From contig OZ243916.1 of the NCBI GenBank assembly GCA_965213675.1, positions 3,008,001 through 3,072,000 of the forward strand: a stretch of 64,000 bases of DNA, written 5' to 3'. The stretch comes from an uncultured Candidatus Binatia bacterium. Its GTDB lineage: Bacteria > Desulfobacterota > Binatia > UBA9968 > JAJDTQ01. Below are positions 1 to 64,000 of the stretch, in pieces. Each line of letters begins with the position of its first letter. The stretch's first letter is position 1. The notes beneath the pieces were generated by a model. It ran no database searches. It saw only the letters and a program-made list of their open reading frames with translations, and was not told the origin of the DNA. The position numbers and the translations under genes were made by a program.

Positions 1-147
1 GAACGACGGCACCAGCAGGTACATGCTGATGCGGGCGAGGGTCTCCAGGCTCAACGACTGGTAGCGCTGCAGCAGCGTGCCGAAGCCCACCATGAGCAGC
101 AGCGGCAGCAGGATGTTGTAGAGGATCTGGCCGGTGTGGTGCAGCAT
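1..147 (-). CDS. AEC-family transporter, N-terminal part (runs off window start)
   Basis: Manual translation from ATG at 147: MLHHTGQILYNILLPLLLMVGFGTLLQRYQSLSLETLARISMYLLVPSF, a hydrophobic AEC-like N-terminus. Confidence 0.6.
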   Translation of the reverse strand, partial: MLHHTGQILYNILLPLLLMVGFGTLLQRYQSLSLETLARISMYLLVPSF

Positions 148-501
148 GATGGGTCGTACTATCCACCAGCGTCCCGGACCGCGACATGGTGTCGCATTTC
201 GAGAATACGTTGACTCATGCGCGGAGGACTTGTTTTCGGCAAGGCTTCCTTCGACTTCGCTTTGCGAAGCCCAGGACAGGCTTGTCGAAGGGTTCAGGAC
301 GAGCAGTGGCGGGCAACACGCGAGGAAGACGCCGACGCTTCGGGGATTCCCGCGTGAACGGGTCCCCGAAGCCGGTTGGTGAAAGGGTCCAGGACTCGGG
401 ACGGGTCTGTGTCCGGGGCCTGTATCGACGGGCAGCGCGGTGCGGACTCAGGCGGGTTCGACACCCGCCCCTGCATCCGCGGCGTCCCTCGGCGTGGACT
501 C

Positions 502-990
502 CTACCCCGCGGACTCGGCAAAGAACTTGCCGGGCATCTCGATGGGCGTCAGGGTCTTGTTCTCGACGGAATCGGAGGGCAGCGGCTTGCCGTCCGGGCG
601 GAGGCGCGCGTCGTCACCGCGCTGGGGCTTGGCGTCGATGCCGCAGCCGATGCGCAGGACCACGAGGTTGTCGTCGCCGGTATTGAGATAGCGGTAGTAC
701 GCGCCCTTGGGGATCATCACGCCCTGGTACTTGTCGATGGTCAGTTCGTTGCCCTTCTCGTCGAACACCGACATCTGGCCTTCCAGCACCACGAACGAAT
801 GGTCCTCGTCCAGGTGGCAGTGGACCGCGTTCTCGCCCCCCTCGGAATTGATCTTGGTGTGGATCCACATGTTGTCGGTCTTGGCCACGAGCTGCGTGAC
901 CCGGCCCTGTTGCATGTAGGGGGTCTTGAGCGAATACCTGTAAGCCCTGGGCCTTTCCTCGACTTCCTGCTTCTCGGCGACTGCTTCCAT
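502..990 (-). CDS. Cupin domain protein
   Basis: GGENAVHCHLDEDHSFVVLEG and IPKGAYY cupin motifs; GGAG RBS upstream. Confidence 0.8.
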   Translation of the reverse strand: MEAVAEKQEVEERPRAYRYSLKTPYMQQGRVTQLVAKTDNMWIHTKINSEGGENAVHCHLDEDHSFVVLEGQMSVFDEKGNELTIDKYQGVMIPKGAYYRYLNTGDDNLVVLRIGCGIDAKPQRGDDARLRPDGKPLPSDSVENKTLTPIEMPGKFFAESAG

Positions 991-1069
991 GGTGAACTCC
1001 TTTCCGAACGTTTCGTGTTCTTTCCGTCAATGAGGATGGCCCGCACGCGCGGGTCCTGCGCCTGTTCCC

Positions 1070-2131
1070 TCAGGCGTTGACGCCCTCCAGCTTGAGGTCG
1101 TAGAGCTTCAGCACGTTCTCGCGCACCACCTTGCGGAAGATGTCCGCAGGCAGGTGCCCCAGCTCGTCGGTGATGACTTGGCGCGAATGCGGCCAGGTGG
1201 ACGCCGCGTGCGGGTAGTCGTTGGACCACATGCAGGTCTCGCTGCCCCACCAGTCCAGCAGCCGGCCGCCGGTGGGGTCGCTGAAGAAGGTGGCGTAGAA
1301 CTGCTCGTTGCAGTACTCGCTGGGAAGCTTCTTCATGTGCGGCAGCGGCGCCTTGGTGGCGTGGCGCTTGAAGTACTTGTCCCACTCGTGGAGGTAGAAC
1401 GGGATCCATGAGATCTCGTTCTCCACGTACACGAACTTGAGGTCCGGATAGTTGGACATGGGGCCGCCGAAGACCAGCTCGAACAGGGTGTTGGCGGCGT
1501 CCGCCAGCTTCTGGTTGACGGTCATGCGGTAGACGTCCAGGCCTTCCCTGTCGTACCGGCTGTAGTTGAACCCCGTCAGGATGTGCAGGTTGACGGGCAT
1601 CTTGAGGTCCTGCGCGGCCTCCCAGAACGGGTTGTAGTGGTCACTGGTGAAGGGAAGGTGATCCGGCGGCACCTGCCAGATGAGGCAGCCCACGAGCCCG
1701 GCCTTCTTGCAGCGCTCCAGTTCCTTGATGGCATTGTCGATGTTGTAGAGCGAGATCGACGGCACGCCCACGAGCTTGTGGGGGTGCACCTTGCAGTAGT
1801 CGATGAGCCAGTCGTTTGCGAGCTCGAAGCAGGCTTCCTGAAGCTCCGCGTCCTCCAGGGCGAACAGGCGGAGGCCCAGGGTCGGGTACAGCACCTCGGC
1901 GGATACTCCGTCCACTGCCATCTCCTCGACCCGCGCCTTGGGATCGTGGCCGCCCGGCTTCTCGCCGATGGCGTTGCGCGGCGGGAACTCGGGATAGCGC
2001 CCCTTGAAGCTCTCCGGCAGATTGTTCACCCACAGGTCCGTGGGCTCCATGATGTGGGAGTCCGCGGAAACGATGATTTCGCTGGCCAGGTCCAGGTCTG
2101 TGTTTGTGTCGGTCGGCATGCTTACGCTCAA
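1070..2131 (-). CDS. Amidohydrolase_2 family protein
   Basis: SADSH, LYPT, VNLH and WSNDYPH motifs; TTG start preceded by GAGGAG (alternative ATG at 2119). Confidence 0.85.
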   Translation of the reverse strand: MSVSMPTDTNTDLDLASEIIVSADSHIMEPTDLWVNNLPESFKGRYPEFPPRNAIGEKPGGHDPKARVEEMAVDGVSAEVLYPTLGLRLFALEDAELQEACFELANDWLIDYCKVHPHKLVGVPSISLYNIDNAIKELERCKKAGLVGCLIWQVPPDHLPFTSDHYNPFWEAAQDLKMPVNLHILTGFNYSRYDREGLDVYRMTVNQKLADAANTLFELVFGGPMSNYPDLKFVYVENEISWIPFYLHEWDKYFKRHATKAPLPHMKKLPSEYCNEQFYATFFSDPTGGRLLDWWGSETCMWSNDYPHAASTWPHSRQVITDELGHLPADIFRKVVRENVLKLYDLKLEGVNA

Positions 2132-2471
2132 GGTTCGATCCTCCTCGTTCTATTGTTTTTCAGGTTCTTCTTATGCCTTTTCGGGCCGTCTTGTCCACCA
2201 CAGGACACGACCCTCGACCAGCGCGCCCTGCCGCGCCCGCCGCCGCGATTCCGAGCCTGCCACGGAGTCTCCGGCCCATCACCTGTCTCAGGTTCACCAC
2301 CGCGTGATCCCGGCTCCACCACCCCTCCCGGACCTGACCGGGGATCCCGAGGCGCGAACGGTGTCCCGCGTCCTATCTTGCGCCAATGCATTCCAGGCGC
2401 GCGTTGTGTTATGAAACCCTCGGTGCGGTGGCGCGAGGCTCCACCGCGGAATCCATCCCCGGAGGCAACCC

Positions 2472-3425
2472 ATGACGACCCTGATCACCGGCGCCGGACT
2501 GGTGGGCTCTCAGATCGCGCGCATCCTCGTGCAGCAGGGCGAGAAGCCGGTGCTGTTCGATATCGCACCCAACCTGACGGCGCTGGCCGACGTGGTGGAC
2601 GTGGGCAGCGTGTCGTTGTTTCGCGGCGACCTGCTGAATCCCTTCGACCTCGGCAAGGTCATCAACGAGCACAGCGTCACCCGCATCGTGCACACCGCCG
2701 CATATCCCAACCTCGGCACCGGCGCCCAGGAGAACCCCTACGGCGCCATTCAGGTGAATATCATGGGCACGGCCAACGTGCTGGAGGCGGCGCGGCTCCA
2801 CGGCGCCGAGCGGGTGGTGATGATCAGCACCGCCGCGGTGGCCCGGGGCGTAGCCGGCGGCGAGGACAACGGCGACCGCAGCAAGGAGGAAGCGCTGCCG
2901 CGGCCCAACTCCTTCTACTCCGCCACCAAGTGGGCGGGCGAGAACCTGGGCTACAACTACGCCCGCTCCCACGGCGTGGACTTCCGCGCCGTGCGTTTCC
3001 CGAACGTGTGCGGCCCCTGGATACCCGGCGGCGGCGGCCGCCCCAGCGCCATGTTCCGCACCTTGGTGGAGAAGTCCGTGGACGGCGTCGAACACACCAT
3101 ACCGCCCGGCACCATGGAGTGGCTCTACTCCAAGGACGCCGCCCGGGGCGTGGTCCTGGCCCTTGAGACTGAAGGCGTCAAGAGCCGCGTCTTCAACCTG
3201 AGCGTCGGTAAGCCCTACGACAACCAGGAGCTTATCGACATCTTCAAGCAGGTGGTCCCCGGCGCCCGGCTCGGCATCGACCAGAGCGCCGCCACTTCGC
3301 AGACCTCCTCGGTCTTCCTGGACATCACCCGCGCCCGGACCGAGTTGGGCTTCGACGCCGAGTACGACATCCCCGCGGCTGTGACGGACTTCGTGGGATG
3401 GTATCGGCGGCTCAAGGCGCGATGA
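2472..3425 (+). CDS. NAD-dependent epimerase/dehydratase (extended SDR)
   Basis: TGAGLVG Rossmann motif, YSATK catalytic motif, GGAGG RBS. Confidence 0.85.
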   Translation: MTTLITGAGLVGSQIARILVQQGEKPVLFDIAPNLTALADVVDVGSVSLFRGDLLNPFDLGKVINEHSVTRIVHTAAYPNLGTGAQENPYGAIQVNIMGTANVLEAARLHGAERVVMISTAAVARGVAGGEDNGDRSKEEALPRPNSFYSATKWAGENLGYNYARSHGVDFRAVRFPNVCGPWIPGGGGRPSAMFRTLVEKSVDGVEHTIPPGTMEWLYSKDAARGVVLALETEGVKSRVFNLSVGKPYDNQELIDIFKQVVPGARLGIDQSAATSQTSSVFLDITRARTELGFDAEYDIPAAVTDFVGWYRRLKAR

Positions 3426-3497
3426 TCCACACGGGCTGGTTTCATGCGCCTTCGCCGAAGGATCGGGTGATCACTGGGTGACAAAGAGGACAATGCC

Positions 3498-4373
3498 ATG
3501 ACCGATACCCCTGAGTACGTCCCTCCCAAAGTCTGGACCTGGGAACGCGAGAACGGCGGCCGGTTCGCCAACATCAACCGGCCTGTTTCCGGCGCGACCC
3601 ATGAGAAGGAGCTGCCACGCGGCAAGCACCCGTTGCAGATCTACTCGCTGGGCACCCCCAACGGGGTGAAGGTGACCATCATGCTGGAGGAGCTGCTGGC
3701 GGCCGGGCACGGCGGCGCGGAGTACGATGCCTGGCTCATCAACATCCGCGAGGGCGACCAGTTCGGCTCCGGGTTCGTGGCCATCAATCCCAACTCCAAG
3801 ATCCCGGCGCTGGTGGACTACTCCATGCCCGCGCCCACACGGGTGTTCGAGTCGGGTTCGATCCTTCTCTACCTGGCCGACAAGTTCGGCGCCTTCGTCC
3901 CGGGGGACCCGTCGGAGCGTGCCGAGTGCCTGTCATGGCTGTTCTGGCAGATGGGCTCCGCCCCCTATCTCGGCGGCGGCTTCGGCCACTTCTACGCCTA
4001 CGCCCCCTCCAAGATGGAGTATCCCATCGATCGTTTCACCATGGAGGTGAAGCGCCAGCTCGACGTCCTGGACAAGCGCCTGGCCGACAACCGCTACGCC
4101 GCGGGCGACGTCTACACCATCGCCGACATGGCCATCTGGCCCTGGTACGGCATCCTCACCACCGGCAGCCTCTACGGCGCCGCCGAGTTTCTGGACATCC
4201 AGACCTACACCCACGTCCTGCGCTGGTTCGACGAAGTCGCGGCGCGCGAGGCGGTGAAGCGCGGACGGATCGTCAACAAGTCCTCCGGCCCGCTCGATCA
4301 GCAGCTCCGCGAGCGCCACGACGCGTCGGACTTTGAGTTGAGGACGCAGGACAAGCTCGAGGCGGCGGAGTAG
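3498..4373 (+). CDS. yghU: Glutathione-dependent disulfide-bond oxidoreductase (GST Nu class)
   Basis: YVPPKVWTW, YSLGTPNGVKV, NPNSKIPAL and RERHDASDF are typical of YghU. Confidence 0.9.
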   Translation: MTDTPEYVPPKVWTWERENGGRFANINRPVSGATHEKELPRGKHPLQIYSLGTPNGVKVTIMLEELLAAGHGGAEYDAWLINIREGDQFGSGFVAINPNSKIPALVDYSMPAPTRVFESGSILLYLADKFGAFVPGDPSERAECLSWLFWQMGSAPYLGGGFGHFYAYAPSKMEYPIDRFTMEVKRQLDVLDKRLADNRYAAGDVYTIADMAIWPWYGILTTGSLYGAAEFLDIQTYTHVLRWFDEVAAREAVKRGRIVNKSSGPLDQQLRERHDASDFELRTQDKLEAAE

Positions 4374-4534
4374 CCCACCCTCTGGACACCGAGGCAAAGC
4401 GAGAACTGGCGGGCGTCGTATGCCCCGGTGACGACACGCACCGGGAATCGGCCGTCACTTGGCGCCGGCTATTCGCCGTATTCTGGCGCATCGGGATCCT
4501 TTCCTTTGGCGGCCCGGCGGCGCAGATCGCGCTC

Positions 4535-5725
4535 ATGCACCGGGTCCTGGTGGAAGAGGAAGGGTGGCTCGACGAGCCCAGGTTCCTGGGCGCGCTCAGC
4601 TTCTGCATGCTGCTGCCCGGCCCCGAGGCCATGCAACTCGCCACCTACTCGGGGTGGCAGCTTCGGGGCGTGCCCGGCGGGTTGGTGGCAGGCCTCCTGT
4701 TCGTGGTTCCGGGCGCCCTGGTGGTGCTCGGGTTGGCGATGCTCTACGCGGTCGGGGGCGATCTGCCGCTGGTGGCCGCGCTGTTCCTGGGGATCAAGGG
4801 CGCGGTCCTGGTCATCGTGATCGAGGCCTTGCTGAGGGTGGCGAACCGAGCACTGCATTCGGCCGTGCACTGGATCGTCGCGGGCTTGGCCTTCGTCGGA
4901 ATCTTCTTTCTGTCGGTCCCGTTCCCCGTCATTATCTTGATAGCCGCCCTGGTCGGATTTCTCCTGCTGGGCGGCCAGGGCACCACAGAGACCGCGGCCG
5001 GACGGGGTGGCGGATCGGTGTCCGGCACGGCGCGGACGGTGGCTTTTTGGATGGCTGTCTGGTGGACGCCGGTGCTGCTACTGATGGCCTTGGGCGGCTA
5101 CGATATCCTGGTCCAGATCGGCAACTTCTTCTCCCGTCTCGCGGTGGTCACCTTCGGCGGCGCCTACGCCGTGCTGGCCTACCTGGCGCAGGACGTGGTG
5201 ACCCATAAGGGCTGGTTGACGGCCGGTGAGATGATGGACGGTCTGGGGTTGGCGGAAACCACCCCGGGGCCGCTGATCCTGGTGACGGAGTTCGTCGGTT
5301 ACATCGCGGCATACCGGGCCGGCGGGTTGAGCATGGGAATCGCCGGAGCCCTGGTCACGCTATGGGTGACGTTCGCGCCCTGTTTTCTGTGGATATTCGC
5401 CGGCGCGCCCTACATCGAGCAGCTCACGGCCCAGCCCCGGCTCAAGGGCGCCCTGGAGGCCATCACCGCGGCGGTGGTGGGCGTCATGCTCAACCTTTCC
5501 ATTTGGTTCAGCCTGCATGTCCTGTTCGCTGAGCTGTCGTCGCACCAGAGCGGCCCGGTCAAGCTCCTGGTGCCGGACTGGTATTCCCTGGACTGGCGGG
5601 TTGTGGCGGTGGGCGCCGTGAGCGCGATCATGCTCCTCTGGCGGCACCAGTCCCTCATGAGAACCCTGGCCGTCGCGGCGCTGATGGGTATGGGGTTCGG
5701 CGCGATGGGTTACCTTGAGGGATGA
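4535..5725 (+). CDS. chrA: Chromate efflux transporter (long-chain CHR); true start lies upstream
   Basis: LLPGPEAMQLA, TFGGAYAVL and AETTPGP motifs; conserved FWRIGILSFGGPAAQIAL is in frame upstream of ATG 4535. Confidence 0.85.
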   Translation: MHRVLVEEEGWLDEPRFLGALSFCMLLPGPEAMQLATYSGWQLRGVPGGLVAGLLFVVPGALVVLGLAMLYAVGGDLPLVAALFLGIKGAVLVIVIEALLRVANRALHSAVHWIVAGLAFVGIFFLSVPFPVIILIAALVGFLLLGGQGTTETAAGRGGGSVSGTARTVAFWMAVWWTPVLLLMALGGYDILVQIGNFFSRLAVVTFGGAYAVLAYLAQDVVTHKGWLTAGEMMDGLGLAETTPGPLILVTEFVGYIAAYRAGGLSMGIAGALVTLWVTFAPCFLWIFAGAPYIEQLTAQPRLKGALEAITAAVVGVMLNLSIWFSLHVLFAELSSHQSGPVKLLVPDWYSLDWRVVAVGAVSAIMLLWRHQSLMRTLAVAALMGMGFGAMGYLEG

Positions 5726-5818
5726 CGGGATGCGAGGAGCTTGCGCCGCAGGAATTGGCGAAAGCGAAAATCCGTTATCGCCAATGCTCGAGATGGGAGA
5801 ACGCTTTCTCGTCAACCC

Positions 5819-6850
5819 TCACAGGTTGTACAGTGCCCGCGCGTTCCCGCCGCAGATCTTGGCTTTGACCTCCGGGCTGAGCCTCGGGTCGTTGGCGACG
5901 CCGTCGATGGCCAGAAGCTCGGTGGCGCTGTCGGCGTGGCCGTAGTCGGTGCCCACCACCAAGTGGTCCTCGCCGGCGTTGTCGATGACGTAGGGAAGGT
6001 CGTCGGTGGTCTCGCAGCCGACCCATATCCGGTTCCTTGCCAGCAATTCGTTCCGGTGGCACCCCTGCTCCTTTACGTAGGGACGCTTGAACAGGTCGGT
6101 CAGGGCGTAGGGCAGCCACTGTGAGCTGACCTCCAGGAACGCCATCTTGAGTTGCGGGAATCGTTCGGGGATTCCACCCGCGACGATGGTGTGGAACGCC
6201 CCCACCACCACCAGCTTGAACTTCGAGAAGGCCACGGGCTCGTACTTGTAGTAGTCGAACAGGACGGAACTGCCGTTGGATGCGTGGATGCACACCGGCA
6301 TGTCCAGCCGGCCGCCGGCGTCGTACACTGGATAGAAAAAGGGATCGTTCAGCAGACGGTCGCCCTCCGAGCCGCGCATGTAGATGCCCACCGCGCCGTT
6401 CTCCTTGGCCAGCCGGGCTTCCTCGTATACCTGTTCCGGGCTGAGAAGCGGCGCCATGGCCACCCAGCGCAAGCGGTTGTCCGACTGTTTCCAGCACTCG
6501 CCCATCCAGCGGTTGTAGCTGCGGCACAACGCCAGCTCGATCTCCGGCCGGGGCGTGAGCGGGATTATGAAGATGGTGGGAAAGATCACCTGGACGTCCA
6601 CCCTGAGATCGTCCATGTGCCTGAGCCGCGCGGCCACGTCGCGCAGTTCGCGGGACTCCAGCGGCGTGTCCTTGCCCACGTTGCGGGTCTTGAGCCGCAG
6701 GGTTCCGTCCACCAGCCAGTACTCGTCCCCGGAGCCCGAGCCGTTGGTGGAGCCGACGACCTCGGGCCGGAACTTCCGGTCGGCGCCGTCCATGAATGCC
6801 CAGGTTTCCTCGGTCTCGAGGACGTGAGCGTCTGCGTCGATTCTGAGCAT
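5819..6850 (-). CDS. Amidohydrolase_2 family protein
   Basis: IDADAH, VIFPT, VCIH and GTDYGHAD motifs. Confidence 0.85.
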   Translation of the reverse strand: MLRIDADAHVLETEETWAFMDGADRKFRPEVVGSTNGSGSGDEYWLVDGTLRLKTRNVGKDTPLESRELRDVAARLRHMDDLRVDVQVIFPTIFIIPLTPRPEIELALCRSYNRWMGECWKQSDNRLRWVAMAPLLSPEQVYEEARLAKENGAVGIYMRGSEGDRLLNDPFFYPVYDAGGRLDMPVCIHASNGSSVLFDYYKYEPVAFSKFKLVVVGAFHTIVAGGIPERFPQLKMAFLEVSSQWLPYALTDLFKRPYVKEQGCHRNELLARNRIWVGCETTDDLPYVIDNAGEDHLVVGTDYGHADSATELLAIDGVANDPRLSPEVKAKICGGNARALYNL

Positions 6851-7049
6851 TTCGGTTCCCTCCCCCAGTGGGATTGCATTGACACAGGCCGGTCGCCGGA
6901 CTGATATCCGTGTCGTCTATCCGAAGTCCGGGAATGAATCAATGGGGACGGTCTCGGTTTGGTCTCTCCGCAGGCAAGCCGCGGCGGTCGCTCCCACTTG
7001 GCCCAATGCTCCTGTGGCGGGTGCAGGAAAAAGGACCGCCCCATGCTGT

Positions 7050-7475
7050 TCAGATGCTGAGGACAAACTCGTGAGCCTTGGTCATTTCAAAATCGCATTT
7101 GCACAGCACGTCTCGTCCAAGCAGCGCGTCAACAGCGGAGGTTGTCGCCAGTTCGACAAGGCGGATTTCCGAGGCAAGGTAACTCTGACCGTGGGGTTGC
7201 TCGAAGTACAACACGACGTCACCGTCATACCAATTCGTAGGTTGAGTCCCATGGATGGATTGGGTTGGCCATTTTCCCCGGATAGGCAAACCCACGCGCT
7301 CCGCAATCGTTGCCTTGATGCTGGTTCTGGAAGCACCTGTGTCCAACAGAGCCTTGACCCTGACGATATTGGGAACAGGTCCCGTCTGTCGAGATAGGAA
7401 GGAATTGGGCTTGGCTATCCCGATCCCTACGATGATACCGGTGAGCGGATCGAAGCTCCCCCTAAGGGACGACAT
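7050..7475 (-). CDS. Retropepsin-like (clan AA) aspartic protease
   Basis: ALLDTGASRTSI catalytic motif and C-terminal LLGRDVL; ATG 7475 overlaps the 3' end of the upstream gene. Confidence 0.8.
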   Translation of the reverse strand: MSSLRGSFDPLTGIIVGIGIAKPNSFLSRQTGPVPNIVRVKALLDTGASRTSIKATIAERVGLPIRGKWPTQSIHGTQPTNWYDGDVVLYFEQPHGQSYLASEIRLVELATTSAVDALLGRDVLCKCDFEMTKAHEFVLSI

Positions 7476-7743
7476 GCGAGAACCATCCAAGATCTACCGC
7501 CTCACCGGTTACTTCCTGGACGGAAAACAGGCCGTCGCCAAAGGTGCGTTCACCATGCTGTGCGGCTTCTCTTGCGCTGGAGAAGAACTCAATGATCTCC
7601 TCGTCTCGTAGAAGAGCAAATTGGCCAGGATTGGTCTTGAGGAGCTCAGGGAGCCGTTTGTTGAAGGCTTCGTAATTGGCGTCTACTGTTTCCTGAATTC
7701 TGGAGCGGGTAGGACCTTCGAACTTGACCATGGCAACCTCCAT
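7462..7743 (-). CDS. Small DUF5678-like protein
   Basis: 93 aa, NYEAFNKRLPELLKTNPGQFALLRDEEII; resemblance to DUF5678 is from recall and not verified. Confidence 0.6.
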   Translation of the reverse strand: MEVAMVKFEGPTRSRIQETVDANYEAFNKRLPELLKTNPGQFALLRDEEIIEFFSSAREAAQHGERTFGDGLFSVQEVTGEAVDLGWFSHVVP

Positions 7744-8020
7744 ACGCTGGTACGTACCTCCGACGATACAGGACGTAGCTCGCCATACTCGGCGGATGCC
7801 ACCTGCCCCTTAGTACTCGGGGTATTCTTTTGAAGTCAATGGGTGGGTTGCAAGCCCTTGTTTTTATTGTGTCGAAAGCCAGTCTGGATCAGTCCTTCCC
7901 CGCAGGTTTGGTATGAAAGTTCAGCTTCCCCACTGTTCCATTCTCCTCCGTGTGCGGCACGATCTGAGGCCAGATGACGAGGCGAATCTGAATGTCAAAA
8001 ACAGACTGAGGCAGCACCCA

Positions 8021-8836
8021 TCAGCGGCCCTTCCACACCGGCGGCCGCTTCGCCACGAAGGCCCGCGGCCCTTCCTTGCTGTCGTCGGTGGTGAGCACGA
8101 GGGTGGCGAGGTCGGACTCCAGGCGCAGCGCCTGCTCCAGCGGCAGGCCCTGGCCCTTGTGGACCGACTCCTTGATGTACCGCAGGGCCAGGGGAGCGCC
8201 CTTGGCGAAGGATGCCGCCATCTCCTCGCCGGCGCCCGTCAACTCATCCACCGGCACCAGCTTGTTGACGAGTCCGATGCGGTAAGCTTCCTGAGCGTCC
8301 ACGAGCGACCCGGAAAGACACATCTCCATAGCCTTGGCCGAGCCCACGAGGCGGGCCAGCCGCTGCGTCCCGCCCGATGCCGGCATGAAGCCGAGCCGGA
8401 CCTCGGTCACCCCCATGCGGGCGTTCTCCGCGGCGATGCGGATGTCGCAGGCCATGGCGATCAACAAGCCGGCCCCGACCGCGTAGCCGTGCAGCAGCGC
8501 GATGGCAGGCTTCTGCACCAAGGCCACGGCGTCGATGGGCGAATGGACCCCCGGCGCCTGCCTGGCCTGCCGCGCTTCCAGCGGAGACGCGGCTGCCTCT
8601 GCCGCCTCGGCGTTGCGGCTGGCCCGCTCCTTGATGTCGCCGCCCACCGTGAAGGCCTTCTCGCCGGCGCCCCGGAAGAGCACCACCTGGACGTTCCGGT
8701 CCGCTTCCGCCCGGGCGCAGTATTCGATGATGAGCTGCCGCATCTCCTCGTTGATGGCGTTCAGCGCCTCCGGGCGGTTCAGGGTGATCCAGGCGGTCTG
8801 GTCCTTTACTTCGTAGAGAACCTTGTCGTCGGCCAT
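8021..8836 (-). CDS. Enoyl-CoA hydratase/isomerase (crotonase) family protein
   Basis: ITLNRPEALNA, AFTVGGDI, ACDIRIA and EGPRAFVAKRPP motifs. Confidence 0.9.
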   Translation of the reverse strand: MADDKVLYEVKDQTAWITLNRPEALNAINEEMRQLIIEYCARAEADRNVQVVLFRGAGEKAFTVGGDIKERASRNAEAAEAAASPLEARQARQAPGVHSPIDAVALVQKPAIALLHGYAVGAGLLIAMACDIRIAAENARMGVTEVRLGFMPASGGTQRLARLVGSAKAMEMCLSGSLVDAQEAYRIGLVNKLVPVDELTGAGEEMAASFAKGAPLALRYIKESVHKGQGLPLEQALRLESDLATLVLTTDDSKEGPRAFVAKRPPVWKGR

Positions 8837-8904
8837 CGGTTATGTCTCCTCTGTGTGGAGTCGTGAAGGAGTCGCCTCTCTCCTCCGTCAGTCTCATTTC
8901 TCTT

Positions 8905-8968
8905 CCGTCATTCCCGCGAAAGCTTGCCCTCGACCCCGATCGAGGGCAAGCTCTCGCGGGAATGACGG
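8905..8968. repeat. Long palindromic REP-like element (GTCATTCCCGCG...CGCGGGAATGAC family)
   Basis: Near-perfect inverted repeat CCGTCATTCCCGCGAAAGCTTGCCCTCGA...TCGAGGGCAAGCTCTCGCGGGAATGACGG. Confidence 0.75.
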
Positions 8969-9034
8969 TACGGAGCTTGGTAGCACTTCCCTGTCAGTGA
9001 CGGGATTCGATGCCTCCGCGCCAATCCCACTGGC

Positions 9035-10042
9035 TCAGACTGTGCCGCGGTCGAGCCGGTAGACCCGCGCGGCGGTGTCGTGGAACAGCGCTGTTCGTTC
9101 CGCGTCGGAGTATCCCCGTGACATGATCTTGAATGCGTTCCAGATGGGTACGTAGGAGTAGGACACCCGGTCCACCGGGAAGTTGCTTTCGAACATGCAG
9201 CGGCCGGCGCCGAACTTCTCGATGCAGTGCTCGAAGTAGGGCCGCATGGCCTCGGCCAATTCGGCGGAACCGGGCTCGGGCTCGCGCATATGCCAGTCGT
9301 AGCCGGAGCGGAGGGAACCGACACCGCCCAGCTTAAGCGCCACGTTGGGGCACGACGATAGCGCCGCGATGTCCGCGCTCCAGGCCCGGAACACCTCGTC
9401 GCGCCGTCCCTTGTAGGGGCCCAGCCCCAGAGGCCCGCCGATGTGGTCGAGGATGATGGGCACGTCCGGGAAATCCCGGGCCAGCTCCACCAACTCCGGA
9501 AGCTGCGGGTGATAGAGCCAGGCGTCGAAGCTCAGCCCCAGGCGCTGCAGGCGCGCGAAGCCCTTGCGGACCTCGGGGTCCCTGAGCAGGCCCGACCGCG
9601 CCACGCTCCGGAACGAGTCCGAGGCGTCCCACATGGTGGAATAGCGGATGCCGCGCAGCCGGGTGGGGCTGGCCTCCAGGTGCGCTTCCAGGACGGCGGC
9701 CACGGCGTCGCCAAGGGTCAGGTCGGCGTAGGCTACGATAGCGGCCGCCACGGTTGCGGGCGTACCCGTGGGCGAGCTCTCGGATGCGATGCCCTCCAGG
9801 AACTCCGTCTCGCCCACCGGCTGCAACTCCGCCGGCCCTTCTTCGCGGTACATCGCCCCGCACTCCACCGCCACACTGGAGACGATGCGATGGCCGGCCG
9901 AGGCGTCGCGCAGGAAATCGTCGAGCAGGTACGGGTTGTTGGGGCGCCGCCACAGGTGGTGGTGCGGGTCGCAGATGGGGAGGTTGGGTTCCAGCGGGGC
10001 CTCGTCGGGCGTGTCTGTTGCAGGATCGGTCAATTTCGGCAC
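9035..10042 (-). CDS. Amidohydrolase family protein (lactonase-like)
   Basis: ICDPHHHLW, IILDHIGG and RCMFESNFPVD motifs. Confidence 0.85.
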   Translation of the reverse strand: MPKLTDPATDTPDEAPLEPNLPICDPHHHLWRRPNNPYLLDDFLRDASAGHRIVSSVAVECGAMYREEGPAELQPVGETEFLEGIASESSPTGTPATVAAAIVAYADLTLGDAVAAVLEAHLEASPTRLRGIRYSTMWDASDSFRSVARSGLLRDPEVRKGFARLQRLGLSFDAWLYHPQLPELVELARDFPDVPIILDHIGGPLGLGPYKGRRDEVFRAWSADIAALSSCPNVALKLGGVGSLRSGYDWHMREPEPGSAELAEAMRPYFEHCIEKFGAGRCMFESNFPVDRVSYSYVPIWNAFKIMSRGYSDAERTALFHDTAARVYRLDRGTV

Positions 10043-10069
10043 CTCAAGTCCCGGTCACTGCTCGCTGGA

Positions 10070-10105
10070 CCCCGGGTCAAGCTTGCCCCGGGCTTTGACC
10101 CGGGG
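10070..10105. repeat. Intergenic palindrome (CCCCGGGTCAAG...TTGACCCGGGG), REP-like
   Basis: Inverted repeat between the divergent amidohydrolase and grdE-like genes. Confidence 0.5.
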
Positions 10106-10214
10106 CCCATGGTGACGGGCAGGAGGGCGGTTTCGGTGCTCGCACTGCCCGGCCGGGTTTGGTAGACAGGGGTTTGCCTTCATCGGACGAGCCGATTCCG
10201 GCTGAGGAGGTCGC

Positions 10215-11471
10215 GTGGATTTCGAGCTGGCCCATTACCCTGTCCGGTCCCTTTCCTGGGGCGCCAAGACCGAATATCGAGAAGGCGAACTCATTGTCAA
10301 CCGCGAGGCGCTGCGCGCCGAACTGCTGGCGGAACCGCTCATTGATGACGTCGAGCTGAGCATCGTCCGGCCTGGCGAGCGCACCCGGGTGCTCCACGTG
10401 GTGGACATCGTCGAGCCGCGCTGGAAGGACCCGGAACGCGGCGGCGCGTTCCCCGGCAGCCTCGGACCGTTGTACCAGTGCGGCCTCGGCCGCACCCACG
10501 CGCTGGACGGCGTGGCCGTGGTGACGTCCGGTTCCCTGCCCCGGTCCGAGGAGGCCATCATCGACATGTGCGGCCCCGGCAGCGAGCTCAGCCGGTTCGG
10601 CCAAATGCCCGGGCTGGTGGTGCTGCCCAAGGCGCGGGACGGATCCGACCCGGGCGAGTTCGGCCTCGCGCTCATGCGCGCCGGGCTTCGCACGGCCGTC
10701 CTCCTGGCCCAGACCACGCGAGGGGTGGAGCCGGCCCGCAACGAAAGGTTCTCCCTGGAACTTGGACGCAATGCGTCGGCGGACCTGCCGCGTATCGGCT
10801 ACCTGAGCTTTTCGTACTCCCACGGCATCGGCCGCCAGAAGCTCTTCTACGGCGTGAGCACCAAGGACATGGTACCCAGCGTGGTGCATCCCAACGAGCT
10901 GCTGGACGGGGCGCTGGTGAACGACGGCTATACCAAGCCCACCAAGAACGCCACCCACGACATCCTGAACCACCCGATGATCCGGGAGCTCCACCGCCGC
11001 CACAACCGCGACCTCGTGTTCGCGGGCATGGTCATCGCCAACCACCACGCCACCTACGACGAGAAGGCGGCCACGGCGTGGCACGCGGCGCGCCTGCTCA
11101 GACACGTGGTGGCGGCCGAGGCGGTGGTCATCACCAAGGACGGCGGCGGCCAGGCGGACGTGGACCTGATGCTGGCCTGCCGGGCCTGCGAGGAAGTGGG
11201 CCTGCGCACGGTGTTGGTGGCCAAGGAGGAGTCCGGCGGCGACGGTCCGGCGTTGGTGGACGTGGCGCCCCAGGCGGACGCCATGGTGAGCGTGGGCAAC
11301 TGTCCCGAGAAGGTCCGCCTCGAAGAGTCCATGGAATGTGTCATCGGCGGCGACGCCTTTCTCGGCGCCATCCACGGGGACGTGGCCGGGACAGTGGAGA
11401 TCCCGGTCCAGAACATCATCGGCGCCATCGATCCCATCGGCGGCTCGACGCTGACGGCCCGGCCGGGGTAG
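10215..11471 (+). CDS. Glycine/sarcosine/betaine reductase component B proprotein-like subunit (GrdE/GrdG/GrdI family)
   Basis: DIVEPRWK, GRTHALDG, IIDMCGPG, VHPNELLDGA, NHPMIRELH and MVSVGN motifs; GAGGAGG RBS; adjacent to a GrdB-like gene. Confidence 0.85.
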   Translation: MDFELAHYPVRSLSWGAKTEYREGELIVNREALRAELLAEPLIDDVELSIVRPGERTRVLHVVDIVEPRWKDPERGGAFPGSLGPLYQCGLGRTHALDGVAVVTSGSLPRSEEAIIDMCGPGSELSRFGQMPGLVVLPKARDGSDPGEFGLALMRAGLRTAVLLAQTTRGVEPARNERFSLELGRNASADLPRIGYLSFSYSHGIGRQKLFYGVSTKDMVPSVVHPNELLDGALVNDGYTKPTKNATHDILNHPMIRELHRRHNRDLVFAGMVIANHHATYDEKAATAWHAARLLRHVVAAEAVVITKDGGGQADVDLMLACRACEEVGLRTVLVAKEESGGDGPALVDVAPQADAMVSVGNCPEKVRLEESMECVIGGDAFLGAIHGDVAGTVEIPVQNIIGAIDPIGGSTLTARPG

Positions 11472-11482
11472 GGAGGAGCAAG

Positions 11483-12772
11483 ATGAAACGAATCGTCCAC
11501 TACGTGAACCAGTTCTTTGCCGGTGTCGGCGGGGAGGAAGTCGCGGGTTCCCCGCCCGGCGCGCTGAAGGGCGCGGTGGGGCCGGGCAGGCTGCTGCAGA
11601 ACCTGCTGGGAGAGGGCGGCGGCATCGTCGCCACGGTTTACTGCGGCGACGACCACTTCTCCGAGAACGAGGAGGCGGCTACGGCCCGGCTGCTGGAACT
11701 CGTGAAGGCGGCCGAGCCGGACCTCCTGTTCGCGGGGCCGGCCTTCGGCTCGGGGCGCTACGGGCTGGCGTGCGCGGGGATGTGCCGGGCGGTGGGCGCC
11801 GAGTTGGGATTACCGGTGCTGACCGCCATGTCGCCGTCCAACCCGGGGGCGGACACGATCCGGAGCGAGGTCCCGGTGGTCGGGACCGGGGAGTCGTCGG
11901 GCGACATGCGCGCCGCCATCGAGGCTGCCGCGGCCGTGATCGTGAAGATGCTCGCTGGCGAAATCGTGGCTCCAGGCAGCGACGAGAGCCTGATCCCCCG
12001 CGGCGGCCGCTGGAACACGCGGGTGTCCAAGCGCGCGGCGGAGCGGGCCGTGGACCTGCTGCTGGCCAAGGTCGCGGGCGGACCGATGGAGACGGAGATC
12101 CCGCTGCCGGCATTCCAGGAGGTGGCGCCGGCGCCGGGCATCCGCGACCTCGGCCACGCCAAGATCGCGCTGGTCACCACCGGCGGCCTGGTCCCCCGTG
12201 GCAACCCCGATGGCATCAAATCGTACCTGTCCACGCACTTTGGCGCTTACGACATGACGGAACGGGAACGCCTCACCGGGGAGGAATTCGAATCGGTGCA
12301 CGGCGGGTTCTTCACCGCCATGGTGAACGAGGATCCCAACCGGCTGATTCCTTTGGACGCGCTGCGCCAGGCGGTGCGCGCGGGCTCGGTGGGCGCGCTG
12401 CACGAGCGCTTCTATTCCACCACGGGCAACGGCACTCCTGTCGAGACCGCCGCGGATATGGCGCGGGACATCGCCGCATCGCTGGAGGAGGACCGTGTCG
12501 ACGGCGTCCTCCTTACCTCCGCGTGAGGCACCTGCACTCGCTGCGGCGCAGCGATGGCCAAGGAACTGGAACGAAGCGGCATCCCGACGGTGCATGTGAC
12601 CAATCTCGTCTCGGTGTCGGAGAACACCGGCGCCAAGCGGATCATGTCGGGACGGGCCATTCCCCACGTGTTCGGCGACCCGTCTCTGGAGGCGGATGAA
12701 GAGCGGCGGCTGCGGCAACGGCTGGTGGAGCAGGCGCTGGACCTGCTGCGGGCGCAGGAGGGCGTGTCGTGA
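11483..12772 (+). CDS. grdB: Glycine/sarcosine/betaine reductase selenoprotein B (GrdB/GrdF/GrdH family), 429 aa with Sec at codon 348
   Basis: MKRIVHYVNQFFAGVGGEE start; in-frame TGA at 12524-12526 inside LLTSA-U-GTCTRCGAAMAKELERSGIP (UxxCxxC motif); ORF track splits it in two. Confidence 0.9.
12538..12554 (+). promoter_or_regulatory. Putative bacterial SECIS hairpin
   Basis: TCGCTGC-GGC-GCAGCGA stem-loop begins 11 nt after the UGA; loop starts with G, 18 nt from the UGA. Confidence 0.7.
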
Positions 12773-12886
12773 GGGGCCGCCCCTGATCCGCTCTGGCTTC
12801 CCGCCCCTGAGCGAAGCCGCAGGCACGCCTCCGCCGGATTGACGGGAGGGGCTGACCCGGCCGAGGCACCTCGAGCCAATCCATCC

Positions 12887-12915
12887 TTGACATGCGCGCC
12901 GTAAAGTCGGTTAAT
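12887..12915 (+). promoter_or_regulatory. Putative sigma70 promoter for tctC
   Basis: TTGACA-N17-GTTAAT upstream of an AGGAGG RBS. Confidence 0.45.
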
Positions 12916-12945
12916 CGCCCCATCTAACCCAAGAGGAGGCAACTC

Positions 12946-13992
12946 ATGGTTCGGAGAATTCTCGTTCTGATGGCAGGGCTGATGCTGCTGGCGGGCCCGG
13001 CATGGGCCGACTCGGTGGCGGATTTCTACAAGGGCAAGACCATTCGTATCGTCGTGGGCTATGGTCCCGGAGGCACCACCGACCTGACCACCCGGCTGAT
13101 CGCGCCGGTGCTGCACAAGTACATTCCGGGAAGTCCGCGGATCGTGGTCCAGAACAAGCCGGGCGGCGGCAGCATGCTGGCGGCCAATACGGTGTTCAAC
13201 AACGAGCGCAGGGACGGCACCGTGATCGCGGGCGTCAGCAGCAGTCTCGTGTTGAAGCAGGCTCGCGGCGTGAAGGGGATCCGGTTCGACGGCAAGGATT
13301 TCAATTGGGTCGCGAGCGCCTTCCGGGCCAACTCCGCGTGCGCGGTGCGGGCGGATGCGGGCGTGAAGACGTGGGCGGATGCGGTGAATACCAAGAAACA
13401 GCTCATCATGTCGAGCTTCGACAAGGGCGGCTTGTCCCACCTGGAGCCGATCATCTTAAACGCGGTTTTCGGCAGCAACTTCAAGGCCGTCACGGGATTT
13501 CCCAGCGGCGGCGCGCAGCGCCTGGCGGTGAAGAACGGCGAGGTGAACGGCTTCTGCACGACCTTTCAGACGATGCAGAGCACCGAGATCGCCATGTTCG
13601 AGGGTGAGGCGAAATGCTGCCGGGTGCTCATCATCGCCGGTGAGGAGAAGGCCGACCATCCCCTGCTGAAGGGCGTGCCCGCGGCTGAGGCGCTGGCCAA
13701 GGAACTTGGCAAGAGCGCGGAAGAGTTGGCCATGCTGAGGGCGATGAACGCCACCAACCAGATCAGCATTGTCCACACGCTTCCGCCCGGAGTGCCGGCG
13801 GACCGCGTCGAGGCCATGCGCGACGCCTTTGCCAAGGCGTACAGCGACCCGCAGGTCCAGGCCTTGGCGAAGAAGCAGAATCGGAATCTGCAGCCAAGGC
13901 GCGGCGACAACGTGGCCGATGTCGTCAACGACTTGCTCGGCACTCCCAAGTCCGTGATGGACCGGATCAAGGCGCTCATCGCGAAGGGCTGA
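12946..13992 (+). CDS. tctC: Tripartite tricarboxylate transporter substrate-binding protein (Bug/TctC family)
   Basis: Signal peptide, FYKGKTIRIVVGYGPGGTTD, VQNKPGGGS and LPPGVPADRV motifs. Confidence 0.8.
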   Translation: MVRRILVLMAGLMLLAGPAWADSVADFYKGKTIRIVVGYGPGGTTDLTTRLIAPVLHKYIPGSPRIVVQNKPGGGSMLAANTVFNNERRDGTVIAGVSSSLVLKQARGVKGIRFDGKDFNWVASAFRANSACAVRADAGVKTWADAVNTKKQLIMSSFDKGGLSHLEPIILNAVFGSNFKAVTGFPSGGAQRLAVKNGEVNGFCTTFQTMQSTEIAMFEGEAKCCRVLIIAGEEKADHPLLKGVPAAEALAKELGKSAEELAMLRAMNATNQISIVHTLPPGVPADRVEAMRDAFAKAYSDPQVQALAKKQNRNLQPRRGDNVADVVNDLLGTPKSVMDRIKALIAKG

Positions 13993-14217
13993 GTCCGGCG
14001 GCGTGCGCCGGCCGATGGATCGTGTGCGGAACCGGGGTCCGGTTCGCGTTTGCCGCTGGCGGACGCGGGCCGGTTTCCCGATCCTCCGAGTTCAGTCTCC
14101 AACCGGAAGACGGTTGCACCAGCCGGTCCCGTTGGGAGTCTGCAGGAGCCTGTTGGTCTTCGATGCCGCTTCGCTACGCTCAGGACGAACGGTGTAGGCT
14201 GACACTCTCATAGCACC

Positions 14218-15723
14218 ATGCTCGAAGCCTTAGTTACGGGTCTGCTCCAAGTATTCAATCAGACGACGTTCCTGCTGATGCTGGTGGGCATCTTCCTGGG
14301 CTTCATCGTCGGGATTCTGCCCGGCATCGGCAGCCCCGGGGCGGTGGCTCTCATGCTGCCGTTCATCTTCACCATGGACCCGGTGCAGGCGTTTGCCTTC
14401 CTGCTCGGGATGTACGCGGTCACCGGCACCACCGGCGACATTACCTCGATCCTGTTCGGCGTGCCCGGGGAGGTGGTGTCCACGGCCACCATCATCGACG
14501 GGCACCCCATGGCCAAGAAAGGCGAGGCCGGCCGCGCCCTGGGTGCGGCGCTCATGAGTTCGCTCGTGGGGGCCATCGTGGGCGCCTTCTCCCTGGCCGC
14601 GGCCATCCCCATCGTCACCCCGCTGGTACTGTCCTTCAAATCGCCGGAATTCTTCTCCCTGGCGATCCTGGGTATCTGTTTTCTCGCGGCGTTGAGCGGC
14701 GACAACAAGCTCAAGGGAGTGCTGGCCGGCGGGCTCGGACTGGTGCTCTCCACCGTCGGCCTGGATTACCAGGAGAACATCGAGCGCTACACGTTCGGGT
14801 TGGTGAACCTGTGGGAAGGGGTCGGGCTCATCGCCGCGGCCGTGGGATTGTTCGCGGTGCCCGAGATCGTGGAACTTTGGGTCAAGGGTTCCAGCATCGC
14901 GGAGGCCAAGGTGGGCAAGCTCGGCGGCGTGTGGCAGGGTGTCAAGGACACCTTCACGCACATCGGCATCACCGTCCGCTGCAGCATGATCGGCACGTTC
15001 TTCGGGCTTGTGCCCGGAGTGAGTGCCGCCCTGTCCCAGTGGGTGTCCTACGCCCACGCGGTCCAGAGCACCCGGGACCGCAGCGGCTTCGGCAAGGGAG
15101 ATGTCCGCGGGGTGCTGGGGCCCGGCGCGGCCAACAACTCCGGTATCGGCGCGGCCATGATTCCCACCGTGGCGTTCGGCGTGCCCGGCAGCGCCACCAC
15201 CGCCATCCTGCTGGGCGCCTTCATCATCCAGGGGTTGCAACCCGGGCCGAAGATGCTCACCGAGCATCTGTCCCTGACCTTCTCGTTCGTCTGGCTCATC
15301 GTCATCTCCAACATCATCACGGTGACGCTGTGCCTGCTTTTCCTGAACCAGTTGGCCAAGATCACCCAGATTCGCGGGTCGCTGCTGATTCCCGCCCTGT
15401 TCATGCTCATTTTCCTGGCGGGCTTCGCCAACACCAATTCCTATTTCGCCATGACCACTACGCTCGTGTTCGGCGTTGCCGGCGTGGTCATGGTGAACCG
15501 CGGCTGGCCTCGTCCGCCGCTGGTGCTGGGTCTGGTGCTGGGGTCGCTGGTGGAGCGGAACCTGTTCATCTCGTACGAGATCTACGGGCTCTGGTTCCTG
15601 ACGCGACCCATCGTCATGGTGACCTTCGGGGTTGCCCTGGTGGTGATCTTCCTTCCCGGACTGCAGGACTGGATGGCCAAGCGCGCCAAGCCCGACGAGG
15701 AAATCGTTGCGCAATCGGACTGA
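14218..15723 (+). CDS. tctA: Tripartite tricarboxylate transporter large permease
   Basis: GILPGIG, ILFGVPG, DGHPMAKKGEAGRAL and AANNS...IPTVAFGVPGS motifs. Confidence 0.9.
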   Translation: MLEALVTGLLQVFNQTTFLLMLVGIFLGFIVGILPGIGSPGAVALMLPFIFTMDPVQAFAFLLGMYAVTGTTGDITSILFGVPGEVVSTATIIDGHPMAKKGEAGRALGAALMSSLVGAIVGAFSLAAAIPIVTPLVLSFKSPEFFSLAILGICFLAALSGDNKLKGVLAGGLGLVLSTVGLDYQENIERYTFGLVNLWEGVGLIAAAVGLFAVPEIVELWVKGSSIAEAKVGKLGGVWQGVKDTFTHIGITVRCSMIGTFFGLVPGVSAALSQWVSYAHAVQSTRDRSGFGKGDVRGVLGPGAANNSGIGAAMIPTVAFGVPGSATTAILLGAFIIQGLQPGPKMLTEHLSLTFSFVWLIVISNIITVTLCLLFLNQLAKITQIRGSLLIPALFMLIFLAGFANTNSYFAMTTTLVFGVAGVVMVNRGWPRPPLVLGLVLGSLVERNLFISYEIYGLWFLTRPIVMVTFGVALVVIFLPGLQDWMAKRAKPDEEIVAQSD

Positions 15724-16252
15724 CATCACCATCGGTGCCTTGCTGGTGGTGCTGCTCTCGTGGGCGGTGTGGGAGGCCCAGGACTGGCCGGCGCGCACCC
15801 GGTTCTTCCCCTTGGCCATCGGTTATCCGGTGCTGGTGATGGCGGTGATGCATCTGGCCTACAGTCTGTGGCTCGGACTGCGGCCGCCCGTGCCCGCGAG
15901 CGCGGCGGAAACGAGCCAGGCGGCGATGGATGAGGGTCCTCCCATGGATCCGGCCCTCGTGCGCCGGCGCACCCTCGAGATATCCGTCTGGGCCGTGCTC
16001 TTCGCGCTGGGCCTGTGGCTGCTGGGGTTCAAGGTGGGCGGGCTCGTCATTCCACCGATCTTCCTGCGCTTCCAGGCGCGCGAGACCTGGCGGACGAGCG
16101 TCCTGTACGGCTTCGTCGTCTATCTGTTCTTCTGGGGCGGTCTGGAGCGAGCCCTGTCGTTCCCCCTGCCTCCCGGCCGCATCGCCTACTCCCTGGGGCT
16201 CTATTCCTTCGATTCCTATCTGACGGATCCGCTCCTCAACCTGTTCCGGTAA
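15707..16252 (+). CDS. tctB: Tripartite tricarboxylate transporter small permease
   Basis: About 4-5 TM segments, ARTRFFP and LPPG motifs; overlaps the tctA end. Confidence 0.75.
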   Translation: MRNRTDITIGALLVVLLSWAVWEAQDWPARTRFFPLAIGYPVLVMAVMHLAYSLWLGLRPPVPASAAETSQAAMDEGPPMDPALVRRRTLEISVWAVLFALGLWLLGFKVGGLVIPPIFLRFQARETWRTSVLYGFVVYLFFWGGLERALSFPLPPGRIAYSLGLYSFDSYLTDPLLNLFR

Positions 16253-17063
16253 CGGGGCCGGCCGGTGCGGCCGCGCTCCAGTACTCGTGAAAATGATGAA
16301 CCGGACTGTGCCCGCGACCGATGGAAAAAGCGTGGCTGATGGCCTGGGTGATGAATTCCTTGGCCTCGGCCACGGCGGCGTCCACGGGCTTGCCCTGGGC
16401 CAGAGCGCAGGCCAGCGCCGCGGAGTAGGTGCATCCGGTGCCGTGCGTGTGCTTCGTTCGTACTCGCGGAGCGGAAAACACGCGGAATACCTTCCCGTCG
16501 TGGAAGACGTCGTCGGCGGCGCCACGGCGATGACCTCCCTTGACCACGACGCTCCGTGCGCCCATGTCGACCATGCGGCGGGCCATGTCCCTGATGGCAT
16601 TGACGCTGGTCCCGGCCGTGCCGGTCAGCGCCTGGGCTTCGGGAAGGTTTGGTGTGACGATGGTCGCCAGCGGGAAGAGATGCGTCTTCAGCGCTTGGAC
16701 GGCGTTCTCCTGAAGCAGCCGGTGGCCGCTGGTGGCTACCATGACCGGGTCCACCACCAGGCGTTCAATACGGTGCTCGCGGACCTTCCCGGCTACCACG
16801 CGGATGATCCGGGCGTTGGCGAGCATGCCGGTCTTGACTGCGTCGGCGCCGATGTCCTCCAGGACGGCATCGATCTGGGCGGCGACCACGGATGCCGGCG
16901 TTTCGAGAACCCGCGTCACCCCGGTGGTGTTCTGGGCAGTGATGGCCGTGACCACGGACGTGCCGTAAACGCCCAGGGCGGCAAATGTCTTGAGGTCGGC
17001 TTGAAGGCCGGCACCGGCGCCGGAGTCCGACCCGGCGATGGTCAGCGCTTTGCGTACCTTCAC
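16236..17063 (-). CDS. thiD: Hydroxymethylpyrimidine/phosphomethylpyrimidine kinase
   Basis: ALTIAGSDSGAGAGLQADLKT, KTGML and THGTGCT motifs; start placed at GTG 17063 (uncertain). Confidence 0.92.
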   Translation of the reverse strand: MKVRKALTIAGSDSGAGAGLQADLKTFAALGVYGTSVVTAITAQNTTGVTRVLETPASVVAAQIDAVLEDIGADAVKTGMLANARIIRVVAGKVREHRIERLVVDPVMVATSGHRLLQENAVQALKTHLFPLATIVTPNLPEAQALTGTAGTSVNAIRDMARRMVDMGARSVVVKGGHRRGAADDVFHDGKVFRVFSAPRVRTKHTHGTGCTYSAALACALAQGKPVDAAVAEAKEFITQAISHAFSIGRGHSPVHHFHEYWSAAAPAGPVTGTG

Positions 17064-17379
17064 TCGACGGCTCTTCTCCAGGTCCACATCGTCCTCCGCA
17101 ACCGGAATCTGGCGAGTGGGTCGTTCTGAAGCCCGACACCCCGGAGTCCGATTTCCCAGGCTGTGTCGAAACCCTTTCGAACCGGGGACAGCGAATTCCT
17201 GCGGCGCAGGCTCCTCGGCCATAGTCCTTGCCGCGTGGATCGGATCATCTCAATGAGTACCCTTCCCCACCGGCCGACACAAACGCACGTATATCACCAG
17301 CGCCAGTGATGTCGCCGGCGCAAATGGTGTTTGACATCCCTGCCGTTTCCTGATGGCATAACCGGCCACGGGTGATGCC

Positions 17380-17970
17380 ATGCAAGACATGCTTTCGAAA
17401 GACCGCCTTCAGGGTTTCTTCCTCAACATGACCCGGCAGTGTTTCGGCGAACTGGGCATTCGTGACGCGGAGGTGACGGGTTACGTCGCCGATGTGCTGA
17501 CGGAGTTCGCCCGCAGCGACCGCCTGTTCCGCGTACGTTCCCGGAAGCAGCACCGGTTGGAGAGCGTGGTGGAGATGCTGGCGGACGAGCATGCGGTGCT
17601 GCCGGATGGGACCCCTGCGTTCGCTGGCGAGAACACGCTGATGCGGGAACGGCGGTTCCGCAAGTACCTTGGCGATTACACCTTGTTCATGAGCGGGGTG
17701 TTTCGCTCCTACGTCGAGCGCGGCGGTTACCTGGACTACTATATCCGGGAAGGCAGCCGCTCCTACATGAAGGTTTCCGAGGTGGATCTGTCGCTCTATC
17801 GCACCGGCTTCCTGCTGTTCCAGGAGCTTTCGGAGAAGTTCGAGTACTTCTCCGGTGCGCTTGATTACATGCACAAGGCCTACTTCGCGGACTCGCCCAA
17901 AAAGGATCCGTTCTCCGGTTTTCTCAAGCAGATCGAAGGATGGATGAAGGTGAACGTCACCGAGAACTGA
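17380..17970 (+). CDS. Hypothetical protein
   Basis: Clean ORF with host-like codon bias (RKYLGDYTLFMSGVF...YYIREGSRSY); TTGACA upstream; precedes mltG. Confidence 0.7.
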   Translation: MQDMLSKDRLQGFFLNMTRQCFGELGIRDAEVTGYVADVLTEFARSDRLFRVRSRKQHRLESVVEMLADEHAVLPDGTPAFAGENTLMRERRFRKYLGDYTLFMSGVFRSYVERGGYLDYYIREGSRSYMKVSEVDLSLYRTGFLLFQELSEKFEYFSGALDYMHKAYFADSPKKDPFSGFLKQIEGWMKVNVTEN

Positions 17971-17988
17971 CGCCGCCGGAGCCCCTCC

Positions 17989-18999
17989 TTGACCAGACCC
18001 TTTCTTCTTGCCGGGGGTGTTCTCCTGTGGGTAGCCTTGTTCGTCGCGGGCTATCTGTGCGCCTATCTGTGGACGCCGTACCGGGGACACTCGACGGTAA
18101 CCGAAATCGAGATCCGCAAGGGCGACTCGTTCGCCGCCATCACGCAAGAGTTGAGTGGCAAGGGGGTGATTTCCCAGTGGCGGCCCCTCATGCTGTGGGC
18201 GCAGCTTCTTGGCGCGGACAAGAAGGTGCATCCCGGTCTGTACCGCTTCGACGGGGCCGTCTCTCCCACACGGGTATTGGCTCACCTTGTGGACGGCAGG
18301 AGCGTCCGTTACAAGGTGACCGTTCCCGAGGGCCTGACGGTCCGGCAGATCGCCAATCTGCTGGAGCGGCGGAGCCGGGCGTCGGCGGCGGGGTTTCTCA
18401 CTGCGGCGATGAACCCGACGTTGCTCGAACCGTTGGGAGCCGACAGTCTGGAGGGCTACCTGTTCCCCGCGACCTACAAGTTCACCGCGCTGGCCACCGA
18501 GGAGCACATCGTCAAGACCATGCTGGAGACCTTCGAGCGCCGGTTCACGACGGAAATGGAGGCGCGCGGTCGCGACCTCGGAATGACCCGGCACCAAGTG
18601 GTCACCCTCGCCTCCATCATCGAGAAGGAAGGCGGACCCCATGACGAATGGGCGATGGTGTCCGCCGTCTTCCACAACCGCATGAAGCGAGGAATGCGGC
18701 TCCAGAGCGATCCCACGGTCATCTACGGCCTGGATGATTTCGACGGAAACTTGACGCGCCGGCACCTGCGGACGCCCGGCCCCTACAACACGTATACGAT
18801 TCACGGTCTGCCGCCGGGTCCCATCGCCAATCCCGGTCTGGCCGCGATCAACGCGGCATTGTTCCCCGCCGCGGTGGATTATCTGTATTTCGTCTCCAAG
18901 AACAACGGCAGCCACCACTTTTCCGTCACCCTGCGCGAGCACAACAAGGCCGTGGCCCGATACCAGCGCAACGGACGCCGCGGGCGCGGCGAGCAGTGA
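17989..18999 (+). CDS. mltG: Endolytic transglycosylase MltG
   Basis: LEGYLFPATY, LASIIEKE, LQSDPT, YNTY..GLPPGPIANPG and YLYFV motifs. Confidence 0.93.
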   Translation: MTRPFLLAGGVLLWVALFVAGYLCAYLWTPYRGHSTVTEIEIRKGDSFAAITQELSGKGVISQWRPLMLWAQLLGADKKVHPGLYRFDGAVSPTRVLAHLVDGRSVRYKVTVPEGLTVRQIANLLERRSRASAAGFLTAAMNPTLLEPLGADSLEGYLFPATYKFTALATEEHIVKTMLETFERRFTTEMEARGRDLGMTRHQVVTLASIIEKEGGPHDEWAMVSAVFHNRMKRGMRLQSDPTVIYGLDDFDGNLTRRHLRTPGPYNTYTIHGLPPGPIANPGLAAINAALFPAAVDYLYFVSKNNGSHHFSVTLREHNKAVARYQRNGRRGRGEQ

Positions 19000-19012
19000 C
19001 TCCGTGATTATT

Positions 19013-19039
19013 CCAGGAGCCTGCGGCGCAGGCTCCTGG
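19013..19039. repeat. Perfect palindrome CCAGGAGCCTGCG-G-CGCAGGCTCCTGG (member of the GGAGCYTGCGCCGCAGG repeat family)
   Basis: 13-bp arms directly after the mltG stop. Confidence 0.65.
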
Positions 19040-19100
19040 CCACGGCATGGTTGCGGTGGCCAAGGGTGTCAGAAAGTCCGGAGGCTGATAAGCTGATTGG

Positions 19101-19475
19101 ATGATTCCGGGTGTTTCTCTTGAGCCGGTAGATGTGAACGACACGCCGGGCGTTCCAGAGGCGCTGGCGCGGAGTTCCGGCATGTTCGCCCTGCGCGTGC
19201 ACGGCGATTCCCTGATCGAGGAACAGATCTGTGACGGCGACACGGTCCTGGTTCAGTCCGTTCCCGCCGCGCGTGACGGCGACACGGTGGTGGCGGTGGT
19301 GCAGGGCGAGGCCACGATCAAGCGATGGTCCCGCGAGGCCGGGAGCGTGCTGCTACGTTCCACCACTGAACGGTCGGAACCCATCGTGTCCGAGGAAGAC
19401 GACGTGGAGATTCGCGGCGTGGTGGTCGCGGTGGTCCGGAAGTACCAGGAGCCTGTCGGGTCTATCGAATCGTAG
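19101..19475 (+). CDS. LexA/UmuD-like S24 peptidase domain without DNA-binding domain (possible fragment)
   Basis: FALRVHGDSL (Ser) and EATIKR (Lys) motifs; in-frame TAA at 19089 precludes an N-terminal HTH. Confidence 0.7.
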   Translation: MIPGVSLEPVDVNDTPGVPEALARSSGMFALRVHGDSLIEEQICDGDTVLVQSVPAARDGDTVVAVVQGEATIKRWSREAGSVLLRSTTERSEPIVSEEDDVEIRGVVVAVVRKYQEPVGSIES

Positions 19476-19710
19476 CGAGAGGCAGAGAAAGGCCAGTTTC
19501 GGGCGGATTTGAAGAGAATATTGGTAGTATTGGACGAAAATCCAACCGGAAATGGACCCATTCCGCTGCCTCGCAGTAGATTCTTGATAAACCCCACAAG
19601 CTCCCGGCTCTCAGTCCGTGTCGTTCACGGACTTCTTCCCCGCGGGCGCTTCCACTCTACCGGTTCCGGACGGGAAACGGGTTGAACACCATGAACAGGA
19701 GAAACCGTCG

Positions 19711-21774
19711 ATGAACCGCCTGGCCAACGAAACGAGCCCGTATCTGTTGCAGCACGCCGGCAATCCGGTGGACTGGTACCCTTGGGGCGAGGAAGCCTTC
19801 GCCAAGGCGCGGGCGGAAGACAAGCCCGTCCTCCTGAGCATCGGCTACTCGGCGTGCCACTGGTGTCACGTGATGGAGCACGAGTCGTTCGAGAACGACG
19901 CCATTGCGGCGCTGATGAACGAGAGCTTCGTCAGCATCAAGGTGGATCGGGAAGAGCGTCCCGACCTGGACGAGATCTACATGAACGCCGTGCAGATGCT
20001 GACCCGTCGGGGCGGCTGGCCCATGACAGTGTTTCTCACTCCCGAGGGGAAGCCTTTCTTCGGCGGCACCTACTACCCGCCCGAGGACCGGCAGGGCATG
20101 CCCGGCTTCCCGCGCGTACTCCAGGCGGTGGTGGAAGCCTACCGGAACAAACCTCAGGACGTGGCCCGGAACGTCGACCAGATCGTCGCCGCGCTGGATC
20201 GCATGAGCGTGCTCAGCGAGACGGGGCGGGAGATGAGCGTGGAGGTGGTGACGGGCGGGGCCGAGGGACTCACGTCCGCCTACGACGCCGCCCATGGCGG
20301 TTTCGGCCGTGCGCCCAAGTTCCCCAACGCCGGCGTGTTCAACCTGTTCCTCCGCGCCTACCGCCTGTCGGGCAACCAGCGCTACCTGGAGATGATCACC
20401 GAGACCCTCCGGAAGATGGCCGAGGGCGGCATGTACGATCAGCTTGGCGGCGGTTTTCACCGCTACTCGGTGGACGACAAGTGGCTCGTGCCCCACTTCG
20501 AGAAAATGCTCTACGACAACGGTCAGCTCGCGCAGGTCTACGCCGAGGCCTACCGCATCACGGGGGACGGCTTCTTCAAGCGCATCGTCGAGGAAACCGT
20601 GGAATACGTGCTGCGCGAGATGTGCCAGCCGGAGGGGGGATTCTACTCCGCCCAGGACGCGGACAGTGAGGGGGAAGAAGGCAAGTTCTTCGTGTGGACG
20701 CGCGCAGATGTCCTGGACCTTCTTGGCAAAGAGCGCGGCGACGTGTTCTGCCGGGTCTATGACGTGAGCGACGTTGGCAACTTCGAGGGCAAGAACATCC
20801 TCCATCCGGTGCTGACCGTCGAGCAGGCGGCCCGATACTTTCGCAAGGAGGAACGGGAAATCGAGGCCATCCTGGCGAAGTGCCGGGCGGCACTGTTCGA
20901 GGAGCGAGAGAAGCGGGTCAAGCCGTTCCGGGACGAAAAGGTTGTTCTTTCGTGGAACGGCTTGATGCTTTCGGGCGTGGCCGCAGCCTACGCCATCACC
21001 GGCGACGCGCGCATCCGCGAGGCGGGCGCGCGCACGGTGGATTTCATCTGCACGCGCATGTTCGAAAACGGCCTGCTGCGGCACACCTGGAAGGACGGTC
21101 AGGCCAAGCTGCTGGGCTATCTCGACGACTACGCATTTTTCATCGCCGGCCTGTTGGACTTCTTCGAGGCGACCTTCGAGCCCGAGCTGCTGGAACGCTC
21201 CAAGGCATTGGTGCGAACCATGCTGGATGAGTTCTGGGATGACGAGAACGGCGGGTTCTTCTACACGGGGAAGTCCCACGAACAGCTCATCAGCCGGACC
21301 AAACCCGGGTTCGACAGCTCCATTCCCTCGGGCAACTCGGTGGCGGTCATGGACCTGCTGCGGCTCCACCACTACACAGGGGACCCGGACTTGCTCGACC
21401 GCGCTGGAAAGACCCTGCGCCTGCACTACGACGCCATGGCCAAGGAACCCTTCGGCCTGTCCAACATGCTCGGGGCGCTGGACTACCATCTCTCGCGGCC
21501 CGCGGAGATCGTGCTGGTGGCGGCCAGGGAGGATGAGGAGGCGCGCTCGCTGGCAGGCGAGATCCAGCAATGCTACCTGCCCAACAAGACGTTTCAGTGG
21601 GTGAGCCCCGATGCCCGGCTGGAGGAGATTTCGCCGCTGCTGGAAGGGAAAACGCAGATCGGCGGCAAGCCCACGGTTTACGTGTGCCGCAACTTTACCT
21701 GCGCGCCGCCGGTGACGGACTGGGAGGGGCTGAAACCGCTGCTGGAAGAGGAAACCGGGGGACATGACGGCTAG
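19711..21774 (+). CDS. Thioredoxin domain-containing protein (YyaL/SSP411, DUF255)
   Basis: [29 protein letters not shown] and [11 protein letters not shown] motifs; AGGAG RBS. Confidence 0.92.
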
Positions 21775-21877
21775 GAGCCTGCGCCGCAGGAATTTAGAGC
21801 GGTCCAGCTTCCAGGGGTCGGACCTTGGGCTGTGTTTCATGTAGCGTAACTTGTTGAATTAACTGCGGGATAACAAG

Positions 21878-22972
21878 ATGATGGACAAAATAAAAATAGG
21901 CGTCATCGGCGCCAACCCGACGCGCGGCTGGGGACCGCGGGCACATCTCCCTGCCATCGTGGCGAGCCGGGATGTCGAGCTGACGGCGGTGTGCACGACG
22001 CGAAGGGAGAGCGCGGAAGAATCGGCCGCCAAGTTCAGTGCGAAGCTGGCGTTCCATGACTATCGCGAAATGCTGGCATGTCCGGACGTCGAGGCGGTGG
22101 CGGTGCTATTGCGGGTGCCGCTCCACTACCAAGTGACGATGGACGCCCTGAACGCGGGCAAGCATGTCCTCACCGAGTGGCCGCTGGGAAGGACCCGCGC
22201 GGAGGCGGTGGAAATGCGTGACCTGGCCGAGGTCAAAGGCGTGAGGCACATGGTCGGCCTGCAGGCCAGGGCCAATCCCGCCATCGTTCATGCCAGGGAG
22301 TTGGTGGCAAACGGTTACGTGGGCGAAGTCATGGCGTGCCACGTGAGCGTCGCCCGTGGCGGCGTGCTGCAGCGTCCGTCGGATCGGACCTGGCAGGCGG
22401 ACAATGCGCTGGGCGCCACCACCCTGACCATCGCGTGCGGGCACACCATCGACGCACTCCGTTACGTGGCGGGAAACTTCAGTCTGGTGTCGGGCCTGGT
22501 CAGCACTCAGGCGCGCCAGTGGTACGAGACCGACACCCGGCGGTACGTGGACGTCACCGGCCCGGACAACGTGCTCGTGAGCGGCCGGCTGTCCAACGGC
22601 GCGGTGGCGTCGGTTCACGTAGCGGCCGTCCCTTTTGGCGTTGGTGGGTACCGCATGGAGATCTACGGGAGGGAGGGCACGCTGGTGGCATCGTCGGGCA
22701 ACACGCCGCAACTCAAGGTGGTGCGTCTTCAGGGCGCCCGTGGCGGCATTTCGGGTATCCAGGATCTGGAGGTGCCGGCCGACCGGATGCATGCGCCAGC
22801 GGAGACGCCCGAGGGAGAGCCCAGGAACGTGGGCGAAATGTACGTCCGGTTCGCCGACGCCATACGGACCGGCGGCAAGTGCGATCCCGACTTTAACGAC
22901 GCCGTGGACACGCACCGGCTTATCGACGCCATCGCGGAGGCGTCGGAAAAAGGTCGGGCAGTGACACTGTAA
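21878..22972 (+). CDS. Gfo/Idh/MocA family oxidoreductase
   Basis: IGVIGA, AGKHVLTEWPLG and GHTIDAL motifs. Confidence 0.88.
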   Translation: MMDKIKIGVIGANPTRGWGPRAHLPAIVASRDVELTAVCTTRRESAEESAAKFSAKLAFHDYREMLACPDVEAVAVLLRVPLHYQVTMDALNAGKHVLTEWPLGRTRAEAVEMRDLAEVKGVRHMVGLQARANPAIVHARELVANGYVGEVMACHVSVARGGVLQRPSDRTWQADNALGATTLTIACGHTIDALRYVAGNFSLVSGLVSTQARQWYETDTRRYVDVTGPDNVLVSGRLSNGAVASVHVAAVPFGVGGYRMEIYGREGTLVASSGNTPQLKVVRLQGARGGISGIQDLEVPADRMHAPAETPEGEPRNVGEMYVRFADAIRTGGKCDPDFNDAVDTHRLIDAIAEASEKGRAVTL

Positions 22973-23016
22973 CTTGCGCTCTCGCGAGTTCCTGCGGCGC
23001 AAGCTCCCAAGGCTGT

Positions 23017-24084
23017 TTAACGATGCGACGTGCGCCGTGTGGCTGCGGCGCGGGCGAGGTCTTCGAGCATGGGGACGGTGGTTTCCCAGTCGATGCAGGC
23101 GTCGGTCACGCTCTGACCATAGGTGAGCGGCGTGCCGGCGTCGATGTCCTGGCGGCCGGCGACGAGGTGGCTTTCCATCATGACGCCGCAGACGTTGTCG
23201 GAGCCCGAGGCGATCTGGGTGCACACGTCGGCGCATACTTCGGGTTGGCGCCGGTAGTCCTTCTGGCTGTTGCCGTGACTGCAATCCACCAGAATCCGGT
23301 GCGGCAGATCGGCGGCGCGCAGCGTTTCAGCGGTTTGGTCGATGACGCTCCGGTCGTAGTTGGGGCCGGCAGTGGAGCCGCGCAGGATGATGTGGCAACT
23401 CGCGTTTCCGGAGGTGGAGATGATCGCGGCGATTCCCTGATTGGTGACGCCGAGAAAATGGTGCGGGTGGTGCGCGGCGCGCACGCCGTCGATGGCGATC
23501 TGGATCGAGCCGCTGGTGCCGTTCTTGAAACCGACGGGCATGGAGAGGCCCGAGGCCAGTTCGCGGTGGACCTGGCTCTCGGCGGTTCGCGCGCCGATGG
23601 CGCCCCACGACACGAGGTCGGCGGTGAACTGCGGAGTGATGGTGTCGAGGAACTCGGAACCCGCTGGCACTCCCATGTTCGCGAGCTCCAGCAAGAGCCC
23701 CCGGGCTGTCCGTAACCCCTTGTTTATGTTGAACTGGCCATCGAGGTTGGGGTCGTTGATCAACCCCTTCCAGCCGACCGTGGTGCGCGGCTTTTCGAAG
23801 TAGACGCGCATGATGATGTAGAGGTCCTCGGCGAGTCGATGCGCTTCCCGTTGGAGCCGGCCGGCGTACTCCAGGGCCGCGTCCGTATCGTGAATGGAGC
23901 ATGGGCCGGCAACCACCAGCAGTCGTCGATCCCGTCCGTTGAGAATTTCGTCGATGTCGCGTCGCGCCTGGGTCACCGTGGCCGTGGCTTGGTGGGTAAT
24001 CGGCAGTTCCTCGTGGACCAAGGTCATTGGCGACACCAGAGGGCGCAGGTTTTCGATTCGGAGGTCGTAGGTAGTTCGTTCCAT
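23017..24084 (-). CDS. aroG: DAHP synthase, class I-alpha (AroG/F/H type)
   Basis: GPCSIHD, RVYFEKPRTTVGWKGLINDP, DCSHGNS and YGQSVTDACI motifs. Confidence 0.9.
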   Translation of the reverse strand: MERTTYDLRIENLRPLVSPMTLVHEELPITHQATATVTQARRDIDEILNGRDRRLLVVAGPCSIHDTDAALEYAGRLQREAHRLAEDLYIIMRVYFEKPRTTVGWKGLINDPNLDGQFNINKGLRTARGLLLELANMGVPAGSEFLDTITPQFTADLVSWGAIGARTAESQVHRELASGLSMPVGFKNGTSGSIQIAIDGVRAAHHPHHFLGVTNQGIAAIISTSGNASCHIILRGSTAGPNYDRSVIDQTAETLRAADLPHRILVDCSHGNSQKDYRRQPEVCADVCTQIASGSDNVCGVMMESHLVAGRQDIDAGTPLTYGQSVTDACIDWETTVPMLEDLARAAATRRTSHR

Positions 24085-24248
24085 GGCGTTAAGTGGGGTA
24101 TTTAACACAGTTTTTCAGGATAGGCGAATAAGCGAAACGGGCGAGCGGGCGCCGTCCCCGGAGGTGAGGCGGACGCGCGATTCAGCGGGATGGGATATAA
24201 TGGTGCCGGATGCGGGGGGAACGGACTCGGGCATCGGAGTCGTTGCGT

Positions 24249-25616
24249 ATGTATCGGGCGGATACCATTGCGGCAGTAGCGACGCCCCCGGGCGAAGGGG
24301 GAGTGGCCATGGTGCGTTTGAGCGGACCGGAGGCCAAACGCATCGCACTGGAGGTCCTTGTCGCGAAGGATACCCGTTGGGAATCGCACCGCCTGTACCA
24401 CGGGAGGGTACGGGACCCCGGCAGCGGCGCCGTGGTGGATGAGGTGATGTTTGCTTTCCTTGGGGAACCCCGGAGCTATACGGGCGAGGACAGCGTCGAG
24501 ATCTACTGCCACGGGAGCCCATTCGTGGTGCGGCAAGTGCTCGGAGTGACGCTCGCGCGCGGCGCGCGGCACGCGGAACCGGGGGAGTTCACCAAGAGAG
24601 CCTATTTGAACGGGCGATTGGATTTGCCTCAAGCCGAAGCGGTGTTGGATTTGATCCGCTCACGCACGGACAAGGCAGCCGGGGTCGCCTTGGGCCAGAT
24701 GGAAGGTGGCCTTTCGCAGGAGGTTCAGGCTCTTCGCGAACAATTGGTGGATGTTCTCGTGCAGGTGGAGGCGGCCATTGATTTCCCGGAGGAAGAGATC
24801 GAGCTGCTTCAGCGTGAGGCGTTGGGACGGAAGGTAGCCGGGGTGGCCAAACGGGTTGCCAGCCTTGCCGGCAGTTACGAATGGGGCCGTTTGATTCGTG
24901 AAGGCGTGCGCGTGTGCATCGTGGGCCGGCCCAACGTCGGCAAGTCGAGTTTGCTGAACGCGCTGCTGGGGGAGGATCGAGCCATCGTTACGGCCACGCC
25001 AGGCACGACGCGTGACTTCATCGAGGAGACGGTGAACGTCAACGGCCTGCCCGTGGTGCTGTGGGACACGGCAGGCATCCGGCACGGAACCCAAGGCGTG
25101 GAACAACTTGGCATCGACGTTACCCTCAGGAGGCTGTCCGAGAGTCAGGGGTGCATGCTGGTCCTCGACGGGTCGGCGCCACTTGGCCCCGAGGATATGA
25201 ATGTGATGGATCTCGTGCGCCATATGGCGGGCCTCGTGGTCGTCAACAAGTCCGATCTGGAAGAGTGCATTGAGCGCTCCGCGGTGACCCAGCGTCTGCC
25301 GCACCTGCGCCAAGTGGCGGTGTCGGCATTGACGGGGGACGGGCTGGATGCTTTGAGAGGTGCGTTGCGGGATTGCTTTCTGGAGTCAGTGGAGGAGCCG
25401 GAGGTCGTCGTGACGAACGTGCGTCACAAGGCGGCCCTGGACCGGGCGAAGGAGAGTCTCGTGGACGTGCATCGCGCCATCGCGCAGGGCCTTCCCGCCG
25501 ATATCGTGGCAGTGGATCTGCAAGGGGCGCGTGACAGCCTGGAGGAGATTGTCGGCACCGTCACCAATGAGGATATCCTTGACCGTATCTTCTCGCAGTT
25601 CTGTATCGGCAAGTGA
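24249..25616 (+). CDS. mnmE: tRNA modification GTPase MnmE
   Basis: DTIAAVATPPG, GRPNVGKSS, PGTTRD, DTAG and C-terminal FCIGK. Confidence 0.95.
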   Translation: MYRADTIAAVATPPGEGGVAMVRLSGPEAKRIALEVLVAKDTRWESHRLYHGRVRDPGSGAVVDEVMFAFLGEPRSYTGEDSVEIYCHGSPFVVRQVLGVTLARGARHAEPGEFTKRAYLNGRLDLPQAEAVLDLIRSRTDKAAGVALGQMEGGLSQEVQALREQLVDVLVQVEAAIDFPEEEIELLQREALGRKVAGVAKRVASLAGSYEWGRLIREGVRVCIVGRPNVGKSSLLNALLGEDRAIVTATPGTTRDFIEETVNVNGLPVVLWDTAGIRHGTQGVEQLGIDVTLRRLSESQGCMLVLDGSAPLGPEDMNVMDLVRHMAGLVVVNKSDLEECIERSAVTQRLPHLRQVAVSALTGDGLDALRGALRDCFLESVEEPEVVVTNVRHKAALDRAKESLVDVHRAIAQGLPADIVAVDLQGARDSLEEIVGTVTNEDILDRIFSQFCIGK

Positions 25617-25685
25617 CGGCCTCGCAAGTTCCGGAAGCGGGTCGCGCAGTTGGTCACAATCGCGCATCAGTCCATTAAGCAGGGG

Positions 25686-27584
25686 ATGTTTCACGTGAAA
25701 CAATCGTACCGAGGATCCGACAGGATCTACGACGTTATCGTTGTCGGCGCGGGGCATGCAGGAATCGAGGCCGCGCTGGTGGCGGCCCGTATGGGATTCG
25801 ACACCCTGATGTTGACGTTGAACCTGGACCATATCGGGCAGATGTCCTGTAATCCTGCCATCGGGGGAATCGGAAAAGGTCACTTGGTCAAGGAAATCGA
25901 CGCCCTTGGCGGTGAGATGGCACGGGCCATCGACGAGACCGGAATACAGTTCCGCGTATTGAACACCAAGAAGGGACCGGCGGTGAGGGCTTCTCGCGCC
26001 CAGGCCGACAAGGCCCAGTACCGCCAGCGGATGAAGCGCGTCGTAGAGCGGTGCGAGAATCTAAGCCTCAAGCAAGCGAGCGTGGAGCGGTTGTTGCACC
26101 ACGGTGGCAGAGTTGGCGGGGTGGAAACACAGATGGGGGAGGTGTTTGAAGCCAGGAAGACGATACTGACCACAGGTACGTTTCTTCAAGGCCTCATCCA
26201 TGTTGGGGACCGCAACTATTCGGGCGGTCGCGCCGGCGACTTCGCGGCCCAAGGACTCAGCAAGTCCCTCAGCGACCTGGGCTTGCGCCTCGGTCGCCTC
26301 AAGACCGGCACTTGTCCCCGGTTACATGCCGATTCCATCGACTATTCCAGGTTGAATGTCCAGCATGGGGACGAGAATCCGGTGCCGTTCTCCTTCGGCA
26401 CACCCCGCATAGACCAGCGGCAGATCCCTTGCCACGTCACCTATACCAGTCCAGACACCCACGACATCATTCGGGGCGCCATTCATCGTTCACCCATGTA
26501 CTCGGGAGCGATCCAGAGCCGAGGGCCACGCTACTGTCCCTCCATTGAGGACAAGGTCGTACGCTTCCCGGACAAGCAGCGTCACCAGATCTTTCTGGAA
26601 CCCGAAGGTCGCGATACCGTGGAGGTCTACCCCAACGGGATCTCCACCAGTCTACCCCTCGACACGCAGGTGGAAATGGTGCACAGCATCCAGGGCCTCG
26701 AGAACGCGGAGATCATGCGGCCCGGCTATGCCATCGAGTACGATTACGTGGAGCCTACGCAACTGAAGTCGAGCCTGGAAACCAAGGGCCTTGCCGATCT
26801 TTTCCTTGCCGGCCAGATCAATGGGACCACCGGTTACGAGGAGGCCGCGAGCCAGGGCCTCATGGCGGGAATCAACGCCTGCTTGAGCCTCCGAGGCGAG
26901 GAACCGCTCGTGCTGTCCCGCGACCAGGCGTACTTGGGTGTCCTGATCGATGACCTCGTCACCAAGGGGACTGACGGGGAGCCCTACCGGATGTTCACCT
27001 CCAGGGCCGAGTACCGCCTGCTGCTGCGCGAGGACAACGCCGATCTCCGGCTCACCGAGCTGGGCCATCGCATCGGTTCCGTCACGCCGGCGGCCCATGA
27101 TCGCACCGTTCAGAAGAAGGCAAGGATCGCACACTGGAGCGTGAAACTGGAGAATTTCCGCGTCAGTCCAACACCCGTTGTACAAGCGCAACTGAACGGC
27201 CTCGGCACCGCGCCCATTCGCAACAGCACGTCCTTGGCGCAATTGCTCCGCCGCCCAGAGATCACGTTCGCCGATCTTGGAGCGTTCTGCCACGAGTTGA
27301 CGGAGGTCCCCGCCGATGTGGCGCTCCAGGTGGAGGTGTCCGCAAAGTACAGGGGTTATGTTGATCGCCAGACGCAGGGTTTGAAACGCTTTCAGAAGCT
27401 GGAAAACGTGGTCCTGCCGGAGGATATCGATTACGGAACCATCGATGGGCTCTCACAAGAGATCAAGGAGAAGCTCACGCGCGTGCGGCCGCGTTCGTTG
27501 GGGCAAGCCTATCGGATCGCGGGAGTGACGCCGGCCGCGATCTCCGTGCTCTCGTTGTATGTGTACAAGTTGAAGGCAAGCTGA
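25686..27584 (+). CDS. mnmG: tRNA uridine-5-carboxymethylaminomethyl modification enzyme MnmG
   Basis: VGAGHAG, MSCNPAIGG, GPRYCPSIEDK and GQINGTTGYEEAA motifs; start ATG 25686 or GTG 25695. Confidence 0.95.
   Translation: MFHVKQSYRGSDRIYDVIVVGAGHAGIEAALVAARMGFDTLMLTLNLDHIGQMSCNPAIGGIGKGHLVKEIDALGGEMARAIDETGIQFRVLNTKKGPAVRASRAQADKAQYRQRMKRVVERCENLSLKQASVERLLHHGGRVGGVETQMGEVFEARKTILTTGTFLQGLIHVGDRNYSGGRAGDFAAQGLSKSLSDLGLRLGRLKTGTCPRLHADSIDYSRLNVQHGDENPVPFSFGTPRIDQRQIPCHVTYTSPDTHDIIRGAIHRSPMYSGAIQSRGPRYCPSIEDKVVRFPDKQRHQIFLEPEGRDTVEVYPNGISTSLPLDTQVEMVHSIQGLENAEIMRPGYAIEYDYVEPTQLKSSLETKGLADLFLAGQINGTTGYEEAASQGLMAGINACLSLRGEEPLVLSRDQAYLGVLIDDLVTKGTDGEPYRMFTSRAEYRLLLREDNADLRLTELGHRIGSVTPAAHDRTVQKKARIAHWSVKLENFRVSPTPVVQAQLNGLGTAPIRNSTSLAQLLRRPEITFADLGAFCHELTEVPADVALQVEVSAKYRGYVDRQTQGLKRFQKLENVVLPEDIDYGTIDGLSQEIKEKLTRVRPRSLGQAYRIAGVTPAAISVLSLYVYKLKAS
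25687..25702. promoter_or_regulatory. parS centromere site
   Basis: Perfect palindrome TGTTTCACGTGAAACA, the canonical parS consensus. Confidence 0.92.
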
Positions 27585-27709
27585 GGCCCGAGCCTACCAG
27601 GTCGCTTCCAGAACTGGTGTGGCGTTTCGACAAAATGTGGACCTGGAGGGTTGTAAATGACTGCGTCCGGCTCGTGGTTACCCACGGCCGTTGCCAGGTA
27701 ATCTGACCC

Positions 27710-28375
27710 GTGTCGCCGAGAAGCTTCCCGAGCAACGACCAACTCATGATCGAAGGAGCGAGATCCTTCGATCTTGAGTTGTCACCTCACCAGGTTGCGG
27801 CCTTTGCCAGTTATCGAGGCCTCCTTTCCGTGTGGGGTGGTCGGCTCAACCTCACGGCCATTTTTGAAGGCTCAATGGTCGCACGGTTGCATTTTCTGGA
27901 CTCGCTTGCGGTGGCGCCCCATTTGACCCCGACGGGCCCCGTGATGGACATCGGCAGCGGCGCTGGTTTCCCTGGGATTCCCATCAAACTCGTCTGTCCG
28001 GACAAAGCGGTCTACCTCGTGGAGCCGCGCCGCCGGCGTGCGAATTTCCTCCGGCACGTGATTCGCGAACTGCGGTTGACCGGGGTCCATGTGATCGAGA
28101 GCCGCCTTGAGGAGTTGCCGCGGGAAGACGTCCCGCCAATGATGGAGACGGTTACCCGCGGGTTCTCCGACATCCGTGGGTTCATCAAGACGAGTGGGAA
28201 GTTGCTCGACCGTGGCGGTCAATGCCTTCTGATGCAAGGTCCCAAGGGCCCTGCGACATTGGAGGACCTGCAGGGTTGGATCTCCCGATGCGGTTTCGTG
28301 GAGCACAGAACCCTTCAGTTCTCGTTACCCTTCGGGACTGAGCAACGAACAGTGATTGCTCTGAGCAAGGCGTGA
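27710..28375 (+). CDS. rsmG: 16S rRNA m7G527 methyltransferase RsmG
   Basis: LNLTAI, HFLDSL and DIGSGAGFPGIP motifs. Confidence 0.92.
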   Translation: MSPRSFPSNDQLMIEGARSFDLELSPHQVAAFASYRGLLSVWGGRLNLTAIFEGSMVARLHFLDSLAVAPHLTPTGPVMDIGSGAGFPGIPIKLVCPDKAVYLVEPRRRRANFLRHVIRELRLTGVHVIESRLEELPREDVPPMMETVTRGFSDIRGFIKTSGKLLDRGGQCLLMQGPKGPATLEDLQGWISRCGFVEHRTLQFSLPFGTEQRTVIALSKA

Positions 28376-28478
28376 CGGGATGGCGCTTGGCGGGGAGCCG
28401 ATGCCAGGAGCTTGCGCCCACGGGATTCACGGATGCAAATCCGTTTTCATCTTTCCCTTCGACGGCTCTGTTTCGTCA

Positions 28479-28494
28479 TGTTTCACGTGAAACA
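28479..28494. promoter_or_regulatory. parS centromere site
   Basis: TGTTTCACGTGAAACA, 80 bp upstream of parA. Confidence 0.93.
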
Positions 28495-28574
28495 GGCCCC
28501 TTCCCTTCAGTGAGCCCGCGTGTTACCATACCCTGTGCCCGGTCGTCACCTAACCTATTGAATATTAAAGAGTT

Positions 28575-29360
28575 TTGGGCAGGATATTCGCAATAGCCAG
28601 TCAGAAGGGCGGAGTTGGGAAGACCACCACCGCCGTGAATCTGGGAGCTTCCCTGGCCGTTGCCAACAAGCGCACGCTCTTGGTGGATATGGACCCCCAG
28701 GGCAACAGCACAACGGGTTTCGGGGTCGACCGGGAGGCGCTCAACAAGAGTATCTACGATGTGATGATCGAGGACTGTTTCGCTACCGAGGCGCTGTGTG
28801 CGACGGAACTCCCGCTTCTCTTCCTGTTGCCGGCCCACCGTGATCTTGTGAGCGCCGAACTGCAGTTGATGGACATGGAGAACCGCGTCGGCCGGCTCCG
28901 AAGTGCTCTGGATACTATCAAGAACCGGTTCGACTATGTGTTGCTGGATTGCCCTCCGTCCCTGGGGCTGCTCACACTCAATGCGTTGGTGGCCGCCGAT
29001 TCGTTGCTGGTGCCGCTTCAGTGTGAGTACTATGCCCTGGAAGGTCTCAGCGCGATTCTTGACACCATGAAACGCGTTCAGGGCGCGTACAATCCGGACT
29101 TGGGTCTCGAAGGCGTTGTCCTCTGCATGTACGACGTCCGCAGTAATCTTTCCGCGCAGGTAGCCGAAGATGTCCGCAGCCATTTTCCGCAACATGTATT
29201 CCAGAGTATCATTCCCAGAAACGTCCGCCTGAGCGAGAGCCCCAGTCACGGCAGGCCGGCCCTGCTTTACGACCCAAGGTCCAAGGGGGCACAGGCCTAC
29301 CTCGCTCTTGCTGCCGAAGTCATGGACCGCCAGAAGGAATCCATCCATGCAGAAGCCTAG
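28575..29360 (+). CDS. parA: Chromosome partitioning ATPase ParA/Soj
   Basis: QKGGVGKTTT, DMDPQGN, DCPPSLG and IPRNVRLSESPSHG motifs. Confidence 0.94.
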   Translation: MGRIFAIASQKGGVGKTTTAVNLGASLAVANKRTLLVDMDPQGNSTTGFGVDREALNKSIYDVMIEDCFATEALCATELPLLFLLPAHRDLVSAELQLMDMENRVGRLRSALDTIKNRFDYVLLDCPPSLGLLTLNALVAADSLLVPLQCEYYALEGLSAILDTMKRVQGAYNPDLGLEGVVLCMYDVRSNLSAQVAEDVRSHFPQHVFQSIIPRNVRLSESPSHGRPALLYDPRSKGAQAYLALAAEVMDRQKESIHAEA

Positions 29361-30210
29361 ACTGGGTCGCGGGCTCGACGCCCTGCTGCCGAAGAGCACT
29401 CCGACGGCGCGGGAGCCCGTGTCGGAGCGCGTGCCCACGGCGGTTCATCCTTCGTCGATCATCCCCAATCCGAACCAGCCTCGAAGGGTCTTTGACGACG
29501 CCAAGATCGACGAACTGGCCAAGTCCATCGACGCCAGTGGCATGTTGCAGCCCTTGGTCGTGCGCATGAGCCCCAACGGCTACGAGTTGATCGCCGGCGA
29601 GCGCCGCCTGCGCGCCGTCCAGCGTCTGGGACTCTCGGAAGTACCTGTAATCATTCATGAAACATCGGATCCCAGCACTCTGTTGCTGGCGTTGGTCGAG
29701 AACCTTCAACGCGAGGATCTGAATCCCATCGAGGAAGCAGCCGCCTTCGCGGAATTGCAGGAGCAGTTCAGCTTGACCCAGGAACAGGTCGCCGGAAAGG
29801 TAGGGAGAAGCCGTTCCGCGGTAGCCAATGCCCTGCGACTCCTGTCACTTCCCGACCAAATCAAGCAACATGTGGCGCGCCGCAAGTTACCCGCCGGCCA
29901 AGCCCGGGCGCTCCTTGCCCTGGACGATCGCAAGATGCTGGCGGCAGCCGCGAACGAGGTCATGGCCAAGGGCTTGTCCACCCGCGAAACCGAGGCTTTG
30001 GTCAAGCGGCTCAAGAGTCAGCGACGCCCCAAACCCGAAGATCGATTGGACCCCGATCTCACAAGTCTGATCGAGACGTTGCAGCGTCGCCTCGGCACCC
30101 GCGTCCGGCTGACGCATCGCGCCCGCGAAGGCAAGGGGAAGCTGGAGATTGAATACTACTCGCAGGACGACCTGGGGCGGATCACGGACATGATGATGGG
30201 GAACGTTTAG
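29347..30210 (+). CDS. parB: Chromosome partitioning protein ParB/Spo0J
   Basis: LGRGLDAL, LIAGERRLRA and ENLQREDLNPIEEA motifs. Confidence 0.95.
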   Translation: MQKPRLGRGLDALLPKSTPTAREPVSERVPTAVHPSSIIPNPNQPRRVFDDAKIDELAKSIDASGMLQPLVVRMSPNGYELIAGERRLRAVQRLGLSEVPVIIHETSDPSTLLLALVENLQREDLNPIEEAAAFAELQEQFSLTQEQVAGKVGRSRSAVANALRLLSLPDQIKQHVARRKLPAGQARALLALDDRKMLAAAANEVMAKGLSTRETEALVKRLKSQRRPKPEDRLDPDLTSLIETLQRRLGTRVRLTHRAREGKGKLEIEYYSQDDLGRITDMMMGNV

Positions 30211-30308
30211 ATTGGCACGGACTCGGAGCTGGGGGTCGCAATGTTCAGTGCGGCGTGTCATCTTTTTGACGGGCTGCGCCGTTCCGAGCGTTGAGTTCGG
30301 CGCCGTCT

Positions 30309-30337
30309 TTGACAAGGTCAGGCTCGGATGTTATAGA
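30309..30337 (+). promoter_or_regulatory. Putative sigma70 promoter of the atp operon
   Basis: TTGACA-N17-TATAGA with an extended TG. Confidence 0.55.
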
Positions 30338-30621
30338 CCCCTTTCGCAGCTGGCAGTTCAACGAGGTTGCCTGCGTCCGACTGCATGGGCAGACCCGCCC
30401 AAAGCGACCCGCTTGGGCCGGGTTTCGTGTAACTAGTGGAATTATCGGGGCTTTTACGTCGTCCGAACTGTGGTCGCGGCGGCATGCCATCGGCCAATCT
30501 GAGAGGGAACGACGGGCAAAGGCGCTGCCCTGACGACATTCGATTTACGCCATCTCGGAACTCGGACAGCCCGGATTTCCGGGGTGCTTCCGCCGTTCGT
30601 TTTCGGCACCCAACTCGCGGC

Positions 30622-31050
30622 ATGATCAACGTCGACTTATCCTTGGTGGTTCAAATCGTCCTGTTCCTGATCCTGTGGAGCATCCTGCGTCGGGTGCTTT
30701 TCGGGCCGGTGGGGCGGCTGATGGCGGAGCGGGAGCGCCGGACGGAGGGAGCGCACGCGGAGGCGCGTACGCTGACCGATGAAGGAAAGGCGCTGCAGGA
30801 ACAGTACGACGCCGCCATCGCCAAGGCGCGGGCGGAGGGTGAAGCGATCAAGGGTGAGATCCGGGAAGAAGCGCTCAAGGCGCGCAACGTGATCCTCTCC
30901 CAGGGGCGCGACGCGGCGACGCAAAAGATTCAGGAGATTCGCGAAGAGGTTCGCCGGGAGATGGACGCGGCGCTCGAGGTCGCTTCAAGCAATGCCGAGG
31001 TGCTGGCGCAAGAGATGGCGGAGAAGGTGCTGGGCCGGAAGCTGACATGA
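30622..31050 (+). CDS. atpF: ATP synthase F0 subunit b'
   Basis: MINVDLSLVVQIVLFLILW TM segment then a coiled coil; first of two b-type genes. Confidence 0.85.
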   Translation: MINVDLSLVVQIVLFLILWSILRRVLFGPVGRLMAERERRTEGAHAEARTLTDEGKALQEQYDAAIAKARAEGEAIKGEIREEALKARNVILSQGRDAATQKIQEIREEVRREMDAALEVASSNAEVLAQEMAEKVLGRKLT

Positions 31051-31589
31051 GCATCGTGACGGAAATGTTCGTGTCCGTGGCGTGGGCCGCCACCGGCGGT
31101 GACGCACACACGCCGTCGATCACGGAGTTGGTTTTCCCGCTGATCAACTTCCTGATCTTCGCGTACCTGATCAAACGCTTCGGTCTTCCACTCATCCGGG
31201 AACATCTCAAGCAGCGGCGCGAAGGGCTGATCGCTGCCGTGGATACGGCTCAGAAGGCCAAGGCGGAGGCCGACGGATACGTCCGGAAGTATCAGGAATT
31301 ATTGAAGGTTCTCGACGAGGAGTGCGAGCGGATTCGCGAGGGTTTGCGGGCCGAGGGAGAGCGCGAGCGGGTGCGGATGGTGGCGGAAGCCGAGGAGTCC
31401 GCGACCAAGCTGATGGCCGATGCCGACTTTCTGGCCGAGCAGGAGGTCAAGATGGCGCGCCAGCACATCCGCGCCGAGATGGCCTCCCTCGCGGAGGCGG
31501 CCGCCATGGAGGCGCTCCAGCAGCACATCAGCGCGGCCGACCAGGATCGCATGGTGGAGGGTTTCTCCCAGCAAATTCAGCAGCTTTGA
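31047..31589 (+). CDS. atpF: ATP synthase F0 subunit b
   Basis: LINFLIFAYLI TM segment then a coiled coil; operon context. Confidence 0.85.
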   Translation: MSIVTEMFVSVAWAATGGDAHTPSITELVFPLINFLIFAYLIKRFGLPLIREHLKQRREGLIAAVDTAQKAKAEADGYVRKYQELLKVLDEECERIREGLRAEGERERVRMVAEAEESATKLMADADFLAEQEVKMARQHIRAEMASLAEAAAMEALQQHISAADQDRMVEGFSQQIQQL

Positions 31590-31676
31590 CGCCGTGCCGG
31601 GAGTCTGGCCGTAATCCGGCGGCGCTTCGAAAAGGGCATGGCGCCGCCACCGAGAGAATCCCAGGATCTACATCCG

Positions 31677-32213
31677 ATGACCGCAGGAAAGATCAGCCGC
31701 CGCTATGCCAGGGCGATCTTCGAGCTAGCCACGGGACGCGAGGAAGCCGTCGCAACGGAACTCGACGGGTTTGTCGAGGCGTACGGGCAGCCCGACCTCA
31801 GGCATGTGTTGGGCAACCCGGCCTTCAACGTGGAACGCCGCAAGGCGATCATCGTCGAACTGGCGGGACGGATGGGACTGTCAGAATTGACCACGCACTT
31901 CGTTTTGCTGCTGTTGGCGCGGGAGCGTCTCGACGGGCTTCCGTCCATCGCGCGGCATTACCACCGTCTGCTGGACGACGCGCGCGGACGTGTCAACGCC
32001 AAGGTCCTCGTCCCCCAGCCACTGGCTGACGAGCAGCGCCAGAGCCTCGTGTCCGTGGTAAGCCGCATGACCGGCAAGGATGCCGTACTCACCGAGGAAG
32101 TGGATTTGACCATTCTCGGCGGCATCATCGTCGAAGTCGGCGGCAAGGTCTATGACGGGAGCGTGCGCACGCAGCTTCACACTCTCAGACAGAACATCGA
32201 GAGGACCTACTAA
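31677..32213 (+). CDS. atpH: ATP synthase F1 delta subunit
   Basis: RRYARAIF and [18 protein letters not shown] motifs. Confidence 0.92.
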
Positions 32214-32233
32214 ACAGTCCAAGGGAGCCAGCC

Positions 32234-33742
32234 ATGGAGATCGGCACCGCCGAGATAACCAGCATCATCAAGAAGCAGATCGAAGACTACGACAAGGCCG
32301 TCAAGGTGGAGGAAGTGGGCACGGTGCTGTCCACAGGCGACGGCATTGCGCGCATCTACGGTCTGGACAACGCCGCGGCGGGCGAGTTGCTGGAGTTCCC
32401 GAACAACGTCTACGGCATGGCGCTGAACCTCGAGGAAGACAACGTCGGCTCCGCGCTCTTTGGTGAGTCACACCTGATCAAGGAAGGCGACCGGGTCAGC
32501 CGCACGGGCCGCATCGTCGAGGTGCCCGTGGGCGACGCCTTGAGAGGGCGCGTGGTTTCCCCGCTCGGCGAGCCCCTCGACGGCCGCGGTCCCATCGAAA
32601 CCGACCAACGGCGCCGGGTCGAGCTCAAGGCGCCGGGCATCGTCGCGCGCCAGCCGGTTACGCAGCCGCTGCAGACGGGCCTCAAGGCCATCGACTCCAT
32701 GATCCCCATCGGACGGGGCCAGCGCGAGTTGATCATCGGCGACCGCCAGACCGGCAAGACCGCCGTGTGTCTCGACACCATCATCAACCAGAAGGGCGGC
32801 GACGTCACCTGCATCTACGTCGCCATCGGCCAGAAGCGCTCCACCGTGGCGCAGGTGGTGGAGGAACTGCGGCACGCCGGCGCCATGGACTACACCATCG
32901 TGGTCGCGGCCACGGCCTCGGAGTCCGCGCCGCTCCAGTACATTGCCCCCTACAGCGGCTGCACCATGGGCGAGTACTTCCGCGACAACGGCCAGCACGC
33001 GCTTGCCATCTACGACGACCTGTCCAAGCACGCGGTGGCCTACCGGCAACTCTCCCTGCTGCTGCGCCGGCCGCCGGGGCGCGAGGCCTTCCCGGGGGAC
33101 GTTTTCTACCTGCATTCCCGGTTGTTGGAACGCGCCGCCAAGCTGAGCGAGGCACTCGGCGGTGGGTCGCTGACGGCGTTGCCGATCATCGAGACCCAGG
33201 CCGGTGACGTGTCGGCTTACGTCCCCACGAACGTCATTTCCATCACCGACGGCCAGATATACCTCGAGACCGACCTGTTCTACTCGGGCGTCCGGCCGGC
33301 CATCAACGTCGGCCTGTCGGTTTCCCGTGTGGGCGGCAACGCGCAGATCCGCGCCATGAAGCAGGTCGCGGGCGGCCTTCGGCTGGACTTGGCCCAGTAC
33401 CGCGAAATGGCCGCCTTTGCCCAGTTCGGCTCGGACCTCGACGCCGCCACCCAACGGCAGATCGCCCGCGGCAGCCGGCTCGTGGAGATCCTCAAGCAGG
33501 GACAGTACGAGCCCATGCCGGTGGAGAAGCAGGTGCTCATCATCTATGCCGGCACCAACGGTTTTGTGGATCAGATCGCTCCCGAAAGCCTGCCGCGATA
33601 CCAGAGCGGGTTGTTCGAGTTCGTGGAGTCGCAGCACCCGGACCTGCTGCCGTCCATCGTGGACAAGGGCCAGATCGACGACGACATCAAGGGGCAGGTC
33701 GAGAAGGCGTTGCAGGAATACAGCCAACGGTTCGAAGCATAA
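32234..33742 (+). CDS. atpA: ATP synthase F1 alpha subunit
   Basis: GDRQTGKT and [26 protein letters not shown] motifs. Confidence 0.97.
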
Positions 33743-34600
33743 GTGCCCTCTCTCAAGGACATAAGAAAACGCATCGCCTCGGTGCGCAACACGCAGCAGA
33801 TCACCAAGGCGATGAAGATGGTGGCGGCGGCCAAGCTGCGCCGGGCGCACGAGGCCGCGGTGGAGTCGCGGCCGTATGCCGAAAAGATGCGGGAACTCCT
33901 GGCGAACCTGTCCGCGCGAGTATCCGAGGACAGTCATCCGTTGCTGGTGGCGCGCGAGGAGAAACGTCTCGACGTCCTTTTCGTCACCACGGATCGAGGC
34001 CTGTGCGGCGGTTACAACAGCAATCTGTTCCGGCTGTCGGAGAACTTTCTCGGGGATCATCCGGAGCAGGAAGTGTCGTTCCGGTTCGTCGGGCGCAAGG
34101 GTGCGGATTTCTACCGCCGCCGCGGCACGAGCGCCATGGATGACTCTCCGGTAATGTGGCAGGCGCCGCCTGAAGAGATCGCGGCGGCCGCCGCCAACCG
34201 CTTCATCGGCCGATACCTGCGCGGCGAGTCGGACGGCGCCTATATTCTTTACAGCCAGTTCCGCTCCGCCCTGTCGCAGGCGCCCACAGTGGCCCGGTTG
34301 ATCCCCGTGGCGCCCGCCAAAGTGGACGACGGCCAGCATCTGACCGAGTACCTGCTCGAGCCGAGCATCGGCGATCTGCTTTCCAACCTGTTGCCCAAGA
34401 GCGTCGAGGTGCAGATCTACCAGGCCTTGCTCGAGGCTGTCGCGGGCGAGCACGGTGCCCGCATGACTGCCATGGAGTCCGCCACCAGCAACGCTTCGGA
34501 CCTGATCAGCCAACTGACGCTTCAGATGAACCGGGCGCGGCAGGCGGCGATCACCAAGGAGCTTCTGGAAGTGGTCTCCACCGCGGAGGCATTGGGCTGA
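33743..34600 (+). CDS. atpG: ATP synthase F1 gamma subunit
   Basis: ITKAMKMVAAAK, DRGLCG and NRARQAAITKEL motifs. Confidence 0.96.
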   Translation: MPSLKDIRKRIASVRNTQQITKAMKMVAAAKLRRAHEAAVESRPYAEKMRELLANLSARVSEDSHPLLVAREEKRLDVLFVTTDRGLCGGYNSNLFRLSENFLGDHPEQEVSFRFVGRKGADFYRRRGTSAMDDSPVMWQAPPEEIAAAAANRFIGRYLRGESDGAYILYSQFRSALSQAPTVARLIPVAPAKVDDGQHLTEYLLEPSIGDLLSNLLPKSVEVQIYQALLEAVAGEHGARMTAMESATSNASDLISQLTLQMNRARQAAITKELLEVVSTAEALG

Positions 34601-34727
34601 CGCGTGGAGACGGGTTTCAAGCCCGTGCGCGTGACGACCGTGAACGCAGTACAAACCCGAATGCTTTGATTGAAGGACCACTCGACCAAGGGAACCGCGG
34701 ATGGTCGCGCCTTGACCAAGCCGGTAA

Positions 34728-36254
<1,527 letters not shown>

Positions 36255-36257
36255 ATC

Positions 36258-36668
36258 ATGGCCGGCGATATCTCACTCCGCGTGGTCACGCCCGTGCGCC
36301 TGGTGCTGGAAGAGCGGGTGGACGAGTTGACCGCGCCCGGTCCGCTCGGCCAACTCGGCATCCTGCCCGACCACGCCGCCCTCGTGACCACCCTCGACGT
36401 CGGTCAGCTCAGCTACAAACAGGGTGGCTCCACTTCGGTGGTCACCCTGGCCGGCGGCTACGCCGAAGTGCTCGACAACGTGGTGACGGTGCTCGCCGAC
36501 GCGTCCGAATTTCCTGCCGAGATCGACCCCGCCCGCGCCGAACGCGCCCGTGCAAGAGCCGAGCGCGCCCTTGACGAGACCGACCCCACCGACGAAGAGG
36601 CGCGGGCGGCGGCCAGCGCCGCCCTGCAACGCGCCCGCCTGAGGCTCGACACCGCCAGTCAGCGCTGA
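36258..36668 (+). CDS. atpC: ATP synthase F1 epsilon subunit
   Basis: VVTP, GQLGILPDHA and GGYAEV motifs. Confidence 0.93.
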   Translation: MAGDISLRVVTPVRLVLEERVDELTAPGPLGQLGILPDHAALVTTLDVGQLSYKQGGSTSVVTLAGGYAEVLDNVVTVLADASEFPAEIDPARAERARARAERALDETDPTDEEARAAASAALQRARLRLDTASQR

Positions 36669-36703
36669 CGCCAAGCCAGCACCGAGTCGCACGAAGCTCC
36701 ACT

Positions 36704-36868
36704 CTAGTGTGGTGTCTGGTTAATTCGGGTCATAATGTGCGGAGGATATTTTGTTGTCGGCAAGGCGCGATGACGAGCAGTGGCGTGTACCACGCGAGGA
36801 AGAGCAACGCAGCCGACGGCGAAAAAGACCCGCAGATTATGACGCGAATTAACCAGACACCACACTAG
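36704..36868. mobile_element. 165-bp MITE-like element, copy 1 (IS630-like ends)
   Basis: 39-bp terminal inverted repeats CTAGTGTGGTGTCTGGTTAATTCG...CGAATTAACCAGACACCACACTAG with 2 mismatches; near-identical inverted copy at 50685-50849. Confidence 0.8.
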
Positions 36869-36950
36869 CCAACATCCCAGGTAACGCCTGCGATCCGGCC
36901 CGATCCCGGCGCACTGGCCCGGCCGCAGGATTTCGGCTAAGATACCAATC

Positions 36951-38147
36951 ATGCTGCGCTATTTCACCGCTGGCGAGTCCCACGGCCCGTGTCTCACCGC
37001 CATCATCGAGGGGGTGCCGGCGGGATTCGACATCGATGTCGAGAAGGTCAACCATGATCTCTGGCGACGCCAGCAGGGCTACGGCCGGGGCGGCCGCATG
37101 CTCATCGAAAAGGACGAGGTGCAGGTGCGGTCTGGGTTGCGGTGGGGAAAGACCATCGGCTCGCCGGTCACCTTTGGCATCGACAACCGCGACTGGAAGA
37201 ACTGGACGAAGAAGATGTCCCCGTATGCGCAGGACGAGGGCCAGGCCATCGCGGTCAAGAAGCCGCGTCCGGGCCATGCCGACCTCGTGGGCGTCCTCAA
37301 GTACGGCCACTCGGACATCCGCAACATCCTCGAGCGCGCCAGCGCCCGCGAGACCGTCTCACGGGTCGCGGTGGGATCCTTCTGCAAGCAGCTCATCGAA
37401 CCGTTCGCGATCCAGGTCAGGGGCTACCTGCGGTCCCTCGGCGGCATTGAGGCGAACCTGGACGGGAAAAGCTACGACGAGATCTACGAGTTGGCCGAGA
37501 ACTCTCCGGTGCGCATGGCGGATCCGGAAGCCGAGAAAAAGGCCATCGCCCTCATCGATGAGTGCAAGAAGGAAGGCAACACCCTGGGCGGCATCTTCGA
37601 GGTCGTGGCCACGGGCGTCCCGCCGGGTCTGGGAAGCCATGTCCACTATGACCGGAAGCTGGACGGCCGGCTGGCCCAGAGCCTCATGAGCATCCAGGCC
37701 ATGAAGGGCGTGGAGATCGGACGGGGCTTCGACATCGCCATGCACCGCGGCTCCGAGGTGCACGATGAGATCTTCTTCGACCCCCAGCATATGATCTCCG
37801 ACACCAGGCCGCGCATGCAGCCTACCGATTTCTTCCGCGGCAGCAACAATGCCGGCGGCCTCGAAGGCGGCATGACCACCGGCGCGCCGCTGGTGGTGCG
37901 GGTTGCGATGAAGCCCATTTCCACCCTTATGAGCCCGCTTCAGTCCGTGAATCTCGACACCAAACAGCCCGAGGACGCCTCGGTAGAGCGGTCCGACGCC
38001 TGCGCCGCCCCCGCCGCGGCTGTCATTGGCGAGGCCATCGTCTCTTTCGAGCTGGCACGGGCGTTCCTGGAGAAGTTCGGCGGCGACTCGCTGGCGGAGG
38101 TCACCCGCAACTACGACGGGTACCTGGACCAGATCAAGAGCCTCTGA
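36951..38147 (+). CDS. aroC: Chorismate synthase
   Basis: FTAGESHG, PRPGHAD, ERASARET, GGLEGG and ERSDAC motifs. Confidence 0.96.
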   Translation: MLRYFTAGESHGPCLTAIIEGVPAGFDIDVEKVNHDLWRRQQGYGRGGRMLIEKDEVQVRSGLRWGKTIGSPVTFGIDNRDWKNWTKKMSPYAQDEGQAIAVKKPRPGHADLVGVLKYGHSDIRNILERASARETVSRVAVGSFCKQLIEPFAIQVRGYLRSLGGIEANLDGKSYDEIYELAENSPVRMADPEAEKKAIALIDECKKEGNTLGGIFEVVATGVPPGLGSHVHYDRKLDGRLAQSLMSIQAMKGVEIGRGFDIAMHRGSEVHDEIFFDPQHMISDTRPRMQPTDFFRGSNNAGGLEGGMTTGAPLVVRVAMKPISTLMSPLQSVNLDTKQPEDASVERSDACAAPAAAVIGEAIVSFELARAFLEKFGGDSLAEVTRNYDGYLDQIKSL

Positions 38148-38156
38148 GGCCGCGTC

Positions 38157-38672
38157 ATTACGGACTACGCGAACATCGCCCTCACCGGTTTCATGGCCGC
38201 CGGCAAGACCGTGGCAGGCCGGCGGCTGGCGCGGTCCCTGGACTGGTCGTTCGTCGATCTGGACGGCGTCATCGAGGAAGGCGAAGGGCGACCCATCCGG
38301 GAGATCTTCAGCCACCGCGGCGAAGGCTATTTCCGCGAACGCGAGAAGGCGGCCCTGGGGCAGGTGCTGGAAGGGTCCAGGCAGGTCATCGCCTTGGGAG
38401 GCGGCGCGGTGGTGGACCCGGAAAACCTGAGGCTGCTCAAGCAGCGCAGCCTGCTGATCTGGCTCAGGGTGTCGCCCGAGACGGTTCTGAGCAGGGTGCG
38501 GCGGAACGATGACCGCCCGTTGCTCCGGGGTCCCGACCGGCTCAAGCGGATCGAGGAGCTGTCGGCGCAGCGGGAAGGCATCTACGCCGAGGCTCATGTC
38601 GCCGTGGACACCGATGGGCTGACGGAAGACGAGGTAGTTCGGCGCATCCAACAGCAGCTATGCAGACCGTAA
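38157..38672 (+). CDS. aroK: Shikimate kinase (start uncertain; ATT 38157 proposed)
   Basis: NIALTGFMAAGKT P-loop, GEGYFRERE, LGGG and RPLL motifs. Confidence 0.9.
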   Translation: MTDYANIALTGFMAAGKTVAGRRLARSLDWSFVDLDGVIEEGEGRPIREIFSHRGEGYFREREKAALGQVLEGSRQVIALGGGAVVDPENLRLLKQRSLLIWLRVSPETVLSRVRRNDDRPLLRGPDRLKRIEELSAQREGIYAEAHVAVDTDGLTEDEVVRRIQQQLCRP

Positions 38673-39742
38673 CCGTCAATCTGGGACAGCGCTCCTATCC
38701 CATCGAGCTGGGCCAGGGACTGCTCTCGCGAATCGGCGAGCTGATGAAGGCCCAGGGCATCGGCGGCCGGGTCGGCATCGTGTCGAATCCGCCGGTGGCC
38801 GACCTTTACGGGGACCAGGTCCGGGAGTCCCTGGAGGCGGCGGGCTTCGACACTACGACGGTGCTGATACCGGAGGGCGAGGCGTACAAGAACGCGGCGT
38901 CCCTGGGCTTGATCTACGACGCGCTGGTGGAGCACCGCTTCGACCGGAGCGCCACGCTCATCGCCTTGGGCGGCGGCGTCATCGGCGACATCACCGGTTT
39001 CGCCGCGGCCACGTTCCTGCGCGGCATCGGCTATGTACAGATCCCCACGACGCTGCTGGCGCAAGTAGACGCGAGCGTGGGCGGCAAGACCGCGGTCAAC
39101 CACGCGCAGGGCAAGAACCTCATCGGCGCCTTTCATCAACCGCGCCTCGTGGTCATCGACCTGGACACCCTGCGCACCCTGCCGCGGCGGGAGTACGCCG
39201 CAGGTCTGGCCGAGGTGATCAAGTACGGCATCATCGAGGATGCGGCATTCTTTGGCTTTCTGGAAGAGGAGATGGATGCGCTGCTGGAGATCGACGCCGG
39301 GGCGGTGGAGCGCGCCGTGGCGGCATCGTGCCGCATCAAGGCCGCCGTGGTGGAGCAGGACGAGCGCGAATCCGACCGCCGCGCCATTCTGAACTTCGGC
39401 CACACCATCGGCCACGCGCTGGAAGCCTTTACCGGCTATGAACGCTTTCTCCACGGCGAGGCCGTGGCTGTCGGCATGATCCAGGCGGCGGACTTGTCCG
39501 CGGGACAAGGCCTGTGCCGCGCTGCCGATGTGAAGCGCATCGACGCGCTGGTGCGCGGGGCAGGCCTGCCTTGGCGGATTCCCGACGATATCGCCCTGGA
39601 AGACCTCATCGCCGGGATGGCGCTGGACAAGAAGTCGCACGCGGGCAAGATCAAGTTCGTACTTTGCGAGGGCATCGGCGGCACCCGTTTCCAGTGGTTC
39701 TCCCCAGAGGAGATCGTCCGGGAGCTGACGCTGCGGCCTTGA
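38660..39742 (+). CDS. aroB: 3-dehydroquinate synthase
   Basis: LGGGVIGD, PTTLLAQVDASVGGKT and LNFGHTIGHA motifs. Confidence 0.96.
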   Translation: MQTVTVNLGQRSYPIELGQGLLSRIGELMKAQGIGGRVGIVSNPPVADLYGDQVRESLEAAGFDTTTVLIPEGEAYKNAASLGLIYDALVEHRFDRSATLIALGGGVIGDITGFAAATFLRGIGYVQIPTTLLAQVDASVGGKTAVNHAQGKNLIGAFHQPRLVVIDLDTLRTLPRREYAAGLAEVIKYGIIEDAAFFGFLEEEMDALLEIDAGAVERAVAASCRIKAAVVEQDERESDRRAILNFGHTIGHALEAFTGYERFLHGEAVAVGMIQAADLSAGQGLCRAADVKRIDALVRGAGLPWRIPDDIALEDLIAGMALDKKSHAGKIKFVLCEGIGGTRFQWFSPEEIVRELTLRP

Positions 39743-39772
39743 CCAGACAAGACACCGAGCGCGCGTTCGACG

Positions 39773-39934
39773 GCAGGGGCGACCGGCCGGCGGCCCCTGC
39801 GGAGATACACCACCGGACCCCGCATAGCCTTTCCACACCCTGTCCTTCACGTGCTGCGGGGCGACCGGGCGGTGGCCTCAGCGAGGAAACACCACCGGAC
39901 CTGACAGGTCGGGTGACCGGCGGATCGCCCGTGC
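39773..39934. repeat. Cluster of three degenerate REP-like palindromes (GGGGCGACCGG..GG.CGCCC), BIME-like
   Basis: Copies at about 39773-39800, 39855-39882 and 39908-39934, between aroB and aroQ. Confidence 0.55.
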
Positions 39935-39965
39935 GGGGATCCACCACTGAACCCGGAGGCATGAC

Positions 39966-40409
39966 ATGCCTGACACCAAGATTCTGATACTCCACGGACC
40001 CAACCTGAACCTGCTGGGCGCGCGCGAGCCGGAGATCTACGGCCGTGACACCCTTGCGGACATCGACGCCCGCGTGGGCGCAATGGCCACGGAACTGGGC
40101 ATCGCCGTGGAAGCCCGCCAGTCCAACCACGAGGGCGAGCTGGTCACCTGGGTGCAGCAGGCCGCCACCGAGGGCTTCGGCGCCGTCATCATCAATGCCG
40201 GCGCATACACGCATACGAGCATCGCGCTACGGGACGCCCTGGCCGCGTGCGGATTGCCGGTCATCGAAGTCCACTTGTCCAACATCTACAAGCGCGAGGC
40301 CTTCCGGCATACATCGCTGATCGCTGATGTGGCGGTGGGGCAGATCGCGGGCTTCGGGGCGCAGAGCTATCTTCTGGCGTTGCGCGCCGCGTCAGCGATC
40401 CTGGGATAG
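39966..40409 (+). CDS. aroQ: Type II 3-dehydroquinate dehydratase
   Basis: [23 protein letters not shown] and EVHLSN motifs. Confidence 0.96.
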
Positions 40410-40501
40410 TCTCGTTTCCCACGTAAGGGTGACAAGCCAGAATCGACCAGTCCTTGGTCCGGCCGCTTTCCCGGCCGGCGGCGCGTTTCCACCGGAGCCT
40501 G

Positions 40502-41689
40502 ATGACCCTCTCCCTGTTAATCCTTGCCCTGGTCACCGTCACCCACATCGTCGGGGCTTCGGCGCAGTACGGCATCAACACGTTCGCGCCGTTCTACCAG
40601 GATGAACTTGGCCTCACCCGCGCGCAGGTGGGGCTGTTCTTCACCGCCTTCTATATTGGCATGGCCGGCTTCTCGTTCACCGCCGGGTGGCTGAGCGACC
40701 GGCTCGGCGTGCGCCGGGCGTCGTTCATTGGCCACGTATTCGCTGGCACTGCCGTCATCATTGCCTCGTCGGCGCAGACCTTCGGCTGGGCCTTCGCGTG
40801 TTTCCTCCTCACCGGCCTTGGCTACAGCTTCTTGAACCCGGCCTCCACCAAGGGCGTGCTGATGTGGTTTCGACGGCAGCGCGCCACGGCCATGGGCATC
40901 AAGCAGACCGGCGTGCCCGCGGGCGGAGTGCTCACCGCCCTCGTGGGCGCGCCGATGGCGGCGATATTCGGCTGGCGCGCGACCTTGGCGGGCATGGGCG
41001 TGGTCAATGTGTTGTTCGGGGCGGCTTTCTGGTTCTTGTGGCGCGAGCCCGGCGACGCGGACCGGACCGGGGAAGCCCGGGCGGGGACCGCCGGCGCTCC
41101 CCGGCTGCGGATCCGAAGCCTGCTGGCCCTGAGTTGCGGCACCGCCCTGCTGCTCATCGGACAGATGTCGCTGCTCACCTACCTGCCGCTGTTTCTCAAG
41201 GAGAAACTGGCGTTTTCCACCGTCCACGCGAGCCAGTGGCTGTCCATCACTCAGGGCGGGGCGGTGCTCGGCCGCATCGGCTGGGGCACGGTGAGCGACC
41301 GCATCTACGGCGGCCGGCGCAAGATCGTGCTGGTGCTCATCGGCGGCATCTCGGTGCTGCTGTGCGCGGCGTTGAGCGCGCTGGACAAGGGCGTCTCGCC
41401 GTTCGTCCTGGTGCCAGTGACATTCCTCGGCGGGTTCACCATGATCGGCTATCAGGGCGTCTCCTACTCCCTGATCAGCGAGATCGCCGGGCAGTCCCGC
41501 GCCGGCATGGCCCTGGGCCTGATGATCACCATCAACGCCCTTGGCACCGTGGTGGGCACACCTACCTTCGGCTACATCGTCGACGCCACCGGCTCCTACG
41601 CCATCGCCTGGCAGGCGCTGGCGGGCGTGCTGGCGTTGGGAACGGCGAACATCGCCGTGTTCGTGACCGAGGCGGAGCGGCGGCCTTGA
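40502..41689 (+). CDS. MFS transporter
   Basis: About 12 TM segments, GWLSDRLGVRR motif A and RATAMGIKQTG; alternative start 40454. Confidence 0.85.
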   Translation: MTLSLLILALVTVTHIVGASAQYGINTFAPFYQDELGLTRAQVGLFFTAFYIGMAGFSFTAGWLSDRLGVRRASFIGHVFAGTAVIIASSAQTFGWAFACFLLTGLGYSFLNPASTKGVLMWFRRQRATAMGIKQTGVPAGGVLTALVGAPMAAIFGWRATLAGMGVVNVLFGAAFWFLWREPGDADRTGEARAGTAGAPRLRIRSLLALSCGTALLLIGQMSLLTYLPLFLKEKLAFSTVHASQWLSITQGGAVLGRIGWGTVSDRIYGGRRKIVLVLIGGISVLLCAALSALDKGVSPFVLVPVTFLGGFTMIGYQGVSYSLISEIAGQSRAGMALGLMITINALGTVVGTPTFGYIVDATGSYAIAWQALAGVLALGTANIAVFVTEAERRP

Positions 41690-42006
41690 TCGGGTGTCGT
41701 GTCCCGCAAGTTCCCGCGATCAGGTTTCAGCCATTATGGCGGGCGCAGGTCCGAGGCGCTGCGTCCCAAGTGGGAGTACGTTCACGGCGTCCGCACGGTC
41801 CGGCCCGCACCGAGGCGGACGGTCGTGCGCGAAGCATCGTCGGCGACGGTGACAGGACTGCCGCGCGTCGTGTCGCGCAGACGTGCGCGCGCTATTGTTT
41901 CCCCCCCGGGTTTGATTTACAGTAAACTGAACGGCGTAGTTTACGCTCGGTAAATTCGCGCGCTGTGCGCATCGGCAAGCCGGGCGACAGATTCGGAGAG
42001 ATCGGG

Positions 42007-42243
42007 ATGACTATCTTCAACGAAGGACGACATTCGATCCGCGCGCTGTCTGCGGCGCTTGGGATCATCGCCGGGCGCGCGAAACATTGTTTCGTGCAGG
42101 GGTTGACAAGGGCTGAGGGCTCCCCTCACCATATCGCCGGATCGCCGGATCGCCGGATCGCCGGATCGCCGGATCGCCGGATCGCCGGATCGCCGGATCG
42201 CCGGATCGCCGGATCGCCGGATCGCGCCCGTGTGCCGGCATGA
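42007..42243 (+). other. Putative leader ORF spanning the octamer tract; its TGA overlaps the ATG of the downstream surface protein (ATGA)
   Basis: GGAGAG at 41995-42000 then ATG 42007; MTIFNEGRHSIRALSAALGIIAGRAKHCFVQGLTRAEGSPHH-(IAGSPDRR)n. Confidence 0.5.
42133..42225. repeat. Perfect tandem repeat (ATCGCCGG)x11 plus partial ATCGC
   Basis: Direct count: 88 bp at 42133-42220. Confidence 0.95.
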
Positions 42244-45200
42244 GTGCGCTCGCATGGCGCCGCCGCCCGGGGCACGCCGCCTCCCGGCCTGAGCCTTCCG
42301 CCACCACCGCCCGCCATCTGCGCCGCCACCTCGCCGCGGTACTGCTCGCCCTGCCACTCGCCGCGGTAGCCGCCCCGACACTGGCGATCGCGCAGACCGA
42401 GCCGGTCACCGGCAGTTTTGTCTCCCTCGGCGGCACCGTGCTGCCCGAAGGAGCGGCCGTCACTTTCAACTCGGCCCTCGACAGACTTTTCGCTCGTACA
42501 GAGACACACAAGCTGGAACTGGTCATCGGGGGCACGGCCACGCGCGGGACGGATTACCGGATTGTCTGCATCGAATCAGCCCCGGCCGGGGCCGCCACCT
42601 GCAATGACATCAATGGCGATACCCCTTCGATCACTTTCCATGGTGCGAAGATGATCAGAAACGGCAATCGCACTCGCCGGATCACGGGCCCGCTGCGGCT
42701 GGAGACCATCGAGGACGGCGACTGGAAGGACGAGACAGTCACCCTGCAACTCGGTGGTGGAACGACCCGAACGTTTACAATCACGGATGCCCCGCATTCG
42801 GTGGAAGTGACGTTCGCGACGGATACCTACTCCATCTCTGAGGCTGACAGATTCTTCCAACCCGTCATGAGGTTGGACAAGGCGGCTGGCCGCGATTTTG
42901 TGCTGCCGCTGACCTATGCCAACATGACAGCGACGTCCGGCACGGACTACACAGCGTTATCCGGCGTGACCATCCCGGCGGACGGCAAACAGACCGTCAC
43001 CTTCGACATTCCCGTTAATGACGACAATATCCACGAAGGGAATGAGTCCTTCAGGGTGGGCATCGACTTGTCCAGGCTGCCAGCCGGGGTCACCATGGGC
43101 TCGACCCCCTATGCCACGGTCACAATCAGGGATGACGACCCCGATCCCGGCCCCCCCGGCCTCGTGTTCGATAACGCCCAGCTGAGCTGGAACGAGAATC
43201 AGGGCTGCGGCGAGTTCGAATACTACGATCCATCTGGCAACAAGATTGCCGGCAACACCGCCGAAGCGCGCCGACGGAACGCCCTGGCCGTCTACGCGCC
43301 CGTGCAGTCGGGCAATCTTACATCCCCTGGGGCAAGCATGGAGCTGCCCGCCAGCGCCCCCGGCCCGAGCTACCGGGTCAGGCTGAAGACAAGACCGCAG
43401 ATCCCGGTGAAGGTCACCGTCTATGATCCCAACGACCTCACCTGGTGGGGCAACAACCGCAGCCGGACGCTGAGCCGCGTCTTTGTCGGCCCCGACCGGG
43501 GGGCTGCGAACGGCCGCAACGGTGCCGGCAAGCCGACGCTTACCTTCACGCCGGAGAACTGGAACCAGTGGCAAACCGTCAAGGTCAAGGTGGCCTGCAC
43601 CGATCATTTCCCGGATGCGGTGCCCCTGCAGCACCGCGTGGAAGCGAAATCCAACGGGGGCACTGGCACCATACACGCGTATTCGGGATACAAGAACTTC
43701 AACGACCAGAGATGGACGGTCTGGGTTCGCGTCCAGGAGCAAACGCCGCCGATGGAGATCGTCGCGTCGGGCCTGCCTCCGGCGGGCCAGACGATCACGA
43801 TGGCCGAGGGAGACACCAGGGATTTCAGGATCAGGATCGGCGAAGCGATGCTACCCAGCGGTAGCAGCGGGAGTGTCGCTGTCCATCTCTTTGCCGAGCC
43901 GGTCGGCAATGTGATCGGGGTGACGAGAAGGGACGGGACACCTCACGTCGACGGCATCACCGGCGACACCATGACCTTCACGTCGTCCAATCGCGAACAG
44001 TGGGTGCGTCTGCGAGCCGTCAGCGCCGGCGAAACCAGGCTTGTGGTCTCGGCGGAACGTGACTTCAGCTGGGGCCATGAAACCCAGCGTCACTGGTCGC
44101 CGGAATGGCCGGTCAGGGTCGAGCTCCCCGGCATCTGCGGGCGCACGAAGGCGGTGCGCGACGCCCTTGTCCGCAAGATTTCCGGCATCAGCAACTGCCG
44201 CGACGTGACCCCCGAGCACCTGGCGGCCGTCACCGGCACCCTGGATCTGAACCGCACGAACTTGAGCAGCCTGCAGACGGGCGACTTCCGGGGACTCACC
44301 AAGCTGGAGTGGCTGAGACTGGACGATAACCGGATAGCCTCACTGCCGGCGGGCATATTCGACGACCTCAAGGCGCTGGGTCGACTGGAACTGGACAGAA
44401 ACCAGCTTACGACCCTGCGGCCGGGAGTCTTCGACAAACTCACCTCCCTCTGGAGGCTGGAACTGTATAGAAACTCGATCGCACCGTTGCCGGCGGGCAT
44501 TTTCGACCAGCTTGCCGATCTGTCTCAGCTGGACCTGGACGACATCGACCTGACCACGCTGCCGGCGGACATGTTCGATTCGAACACGAAGTTGACTCAC
44601 CTGTATATGGAAGATAACGAGCTACAGGCGCTACCGGCGAATGTCTTTCACAAGCACAAGAATCTGAGCACGCTGCGGCTGGACGGAAACCCCGGCGAAC
44701 CGTTCCGGCCGACGGCGGATGCCGGCCCCGCACAGACGGTGTCCACGGGTGCGCAAGTCACCCTGTCGGGCACCGCCACCGGCCCCTGGGGTGACAATGT
44801 GAAGTTTCGGTGGCAGCAAGTGGACGGCGCGAGGTCGGAGGACGTCGTCACCCCAGGTGTGACGCTCAGCAGTGACAAGATCGCCGCACCCACCTTTACC
44901 GCCCCGGCCGCACCCACGGTCCTGCACTTCAGGCTGGACACAAGACCAAGCTCGAGCGACTCCCTGGATTTTGCAGGTCTCGGCAACAGCGTCGACTGGG
45001 TCACCATCACCGTCACCGGCGGCCAGGGCTCGCCCGCGCAGGAGGTAGAAGCGGCACATGTCGAAGCACCGTCCTGCGTCTCCGACGCCCTGCTGGCCGA
45101 CGTCCATGAGTATGCGGGCGAGACCTGGCGGACTTCGCCGGGCCATGTCGCGCGCTGGAGCCGGGTGCTGGCCGCCTTCGGGGTGGACAACGCCTACCGC

Positions 45201-48023
45201 AGCAACCCGATGACCGTCGCCGAGGCAGAGGCGCAGGCGGACCGTGGCCTCAAACGCTGGGTGCCGGTGGTGCCGGCGCTGACATGCCTGGCGGCGGCAC
45301 CGGAGGAGGTGGCACCGGAAGAACAGCCGGAACCGGCCGAGGTCCAGCCGGCGACCCCCGCCACGCCCGCACTCAGCCTCTCGGCGGGGTCCGCCGTGGA
45401 CGAGGGCGGTACTGCGACCTTCACTGTCACGGCCGACCCGGCGCCGCAGTCCGACCTGACGATTGCCTGGACCGTCGCCCAGAGCGGCGATTACCTGGCC
45501 GCGCCCGGCGCGGGCAGCCGGACGTTGGTGCTGAACGCAGGCACGACCAGCGCCGATCTCACGGTGGCGACAGTGGACGATGCGGCGGACGAGGCCGACG
45601 GCTCGGTGTCCGTCACCCTCGGCGCGGCCACGGGCTACACCGTGGCCACAGGCAAGGGCAGCGCCGCGGTGGCGGTGCGCGACGATGACGAGCCGGTGGT
45701 ACGCATCACCGCCGGCAGCGGGGTAACGGAAGGTGCCTCGGCTTCCTTCACGGTCACGGCCAGCCCGGTGCCAGCCACACCGCTCGACGTGACCCTGACC
45801 GTCGGCCAGAGCGGCGACTTCGCCGCCTCGGGCGCGACCGGATCGCGGACGGTCACCATCCCGGTCACGGGCAGCGCCACCTTCGAGGTCACCACGGTGG
45901 ATGACGGCACGGACGAGCCGGACGGCTCGATCACGGCAACTGTCGATACCGGCACCGGCTACACCGTGGCGGCATCGCCGGACAACGCGGCCACGGTGGC
46001 GGTGTCCGACAACGATGCGGCGTCGTCGGGTCCGACGATCTCGATTGCCGATGCCACGCTCAAGGAGAACGGAATAACGGGGAATTTCAAGGTGACGTTG
46101 AGCGAGCCGGTGAACTGGCCGGTCGTCGTCTACTACGCGACGCGGGATTCAACGCCGGTGTCGGCCGTGGCGGGCCAGGACTACCTGGCGTGGAAGCGGT
46201 CCTGGCGGCTGCGGGCCCGGTTCAGGCCGGGGCAGACGGAAACGCTGATCCACGTCCGCCTCTACAACGACAGCCATGACGAGGGTCCGGAGACCTTCGA
46301 GATGGTGCTGTTCGACGCGGACGTGAACGGTCCGCCCGGGGTGTCGGTGTCGATTGCGGACGGGGTTGCGGTGGGCACCATCACCAACTCGGACCCGATG
46401 CCGGCGGCGTGGCTGGCGCGTTTCGGTCGCACGACGGCGGAACAGGCGCTGGACGGCATAGCCGGGCGCATCGCGGCGTCGCGCGACGCCGGGGTGCAGG
46501 GCACCATCGCGGGACAGGCGCTGGGCTTCGATCCCCGCTCCTCCGGCTCGCAGGCAGGCCCCGACGGATCGGTTGGCGCAGCGAGCGGGAATGCTGCCCC
46601 TGGCAGCCTGTCCGGCACTGGCCGGCTGGTGCAGACCGATGTCGCCCGCGGCCGTTTCGGCGCTGGCGGTGCGGGATCGGCATTGGGCCATGACACTCAT
46701 GGCTTCGCTTTCGGCAGCAACGGCGCGCAGTCCTACTCGATGACGGCCCGGGAAGCCTTGCTGGGCAGCAGCTTCACGGCGACCGGGGAGAAGGACGGCA
46801 TGGGCGGCAGCGTGGCCTTCTGGGGCCGGGCCGCGCAGTCGAGCTTCGACGGCCGCGAGGGGACGTTCTCGCTCGACGGCGAGGCCACCACGGCCATGCT
46901 GGGAGCCGACTATGGGCGCGGCAACTGGCTGGCCGGAGTGGCCCTGATGCGGAGCAGCGGGGATGGCGGCTATGCCGACAGGGAATCGGGGTCCGGGGCA
47001 GGCAACGGTACGGATGCCGTGGGCTGCCCTCAACCTCCGGATGCCGAAGCGCGGAGGGTCGTGTGCAGCGGCGCCGTGCGGGAGGGCGATGGTGAGGTGG
47101 AGGCGTCGCTGACGGCGGCGGTTCCCTATGCCGCGCTCCGGGTCTCGGAGCGGCTGAAGCTCTGGGGCGCGGTGGGCTATGGTGCCGGCGACGTGACGCT
47201 CGAGCCGGAGGTAGGCGGTTCCCTCACCTCCGACATCTCCTGGACCATGGCGGCGGCTGGCCTGCGCGGCGACGTGATCGCGCCCCCGGCGGAAGGGTCG
47301 GGTCCGGCCCTGGCGGTGACCTCGGACTCGCTCTGGGCACGCACCAGCTCGGACAAGACCCACGAGCTGGCGGCGTCCGATTCCGACGTGACGCGCTTCC
47401 GGCTCGGTCTGGAGGGAAGCTGGAAGGCCGCGCTGGCGCGGGGCAGCCATGTGACGCCCAAGCTGGAGCTGGGCATGCGCCAGGACGGCGGCGATGCCGA
47501 GACCGGCTTCGGGGTGGAAGTCGGCGGCGGTCTGGCCTGGGTCAACCCGGCCCTCGGGCTCTCCCTCGACCTGTCGGGCCGGACCCTGATTTCCCATGCT
47601 TCGGACGATCTGGAGGACCAGGGGTTTGCGGCGGCGCTGGCCTGGGATCCCGGTCCAGCGACCGCGCGGGGTCCCTCTCTGACGCTGACCCAGGACTGGG
47701 GCGGCGCCGCGCAGGGCGGGCTCGACGCGCTGTTCCGGACCGATCCGCTGGCGGACCGCACGGGCAGCGGCGAAACCGCCGCCCGCTGGACGGCGGAGGC
47801 GGCATACGGATTCCCGGCCTTCTCGGGGCGCTTCACCGGCAGCCCGCATATGGGGCTCGGTCTGGCCACCGGCGCGCGCGACTACAGCGTGGGGTGGCGT
47901 CTCACCCCGGCGACCCGCGCCAACGCGCCCGATGTCTCCTTCGGGCTGAAGGGGACGCGCCGGGAGAGCGACTGGACGGAGCCGGAGCACACCATGGGGT
48001 TCGAAGCGACCGCGCGGTGGTAG
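42240..48023 (+). CDS. Large surface protein/adhesin: signal peptide, Calx-beta-like domains, 24-aa LRRs, PKD-like domain, C-terminal autotransporter-like beta-barrel
   Basis: LAAVLLALPLAAVAAPTLAIAQ signal; six LxLxxNxLxxLPxGxFxxLxxL-type repeats; several VxVxDDD/DEPDG Calx-like units; amphipathic beta C-terminus ending in W. Confidence 0.8.
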   Translation: MSALAWRRRPGHAASRPEPSATTARHLRRHLAAVLLALPLAAVAAPTLAIAQTEPVTGSFVSLGGTVLPEGAAVTFNSALDRLFARTETHKLELVIGGTATRGTDYRIVCIESAPAGAATCNDINGDTPSITFHGAKMIRNGNRTRRITGPLRLETIEDGDWKDETVTLQLGGGTTRTFTITDAPHSVEVTFATDTYSISEADRFFQPVMRLDKAAGRDFVLPLTYANMTATSGTDYTALSGVTIPADGKQTVTFDIPVNDDNIHEGNESFRVGIDLSRLPAGVTMGSTPYATVTIRDDDPDPGPPGLVFDNAQLSWNENQGCGEFEYYDPSGNKIAGNTAEARRRNALAVYAPVQSGNLTSPGASMELPASAPGPSYRVRLKTRPQIPVKVTVYDPNDLTWWGNNRSRTLSRVFVGPDRGAANGRNGAGKPTLTFTPENWNQWQTVKVKVACTDHFPDAVPLQHRVEAKSNGGTGTIHAYSGYKNFNDQRWTVWVRVQEQTPPMEIVASGLPPAGQTITMAEGDTRDFRIRIGEAMLPSGSSGSVAVHLFAEPVGNVIGVTRRDGTPHVDGITGDTMTFTSSNREQWVRLRAVSAGETRLVVSAERDFSWGHETQRHWSPEWPVRVELPGICGRTKAVRDALVRKISGISNCRDVTPEHLAAVTGTLDLNRTNLSSLQTGDFRGLTKLEWLRLDDNRIASLPAGIFDDLKALGRLELDRNQLTTLRPGVFDKLTSLWRLELYRNSIAPLPAGIFDQLADLSQLDLDDIDLTTLPADMFDSNTKLTHLYMEDNELQALPANVFHKHKNLSTLRLDGNPGEPFRPTADAGPAQTVSTGAQVTLSGTATGPWGDNVKFRWQQVDGARSEDVVTPGVTLSSDKIAAPTFTAPAAPTVLHFRLDTRPSSSDSLDFAGLGNSVDWVTITVTGGQGSPAQEVEAAHVEAPSCVSDALLADVHEYAGETWRTSPGHVARWSRVLAAFGVDNAYRSNPMTVAEAEAQADRGLKRWVPVVPALTCLAAAPEEVAPEEQPEPAEVQPATPATPALSLSAGSAVDEGGTATFTVTADPAPQSDLTIAWTVAQSGDYLAAPGAGSRTLVLNAGTTSADLTVATVDDAADEADGSVSVTLGAATGYTVATGKGSAAVAVRDDDEPVVRITAGSGVTEGASASFTVTASPVPATPLDVTLTVGQSGDFAASGATGSRTVTIPVTGSATFEVTTVDDGTDEPDGSITATVDTGTGYTVAASPDNAATVAVSDNDAASSGPTISIADATLKENGITGNFKVTLSEPVNWPVVVYYATRDSTPVSAVAGQDYLAWKRSWRLRARFRPGQTETLIHVRLYNDSHDEGPETFEMVLFDADVNGPPGVSVSIADGVAVGTITNSDPMPAAWLARFGRTTAEQALDGIAGRIAASRDAGVQGTIAGQALGFDPRSSGSQAGPDGSVGAASGNAAPGSLSGTGRLVQTDVARGRFGAGGAGSALGHDTHGFAFGSNGAQSYSMTAREALLGSSFTATGEKDGMGGSVAFWGRAAQSSFDGREGTFSLDGEATTAMLGADYGRGNWLAGVALMRSSGDGGYADRESGSGAGNGTDAVGCPQPPDAEARRVVCSGAVREGDGEVEASLTAAVPYAALRVSERLKLWGAVGYGAGDVTLEPEVGGSLTSDISWTMAAAGLRGDVIAPPAEGSGPALAVTSDSLWARTSSDKTHELAASDSDVTRFRLGLEGSWKAALARGSHVTPKLELGMRQDGGDAETGFGVEVGGGLAWVNPALGLSLDLSGRTLISHASDDLEDQGFAAALAWDPGPATARGPSLTLTQDWGGAAQGGLDALFRTDPLADRTGSGETAARWTAEAAYGFPAFSGRFTGSPHMGLGLATGARDYSVGWRLTPATRANAPDVSFGLKGTRRESDWTEPEHTMGFEATARW

Positions 48024-48195
48024 GGCACGGCGCTCGCCGAGGCCCAGCGCCGGGTTTCTCCAACGAGGCCACGGCGGCGCCCGCCCGGCGCTGCCCGGCT
48101 GGCAGGTCGGCATCATGCGCTGGCATTCCCGGCCCGTGGCTGCTACCATGACAGACACGCTCGGCGGCCGTCCGGGCACCCTCCGAAAATTGTGA

Positions 48196-50849
<2,654 letters not shown>

Positions 50850-50874
50850 CCACCCGCTCCTTGGGGCCCCTTCC

Positions 50875-53346
50875 ATGGAAGCCGGAACGAGACAACAGAA
50901 AGTCCCTGTCTACATCGAAGACGAGATGCGGCAGTCCTACGTGGACTATGCCATGAGCGTCATCGTCGGGCGGGCGTTGCCGGATGTGCGCGACGGCCTC
51001 AAGCCCGTGCATCGGCGGGTGCTGTACGCCATGCACGACATGGGCAACACCTGGAACCGCCCTTACCGCAAATCCGCCCGTGTGGTGGGCGACGTCATCG
51101 GAAAGTACCATCCCCACGGCGACGCCGCCGCCTATGACACCATCGTCCGTCTCGCGCAGCACTTCTCCATGCGCTACTGCCTGGTGGACGGCCAGGGAAA
51201 CTTCGGCTCGGTGGACGGCGATCCCCCGGCGGCCATGCGTTACACCGAGATCCGCATGGCGCGCATCGCCCAGGAACTGCTCGCCGACATCGACAAGGAG
51301 ACCGTCGACTTCCTGCCCAACTACGACGATTCCATGGAGGAACCGTCGGTGCTGCCGTCGCGGCTGCCCAACCTGCTCGTCAACGGCGCCGCGGGCATCG
51401 CCGTGGGCATGGCCACCAATGTCCCGCCGCACAACCTGAGCGAGGTCATCGACGGTCTCATCGCGTTGGTGGAGCGCCCCGAACTGACCATCGACGAGTT
51501 GATGGAATACATCCCCGGCCCCGACTTCCCCACGGGCGGGTTCATTCACGGGCGCGAGGGCATTCGTCAGGGATACAAGACGGGACGGGGCAGCGTGCAG
51601 ATGCGCGCGCGGGTGTCCACCGAGACCGTCAAGCGTACGGGAAAGGAGCAGATCATCATCTCCGAGATCCCGTACATGGTGAACAAGACCCGCCTTCTGG
51701 AGCAGATCGCCCACCTGGTCCACGACAAGAAGGTCGAGGGCATCGCCGACCTGCGCGACGAGTCCGACCGCGACGGCATGCGCATCGTCGTGGAGCCCAA
51801 GCGCGACGCGGTGCCGCAGATCGTCATCAACGCCCTGTACAAGCACACGAGCCTGCAGGACACCTTTGGCGTCAACATGTTGGCGATCATCGACGGCCGC
51901 CCCAAGCTGCTGAACCTGAAGGAGATCCTGGAAGCGTTCCTGGAGCACCGCCGCGAAACCGTCACCCGGCGCACCGCCTACGACCTCAGGAAGGCCGAGG
52001 AGCGGCTGCATATCCTCGAAGGCCTCAAGATCGCGCTGGACTACCTCGATGCGGTCATCACCCTGATTCGCGAGTCGCCGGACCCGCGGGCCGCGAAGGA
52101 ACGGCTCATGGCCGGGGCCTTCGCCCAGACCCGTGCCGGCGTCGATCCCGGTGTGCGCCTTTCGGAGGCCCAGGCCCAGGCCATCCTCGAGATGCGCCTG
52201 CAACGGCTCACCGGACTCGAGCGCGACAAGATCATCGAGGAATATCGCGCCGTCGAGGCCACCATCAGCGAGCTGCGCGGGATCCTGGCCGACGAGAGCA
52301 GGGTGTTCGCCATCATCGTGGACGAATTGCGGGAGATCAAGGAAGGCTATGGCGATGCCCGGCGCACCGCCATCGTCGACCGCGCCGAGGATATCTCTAT
52401 CGAGGACCTCATCGTGGAAGAGGACATGGTGGTCACCGTGTCCCACGAGGGCTACATCAAGCGCAATCCCATCACCCTCTACCGCGCCCAGCGCCGCGGC
52501 GGCAAAGGCAAGGTGGGAACCACCACCCGAGACGAGGACTTTGTCGAATCCCTGTTCGTGGCCTCCACCCACTCCCACATCCTGTTCTTCACCTCCATCG
52601 GCAAGGTCTACCGCATCAAGGTGCACGAATTGCCCCAAGGCGGCCGCGCCGCCAAGGGCCGGCCGGTGGTGAACCTGCTGAAGCTTCAGGAGGGGGAGAA
52701 GGTGTCGGCGTTCCTGCCCGTGCGCGAGTTCCAGGAAGGCCACTTCGTCATGTTCGCCACCCGCAACGGCCTGGTGAAGAAAACCGACCTGATGGCCTAT
52801 TCCAGCCCCCGGGCCACCGGCATTCGCGCCATCGCGCTGGACGAGAACGATTCGCTAATCGAGGTCCGGCTCACCGACGGCGATCAGGACATCCTGCTGT
52901 CCACCATGGACGGGCAGTCCATCCGTTTCAAGGAAACGCAGGTGCGCCCCACGGGCCGCGACACCATGGGAGTCATCGGCATCCGGCTGGACGGCGGGGA
53001 CCAGGTGGTGAGCATGGAGGTGCTGCATCCGGGCGCGTCCATCCTCACGGTCGCGGACAAGGGGATGGGCAAGCGCACCGGCACGGACGAATACGGACAA
53101 CAGGGCCGCGGCGGCAAGGGGCTCATCACCATGAAGACCACCGAACGCACCGGCCGCGTGGTGGGCGTGCAGCAGGTGACGGACGAGGACCAGTTGATGC
53201 TGATCACCGACGGCGGCAAGATCATCCGGCTGCGCATCGCCGACATCCGCGTCATCGGGCGCAACACCCAGGGGGTGCGTCTCATCGACCTGGACAACGG
53301 CGAGCGCGTGGTCTCCCTGGCACGGCTGGCGGAAGACGACAGTTGA
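50875..53346 (+). CDS. gyrA: DNA gyrase subunit A
   Basis: [22 protein letters not shown] and GyrA-box QRRGGKG. Confidence 0.97.
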
Positions 53347-53414
53347 CCTGCCGCCGTCCGAACCCCGAATGCTCAGGGGTTTGACAATGGTACACAGCCC
53401 CCGATCCCTCCCCA

Positions 53415-53520
53415 GGATTCCCGCATCCGCGGGAATGACACATCCGTGGCGGCGGTTTTCATTCCCTCGTGTGTCGGCTCCAGGCCGGCCTGAAGGATTC
53501 TCGCGAATGCGGGAATCCAG
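53415..53520. repeat. Pair of ATTCCC-N8-GGGAAT (dRS3-like) palindromes
   Basis: ATTCCCGCATCCGCGGGAAT at 53417 and ATTCTCGCGAATGCGGGAAT at 53497. Confidence 0.65.
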
Positions 53521-53562
53521 GTGGGATGGGTGGCGGAAGCGACGCGGTCGCCGGTTTTCGCC

Positions 53563-54558
53563 ATGTCCATCGGCATCATAGGCGCGGGCGGCTGGGGCAC
53601 GGCCCTGGCGGTGCTGCTGTGCAGACAGCACGAGGACGTGGTGCTGTGGTGCCATTCCGAGGAGACGTTCGCACGGATCAGGGAAACCGGCGAGAACGCG
53701 GCCTACCTGCCCTCGGTCAAACTCCCTGACCGCCTCCATGTCACCCGTTCCCTGGAAACGGCCAGCGCCGGCCGCCAGTTGCTGCTGTGCGTGACCCCGT
53801 CCCACTTTCTTCGGGATGTCATGACCCGGGCGGCCCCGTTCGTCACCTCCGAGACCATCGTGGTGTGCGGCTCCAAGGGAATCGAGGAGTCCACCCTGAT
53901 GACCATGGGCGATGTCATGGCGGAGGTCATGGGTCATTCCCGCAGGCATGCGTTCCTGTCCGGGCCGACCTTTGCCAGGGAGGTGGCGCAGGGACGGCCG
54001 GCCGCCATCACGGCGGCGAGCGTCGATCCCGACGTGGCTCGCGAAGTGCAGGGACGCCTCGGCTCCGCTGAACTCCGGATCTACACGTCCACGGACGTGG
54101 TGGGGGTCCAGATGGGCGGCGTGATCAAGAACGTCATTGCCATCGCCGCCGGCGTCAGCGACGGCCTCGAGTTGGGCCACAATGCCCGGGCCGCGCTCAT
54201 CACCCGCGGGCTCGCCGAAATGACCCGTCTCGCGGTGAAGATGGGCGCCGATCCAGTCACCCTCGCCGGCCTCCCGGGCCTCGGCGATCTCGTGCTCACC
54301 TGCACCGGCCAACTCAGCCGCAACCGCAAGGTCGGCATCGAGCTCGGCCATGGAGCGCGACTCGCGGATATCGTCGCGGGAACCCGGATGGTCGCCGAGG
54401 GCGTCCGGAACACCCGAACCGTCCACCTCCTGGCCCAGCGGTACGGCGTCGAGATGCCCATCGTGGAGCAGATGCACCGCGTCCTCTACGAGGACAAAGC
54501 CCCGCTCCAGGCCGTCCGCGACCTCATGGGCCGGACACAGAGAGCGGAGGTGGATTGA
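53563..54558 (+). CDS. gpsA: NAD(P)H-dependent glycerol-3-phosphate dehydrogenase
   Basis: IGAGGWGTALA, LSGPTFA, KNVIAIAAG and GLGDLVLTC...SRN motifs. Confidence 0.95.
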   Translation: MSIGIIGAGGWGTALAVLLCRQHEDVVLWCHSEETFARIRETGENAAYLPSVKLPDRLHVTRSLETASAGRQLLLCVTPSHFLRDVMTRAAPFVTSETIVVCGSKGIEESTLMTMGDVMAEVMGHSRRHAFLSGPTFAREVAQGRPAAITAASVDPDVAREVQGRLGSAELRIYTSTDVVGVQMGGVIKNVIAIAAGVSDGLELGHNARAALITRGLAEMTRLAVKMGADPVTLAGLPGLGDLVLTCTGQLSRNRKVGIELGHGARLADIVAGTRMVAEGVRNTRTVHLLAQRYGVEMPIVEQMHRVLYEDKAPLQAVRDLMGRTQRAEVD

Positions 54559-54708
54559 AGCACGGGAATCGAGTCGAGGATGAACGCGGTTGCGCCCAAC
54601 GAGTTCTCTTGAGACCTGCCTGGCAGTTACCGGCCGGTATCCATGGCAAATTGACAATCGCACCCCTGTATGCCAGAAATAGGGGCACTGAAGAATGAAG
54701 GTGCGGAA

Positions 54709-54870
54709 ATGAAACGGACATATCAACCAAGCAATCTGAGGCGAAAGAGAAACCACGGCTTTTTTGCGCGCATGGAGACCCCCGGCGGGAGAAATGTGCT
54801 GAAGCGCCGCCGGGCCAAGGGAAGGAAACGGTTGACCGTCATCATCCCGCCCAAGGGTCCTCGCTGCTAG
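54709..54870 (+). CDS. rpmH: 50S ribosomal protein L34
   Basis: [22 protein letters not shown]...RRAKGRKRL. Confidence 0.96.
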
Positions 54871-54879
54871 GACGCGCCG

Positions 54880-55245
54880 TTGCCTCGTGTGCGGGAGAGT
54901 TTCCCGAAGGAAGCCCGCCTGACCAGACGTTCCGAGTTTCTGCTCCTGGCTCGCAGGGGGCGGAAGTTCTTCACGCCGCACTTCATCATCATCCGTAAAG
55001 ACAACGACCATCTCGGTAAACGGCTGGGGGTCACGGTCAGTTCGAAGGTGGGAAACGCGGTGGTCCGTAACCGCGTGAAGCGCATGCTGCGCGAATTCTT
55101 TCGCCGCGGGCAGGAAAAGTTTCGTTCTGACCAGGATACCGTAGTGATCGCACGCAAGGGCGCGGGGGACATGAGCTACGCGGCGGTCGCCGCCGAGCTC
55201 CTCAAGGTGATCGGTCCCAAGCCGAGAACCCGATCCAGGGGATGA
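54880..55245 (+). CDS. rnpA: Ribonuclease P protein component
   Basis: [24 protein letters not shown] motif. Confidence 0.95.
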
Positions 55246-55463
55246 CGACCATCGGCCGCACCGCCGTGCGTATCTGCATCAGGGCCTACCAGCGGCTGCT
55301 CTCCCCGTTGCTGCCGCCCTGCTGCCGCTTCTTCCCCAGTTGCTCGGCCTACACCTTGCAGGCAGTGGACCGTCACGGCGTCGCCAAGGGCCTTTGGCTC
55401 GGCGCCTTGAGGATCCTGCGCTGCCATCCGCTCCATGCCGGCGGCTATGACCCGGTACCGTAA
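55242..55463 (+). CDS. yidD: Membrane protein insertion efficiency factor
   Basis: [31 protein letters not shown]. Confidence 0.94.
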
Positions 55464-55469
55464 GCGTTC

Positions 55470-57191
55470 ATGGAAAAACGAGCATTCATCGCGGTCGTCA
55501 TCTCGATCCTGATCATCCTCCTCTACCAGGAGTACATGAGACGGTTCTATCCGCCGGTGGAGCCGCCGGCGCGGGAAACCGCGACGCAGCCGCGCAAGGA
55601 GGCGCCAGCCCTGAGCCTGGTACCGGAGCAGGCGCCGTTGGTGGAGCAGCCGCTTTTTCCGGCGACGACCCCACTGCCCGAAACAACTCCGCCGCCGGGC
55701 ACGGCAGCCGCACAACCCGCGCCGAACCTTCCCGTGCGGGACGTGACGGTGGAGACCGCGGACTACCTCGCGCGTTTCACCAGCCAGGGAGCCCGGCTCA
55801 AGAGCTTCCGCCTGAAGCACTACCGTGAGGGGATCGCCGAGAACAGCCCGTTGATCGAGATGGTGTCCCATCTTCCCGGCATGGAATATCCGTTGGGCGT
55901 CCGTGTCCGCGGCGCCCGGTCGGGCACGGACCAGGACATCGTTTACGACGTTCAGGGCGCCGGTCTCCATCTGGGCGAAGGCGACGACGGCCGCCTCACA
56001 TTCTCCGGGGTGACGCCGGATGGTCGCCGCGTGGTCAAGCAGTTCACCTTCAGCGGTTCCGGCTATGCCATGGATGTGGCCGTGTCCATGGAAGGGGCCT
56101 CCCAGGCGCCGGGCCTCCTCTTCACCACCCATGGGCAGAGCAAGGGAGTCAAGAAGGACGCCAGATTCGAGGGGGTCATCGCCTTGCGCAACGGCGACCT
56201 CCAGCGTCCCTCGGAAATCGACAACAAGACCCCGCTCCGGCTGGATGGGCCGCTGTCGTGGATCGGCTTCGGCCAGACGTACTTCGTCAGCGCGTTTCTG
56301 CCGCCCGAGGGCGTGGACACGGCCGTGACCGTGATCAACAACCTGACGCCGGAACGGCGGGAAGCCATGTCCGGGTGGTTCTCGGTGGCCGACTATTCCG
56401 ACACGGCGTTCGCCCTGGAGATCCGCACCCTCGGCAACGGGGCGCCGGGGAGCGCGCGCTATCAGCTCTTCATGGGACCCAAGGTCCTCAACCTGCTCAA
56501 GTCCTTCCGGCGCGGCCTCGACGAGTCCATCGACTTCGGCTACTTCGGCTTCATCTCGGTGCCGATGCTGCAGGCGTTGCACTTCTTCGAGACCTACACC
56601 GGCAACTACGGCCTGGACATCATCCTGCTCACGCTCATCATCAAGCTGCTGCTGTGGCCGCTGACGCAGAAGAGCTTCGTCTCCATGAAGCGCATGCAGA
56701 AGCTCCAGCCGCAGATGCAGCGTCTCAAGGACAAGTTCGGCGACGACAAAACGCGGCTCAACAAGGAAATGATGGACCTCTACAAGCGGAACAAGGTGAA
56801 TCCGCTGGGAGGCTGTCTGCCGATGCTGCTGCAGTTCCCCTTCTTCATCGGCTTCTACAACGCCCTGCTGACGCCCATCGAATTGCGGCACGCGGGTTTC
56901 CTGTGGATCAAGGACCTGTCCCGCCCCGATTGGGAGTCGCTGCCGTTCTCCCTGTTCGGGTTCGATGCCGGCATTCCGGTGCTGGTGCTGCTCATGGGCG
57001 CGAGCATGTTCATCCAGCAGTGGATGTCGCCGGCCGTGGGCGACCCGAACCAGCGACGCATGATGATGCTCATGCCGCTGGTGTTTACCGTGATATTCGT
57101 GAGCTTCCCCTCGGGACTCACCATCTACTGGTTTATCAACAACCTGCTGAGCATCCTTCAGCAGTACCTGATCAACCGCAAAGAGCGCTGA
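55470..57191 (+). CDS. yidC: Membrane protein insertase YidC
   Basis: GNYGLDII, NPLGGCLPMLLQFP, FLWIKDLS and GLTIYW motifs. Confidence 0.95.
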   Translation: MEKRAFIAVVISILIILLYQEYMRRFYPPVEPPARETATQPRKEAPALSLVPEQAPLVEQPLFPATTPLPETTPPPGTAAAQPAPNLPVRDVTVETADYLARFTSQGARLKSFRLKHYREGIAENSPLIEMVSHLPGMEYPLGVRVRGARSGTDQDIVYDVQGAGLHLGEGDDGRLTFSGVTPDGRRVVKQFTFSGSGYAMDVAVSMEGASQAPGLLFTTHGQSKGVKKDARFEGVIALRNGDLQRPSEIDNKTPLRLDGPLSWIGFGQTYFVSAFLPPEGVDTAVTVINNLTPERREAMSGWFSVADYSDTAFALEIRTLGNGAPGSARYQLFMGPKVLNLLKSFRRGLDESIDFGYFGFISVPMLQALHFFETYTGNYGLDIILLTLIIKLLLWPLTQKSFVSMKRMQKLQPQMQRLKDKFGDDKTRLNKEMMDLYKRNKVNPLGGCLPMLLQFPFFIGFYNALLTPIELRHAGFLWIKDLSRPDWESLPFSLFGFDAGIPVLVLLMGASMFIQQWMSPAVGDPNQRRMMMLMPLVFTVIFVSFPSGLTIYWFINNLLSILQQYLINRKER

Positions 57192-57245
57192 CAGCCGTGG
57201 CGGCAGTCCCGAAGGCTGTCGCGCCCCGTGGAGGAGAGGCCTGTG

Positions 57246-58100
57246 ATGAAGCAAGTGGAAACGGAAGGCGAAACCCTTGACGAGGCCGTCACCAAGGCGC
57301 TGAACCTGTTGGGGGTCGAACGGGACAAGGTGTCCCTGGACATACTGGCGGAGGAGAAGGCGGGGTTGCTGGGGTTCGGGCGCCAGAACGCGCGCGTTCG
57401 CGCCACCATACGCGCCGCGGTGACGGCCGATCTGGATGAGCCGGCGGCCGGCGCCGGGGCCGCATCCGGGGAGATGGAGCCCGTCCCGGTGGCGGAAAGC
57501 GTCCAGGCGTCCGCCGTGGACGAGGTCCGCGAATCGGCCGGGTCGGATGAGCCCGCGGAGGAACCCGCCGCGGAACCGTCCGCGGATGTGGACGACAGCG
57601 CGGATGTCGGCGAGGGCGTGACCGAGGTGGGGAAAGTCGGTGTCGAGGTGCTTGCGGAAATATTGCGGCTGATGGGCGTCGACTCCAGGGTCGTGGTCAA
57701 ACCGGGCGTCGACGCCACGGAAGTCGTCCTCGACATCCAGGGCGACAGCGGCGCCCTGCTGATTGGCCGCCGGGGTCAAACCCTGGAGGCGCTGCAGCAT
57801 ATCGTGGCCCGCATCGTCGCGGAAAGGGTCGGGCCGGACGGTCCGCAGCCCATCGTCGACGCGGAAGACTACCGCGCGCGGCGTGTCCGCAGCCTGGAGG
57901 ACATGGCCCTCCGTCTGGGCGAAACGGCCAAACGCAGCCGCAAGGCCCAGAGCATCGACGCTCTCAACGCGCGCGACCGGCGTGTGGTGCACATGGCCTT
58001 GAAGGACGACCCGTGGCTCACGACCAAAAGTCAGGGCCAGGGCGCCTACCGCCGACTCCTCATCGTCCCCGAGGGAGATCGACGCTCGCCCGACGGGTAG
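57246..58100 (+). CDS. jag: RNA-binding protein Jag/EloR/KhpB
   Basis: Jag_N, acidic linker, KH (LIGRRGQTLEALQ) and R3H (RRVVH) domains. Confidence 0.92.
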   Translation: MKQVETEGETLDEAVTKALNLLGVERDKVSLDILAEEKAGLLGFGRQNARVRATIRAAVTADLDEPAAGAGAASGEMEPVPVAESVQASAVDEVRESAGSDEPAEEPAAEPSADVDDSADVGEGVTEVGKVGVEVLAEILRLMGVDSRVVVKPGVDATEVVLDIQGDSGALLIGRRGQTLEALQHIVARIVAERVGPDGPQPIVDAEDYRARRVRSLEDMALRLGETAKRSRKAQSIDALNARDRRVVHMALKDDPWLTTKSQGQGAYRRLLIVPEGDRRSPDG

Positions 58101-58119
58101 GACGCCGTCTCGTGTCCTG

Positions 58120-58154
58120 ACCGCGTAGGGAGATCGACGGTCGCCCTACGCGGT
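58120..58154 (+). terminator. Hairpin after jag (terminator or GTAG-type REP)
   Basis: ACCGCGTAGGG...CCCTACGCGGT 11-bp perfect stem, short T run. Confidence 0.5.
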
Positions 58155-58278
58155 TTCCATGCCTTGCGGCGCATTTCCGACTACTCGGGCAGGCTGCTGG
58201 ATGGTGTCCTTCGACTGGGCGGTGTGACCCACGCCATCCCAATTCCGGAACGAATCAACGAAAATGTGATGCACCCTG

Positions 58279-58306
58279 TTGACTGGGGCGCGTGGTTCGC
58301 TATGAT
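58279..58306 (+). promoter_or_regulatory. Putative sigma70 promoter of the TetR-RND operon
   Basis: TTGACT-N16-TATGAT. Confidence 0.6.
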
Positions 58307-58312
58307 TTTAGA

Positions 58313-58330
58313 TGACCGGCTGGCCGGTCA
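58313..58330. promoter_or_regulatory. Putative TetR operator
   Basis: Perfect palindrome TGACCGGC-TG-GCCGGTCA at the predicted transcription start. Confidence 0.7.
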
Positions 58331-58366
58331 ATATAGAAGAATGCCTGCTGCAAACGCCTGCTGAAC

Positions 58367-58966
58367 ATGCCTGTCATTGTCGACAAGGAGCGCAAGCGCG
58401 CGGAGATACTGGAAGCGGCCATGCTCGTCTTTGCCGGCAAGGGCTTTCATCGCGCGAAGATGGAGGAAGTGGCGGCCGCGGCCGGCATCGGCAAGGGCAC
58501 GATCTACGAGTATTTCACCAGCAAGCCCCAGATGCTCCAGGCCCTCCACGGCCACATGCTCGGTAAACTCAACGATTACTACAGCGAGAAGCTCAAGGGC
58601 ATCGAAGAGCCTCCCGAAATACTGACCCAATTCCTTGCCGCGGCCTTGGCCAGTTTCCGGGAATGGGAGCCCATTTTCTACGTCTTCTGCGACGTCTGGG
58701 CCGAAGCCGGCCGCGCCGAGCAGCAGAACCTCCTCCGCGTGCAGTTGCGCAACGCCTACCAGTCGTCCATCGACGACCTGGTTCTGGTGGTCGAGGCGGG
58801 CGTGGCCGGCGGCTTCTTCCGTTGCGAGCAACCCCGGCTGGCGGCTGAGCACATTCTCGCATGCGTCGACGGACTGGCACTCCATTGGCTTTATGGTCCG
58901 GAGACTTTCGACCTTGACGAAATGACCCGGCATCTGACCCGGACGGTCCTGAGGAGCCTGTCGTGA
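58367..58966 (+). CDS. TetR/AcrR family transcriptional regulator
   Basis: ILEAAMLVF..KGF..MEEVAAAAGIGKGTIYEYFTSK HTH. Confidence 0.93.
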   Translation: MPVIVDKERKRAEILEAAMLVFAGKGFHRAKMEEVAAAAGIGKGTIYEYFTSKPQMLQALHGHMLGKLNDYYSEKLKGIEEPPEILTQFLAAALASFREWEPIFYVFCDVWAEAGRAEQQNLLRVQLRNAYQSSIDDLVLVVEAGVAGGFFRCEQPRLAAEHILACVDGLALHWLYGPETFDLDEMTRHLTRTVLRSLS

Positions 58967-60213
58967 GAGTGCGCGTAGCCATATCGGTCTTGTTGATCCT
59001 GCTGCTGAGCGCGGTGACCGCCGTGGGGGTCTATGTGATCCAGGATGTGGAGGAAGCGCCGCTGGTCCAGCCCGAAGCGGTCCCCGTGCCCGTGGAGGTG
59101 GCCGCGGTGGTGGCCGCCGACTTCGTCCACCGCATCGAAGCCCTGGGAAGCATCGCGGCGGTGCGCGAAGGCTCGGTCAGCGCCGAGGTCACCGGACGCA
59201 TCGTCGAGATTCCCGCGAACGTGGATTTGGGGAGCGAGGTAGCGGTGGGCGATCTGCTGGCCCGGGTGGACCACCGGGACTACGAGATCGCGGTGCGGAA
59301 GGCCGTGGCGCAAGTGTCCGGGGCCAAGGCGCGGTTGCGCAAGGCCGCGGTGGACATCGACCGGCAGCGCAACCTGGTGGGGCTCAACGCGGAACAGCTC
59401 CGCCTGGCGCGGGCGGAGCATGATCGCCTTGTCAAGCTGCGCGAAAAAGGGCTGGTGTCCAGCCAGGCCGTGGAGCGCCAGGAGCTTTCCTGGCGGCGCA
59501 TCGAAGAGGAGCTCGAGTCGGCACGAAGCGGCCAGCGTCAGACGGAAGCCCAGTACGCCATTGGCCAGGCCGACCTCGAGCTGGCCAATGCGCAATGGGA
59601 ACAGGCTCGGGAAACCCTTCGCGACACCGAGGTCCGCGCACCCTATGCCGGCATCATCGCGCGCAAGCATGTCACGCTTGGGGAGCGCGTCGCGCCGGGG
59701 CAGGTTCTGTTCCAGCTTGCCGACGTGGAGACCGTGAAGCTCGAGGTGCGTATCCCGGCCTCCGACATGCAACAGCTCGACCCGGGGGCCGCGGCCAGTG
59801 TGCGCGTCACCGGTCTGGAGCGGGAGACCGCCGGTCGGGTGGCCAACATCGGCCCGCGCGCCGATCCGGTCACCCGCTCGTTTCCCGTGGAGATATTCCT
59901 GTCCAACCCGGAGCGCCGTCTTCTTCCCGGGATGTTCGCGCGCGCCGTAATCCCGGTGCGCCGCTATCCCGCGGCCATCCTGATCCCGCGGGACAGCGTC
60001 CTGTTCGAAGACGGCGAGTCCACCGTTTTCGTGGCGGAACCCCATGGCCGCGTCGCGTCGCGCCGGACGGTGCGCATCGCCCGGCGTTTCGGCGCGCGCT
60101 ACATGATCGCCGGCGGTCTTGAACCCGGAGACCTGCTCGTCACCGCCGGTCAGCGGCTGCTGCTGGATGGCGCGCGCATTCGCGTGGTCACGCGCCGGGA
60201 TCTGTCCTCATGA
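58963..60213 (+). CDS. RND efflux periplasmic adaptor (MFP)
   Basis: VSAEVTGRI, VRAPYAG and LLPGMFAR motifs; long alpha-hairpin. Confidence 0.9.
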   Translation: MRVRVAISVLLILLLSAVTAVGVYVIQDVEEAPLVQPEAVPVPVEVAAVVAADFVHRIEALGSIAAVREGSVSAEVTGRIVEIPANVDLGSEVAVGDLLARVDHRDYEIAVRKAVAQVSGAKARLRKAAVDIDRQRNLVGLNAEQLRLARAEHDRLVKLREKGLVSSQAVERQELSWRRIEEELESARSGQRQTEAQYAIGQADLELANAQWEQARETLRDTEVRAPYAGIIARKHVTLGERVAPGQVLFQLADVETVKLEVRIPASDMQQLDPGAAASVRVTGLERETAGRVANIGPRADPVTRSFPVEIFLSNPERRLLPGMFARAVIPVRRYPAAILIPRDSVLFEDGESTVFVAEPHGRVASRRTVRIARRFGARYMIAGGLEPGDLLVTAGQRLLLDGARIRVVTRRDLSS

Positions 60214-63200
60214 AGAAGGTGATCGAGTTCTCCATCGGAAACCCCGTCATTGTCAACCTGGTGGTGCTTCTGATCCTCATCTCCGGCGTGATCGCCTTCG
60301 TCGGGATGAAGCGGGAGTTGTTCCCCGATTTCTCCAATCGCGTGATTCAGGTGGACACGACGTACCGTGGCGCCTCGCCCGAGGAAATCGAAGAACTCAT
60401 CACGGCCAAGATCGAGGACCAGGTTCGCAACGTGGACGGCGTAGACGAGATGATCTCCACTTCGCGCGAGGGGAAATCCGAAATCCGCCTTCGGATGCAG
60501 TCGGATGCCGGCATGAGCCGCGCCCTGGGGGACGTGCGCGCCGCCCTGGACCGTGTCGTGGGATTGCCGGACGAGGCGGACGAGCCTCAGGTGAGTGAGG
60601 TCCTGTCCACGATCCCGGTGATCACCGTGGCCTTGAGTGGCGCCATCCCCGAACAGGAACTGCGTGAGATCGCCAAGGACGTGCGCGATCAGCTCCGTCG
60701 CGTGGCCGGCGTCGCCAGCGTGTCCATATTCGGCTTGCGCGAGAGCCGGATCCTCGTGGAGATCGACCCCGAGCGGCTGGATCAGTACCGGCTGAGCCTG
60801 GAAGAGATTCGCGCCGCGGTGAGCAATCAGAACCGCAACGTGCCCGGGGGGGCGCTGAAGACCGCCCGCGGCGAGATCCTGGTGCGGACGCTGGGGGTGG
60901 CTGGAGGCGTGGCGGACGTGGAGCGGATGATTCTCCGTTCCACCGACACCGGGCACGCGCTCACGGTGGGGGCCGTGGCCGAGGTGAGGGAGTCCTTTGA
61001 AGACCCCACGGTACTGGCGCGGTTCGACGGAAAGCCGTCGCTCAACCTCGTGGTGATCAAGGAGCGGAGCGGCGATACCATCAGCGTTGCGGAACGCATC
61101 CGCGAGTCCGTGGCGGACATTCGCAAGACCTTGCCGGAAACCGTTTCCGTCGGGGTCTTCAACGACTTTTCCGTGTACATCCGAAACCGGCTGGGCACGC
61201 TCGGTGAGAGCGGCGCCATCGGTCTGAGCATCGTGCTGGCCACCCTGTGCGTGTTCGTCCGCGGGCGGATTGCGCTGTTGACGTCCCTCGGCATTCCGTT
61301 CGCCTTGCTGGGTTGTCTGACCCTGATGTCGGCTTTCGATTACAGCCTGAACATGATCTCCGCTTTCGGCCTGATCCTGGTGCTGGGCCTGCTGGTGGAC
61401 GATGCCGTCATCGTGACCGAGAACGTGTACCGCCATGTGGAACAGGGCTTGCCGCCCAAGGAGGCGGCGCTTCGCGGCACCAGCGAGGTTGCCTGGCCGG
61501 TGGTCACCACCGTGGTCACCACGGTCGCCGCGTTCGTACCGTTCCTGTTGATCCCGGGAACCATGGGTGTCTTCATGGAGCCCCTTCCCATCGTCGTTAC
61601 CTTCGCGCTGTTGCTCTCGCTGTTCGAGGTGTTGTTCATCCTGCCGTCGCATCTCTCGGACGTCATCACGCCGGCGTATGCGGACAAGGTGCGGCGGGGA
61701 GAGCGCCGGTGGCTCACCCAACTGCGCCGGCGCTATCAGTTGGGAGGTCTTCGCCGCACGCGCGTGCCCGGCCAGCGCCTGTGGCTGGCCGGGCTGCGCG
61801 GCGGCTACGAAAAGATCCTTGGAGTCGCGGTCCGCTGGCGTTATGTGACGGTCACCGTGATCGTGGCGGCGAGCGTATTGCTGGCCGCGGCCGCCCAGTA
61901 CCGCGTCCCCTTCGTGCTTTTCAGGGAGTTTGAATCGAGCCAGTTCTTCATCAACTTCGAGACTTCCGCCAACGCCAAGCTGGAAGACACCGAGGCCGTG
62001 GCCGTTCAGGCTGAGGAGATCGCCCTGGCGCTGCCTCCCAGCGAGCTCAGGTCCCTTTCCACGACCGTGGGCGCCTCCTTCCTGGACGTGAACCGCGTGG
62101 TGCGGGGCAGCAACGTCGGACAACTCACCCTGGAGTTGCAGGACGACCGCGACCGCACTTCGGCGGAGATCATCGAGGATCTCCGGGGCAGGATGGAACG
62201 GATCCCGGGCATCACCAAGCTCCAGTTCCTCAGTCTCCAGGCCGGCCCCGGAGGGCCGGACATCGAGGCCCGGATCATCGGCGAGGACCTCGCCCAGCTC
62301 CGGCGCCTGACCGACGAGGTCAAGGCCTTCCTGGCGACCTTCCCCGGTGTTCGCGACATCCGGGACGACATGGTCGCCGGCAAGGAGGAACTGCGCATCA
62401 GCCTCAAGCCGGAAGGACGTGCGCTGGGTCTCGACGTGAGGAGCATCGCGCGCCAGGTGCAACAGGGTTTCCAGGGGGTCGAAGCGTCGAGCATCCAGCG
62501 CGGCGACGAGGACGTGCCCATCTTCGTCCGATTTCCCGGGGACCAGCGCAGCCAGGTGGACACCGTGTCGCGCATGAAGCTGACGTTGCCCTCCGGCGAG
62601 CGGGTCTTCCTGAGCGATGTCGCCGGCATCGGCACCGGTGTCAGCGCCACGCAGATCAACCGGGACGACCAGAAGCGGGCGCTGAGCGTCTTCGCCGAAG
62701 TGGAGCCGGCGAAGACCACCGTGGTGGAGGTCACGGATGCCCTTCAGCGGCAGTTCGCCGACGCCGGCGGGCGTTACCCGGGGCTGCGGGTGGTGGTCAA
62801 GGGTGAACGGCAGGAGACGGAGGAGTCGCTGGGGGCCCTGCCGCGGATCTCCCTGATCACGCTGTTCGTCATCTATTTCGTGCTGGGTTCCCTGTTCAAG
62901 TCGTTCGTACAACCGTTCATCGTCATGGCCGCGATTCCCTTTGCCCTCGGCGGTGTCGTGATCGGTCACCTCGTCATGGGCGAGAACCTGAGCTTCATGT
63001 CCATTCTGGGCTTCATCGCCCTGGCGGGGGTCGTCGTCAACGATTCCCTCATCCTGGTGGACTTCATCAACCGCAGCCGGAGAAACGGCACACCGGCCTA
63101 CGAGTCCATCATCCAGTCCGGCGTCGTGCGACTGAGGCCGGTCATGCTCACCACCGTCACCACTGTCGGTGGTCTTGTGCCCCTGGCCTTCTTCGCCACC

Positions 63201-63383
63201 GGGCAGGCGAGGTTCCTTTCCCCCATGGCCATCTCCGTGGTCTGGGGCCTGTCCTTCGCCACCATTCTCACGCTGATCCTCACGCCCTGCCTCTACGGCA
63301 TTCTGGACGACCTGAAGGCGATCCTCCGGCGCTGGTTCCGCTCCGACGTGCCTGTCGAAGGAATCGCCGCGGAGCGTTTGTAG
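60210..63383 (+). CDS. RND efflux permease (AcrB/AcrD/AcrF family)
   Basis: [21 protein letters not shown] and RLRPVMLT motifs. Confidence 0.93.
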
Positions 63384-63420
63384 GACCGTGGAGAGCGGCG
63401 CAAGCTCCTCGCGAACCACC

Positions 63421-63440
63421 ATTCCCGCGGAAACGGGAAT
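63421..63440. repeat. ATTCCC-N8-GGGAAT (dRS3-like) palindrome
   Basis: ATTCCCGCGGAAACGGGAAT. Confidence 0.65.
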
Positions 63441-63480
63441 CCAGGGGTGGGGTGTGGGGGCATGCCGGAACCGCCGGAAT

Positions 63481-63509
63481 TTGACACCTTCCGGGGCGCT
63501 CCCTATAAG
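63481..63509 (+). promoter_or_regulatory. Sigma70 promoter of proS
   Basis: TTGACA-N17-TATAAG, ending 7 nt before the ATG. Confidence 0.7.
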
Positions 63510-63516
63510 TGATGGC

Positions 63517-64000
63517 ATGCGCTGGCGAACGTCCTTCATTCCCACGGTCAAGGAAGACCCCTCGGACGCGGAGGTGGTCAGTCATCGGCTGCTGGTGCGC
63601 GCCGGCATGATCCGGCAGGTGAGCCGCGGGGTGTACGACATCCTGCCGCTGGCGCTCCGCGCTCTGCGCAAGATCGAGGCCATCGTGCGCGAGGAGATGA
63701 ACCGGGCCGGCGCCCAGGAACTGCTCATGCCCGTCACGTCGCCCGCGGAGCTGTGGCGGGACAGCGGCCGATGGAACGTGTACGGCAAGGAGCTGCTGCG
63801 CTTCAAGGACCGCCACGAGCGCGACTTCTGCCTCGCCCCCACCCACGAGGAGGTCATCACCGACATCGTGCGCCGGGACGTGCGTTCCTATCGCGAACTG
63901 CCCATGAACCTCTACCAGATCCAGACCAAGTTCCGGGACGAGGTACGCCCACGCTTCGGACTCATGCGCGGGCGCGAGTTCATCATGAAGGACGCCTACA
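63517..64000 (+). CDS. proS: Proline--tRNA ligase, N-terminal part (runs off window end)
   Basis: Manual translation [34 protein letters not shown]...PTHEE...[29 protein letters not shown]. Confidence 0.96.

Follow-up and report, generated by a model that had tools for sequence, protein, structure and literature searches.

A candidate third protein B module of a glycine-reductase-type system, adjoining a tripartite tricarboxylate transporter, in Candidatus Binatia

Glycine-reductase-type selenoenzymes are Stickland fermentation enzymes of strict anaerobes and, to our knowledge, have only four or five known substrates (glycine, sarcosine, betaine, D-proline, and fluoroacetate). A 64,000-nt stretch of DNA from an uncultured Candidatus Binatia bacterium (hereafter, the window) carries a grdE-like gene and a grdB-like selenoprotein gene next to a tripartite tricarboxylate transporter (TTT), and this raises the question of which partner proteins such a module works with and on which compound it acts. 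A sequence-only reading of the window had described the module as an orphan and had proposed that protein B may act here without proteins A and C, on a non-canonical carboxylate imported by the TTT.

Gene content and the selenocysteine codon

All five genes lie where that reading had placed them, on the plus strand in the order grdE-like, grdB-like, tctC, tctA, and tctB, as confirmed by profile matches and coordinates (Table 1). The grdB-like gene starts 11 nt past grdE, and tctB overlaps tctA by 17 nt. The earlier statement that the window holds no grdA, grdC, grdD, or sel genes is also correct; GrdA, GrdC, SelA, SelB, and SelD are all encoded at other positions of this contig. No TrxA or TrxB was present among the window ORFs scanned, a set that left out six small ORFs of 63 to 94 aa.

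Table 1. Features of the grdEB-tctCAB locus (positions counted from the first nucleotide of the window)
Feature	Position	Strand	Basis or remark
Amidohydro_2 gene (PF04909)	9035-10042	-	138.6 bits; divergent from grdE
Conserved element 5' of grdE	10138-10172	+	Core kept in the window and 17/17 ortholog loci
grdE-like gene	10215-11471	+	418 aa; PF09338, 324.9 bits; non-selenium subunit of protein B
grdB-like selenoprotein gene	11483-12772	+	429 aa; PF07355, 413.7 bits; TIGR01918, 482.9 bits
Sec codon UGA and SECIS hairpin	12524-12526, 12527-12564	+	Rfam RF01990 (SECIS_4)
Promoter-like element 5' of tctC	12887-12923	+	Alignment of 22 sequences
tctC, periplasmic solute-binding protein, TTT family	12946-13992	+	PF03401, 30.7 bits vs. 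cut-off 27 (marginal)
Short dispersed repeat copy, tctC-tctA spacer	14158-14192	.	Strand not assigned; spacer query matches 11 other genome sites
tctA, large membrane subunit of the TTT transporter	14218-15723	+	PF01970, 406 bits vs. cut-off 28.9
tctB, small membrane subunit of the TTT transporter	15707-16252	+	PF07331, 31.4 bits vs. 29.1 (marginal)

The GrdB-like protein passes the cut-offs of both PF07355 (22 bits) and TIGR01918 (65.45 bits). Its residue 348 is encoded by an in-frame TGA within the motif TSA-U-GTCTRCGAAMA, and the sequence directly after this codon matches SECIS_4 at 47.9 bits (gathering score, 38; E, 5e-9), with the hairpin also visible in the fold. Since, in addition to this match, the reading frame runs across the TGA into a conserved C-terminal stretch in all 17 related loci, the UGA is a true selenocysteine (Sec) codon. 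The Sec motif U-GT-C-TR-C (UxxCxxC) is invariant in the window, in 17/17 orthologs, and at two further loci (L057 and L062). Together with dN/dS values of 0.19 for the grdE-like gene and 0.20 for the grdB-like gene, this invariance indicates that the grdEB genes are functional.

The element upstream of grdE has the form GCTCGCACTGC-N8-GGGTTTGGTAGACAGGGG, and small variations occur within its core; the sequence further upstream varies. An 11-mer of this element occurs once in the window, and the element may serve grdEB as a promoter or operator. The Amidohydro_2 gene lies beside grdE in 16 of the 17 related loci, the 17th being cut by a contig end, and stays in two genomes (G065 and G073) after grdEB loss. 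Its product scores best in NCBIfam against L-fucono-1,5-lactonase (75 bits vs. a cut-off of 400) and matches PDB entry 4dlf (E, 9e-12); judged by homology, it is only distantly related to the cog3618-type lactonases. The dispersed repeat between tctC and tctA is outside the function of the locus. Larger palindromic copies of this repeat were seen in the grdE-grdB spacer at two loci (L031 and L032), and a different palindromic repeat occupies that spacer at two others (L024 and L025).

Family placement and the pyruvoyl site

None of the NCBIfam cut-offs for a specific reductase was reached. The GrdB-like protein gave 442.8 bits against the glycine reductase GrdB equivalog TIGR01917 (cut-off, 602.2), which 13 of 55 full-length metagenome GrdB proteins pass in the same scan. 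Scores were likewise under the cut-offs for sarcosine reductase (GrdF, NF040794, 482.4 vs. 800; GrdG, NF040793, 235.3 vs. 780), betaine reductase (GrdH, NF040795, 412 vs. 775), D-proline reductase (PrdA, 26.7 vs. 700, and PrdB, 78.1 vs. 300; TIGR04480 and TIGR04483), and fluoroacetate reductase (FarE, NF053623, 151.7 vs. 675); matches that carry the JGI name "betaine reductase" are not GrdH by NCBIfam. Three of the six sub-motifs of the published glycine GrdB motif, GPxF[NF]AGRYG ... AHGGxD[QTAP] ... RV[IL]PxD ... TxGNxTxV (PMC9751293, methods), fail in the window protein (GPAFGSGRYG, VHGGFFT, and RLIPLD), and the full motif passes in 7/65 rows, none of them in the window clade. The published GrdF motif (PMC9751293) fails in the window GrdB and passes in 0/65 rows. 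In the GrdB tree, the window protein groups with nine orthologs (support, 100), L056 being the sister of this clade (support, 99), separate from a 16-row clade (support, 99) that holds all 13 glycine-labelled rows; GrdF, GrdH, PrdB, and FarB references are not part of this tree, and those types are excluded by HMM cut-offs and motifs alone.

At the site of SGNCVSAC in canonical GrdE, the GrdE-like subunit has VNDGY-TKPTKNATHDI, so that Y and P occupy the two Cys columns of the self-cleavage site. SGNC was found in all 10 GrdE proteins beside a glycine-labelled GrdB, and VNDGY/TKPT in the window, 17/17 orthologs, and L057. By this alignment, the subunit lacks the pyruvoyl-forming cysteines, and no pyruvoyl group would be expected. 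The relevant passages of PMC10838667 report GrdI and FarE as non-selenium subunits that are unprocessed and without processing cysteines. GrdE-like proteins fall into at least 1008 clusters at 50% identity, and the processing Cys is missing from most of the nearest ones; uncharacterised specificities are therefore probably common among these proteins.

We consider it extremely unlikely that this is an ordinary glycine or sarcosine protein B that looks divergent through phylogenetic distance and high G+C. The model matches to GrdB (443 bits) and GrdF (482 bits) are full-length, and the protein retains UxxCxxC, its N-terminal motifs, and the TxGNxTxV sub-motif, but the scores are well under the cut-offs, three substrate-region sub-motifs fail, the tree sets the protein apart from the glycine clade at strong support, and the pyruvoyl-forming Cys of 10/10 glycine-labelled partners is absent. 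The same four lines of evidence uphold the earlier proposal of a non-canonical substrate, and we postulate that the locus probably represents a lineage-specific subfamily with a different substrate. The module probably cleaves a compound other than glycine; glycine or sarcosine is an unlikely substrate because, without a pyruvoyl group, no Schiff base could hold it. More likely is a leaving group with no need of an imine, as found in betaines (quaternary ammonium or sulfonium) and in activated acetates such as halo- and sulfoacetates.

One such option is that the enzyme is in function a GrdH/GrdI, a divergent reductase of the betaine (quaternary amine) type, which would split trimethylamine or a related amine off glycine betaine or one of its close analogues. 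The part of PMC10838667 that treats GrdI describes it as no pro-protein and without processing cysteines, as in the window GrdE, and betaine likewise needs no Schiff base; the replacement of the Asp of HGGxD by Phe-Phe (VHGGFFT) would also suit a cation-pi pocket. However, of the three specific models GrdH scores lowest, and the module adjoins a TTT system, with no betaine carrier of the BCCT or OpuD type in the vicinity, which makes this reading distinctly unlikely.

Partner proteins elsewhere in the genome and a proposed mechanism

The term "orphan" holds for the position of the module only; the genes for its partner proteins lie at other sites in the genome. We found one Sec-containing GrdA (motif CFVU; 208.3 bits vs. 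a cut-off of 130) and, directly upstream of grdA, the gene for a GrdC (511.5 bits vs. 450); the pair lies at C1:2427130-2429135, 590 kb from the grdEB module of the window. The genome also contains selA, selB, selD (Sec), and tRNA-SeC, as well as two more GrdE/GrdB pairs, making the window module the third. Among the 17 other genomes with a window-type GrdB, GrdA and GrdC were each found in 16, a co-occurrence that is non-discriminating, as congeners without the window module keep both too. The proposal that protein B acts without proteins A and C finds no support in these results. In two genomes (G081 and G125), both of them fragmented assemblies, the module is present and no GrdA was detected.

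More distant Binatia have the gene orders grdC-grdA-grdE-grdB (G047) and grdE-grdB-grdE-grdC-grdA (G105), in which the B modules are paralogous. Because grdC-grdA is clustered there with paralogous B modules, the gene order argues that the A/C pair serves B modules in the Binatia lineage. According to the pertinent sections of PMC10838667, it is a known pattern that multiple B modules, distant from A/C, feed one A/C set; farACEB of Cloacibacillus porcorum MFA1 is described there as a substrate-specific B module apart from grdA/C/D, with its own transporter adjoining, that is predicted to hand the carboxymethyl group to a shared GrdA and protein C. As far as those sections describe farACEB, the window resembles it as a stand-alone B pair apart from grdA/C, with an unprocessed-type GrdE and its own adjoining transporter, but differs in the FarE score (152 vs. 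675), in the CxxC of its GrdB (FarB is reported there without one), in having no radical-SAM partner, in a TTT transporter instead of an antiporter, and in its host, an aerobe-type Binatia as opposed to an anaerobic Synergistota.

PrdA/PrdB, the model for the idea of a protein B that acts alone, is a homologous selenoenzyme that works without GrdA/GrdC, and PrdA is a pyruvoyl enzyme. A self-contained GrdEB of this kind, whose own CxxC thiols would resolve the selenoether and release the product directly, would agree with the complete UxxCxxC motif, the 590 kb to grdC-grdA, the two fragmented carriers in which no GrdA was detected, and a canonical downstream path that is incomplete anyway, GrdD not having been found. 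We regard it as quite improbable, given the PrdB and PrdA scores (78 vs. 300 and 27 vs. 700), the presence of GrdA and GrdC in the window's genome and 16/17 other carriers, the joining of paralogous B modules to grdC-grdA clusters in related Binatia, and the known separation of B modules from A/C in the part of PMC10838667 cited above.

In the canonical system, acetyl phosphate is regarded as impossible to form without GrdD. The window's genome (97.7% complete) has no GrdD match, and tblastn with two bona fide GrdD sequences (from L075 and L081) gave a best E of 0.01 there. No GrdD exceeded the cut-off in 121 sampled Binatia genomes or in the 17 genomes with a window-type GrdB (138 in total), and this subunit, which is thought to make acetyl phosphate, appears to be absent from the whole Binatia lineage. 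Its absence from the searched Binatia was unexpected. Acetate kinase was not found in the window's genome, and a haem-copper oxidase is present. The genome-wide search that the sequence-only reading had called for thus returned grdC-grdA, selA-selB-selD, and tRNA-Sec but no grdD. That reading had named a full grdACD set elsewhere, with this GrdB inside a characterised glycine, sarcosine, or betaine clade and no conserved TTT linkage, as the outcome that would count against it; only half of it was observed, in that grdA and grdC are present elsewhere, whereas grdD was not found and GrdB falls inside no characterised clade.

Compared with protein B of glycine reductase (Peptoclostridium acidaminophilum/Clostridium sticklandii), the module shares PF09338 and PF07355, the grdE-grdB order, the UxxCxxC Sec motif, a SECIS directly after the UGA, and a genome with Sec-GrdA and GrdC. 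It differs in a GrdE without processing cysteines, a GrdB score of 443 vs. 602, and a separate clade and, unlike the canonical system, stands apart from grdA/C and trx in a host with a haem-copper oxidase, in which GrdD and acetate kinase were not found.

We consider it fairly likely that the locus is a third substrate-specific protein B (GrdE-like plus Sec GrdB-like) of a Binatia glycine-reductase-type system that depends on GrdA and GrdC. By analogy with the established chemistry of the family, attack by the Sec348 selenolate on the alpha-carbon of a substrate of the type X-CH2-COO- would expel X, the only GrdA of the genome would accept the Se-carboxymethyl group on its Sec, and GrdA would then be processed by the single GrdC, in a step that cannot be canonical because GrdD was not found. 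The failure to find GrdD or acetate kinase, in a genome with a haem-copper oxidase, points to a probable role in catabolism or assimilation, in which the acetyl-thioester would yield acetate or acetyl-CoA, and not to Stickland-type ATP formation.

The tctCAB transporter and its link to grdEB

TctA, TctB, and TctC all score above their Pfam cut-offs (TctB and TctC marginally), so that the three components of TTT systems (TctCBA; Bug, TphC, and AdpC binding proteins) are represented. Known TTT ligands are carboxylate anions. Unlike in a typical TTT, the gene order is C-A-B and TctC is highly divergent (30.7 bits), its best PDB relatives being 2dvz (E, 1e-10) and the terephthalate-binding 8hka (E, 6e-10); its N-terminus is signal-peptide-like. 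The dN/dS values are 0.25 for tctC and 0.09 for tctA.

The neighbourhood comparison suggested earlier showed that the order and strand of grdE-grdB-tctCAB are kept in 17/17 related loci, which belong to close relatives (dS, 0.3-0.5), and at L057, with tctB in 17/17; the right flank past tctB differs in 14/17. The 173 nt between grdB and tctC gave no terminator call. This spacer contains an element composed of TTGACA, a variable 8-nt spacer, and CGTAAAGTCGGTTAATCGCA. TTGACA and GGTTAATCGCA are identical in 22/22 aligned sequences, three of which have no grdEB; between the two, a few rows differ at one or two columns, and the sequence 5' of the element is unconserved. An 18-mer of the element has no second match in the genome even when up to three mismatches are allowed, and a consensus scanner called no promoter there. 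tctC has a promoter-like element of its own; the sequence-only reading had suggested that it may have a separate promoter.

In the genomes without grdEB, similarity to the window sets in again at 12884-12886. Three congeners (G065, G029, and G073) have lost grdEB by deletion, since gene remnants persist in all three. They keep tctCAB at 74-95% identity, with TctA orthologs without grdEB at 92-95%, and encode 12-23 TctA paralogs per genome. These comparisons suggest that tctCAB is a separate transcription unit with a role also without grdEB.

The claimed link to the TTT therefore holds in that the order is conserved wherever a GrdB ortholog exists, and is weakened by the tctC element, by the survival of tctCAB after grdEB loss, and by the presence of TTT genes near only 2/80 metagenome GrdB loci. 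We tentatively regard tctCAB as the most obvious importer for the GrdEB substrate, at somewhat less than even odds. The adjacency could instead be historical, the transporter serving another pathway and the GrdEB substrate coming from a different importer or internal metabolism. This is possible though on balance doubtful: it would account for the invariant element of tctC's own, the strong constraint on a tctCAB that three grdEB-deleted congeners retain, the many TctA paralogs, and the ABC system at L056, the closest non-Binatia homologue (62-65% identity), which lies between Dpp/Opp-type ABC transporter genes. Against it, the pair was never separated in 17/17 loci and L057 despite the differing right flanks, the spacer has no called terminator, and L092, a second, unrelated GrdB lineage, also adjoins TctC and TctA.

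Taken as a whole, the most far-reaching combination of these ideas is unlikely: a GrdD-independent Binatia system, in a host that also has an aerobic-type oxidase, in which three to four non-pyruvoyl B paralogs, each with a different non-glycine substrate, would share one GrdA and GrdC, GrdC would release acetyl-CoA or acetate instead of acetyl phosphate, and the window paralog would take a TTT-imported anionic carboxymethyl compound (e.g., a sulfonium or ammonium betaine or a sulfo- or haloacetate). If true, it would constitute an undescribed selenium-dependent C-N, C-S, or C-X cleavage for carbon assimilation, not fermentation. GrdE, GrdB, GrdA, GrdC, and TctC form a concrete, testable gene set and, if active, the module would broaden both the chemistry of the family, in terms of the C-X bonds cut by selenium enzymes, and its physiology, toward catabolism without substrate-level phosphorylation.

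The grdEB module and its conserved surroundings

The five genes seen in the sequence-only reading, namely a grdE-like gene, a selenocysteine (Sec)-encoding grdB-like gene and tctC-tctA-tctB for a tripartite tricarboxylate transporter (TTT), all on the forward strand, were confirmed by Pfam matches, the in-frame TGA and a SECIS_4 match. The grdB-like gene starts 11 nt after the grdE-like gene, and its frame continues past the TGA for 81 further codons, a stretch kept in relatives. The G+C content of the window is ~65%. A PDB sequence search returned no chain related to GrdE or GrdB, and the PDB matches of TctC and Amidohydro_2 are, at the sequence level, too distant for naming a ligand.

Features of the grdEB-tctCAB locus and related loci in the same genome (plain coordinates refer to the window; C1 is the contig that carries the window, C18 is a small contig, and L numbers are DNA loci)
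Feature	Location	Strand	Details
Amidohydro_2 gene, divergent from grdE	9035-10042	-	172 nt upstream of grdE
Conserved element upstream of grdE	10138-10172		differs from that upstream of tctC
grdE-like	10215-11471	+	418 aa; PF09338, 324.9 bits
grdB-like	11483-12772	+	429 aa; PF07355, 413.7 bits
In-frame TGA of grdB-like	12524-12526		residue 348; motif TSA-U-GTCTRCGAAMA
SECIS_4 (Rfam)	12527-12564		47.9 bits; gathering score 38
Conserved block upstream of tctC	12887-12923		TTGACA-N8-CGTAAAGTCGGTTAATCGCA, then Shine-Dalgarno; from alignment
tctC	12946-13992	+	348 aa; PF03401, 30.7 bits (cut-off 27)
tctA	14218-15723	+	501 aa; PF01970, 406 bits
tctB	15707-16252	+	181 aa; PF07331, 31.4 bits (cut-off 29.1)
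grdC-grdA pair	C1:2427130-2429135 (L005 8131-10139)		~590 kb from the window
selA, selB, Sec-containing selD	C1:2713784-2718389		selD at C1:2717463-2718389
Further GrdE/GrdB pair, in-frame TGA	C1:~11.7-14.5 kb (L006)		motif UGTSTRS
Further pair, order grdB-grdE, in-frame TGA	C1:~1182680-1185330 (L007)		motif UGTCSRS
Fourth GrdE-like gene	C1:2497088-2498428 (L146 8088-9428)		without GrdB partner
Partial grdE copy	C18:2-577		residues 1-192; end of contig

A search of species-representative genomes with GrdB as the query yielded 17 ortholog loci, all in metagenome-assembled genomes titled Candidatus Binatia or labelled "Thermodesulfobacteriota", "Deltaproteobacteria" or "Syntrophobacterales", with many closed chromosomes (4-5.7 Mb) among them. 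GrdB of the window is 80-90% identical to these orthologs, and the order GrdE-GrdB-TctC-TctA-TctB is the same at all 17 loci. The divergent Amidohydro_2 gene is present at 16 (the 17th ends at a contig end) and an enoyl-CoA hydratase gene farther left at 15. The right flank of the window (thiD onward) recurs at only 3, and the conserved block is therefore bounded on the right by the end of tctB. Since the compared genomes are close relatives (dS, 0.30-0.66), little weight can be placed on this synteny. Purifying selection acts on all six genes (dN/dS of 0.19 for grdE, 0.20 for grdB, 0.25 for tctC and 0.09 for tctA). Clustering at 50% identity left GrdE in a cluster of its own, the nearest clusters being 43-46% identical, with 1008 clusters matching at E <= 0.001.

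The spacer between tctC and tctA hosts a dispersed MITE/REP-type palindromic repeat (14158-14192; core ...GCTACGCTCAGGACGAACGG...), with 11 other matching sites in the genome. Larger copies of the repeat lie between grdE and grdB at two ortholog loci (L031 7644-8003 and L032 7514-8012), and a different palindromic repeat is found between the same genes at two others (L024 7670-8000 and L025 7680-8000); no gene is broken by any of them. A 64-aa ORF (14003-14197) was rejected as a gene, as it has no Pfam family and the spacer contains the dispersed repeat.

Elsewhere, the window contains mnmE, mnmG, rsmG, parA, parB, gyrB, gyrA, rnpA, yidC, jag and F1Fo ATP synthase genes (24210-30210, 30436-36668, 48241-53346 and 54880-58100), the usual origin-proximal set, and is therefore likely to be close to the replication origin. 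A 1927-aa protein with leucine-rich repeats and a Calx-beta domain (42240-48023) resembles eukaryotic repeat proteins. Amidohydro_2 (PF04909) genes are unusually frequent in the window (1070-2131, 5819-6850 and 9035-10042) and also occur near two other GrdE loci of the genome (L007 14662-16089 and L146 15698-16780), which is possibly a mere family expansion.

Substrate type of the window protein B

Window GrdB and GrdE missed every specific NCBIfam cut-off: 442.8 bits against 602.2 for the GrdB (glycine) model, 482.4 against 800 for GrdF (sarcosine), 412 against 775 for GrdH (betaine), 235 against 780 for GrdG and 152 against 675 for FarE. In the same scan, 13 of 55 full-length metagenome GrdB proteins passed the glycine equivalog, and none of the 55 reached the GrdF or GrdH cut-off. 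With PrdB at 78 bits (cut-off 300) and PrdA at 27 (cut-off 700), a self-contained PrdAB-like enzyme appears quite unlikely.

In a quick maximum-likelihood tree built from 65 GrdB rows and rooted at the midpoint only, the window and 9 orthologs form one clade (SH-aLRT 100) with the metagenome locus L056 as sister (99), apart from a 16-row clade (99) containing all 13 glycine-labelled rows. Of the phylogeny proposed in the sequence-only reading, this covers the glycine type, in which the window GrdB does not nest; near-duplicate rows, 10 of the 17 Binatia orthologs and the GrdF, GrdH, PrdB and FarB references were absent from this tree. In addition, the glycine-GrdB and GrdF motifs given in the methods of PMC9751293 were run as patterns on the 65 rows. 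The GrdF motif passed none and the GrdB motif passed 7, comprising 6 of the 13 glycine-labelled rows and L119. No member of the window clade was among them, and this clade misses three of the six GrdB sub-motifs (GPAFGSGRYG, VHGGFFT versus AHGGxD[QTAP], and RLIPLD). An ordinary glycine reductase is very improbable.

To compare the self-cleavage site of GrdE, 137 GrdE-like proteins were aligned. The canonical SGNCVSAC is found, for example, in the GrdE-like protein P0166, and SGNC is present in all 10 GrdE proteins that cover the site and adjoin a glycine-labelled GrdB. At the two Cys columns of the site, 8 and 21 of the 137 rows have Cys. At this position the window, all 17 orthologs and the metagenome locus L057 read VNDGY-TKPTKNATHDI, L056 reads VNDGY-SKPT, and the L006- and L007-type GrdE of the window's own genome likewise lack Cys. 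According to PMC10838667, neither FarE nor the betaine subunit GrdI is a pro-protein, and both are without these cysteines. From the Cys-free site, as in FarE and GrdI, we infer that the window enzyme would carry no pyruvoyl group and would not form a Schiff base with its substrate. A divergent betaine-type reductase, which would share this Cys-free site with GrdI, is an alternative that we consider unlikely. Ten hits were also scored, of which three bear the JGI name "betaine reductase"; in all ten, GrdH was the lowest- or nearly lowest-scoring model.

Collectively, the missed cut-offs, the separate clade, the motif failure and the Cys-free GrdE make the non-canonical substrate suggested earlier a probable one, that is, probably neither glycine, sarcosine nor betaine.

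Probably shared GrdA and GrdC in a system lacking a detected GrdD

The genome assembly (21 contigs, 97.7% complete, 8% contamination) encodes exactly one GrdA (in-frame TGA, CFVU motif, 208.3 bits against a cut-off of 130) and exactly one GrdC (511.5 bits against 450), with grdC immediately upstream of grdA. SelD is itself a selenoprotein, given its in-frame TGA, and of the two tRNA-SeC genes called, one lies on C1 and the other on a small contig. The genome-wide search suggested earlier thus recovered grdA, grdC, selA, selB and selD, and found no grdD. The Sec codons of GrdA and the paralogous GrdB were assigned from reading frame and motifs only, and an Rfam SECIS search of L005-L007 gave no match at the gathering level. 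The fourth GrdE-like gene, behind an SDR gene, is 58% identical to the L007-type GrdE. The partial grdE copy on C18 is 95% identical to that of the window and probably represents a second strain or part of the bin's contamination.

Among the 17 other genomes with window-type GrdB, 16 encode GrdA and 16 encode GrdC, the two being adjacent. In distant Binatia the pair is fused to paralogous B modules, as grdC-grdA-grdE-grdB in genome G047 and grdE-grdB-grdE-grdC-grdA in G105. In PMC10838667, one A/C set is said to be fed by several B modules, each substrate-specific, and the far operon is given as a B module that lies apart, beside its own transporter. The earlier idea that protein B acts without A and C was not borne out, because GrdA and GrdC are encoded elsewhere in the genome and the detached-B pattern is known. 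The finding is real and goes beyond routine annotation, and the module is not a stand-alone enzyme.

The reading that we favor, with moderate confidence, is a third substrate-specific protein B. Its Sec348 would detach the carboxymethyl group of an X-CH2-COO- compound other than glycine, and this group would then go to the shared GrdA/GrdC pair. Of this reading, the gene complement and the failed family tests are observed; we infer the chemistry, the substrate class and the transporter's role.

Acetyl thioester formation and acetyl phosphate release depend on a thiol of GrdD. A profile search of the genome with the GrdD model NF040747 (cut-off 350 bits) gave no match, and tblastn of two genuine GrdD (586 and 536 bits, from the canonical grdA-grdB-grdC-grdD loci L075 and L081) gave none better than E 0.01. 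None of 121 sampled Binatia genomes had a GrdD over the cut-off, the best match (28.4 bits, model positions 112-228) being PlsX-like in appearance; in the same sample, GrdA exceeded its cut-off in 11 genomes and GrdB-like genes occurred in 12. GrdD was likewise not found at E <= 1e-10 in any of the 17 genomes with window-type GrdB. At all 7 Binatia loci examined, grdC is directly followed by grdA, and 9 metagenome loci from other lineages share this order and have no grdD within or close to the pair (L059, where ~440 nt separate the two genes, L065, whose GrdB passes the glycine equivalog, L066, L069, L071, L080, L083, L120 and L133). If the role of GrdD holds, the system of this lineage cannot end canonically, and its product would be released as acetate or acetyl-CoA. 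A profile search of the genome for acetate kinase (PF00871) gave no match; haem-copper oxidase subunit I (COX1) was found at 494.7 bits, and F1Fo ATP synthase is encoded in the window. A limited literature search, partly of titles and abstracts and excluding supplementary trees, found neither Grd genes of Binatia nor systems without GrdD described; the available part of the only relevant Binatia and grd paper (PMC9999580) reports grdH as not detected.

A DUF255/Thioredoxin_7 protein adjoins the L006-type grdE in the window's genome (L006 12099-15491 region) and grdC in G047 (L136 14349-15848), and might be a redox partner. A full-length DUF255 protein is also encoded in the window (19618-21774), 3.3 kb downstream of tctB.

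The possible link between grdEB and the transporter

Wherever a GrdB ortholog occurs (all 17 genome loci and L057), grdEB and tctCAB lie on the same strand in constant order. A consensus promoter and terminator scan of the 173-nt grdB-tctC spacer (12773-12945) called nothing. The alignment of 22 tctC upstream sequences, in turn, revealed that TTGACA and GGTTAATCGCA are invariant in all of them and that everything 5' of this block varies, and tctCAB therefore looks like a separate transcription unit, in keeping with the earlier suspicion that tctC has its own promoter. Conservation of the block extends well beyond the needs of a -10 box, no regulator gene lies nearby, and a regulon search with the 18-mer found one genome site; the block may be a promoter with an operator, or a leader element.

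Six congeners were sampled, and window-type GrdB was present only in G081, G097 and G089. The other three (G065, G029 and G073) keep orthologous tctCAB (TctA 92-95% and TctC 74-86% identical). What is left in G065 is the final 170 nt of grdB; in G029, a ~145-nt remnant across the start of grdE is joined to the tctC promoter region; and in G073 the 5' end of grdE lies beside Amidohydro_2 with tctCAB ~150 kb away. These remnants indicate at least two independent grdEB deletions that preserved the transporter, and, as judged from these genomes, tctCAB does not depend on grdEB. TctA paralogs number 12-23 in each of five congeners examined (E <= 1e-30).

The nearest homologue outside the clade, L056 (GrdE 65% and GrdB 62% identical, with the same site motifs), is flanked by Dpp/Opp-type ABC transporter genes, whose binding proteins gave only generic Dpp/Nik/Gsi-like NCBIfam matches. 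TTT genes were found near GrdB at only 2 of 80 metagenome loci. On a metagenome contig of 45% G+C (L092 592-9350), grdE, a TctA-like gene, a second grdE, a Sec-grdB, tctC and a metallo-beta-lactamase-fold gene lie together, giving an unrelated low-G+C lineage an independent Grd-TTT neighbourhood, the second one seen.

The proposed import of the substrate by the TTT thus stands as far as gene order is concerned, and is weakened by the promoter-like element of tctC, the survival of tctCAB after grdEB deletion and the ABC genes at L056. We tentatively regard tctCAB as a plausible importer of the GrdEB substrate. That the adjacency is only historical, an explanation independent of the other alternatives, is possible though on balance improbable.

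The locus thus appears to encode a lineage-restricted, predicted non-pyruvoyl protein B whose specificity is not assigned to a known type, in a host genome with an aerobic-type oxidase and a whole Grd system without a detected GrdD.

Follow-up and report, generated by a model that had tools for sequence, protein, structure and literature searches.

A repeat-containing leader cassette as a candidate frame switch in front of a giant surface-protein gene of an uncultured Candidatus Binatia bacterium

The octamer tract and the giant surface-protein gene

We analyzed a window of 64,000 nucleotides (contig OZ243916.1, positions 3,008,001 to 3,072,000) from the genome of an uncultured Candidatus Binatia bacterium. 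It contains the gene of a giant surface protein (P0001), preceded by a leader ORF which carries an octamer array (Table 1). A first-pass annotation, made from the sequence alone, had described this array as a perfect (ATCGCCGG)11 tract. This was confirmed with Tandem Repeats Finder, which reports a row at 42133-42225 (period 8, 11.6 copies, 100% matches, score 186), which clearly stands out as the strongest among the 36 listed for the window. Three consecutive octamer units gave nine matches in the window and none in 100 dinucleotide-preserving shuffles. The leader ORF was likewise found as annotated, with GGAGAG in front of ATG 42007, the array read as IAGSPDRR and a TGA (42241-42243) overlapping ATG 42240. 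The latter had been described as lacking a clear SD sequence, and indeed GGAG, GAGG and AGGA are absent from the 20 nt upstream of it.

Table 1. Features of the leader cassette and the adjoining genes (positions in the window; P, reading frame of the 1927-aa ORF).
Feature	Position	Strand	Remarks
Terminator-like hairpin with T-run	41874..41889	+	3' of the upstream MFS transporter gene (40454-41689)
5' region before the leader ATG	41960..42006	+	conserved; SD-like GGAGAG at 41995-42000
Leader ORF	42007..42243	+	78 codons and TGA; begins MTIFNEGRHSIRAL, followed by the array read as IAGSPDRR; present frame P+1
TTGACA	42103..42108	+	within the leader ORF, where TTG ACA is translated as Leu Thr; does not vary within the family
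Degenerate -10-like CCATAT	42129-42134		20 nt after TTGACA; abuts the array
Perfect array (ATCGCCGG)11	42133-42220	+	followed by the partial unit ATCGC, to 42225
ATGA overlap	42240..42243	+	1927-aa ORF starts here in frame P, without SD, over the leader stop (P+1)
Giant surface protein P0001	42240..48023	+	1927 aa; pre-signal extension, signal peptide, passenger with Calx-beta and LRR, C-terminal beta domain
Mini-ORF	42254..42292	+	12 codons, frame P+2, MAPPPGARRLPA*; ends at the conserved CCTGAG (42288-42293)
Signal peptide of P0001	about 42312-42392		RHLRRHLAAVLLALPLAAVAAPTLAIA-QT; inferred, translation read by eye
C-terminal beta domain of P0001	about 46761-48020		conserved

The array is open in all three reading frames. 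The dependence of the leader frame on the copy number n, as first proposed, is correct when derived from the open frames and the coordinates modulo 3, with no altered sequence constructed. With 10 or 13 copies the leader is fused to the 1927-aa ORF via SRPCAG-M, with 11 or 14 copies its stop lies in the ATGA overlap, and with 9 or 12 copies it overruns the ATG and ends at TGA 42290-42292, the stop of the mini-ORF. At n = 11 the leader stop therefore overlaps a downstream start without SD. The locus was also found in four runs of one study, possibly that of the source sample, and short Logan contigs from these runs end at the array. The assembled copy number of 11 could be an assembly error. 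Word depth across the array is very high in these runs. Because the cassette is preceded by a terminator-like hairpin with a T-run, the sequence suggests that it has its own transcript start between this hairpin and position 42007.

The C-terminal domain of P0001 shows 55-70% identity across the taxa carrying the cassette. It has no sequence match in the PDB, and no Pfam match to the autotransporter-type beta-barrel (PF03797) was obtained for P0001; TIGR01414 scored 14.3 bits (E 0.016), under its cut-off of 16. An AlphaFold model of the domain is all-beta at low confidence (mean pLDDT 53). The Foldseek matches to it are weak (E >= 4e-3) and all of them are outer-membrane barrels, including EspP, TamA and BamA. 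The extended signal peptide region ESPR (PF13018) was matched neither in P0001 (E up to 0.01) nor in P0003, the leader-fused N-terminus of locus D (E up to 10).

Recurrence of the cassette in the genome and in other bacteria

The ATCGCCGG octamer occurs with the same flanks at three further sites in the genome, with 45, 32 and 2 copies. Two more loci are organized in the same way around different units, namely (AGCCG)31 and (GTCGAGCC)8, so that the cassette stands at the head of at least six adhesin genes in this one genome. In other genomes, the units ATCACCGG, GTCGCCGG and ATCGTCGG occupy the same spot, and none of the unit lengths found is divisible by 3. One genome of the same genus carries an array of 21 copies. 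The cassette is also present in MAGs titled Alphaproteobacteria, Arenicellales, Paracoccaceae, Nitrospira and others, and its DNA is 82-86% identical over kilobases to a MAG titled as another class. The proposal of a portable leader cassette ahead of variable passenger genes thus gains support from this recurrence in front of other genes and from copy numbers ranging from 2 to 49. Judged by sequence comparison, the cassette (leader, hexamers, array, off-frame stops, extension and signal peptide) is a module common to several paralogous adhesin genes, and it has probably been exchanged between bacterial classes and phyla.

The region 41960-42006 is also found in paralogues without array (90% identity, query 1-51, at G000:C1:2943108-2943158 and G012:C1:1076844-1076894). 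A search of the genus with CCTCCCGGCCTGAR revealed no cassette among the inspected matches outside the genomes G000 and G012. There, 11 of 13 inspected matches lie in one conserved housekeeping gene beginning MELDNELVGSEYKYGF, which we take to be sufB-like; L067, L069 and L071 from this search are other chance matches. A metagenome scan with the window-specific junction gave no matches, and one with a generic junction gave four stretches, three of which are cassettes.

Copy numbers of the array differ between near-identical flanks, among paralogues as well as orthologues. Loci B (32 copies) and C (45 copies) have flanks which are 99.2% identical over 655 nt, and those of B and L034 (21 copies) are 97.2% identical. 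The printed flanks of L028 (13 copies) and L042 (29 copies) are identical over 110 nt, and D has 2 copies compared with about 5-6 in P0004. The arrays are perfect across up to 360-392 bp. Such variation of the repeat number between close copies is typical of contingency loci.

The leader as probable N-terminus of the adhesins

Of 21 scorable loci, five (C, D, L026, L041 and L056) have a leader ATG that shares the frame of the long ORF, and the long proteins fused to the leader are autotransporter-like giants. Fusions of leader, array and passenger are also found as database proteins (P0004, P0013, P0017, P0028 and P0044). In the array-less paralogues, ATG, extension and signal peptide all lie in one frame. 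Six loci (B, C, L026, L028, L034 and L042) have no ATG, GTG or TTG in the passenger frame within 200 nt past the array. The out-of-frame loci retain intact passenger ORFs of about 1,450-2,050 aa.

Past the array, both off-frames are closed by stops. In frame P+1, 19 of 21 loci have their first stop at most 54 nt past the array end. In frame P+2 all 21 have it at most 82 nt past that end, and a CCTGA(G/A) stop is universal there. The codons that make up these stops are seldom used in frame P (CCT for 12.8% of Pro, CTA for 2.9% of Leu). Over the 96 nt upstream of TTGACA, 23 of 25 loci have an open leader frame, compared with 3 and 14 loci for the other two frames. An SD-like motif precedes the ATG or GTG in 20 of 26 loci; L024, L033, L041 and L059 have none, and for L055 and L060 the best start candidate of the script differed from the ATG chosen by eye.

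Since five loci are fused, six have no other start and both off-frames are stop-closed, the leader ATG is most likely the true start of the family, and the array would be a frameshift switch within a pre-signal-peptide extension. The first-pass view of the leader has to be revised in one respect. A portable cassette and a contingency locus remain supported, but the leader is not a mere upstream ORF, as it forms the adhesin's own N-terminus in paralogues and database proteins. For this reason, and because of the six loci without another start, the fused form is taken as the ON state and basic design of the family.

A candidate contingency switch and alternative explanations

We consider it fairly probable (roughly 60%) that the octamer tract acts as a contingency switch by slipped-strand mispairing, placed early in the coding sequence of an autotransporter-like giant adhesin. 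Translation would begin at the leader SD and ATG 42007 and run through the array as (IAGSPDRR)n. Only copy numbers of n = 1 mod 3 (10, 13 and so on) would lead in frame through a disordered pre-signal extension into signal peptide and passenger, switching the gene ON. At the assembled n = 11, the leader in P+1 would halt at the TGA overlapping ATG 42240, and the gene would be off or weakly expressed through termination and reinitiation at this ATG. With n = 0 mod 3, translation would overrun ATG 42240 and stop at the conserved CCTGAG, and the gene would be off. Slippage during replication would gain or lose units and move the locus among these states, with a presumed rate and a presumed change of phenotype.

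As in other contingency loci, a perfect non-triplet repeat, here of 8 nt, lies inside a 5' coding region and is read through by an ORF with SD and ATG, and alleles in and out of frame occur with an intact downstream ORF. Other findings speak against the frame switch. Most scorable loci (16 of 21) are out of frame, the in-frame locus D has just 2 units, and locus C is fused yet frameshifted about 1 kb downstream. No purifying selection is seen on the leader peptide: pN/pS values for the leader frame amount to 0.8-1.5 and do not improve on those of the other frames. In the extension after the array the signal is weak (0.68 vs 0.88 and 0.97). A Sec signal peptide with 100-220 residues in front of it is unusual, and an extension of this length also counts against the model.

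The frame switch leaves the perfect promoter-like hexamers in the leader ORF, abutting the array, unexplained. TTGACA and (T/C)ATAAT are conserved as nucleotide sequences, with rare codons, TATAAT adjoins the array, and in five chromosome-level MAGs 17 of 18 matches to CTTGACA-N20-23-YATAAT directly precede an octamer array (reversed control, 0). The array-less paralogues lack these hexamers. They could be read as a promoter from which transcripts start in the first units, so that the array would form a 5' UTR and, by its length, adjust the fate of the mRNA or its translation, with the leader ORF irrelevant. The unconstrained leader peptide fits this reading, which we nevertheless regard as unlikely. 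The hexamers are spaced by 15 or 20-23 nt in the family loci and never by 16-18 nt; the only spacing of 17 nt is found in L060, which has no passenger. Moreover, no start codon follows the array in six loci, and in the other subtype the ATG is never preceded by an SD. The selectively open leader frame, which mostly starts with SD and ATG, the conserved stops in both off-frames and the fused full-length ORFs also argue against an untranslated array. The model for such a length-dependent leader is hmw1A/hmw2A of H. influenzae, for which an (ATCTTTC)n repeat in the 5'-UTR is reported (PMC12721329, PMC8262952). The likeness lies in a non-triplet repeat of many copies, situated between a giant adhesin gene and promoter-like elements and possibly giving graded states. 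In contrast to the untranslated hmw repeats, an ORF with SD and ATG crosses the array here and in some loci forms a fusion with the adhesin; the hexamers are also not spaced as in a promoter. A sigma32-like or MerR-type reading of the hexamers was rejected by eye because box sequence and spacing are inconsistent with it. A conserved RNA hairpin between TTGACA and TATA was not found (0 covarying pairs in 12 sequences). Dam methylation via the GATC in the octamer unit was rejected as a switch, as GATC is absent from both sister arrays, (AGCCG)n and (GTCGAGCC)n.

In the subfamily with its own ATG, to which the window locus belongs, the fused, stop-start coupled and occluded forms could instead be three selected expression levels and not ON/OFF. 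The frame arithmetic holds for this, the coupled and occluded states fit the conserved ATGA and the conserved CCTGAG stops in P+2, and the overlap at the start is an ATGAG or GTGAG in 9 of the subfamily's 10 loci, with Ser always encoded by AGY. All three states are present among the 9 scored loci, which are fused (D and L056), coupled or near-coupled (A and L023) or overrun (L046, L050, L053, L055 and L059). Three selected levels seem improbable to us all the same: the other subfamily lacks such an ATG and can only be ON/OFF, the equivalent ATG of locus D is out of frame, and ATG and Ser codon could persist through recent common descent. Least probable is a neutral or decaying expansion, in which the arrays would be selfish microsatellites growing in a tolerant disordered region and most loci would be dead; the many out-of-frame loci, the frameshift in locus C, the fragmented locus E and the unconstrained leader peptide agree with it, but the intact passenger ORFs of out-of-frame loci, the long perfect arrays, the conservation of cassette and stops across classes and that of the C-terminal domain across taxa do not.

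A wider extension of the frame switch is doubtful. Here, phyla living in the same animal host would have a mobile switch module in common, consisting of the SD-ATG leader, the embedded TTGACA-N20-23-TATAAT, the hypermutable octamer array and fixed off-frame stops, which would place giant-adhesin families under independent stochastic control. The ATGA subfamily would have three levels, and the hexamers would add a transcriptional layer, either as an internal promoter or as a sigma-dependent pause at the array.

Comparison with known phase-variable systems

To our knowledge, repeat-driven contingency genes are documented almost entirely in vertebrate pathogens and commensals. The same logic would now be found in uncultured, probably sponge-associated bacteria. 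If true, a common exchanged module would allow symbiont communities to vary their surfaces at random, as a protection from phages or from recognition by the host. A description of the cassette was not found in the literature searched for the octamer, the peptide repeat and phase variation or tandem repeats in sponges and symbionts; supplementary files of sponge MAGs, which lay outside this search, might list the genes.

The opa genes of Neisseria carry (CTCTT)n in the region coding for the signal peptide. They resemble the cassette loci in the non-triplet unit, which lies at the 5' end of the coding region and ahead of the part for the mature protein, in the many paralogous loci per genome, each with its own array in its own frame, and in their products, which are outer-membrane adhesins. 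In contrast to opa, where the repeat encodes the hydrophobic core, the octamer (2-49 copies) codes for a pre-signal extension that is hydrophilic. Its hosts, which belong to several classes, are uncultured and probably associated with sponges, the cassette is common across phyla, and one subfamily has a second, stop-overlapping start. Autotransporter genes with (AAGC) or (GCAA) repeats are known as autA/autB in N. meningitidis and lav in H. influenzae. There, too, a simple sequence repeat in the 5' coding part of an autotransporter gene causes frameshift ON/OFF switching. However, these are tetranucleotide repeats at single loci of pathogens, and they are not known to have the conserved leader module, the embedded promoter-like hexamers and the cross-phylum spread of the cassette.

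Translational coupling at an overlapping stop and start (ATGA) is a general bacterial mechanism, which the window locus resembles at 11 units, where the leader stop overlaps a start codon without SD. In contrast to the general case, the overlap occurs here in only one of three frames set by the repeat, and therefore any coupling would itself be phase-variable.

Reading frames of the octamer array

We propose that the octamer cassette of the window is probably a frameshift switch. The array consists of perfect copies of ATCGCCGG followed by the partial unit ATCGC. It was found by TRF with period 8, 11.6 copies, 100% matches and a score of 186, the strongest of 36 rows. The triple unit matched nine times in the window vs. 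0 in 100 shuffles. The array is open in all three frames, and the TGA of the leader ORF overlaps the start codon of the giant surface protein P0001. By coordinates modulo 3, 10 or 13 units lead to a leader-adhesin fusion, 11 or 14 units to the ATGA overlap, and with 9 or 12 units the leader overruns ATG 42240 and stops at TGA 42290-42292. TRF, ORF positions and frame arithmetic agree with the tract and the frames described in the first-pass annotation.

Features of the window and related sites in the same genome (window coordinates, or contig:positions)
Feature	Position	Description
Upstream genes		chorismate synthase, 3-dehydroquinate synthase, MFS transporter (40454-41689)
Terminator-like hairpin	41874-41889	after the MFS transporter gene
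SD-like motif	41995-42000	GGAGAG
Leader ORF	42007 (ATG) to 42241-42243 (TGA)	78 codons; array reads as IAGSPDRR
Promoter-like hexamers	42103-42134	also in loci L083-L100; 20-23 nt apart, TATAAT abuts array
Array (locus A)	42133-42220	(ATCGCCGG)11; partial unit up to 42225
P0001 ORF	from ATG 42240	1927 aa
Mini-ORF	42254-42292	12 codons, frame P+2
Downstream genes		gyrB, gyrA
Locus B	C1:2407385-2407640	32 copies of ATCGCCGG, flanks homologous
Locus C	C1:800363-800722	45 copies of ATCGCCGG, flanks homologous
Locus D	C1:2422584-2422599	2 copies of ATCGCCGG, flanks homologous
Other-unit array	C1:3713837-3713991 (-)	(AGCCG)31, same build
Other-unit array	C1:1134042-1134105 (+)	(GTCGAGCC)8, same build
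Poly-C	C1:399035-399056	22 nt
Poly-G	C14:36664-36681	18 nt

P0001 contains Calx-beta and LRR_8 domains. Its C-terminal 420 residues match the autotransporter barrel model TIGR01414 weakly and below the cut-off (E 0.016). The fold model of this part is all-beta with low confidence (pLDDT 53), and Foldseek returned only weak matches to it, each of them an outer-membrane barrel. We call P0001 autotransporter-like, a possible member of that class. Across the genome (4.53 Mb, 21 contigs), about 15 or more paralogues of the C-terminal beta domain occur, some with ordinary signal peptides. These paralogues include open frames of 7,359 and 6,749 aa (e.g., regions C1:3675177-3697253 and 1529599-1549845).

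Anatomy of the cassette

The cassette was delineated from 26 loci, four of the same genome and 22 fetched from others. It starts with an SD-like motif and ATG, which open a leader ORF about 30-45 codons long. Next come TTGACA (read as TTG ACA), a spacer that ranges from 15 to 23 nt and measures 23 nt in 15 loci, and (T/C)ATA|AT (read as ATA ATC). Then come the array, a junction, the conserved CCTCCCGGCCTGAG, an extension rich in Ser/Pro/Arg, and an R(N/H)LRR signal peptide with the passenger. All complete passengers share the C-terminal motif ...RATRRES...LRW.

Two junction types were distinguished. Type 1, CATGAGYGCG..CGCATGG, is found in the window and in loci D, L023, L046, L050, L053, L055, L056 and L059, plus L064. 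Here a passenger-frame ATG (GTG in L055) lies 1-29 nt past the array, in no case with an SD, and the TGA overlapping this start codon sits in frame P+1, one of the two off-frames relative to the passenger frame P. The sequence is ATGAG or GTGAG in 9 of 10 type 1 loci and ATGG in L059; the corresponding ATG of locus D lies out of frame. As frame arrangements, the fused, coupled and occluded states postulated in the first-pass annotation exist for this type, all three being present among the nine scored loci. The other type, TTCATGGTGGCGCCGCCTAAGG, has no in-frame start. In both types most loci keep the mini-ORF (M-A/V-A-P-P...A-stop), with a constant length from cATGg to ccTGAg.

At the two arrays of other units, the leader ORF ends in ..EGLTN (GGGGTTGACAAAT), and no start codon occurs from the array to the signal peptide.

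Proposed translation from the leader

Frames were scored in 21 loci; L024, L040 and L054 were excluded for lying at contig ends, and L032 and L060 for lacking a passenger. Five of the 21 have the leader ATG in the frame of the long ORF (C with 45 units, D with 2, L026 with 9, L041 with 29, L056 with 14), and the other 16 do not. The in-frame share is below one third, although by a rough estimate the difference is not significant. Locus C is the only long-array locus of the genome with an in-frame leader, yet a stop follows 1,058 nt past the array and the passenger resumes in another frame (C1:799330-800843). The locus is thus either frameshifted, a pseudogene or misassembled.

In loci B, C, L026, L028, L034 and L042 no passenger-frame ATG, GTG or TTG was found within 200 nt past the array, and the leader ATG is thus the sole usable start there. 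In array-less paralogues (locus E; C1:2590890), a leader-like ATG, the extension and the signal peptide share a single frame. Leader-array-passenger fusions occur among database proteins (P0004, P0013, P0017, and also P0028 and P0044, whose N-termini begin differently). Tandem IAGSPDRR was present in 26 of 152 representatives examined; four of these are at least 550 aa long and 22 are leader ORFs of 82-285 aa with off-frame tails, some of which may be cut by contig ends.

Over the 96 nt that precede TTGACA, 23 of 25 loci keep the leader frame open, vs. 3 and 14 for the other frames; among 15 lineage representatives the counts are 13 vs. 3 and 8. Past the array, a P+1 stop follows within 54 nt in 19/21 loci (ATGA, GTGA, CCTAAGG, CTAG) and a P+2 stop within 82 nt in 21/21, mostly CCTGA(G/A). 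By a rough ORF proxy, these stops use genome-rare codons (CCT, 12.8% of Pro; CTA, 2.9% of Leu). Such a pattern is expected if ribosomes come from upstream in any of the three frames.

Substitution patterns lend little support to translation of leader and extension. Over 180 nt past the array, pN/pS was 0.68 in frame P vs. 0.88 and 0.97 (8 loci, non-independent pairs), and in the leader it was 0.8-1.5, no better than in other frames. Both parts behave as nearly unconstrained spacers which only need to stay open.

A less likely alternative, still live, reads the array as a 5' UTR. Within the leader ORF, both TTGACA and TATAAT are conserved as nucleotide sequences. CTTGACA-N20-23-YATAAT has 18 matches in five other chromosome-level MAGs (reversed control: 0), 17 of them directly preceding an octamer array of 4-49 copies. 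The hexamer spacing differs from that of sigma-70 promoters. No conserved hairpin was found between the hexamers in the cassette loci.

Variability of the arrays

The arrays are perfect across up to 360-392 bp, and copy number varies despite near-identical flanks (B/C, B/L034, L028/L042, D vs. P0004). Units carrying point changes (ATCACCGG, GTCGCCGG and ATCGTCGG) are homogenised in blocks: (ATCGCCGG)14 then (GTCGCCGG)8 in L084, (ATCACCGG)13 in L085, mixed ATCGCCGG/ATCACCGG blocks in L089 and (ATCGTCGG)49 in L092. Such blocks show that mutations arose and then spread inside arrays. Together, perfect arrays, copy-number differences and variant blocks point indirectly to hypermutability.

Comparison with known systems

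Neisseria opa and autA are translational contingency loci, and the proposed frameshift switch is closest to this type in its working. The hmw1A 5'-UTR rheostat (PMC12721329) resembles it less. Compared with these systems, its own features are the octamer unit, the position before the signal peptide, a common leader module that carries embedded hexamers and fixed off-frame stops, an optional second start overlapping a stop, and the spread over classes in uncultured bacteria. Literature searches, supplements aside, on the doubled octamer, the peptide repeat, and phase variation or tandem repeats in sponges and symbionts turned up no description of the cassette.

Distribution

Within the genus, the array was found in 1 of 24 other genomes searched (21 copies). 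Among 185,579 species genomes scanned, 38 stretches were retrieved, 22 with cassette flanks. The other 16 (Streptomyces, Paraburkholderia, Pseudomonas and others; 3-9 units, flanks not shared) were set aside. Record titles of the 22 cassette loci name Alphaproteobacteria, Rhodospirillales, Paracoccaceae, Rhodobacter, Arenicellales, Candidatus Binatia, Gammaproteobacteria, Nitrospira and Gemmatimonadota. The Candidatus Binatia locus looks identical to the 21-copy locus of the other genome of the genus, which probably places the genus in Binatia. Because several assemblies are single chromosomes, occurrence of the cassette in Binatia, Alpha- and Gammaproteobacteria is not explained by mis-binning; in Nitrospira and Gemmatimonadota, where the contigs are short, it could be.

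The C-terminal 420 aa of the window protein share 55-70% identity with six loci of other classes. Locus B and loci L028/L042 of a MAG titled Alphaproteobacteria are 82-86% identical at the DNA level over 2-3.7 kb, and the cassette is present in only 2 of 28 genomes of the genus; together this points to recent horizontal exchange of whole adhesin genes between classes.

We infer a probable sponge or holobiont origin from record naming and two papers: SB06xx bins are named among Poribacteria symbionts in PMC7883664, and sponge Binatota are the subject of PMC9999580. In the four sequencing runs holding the window locus, word depth summed over contigs was about 7,000-44,000 on the array (42133-42255) vs. 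about 5-50 in unique flanks. The array is adjoined there by several different flanks, suggesting that those communities contain many loci of this kind.
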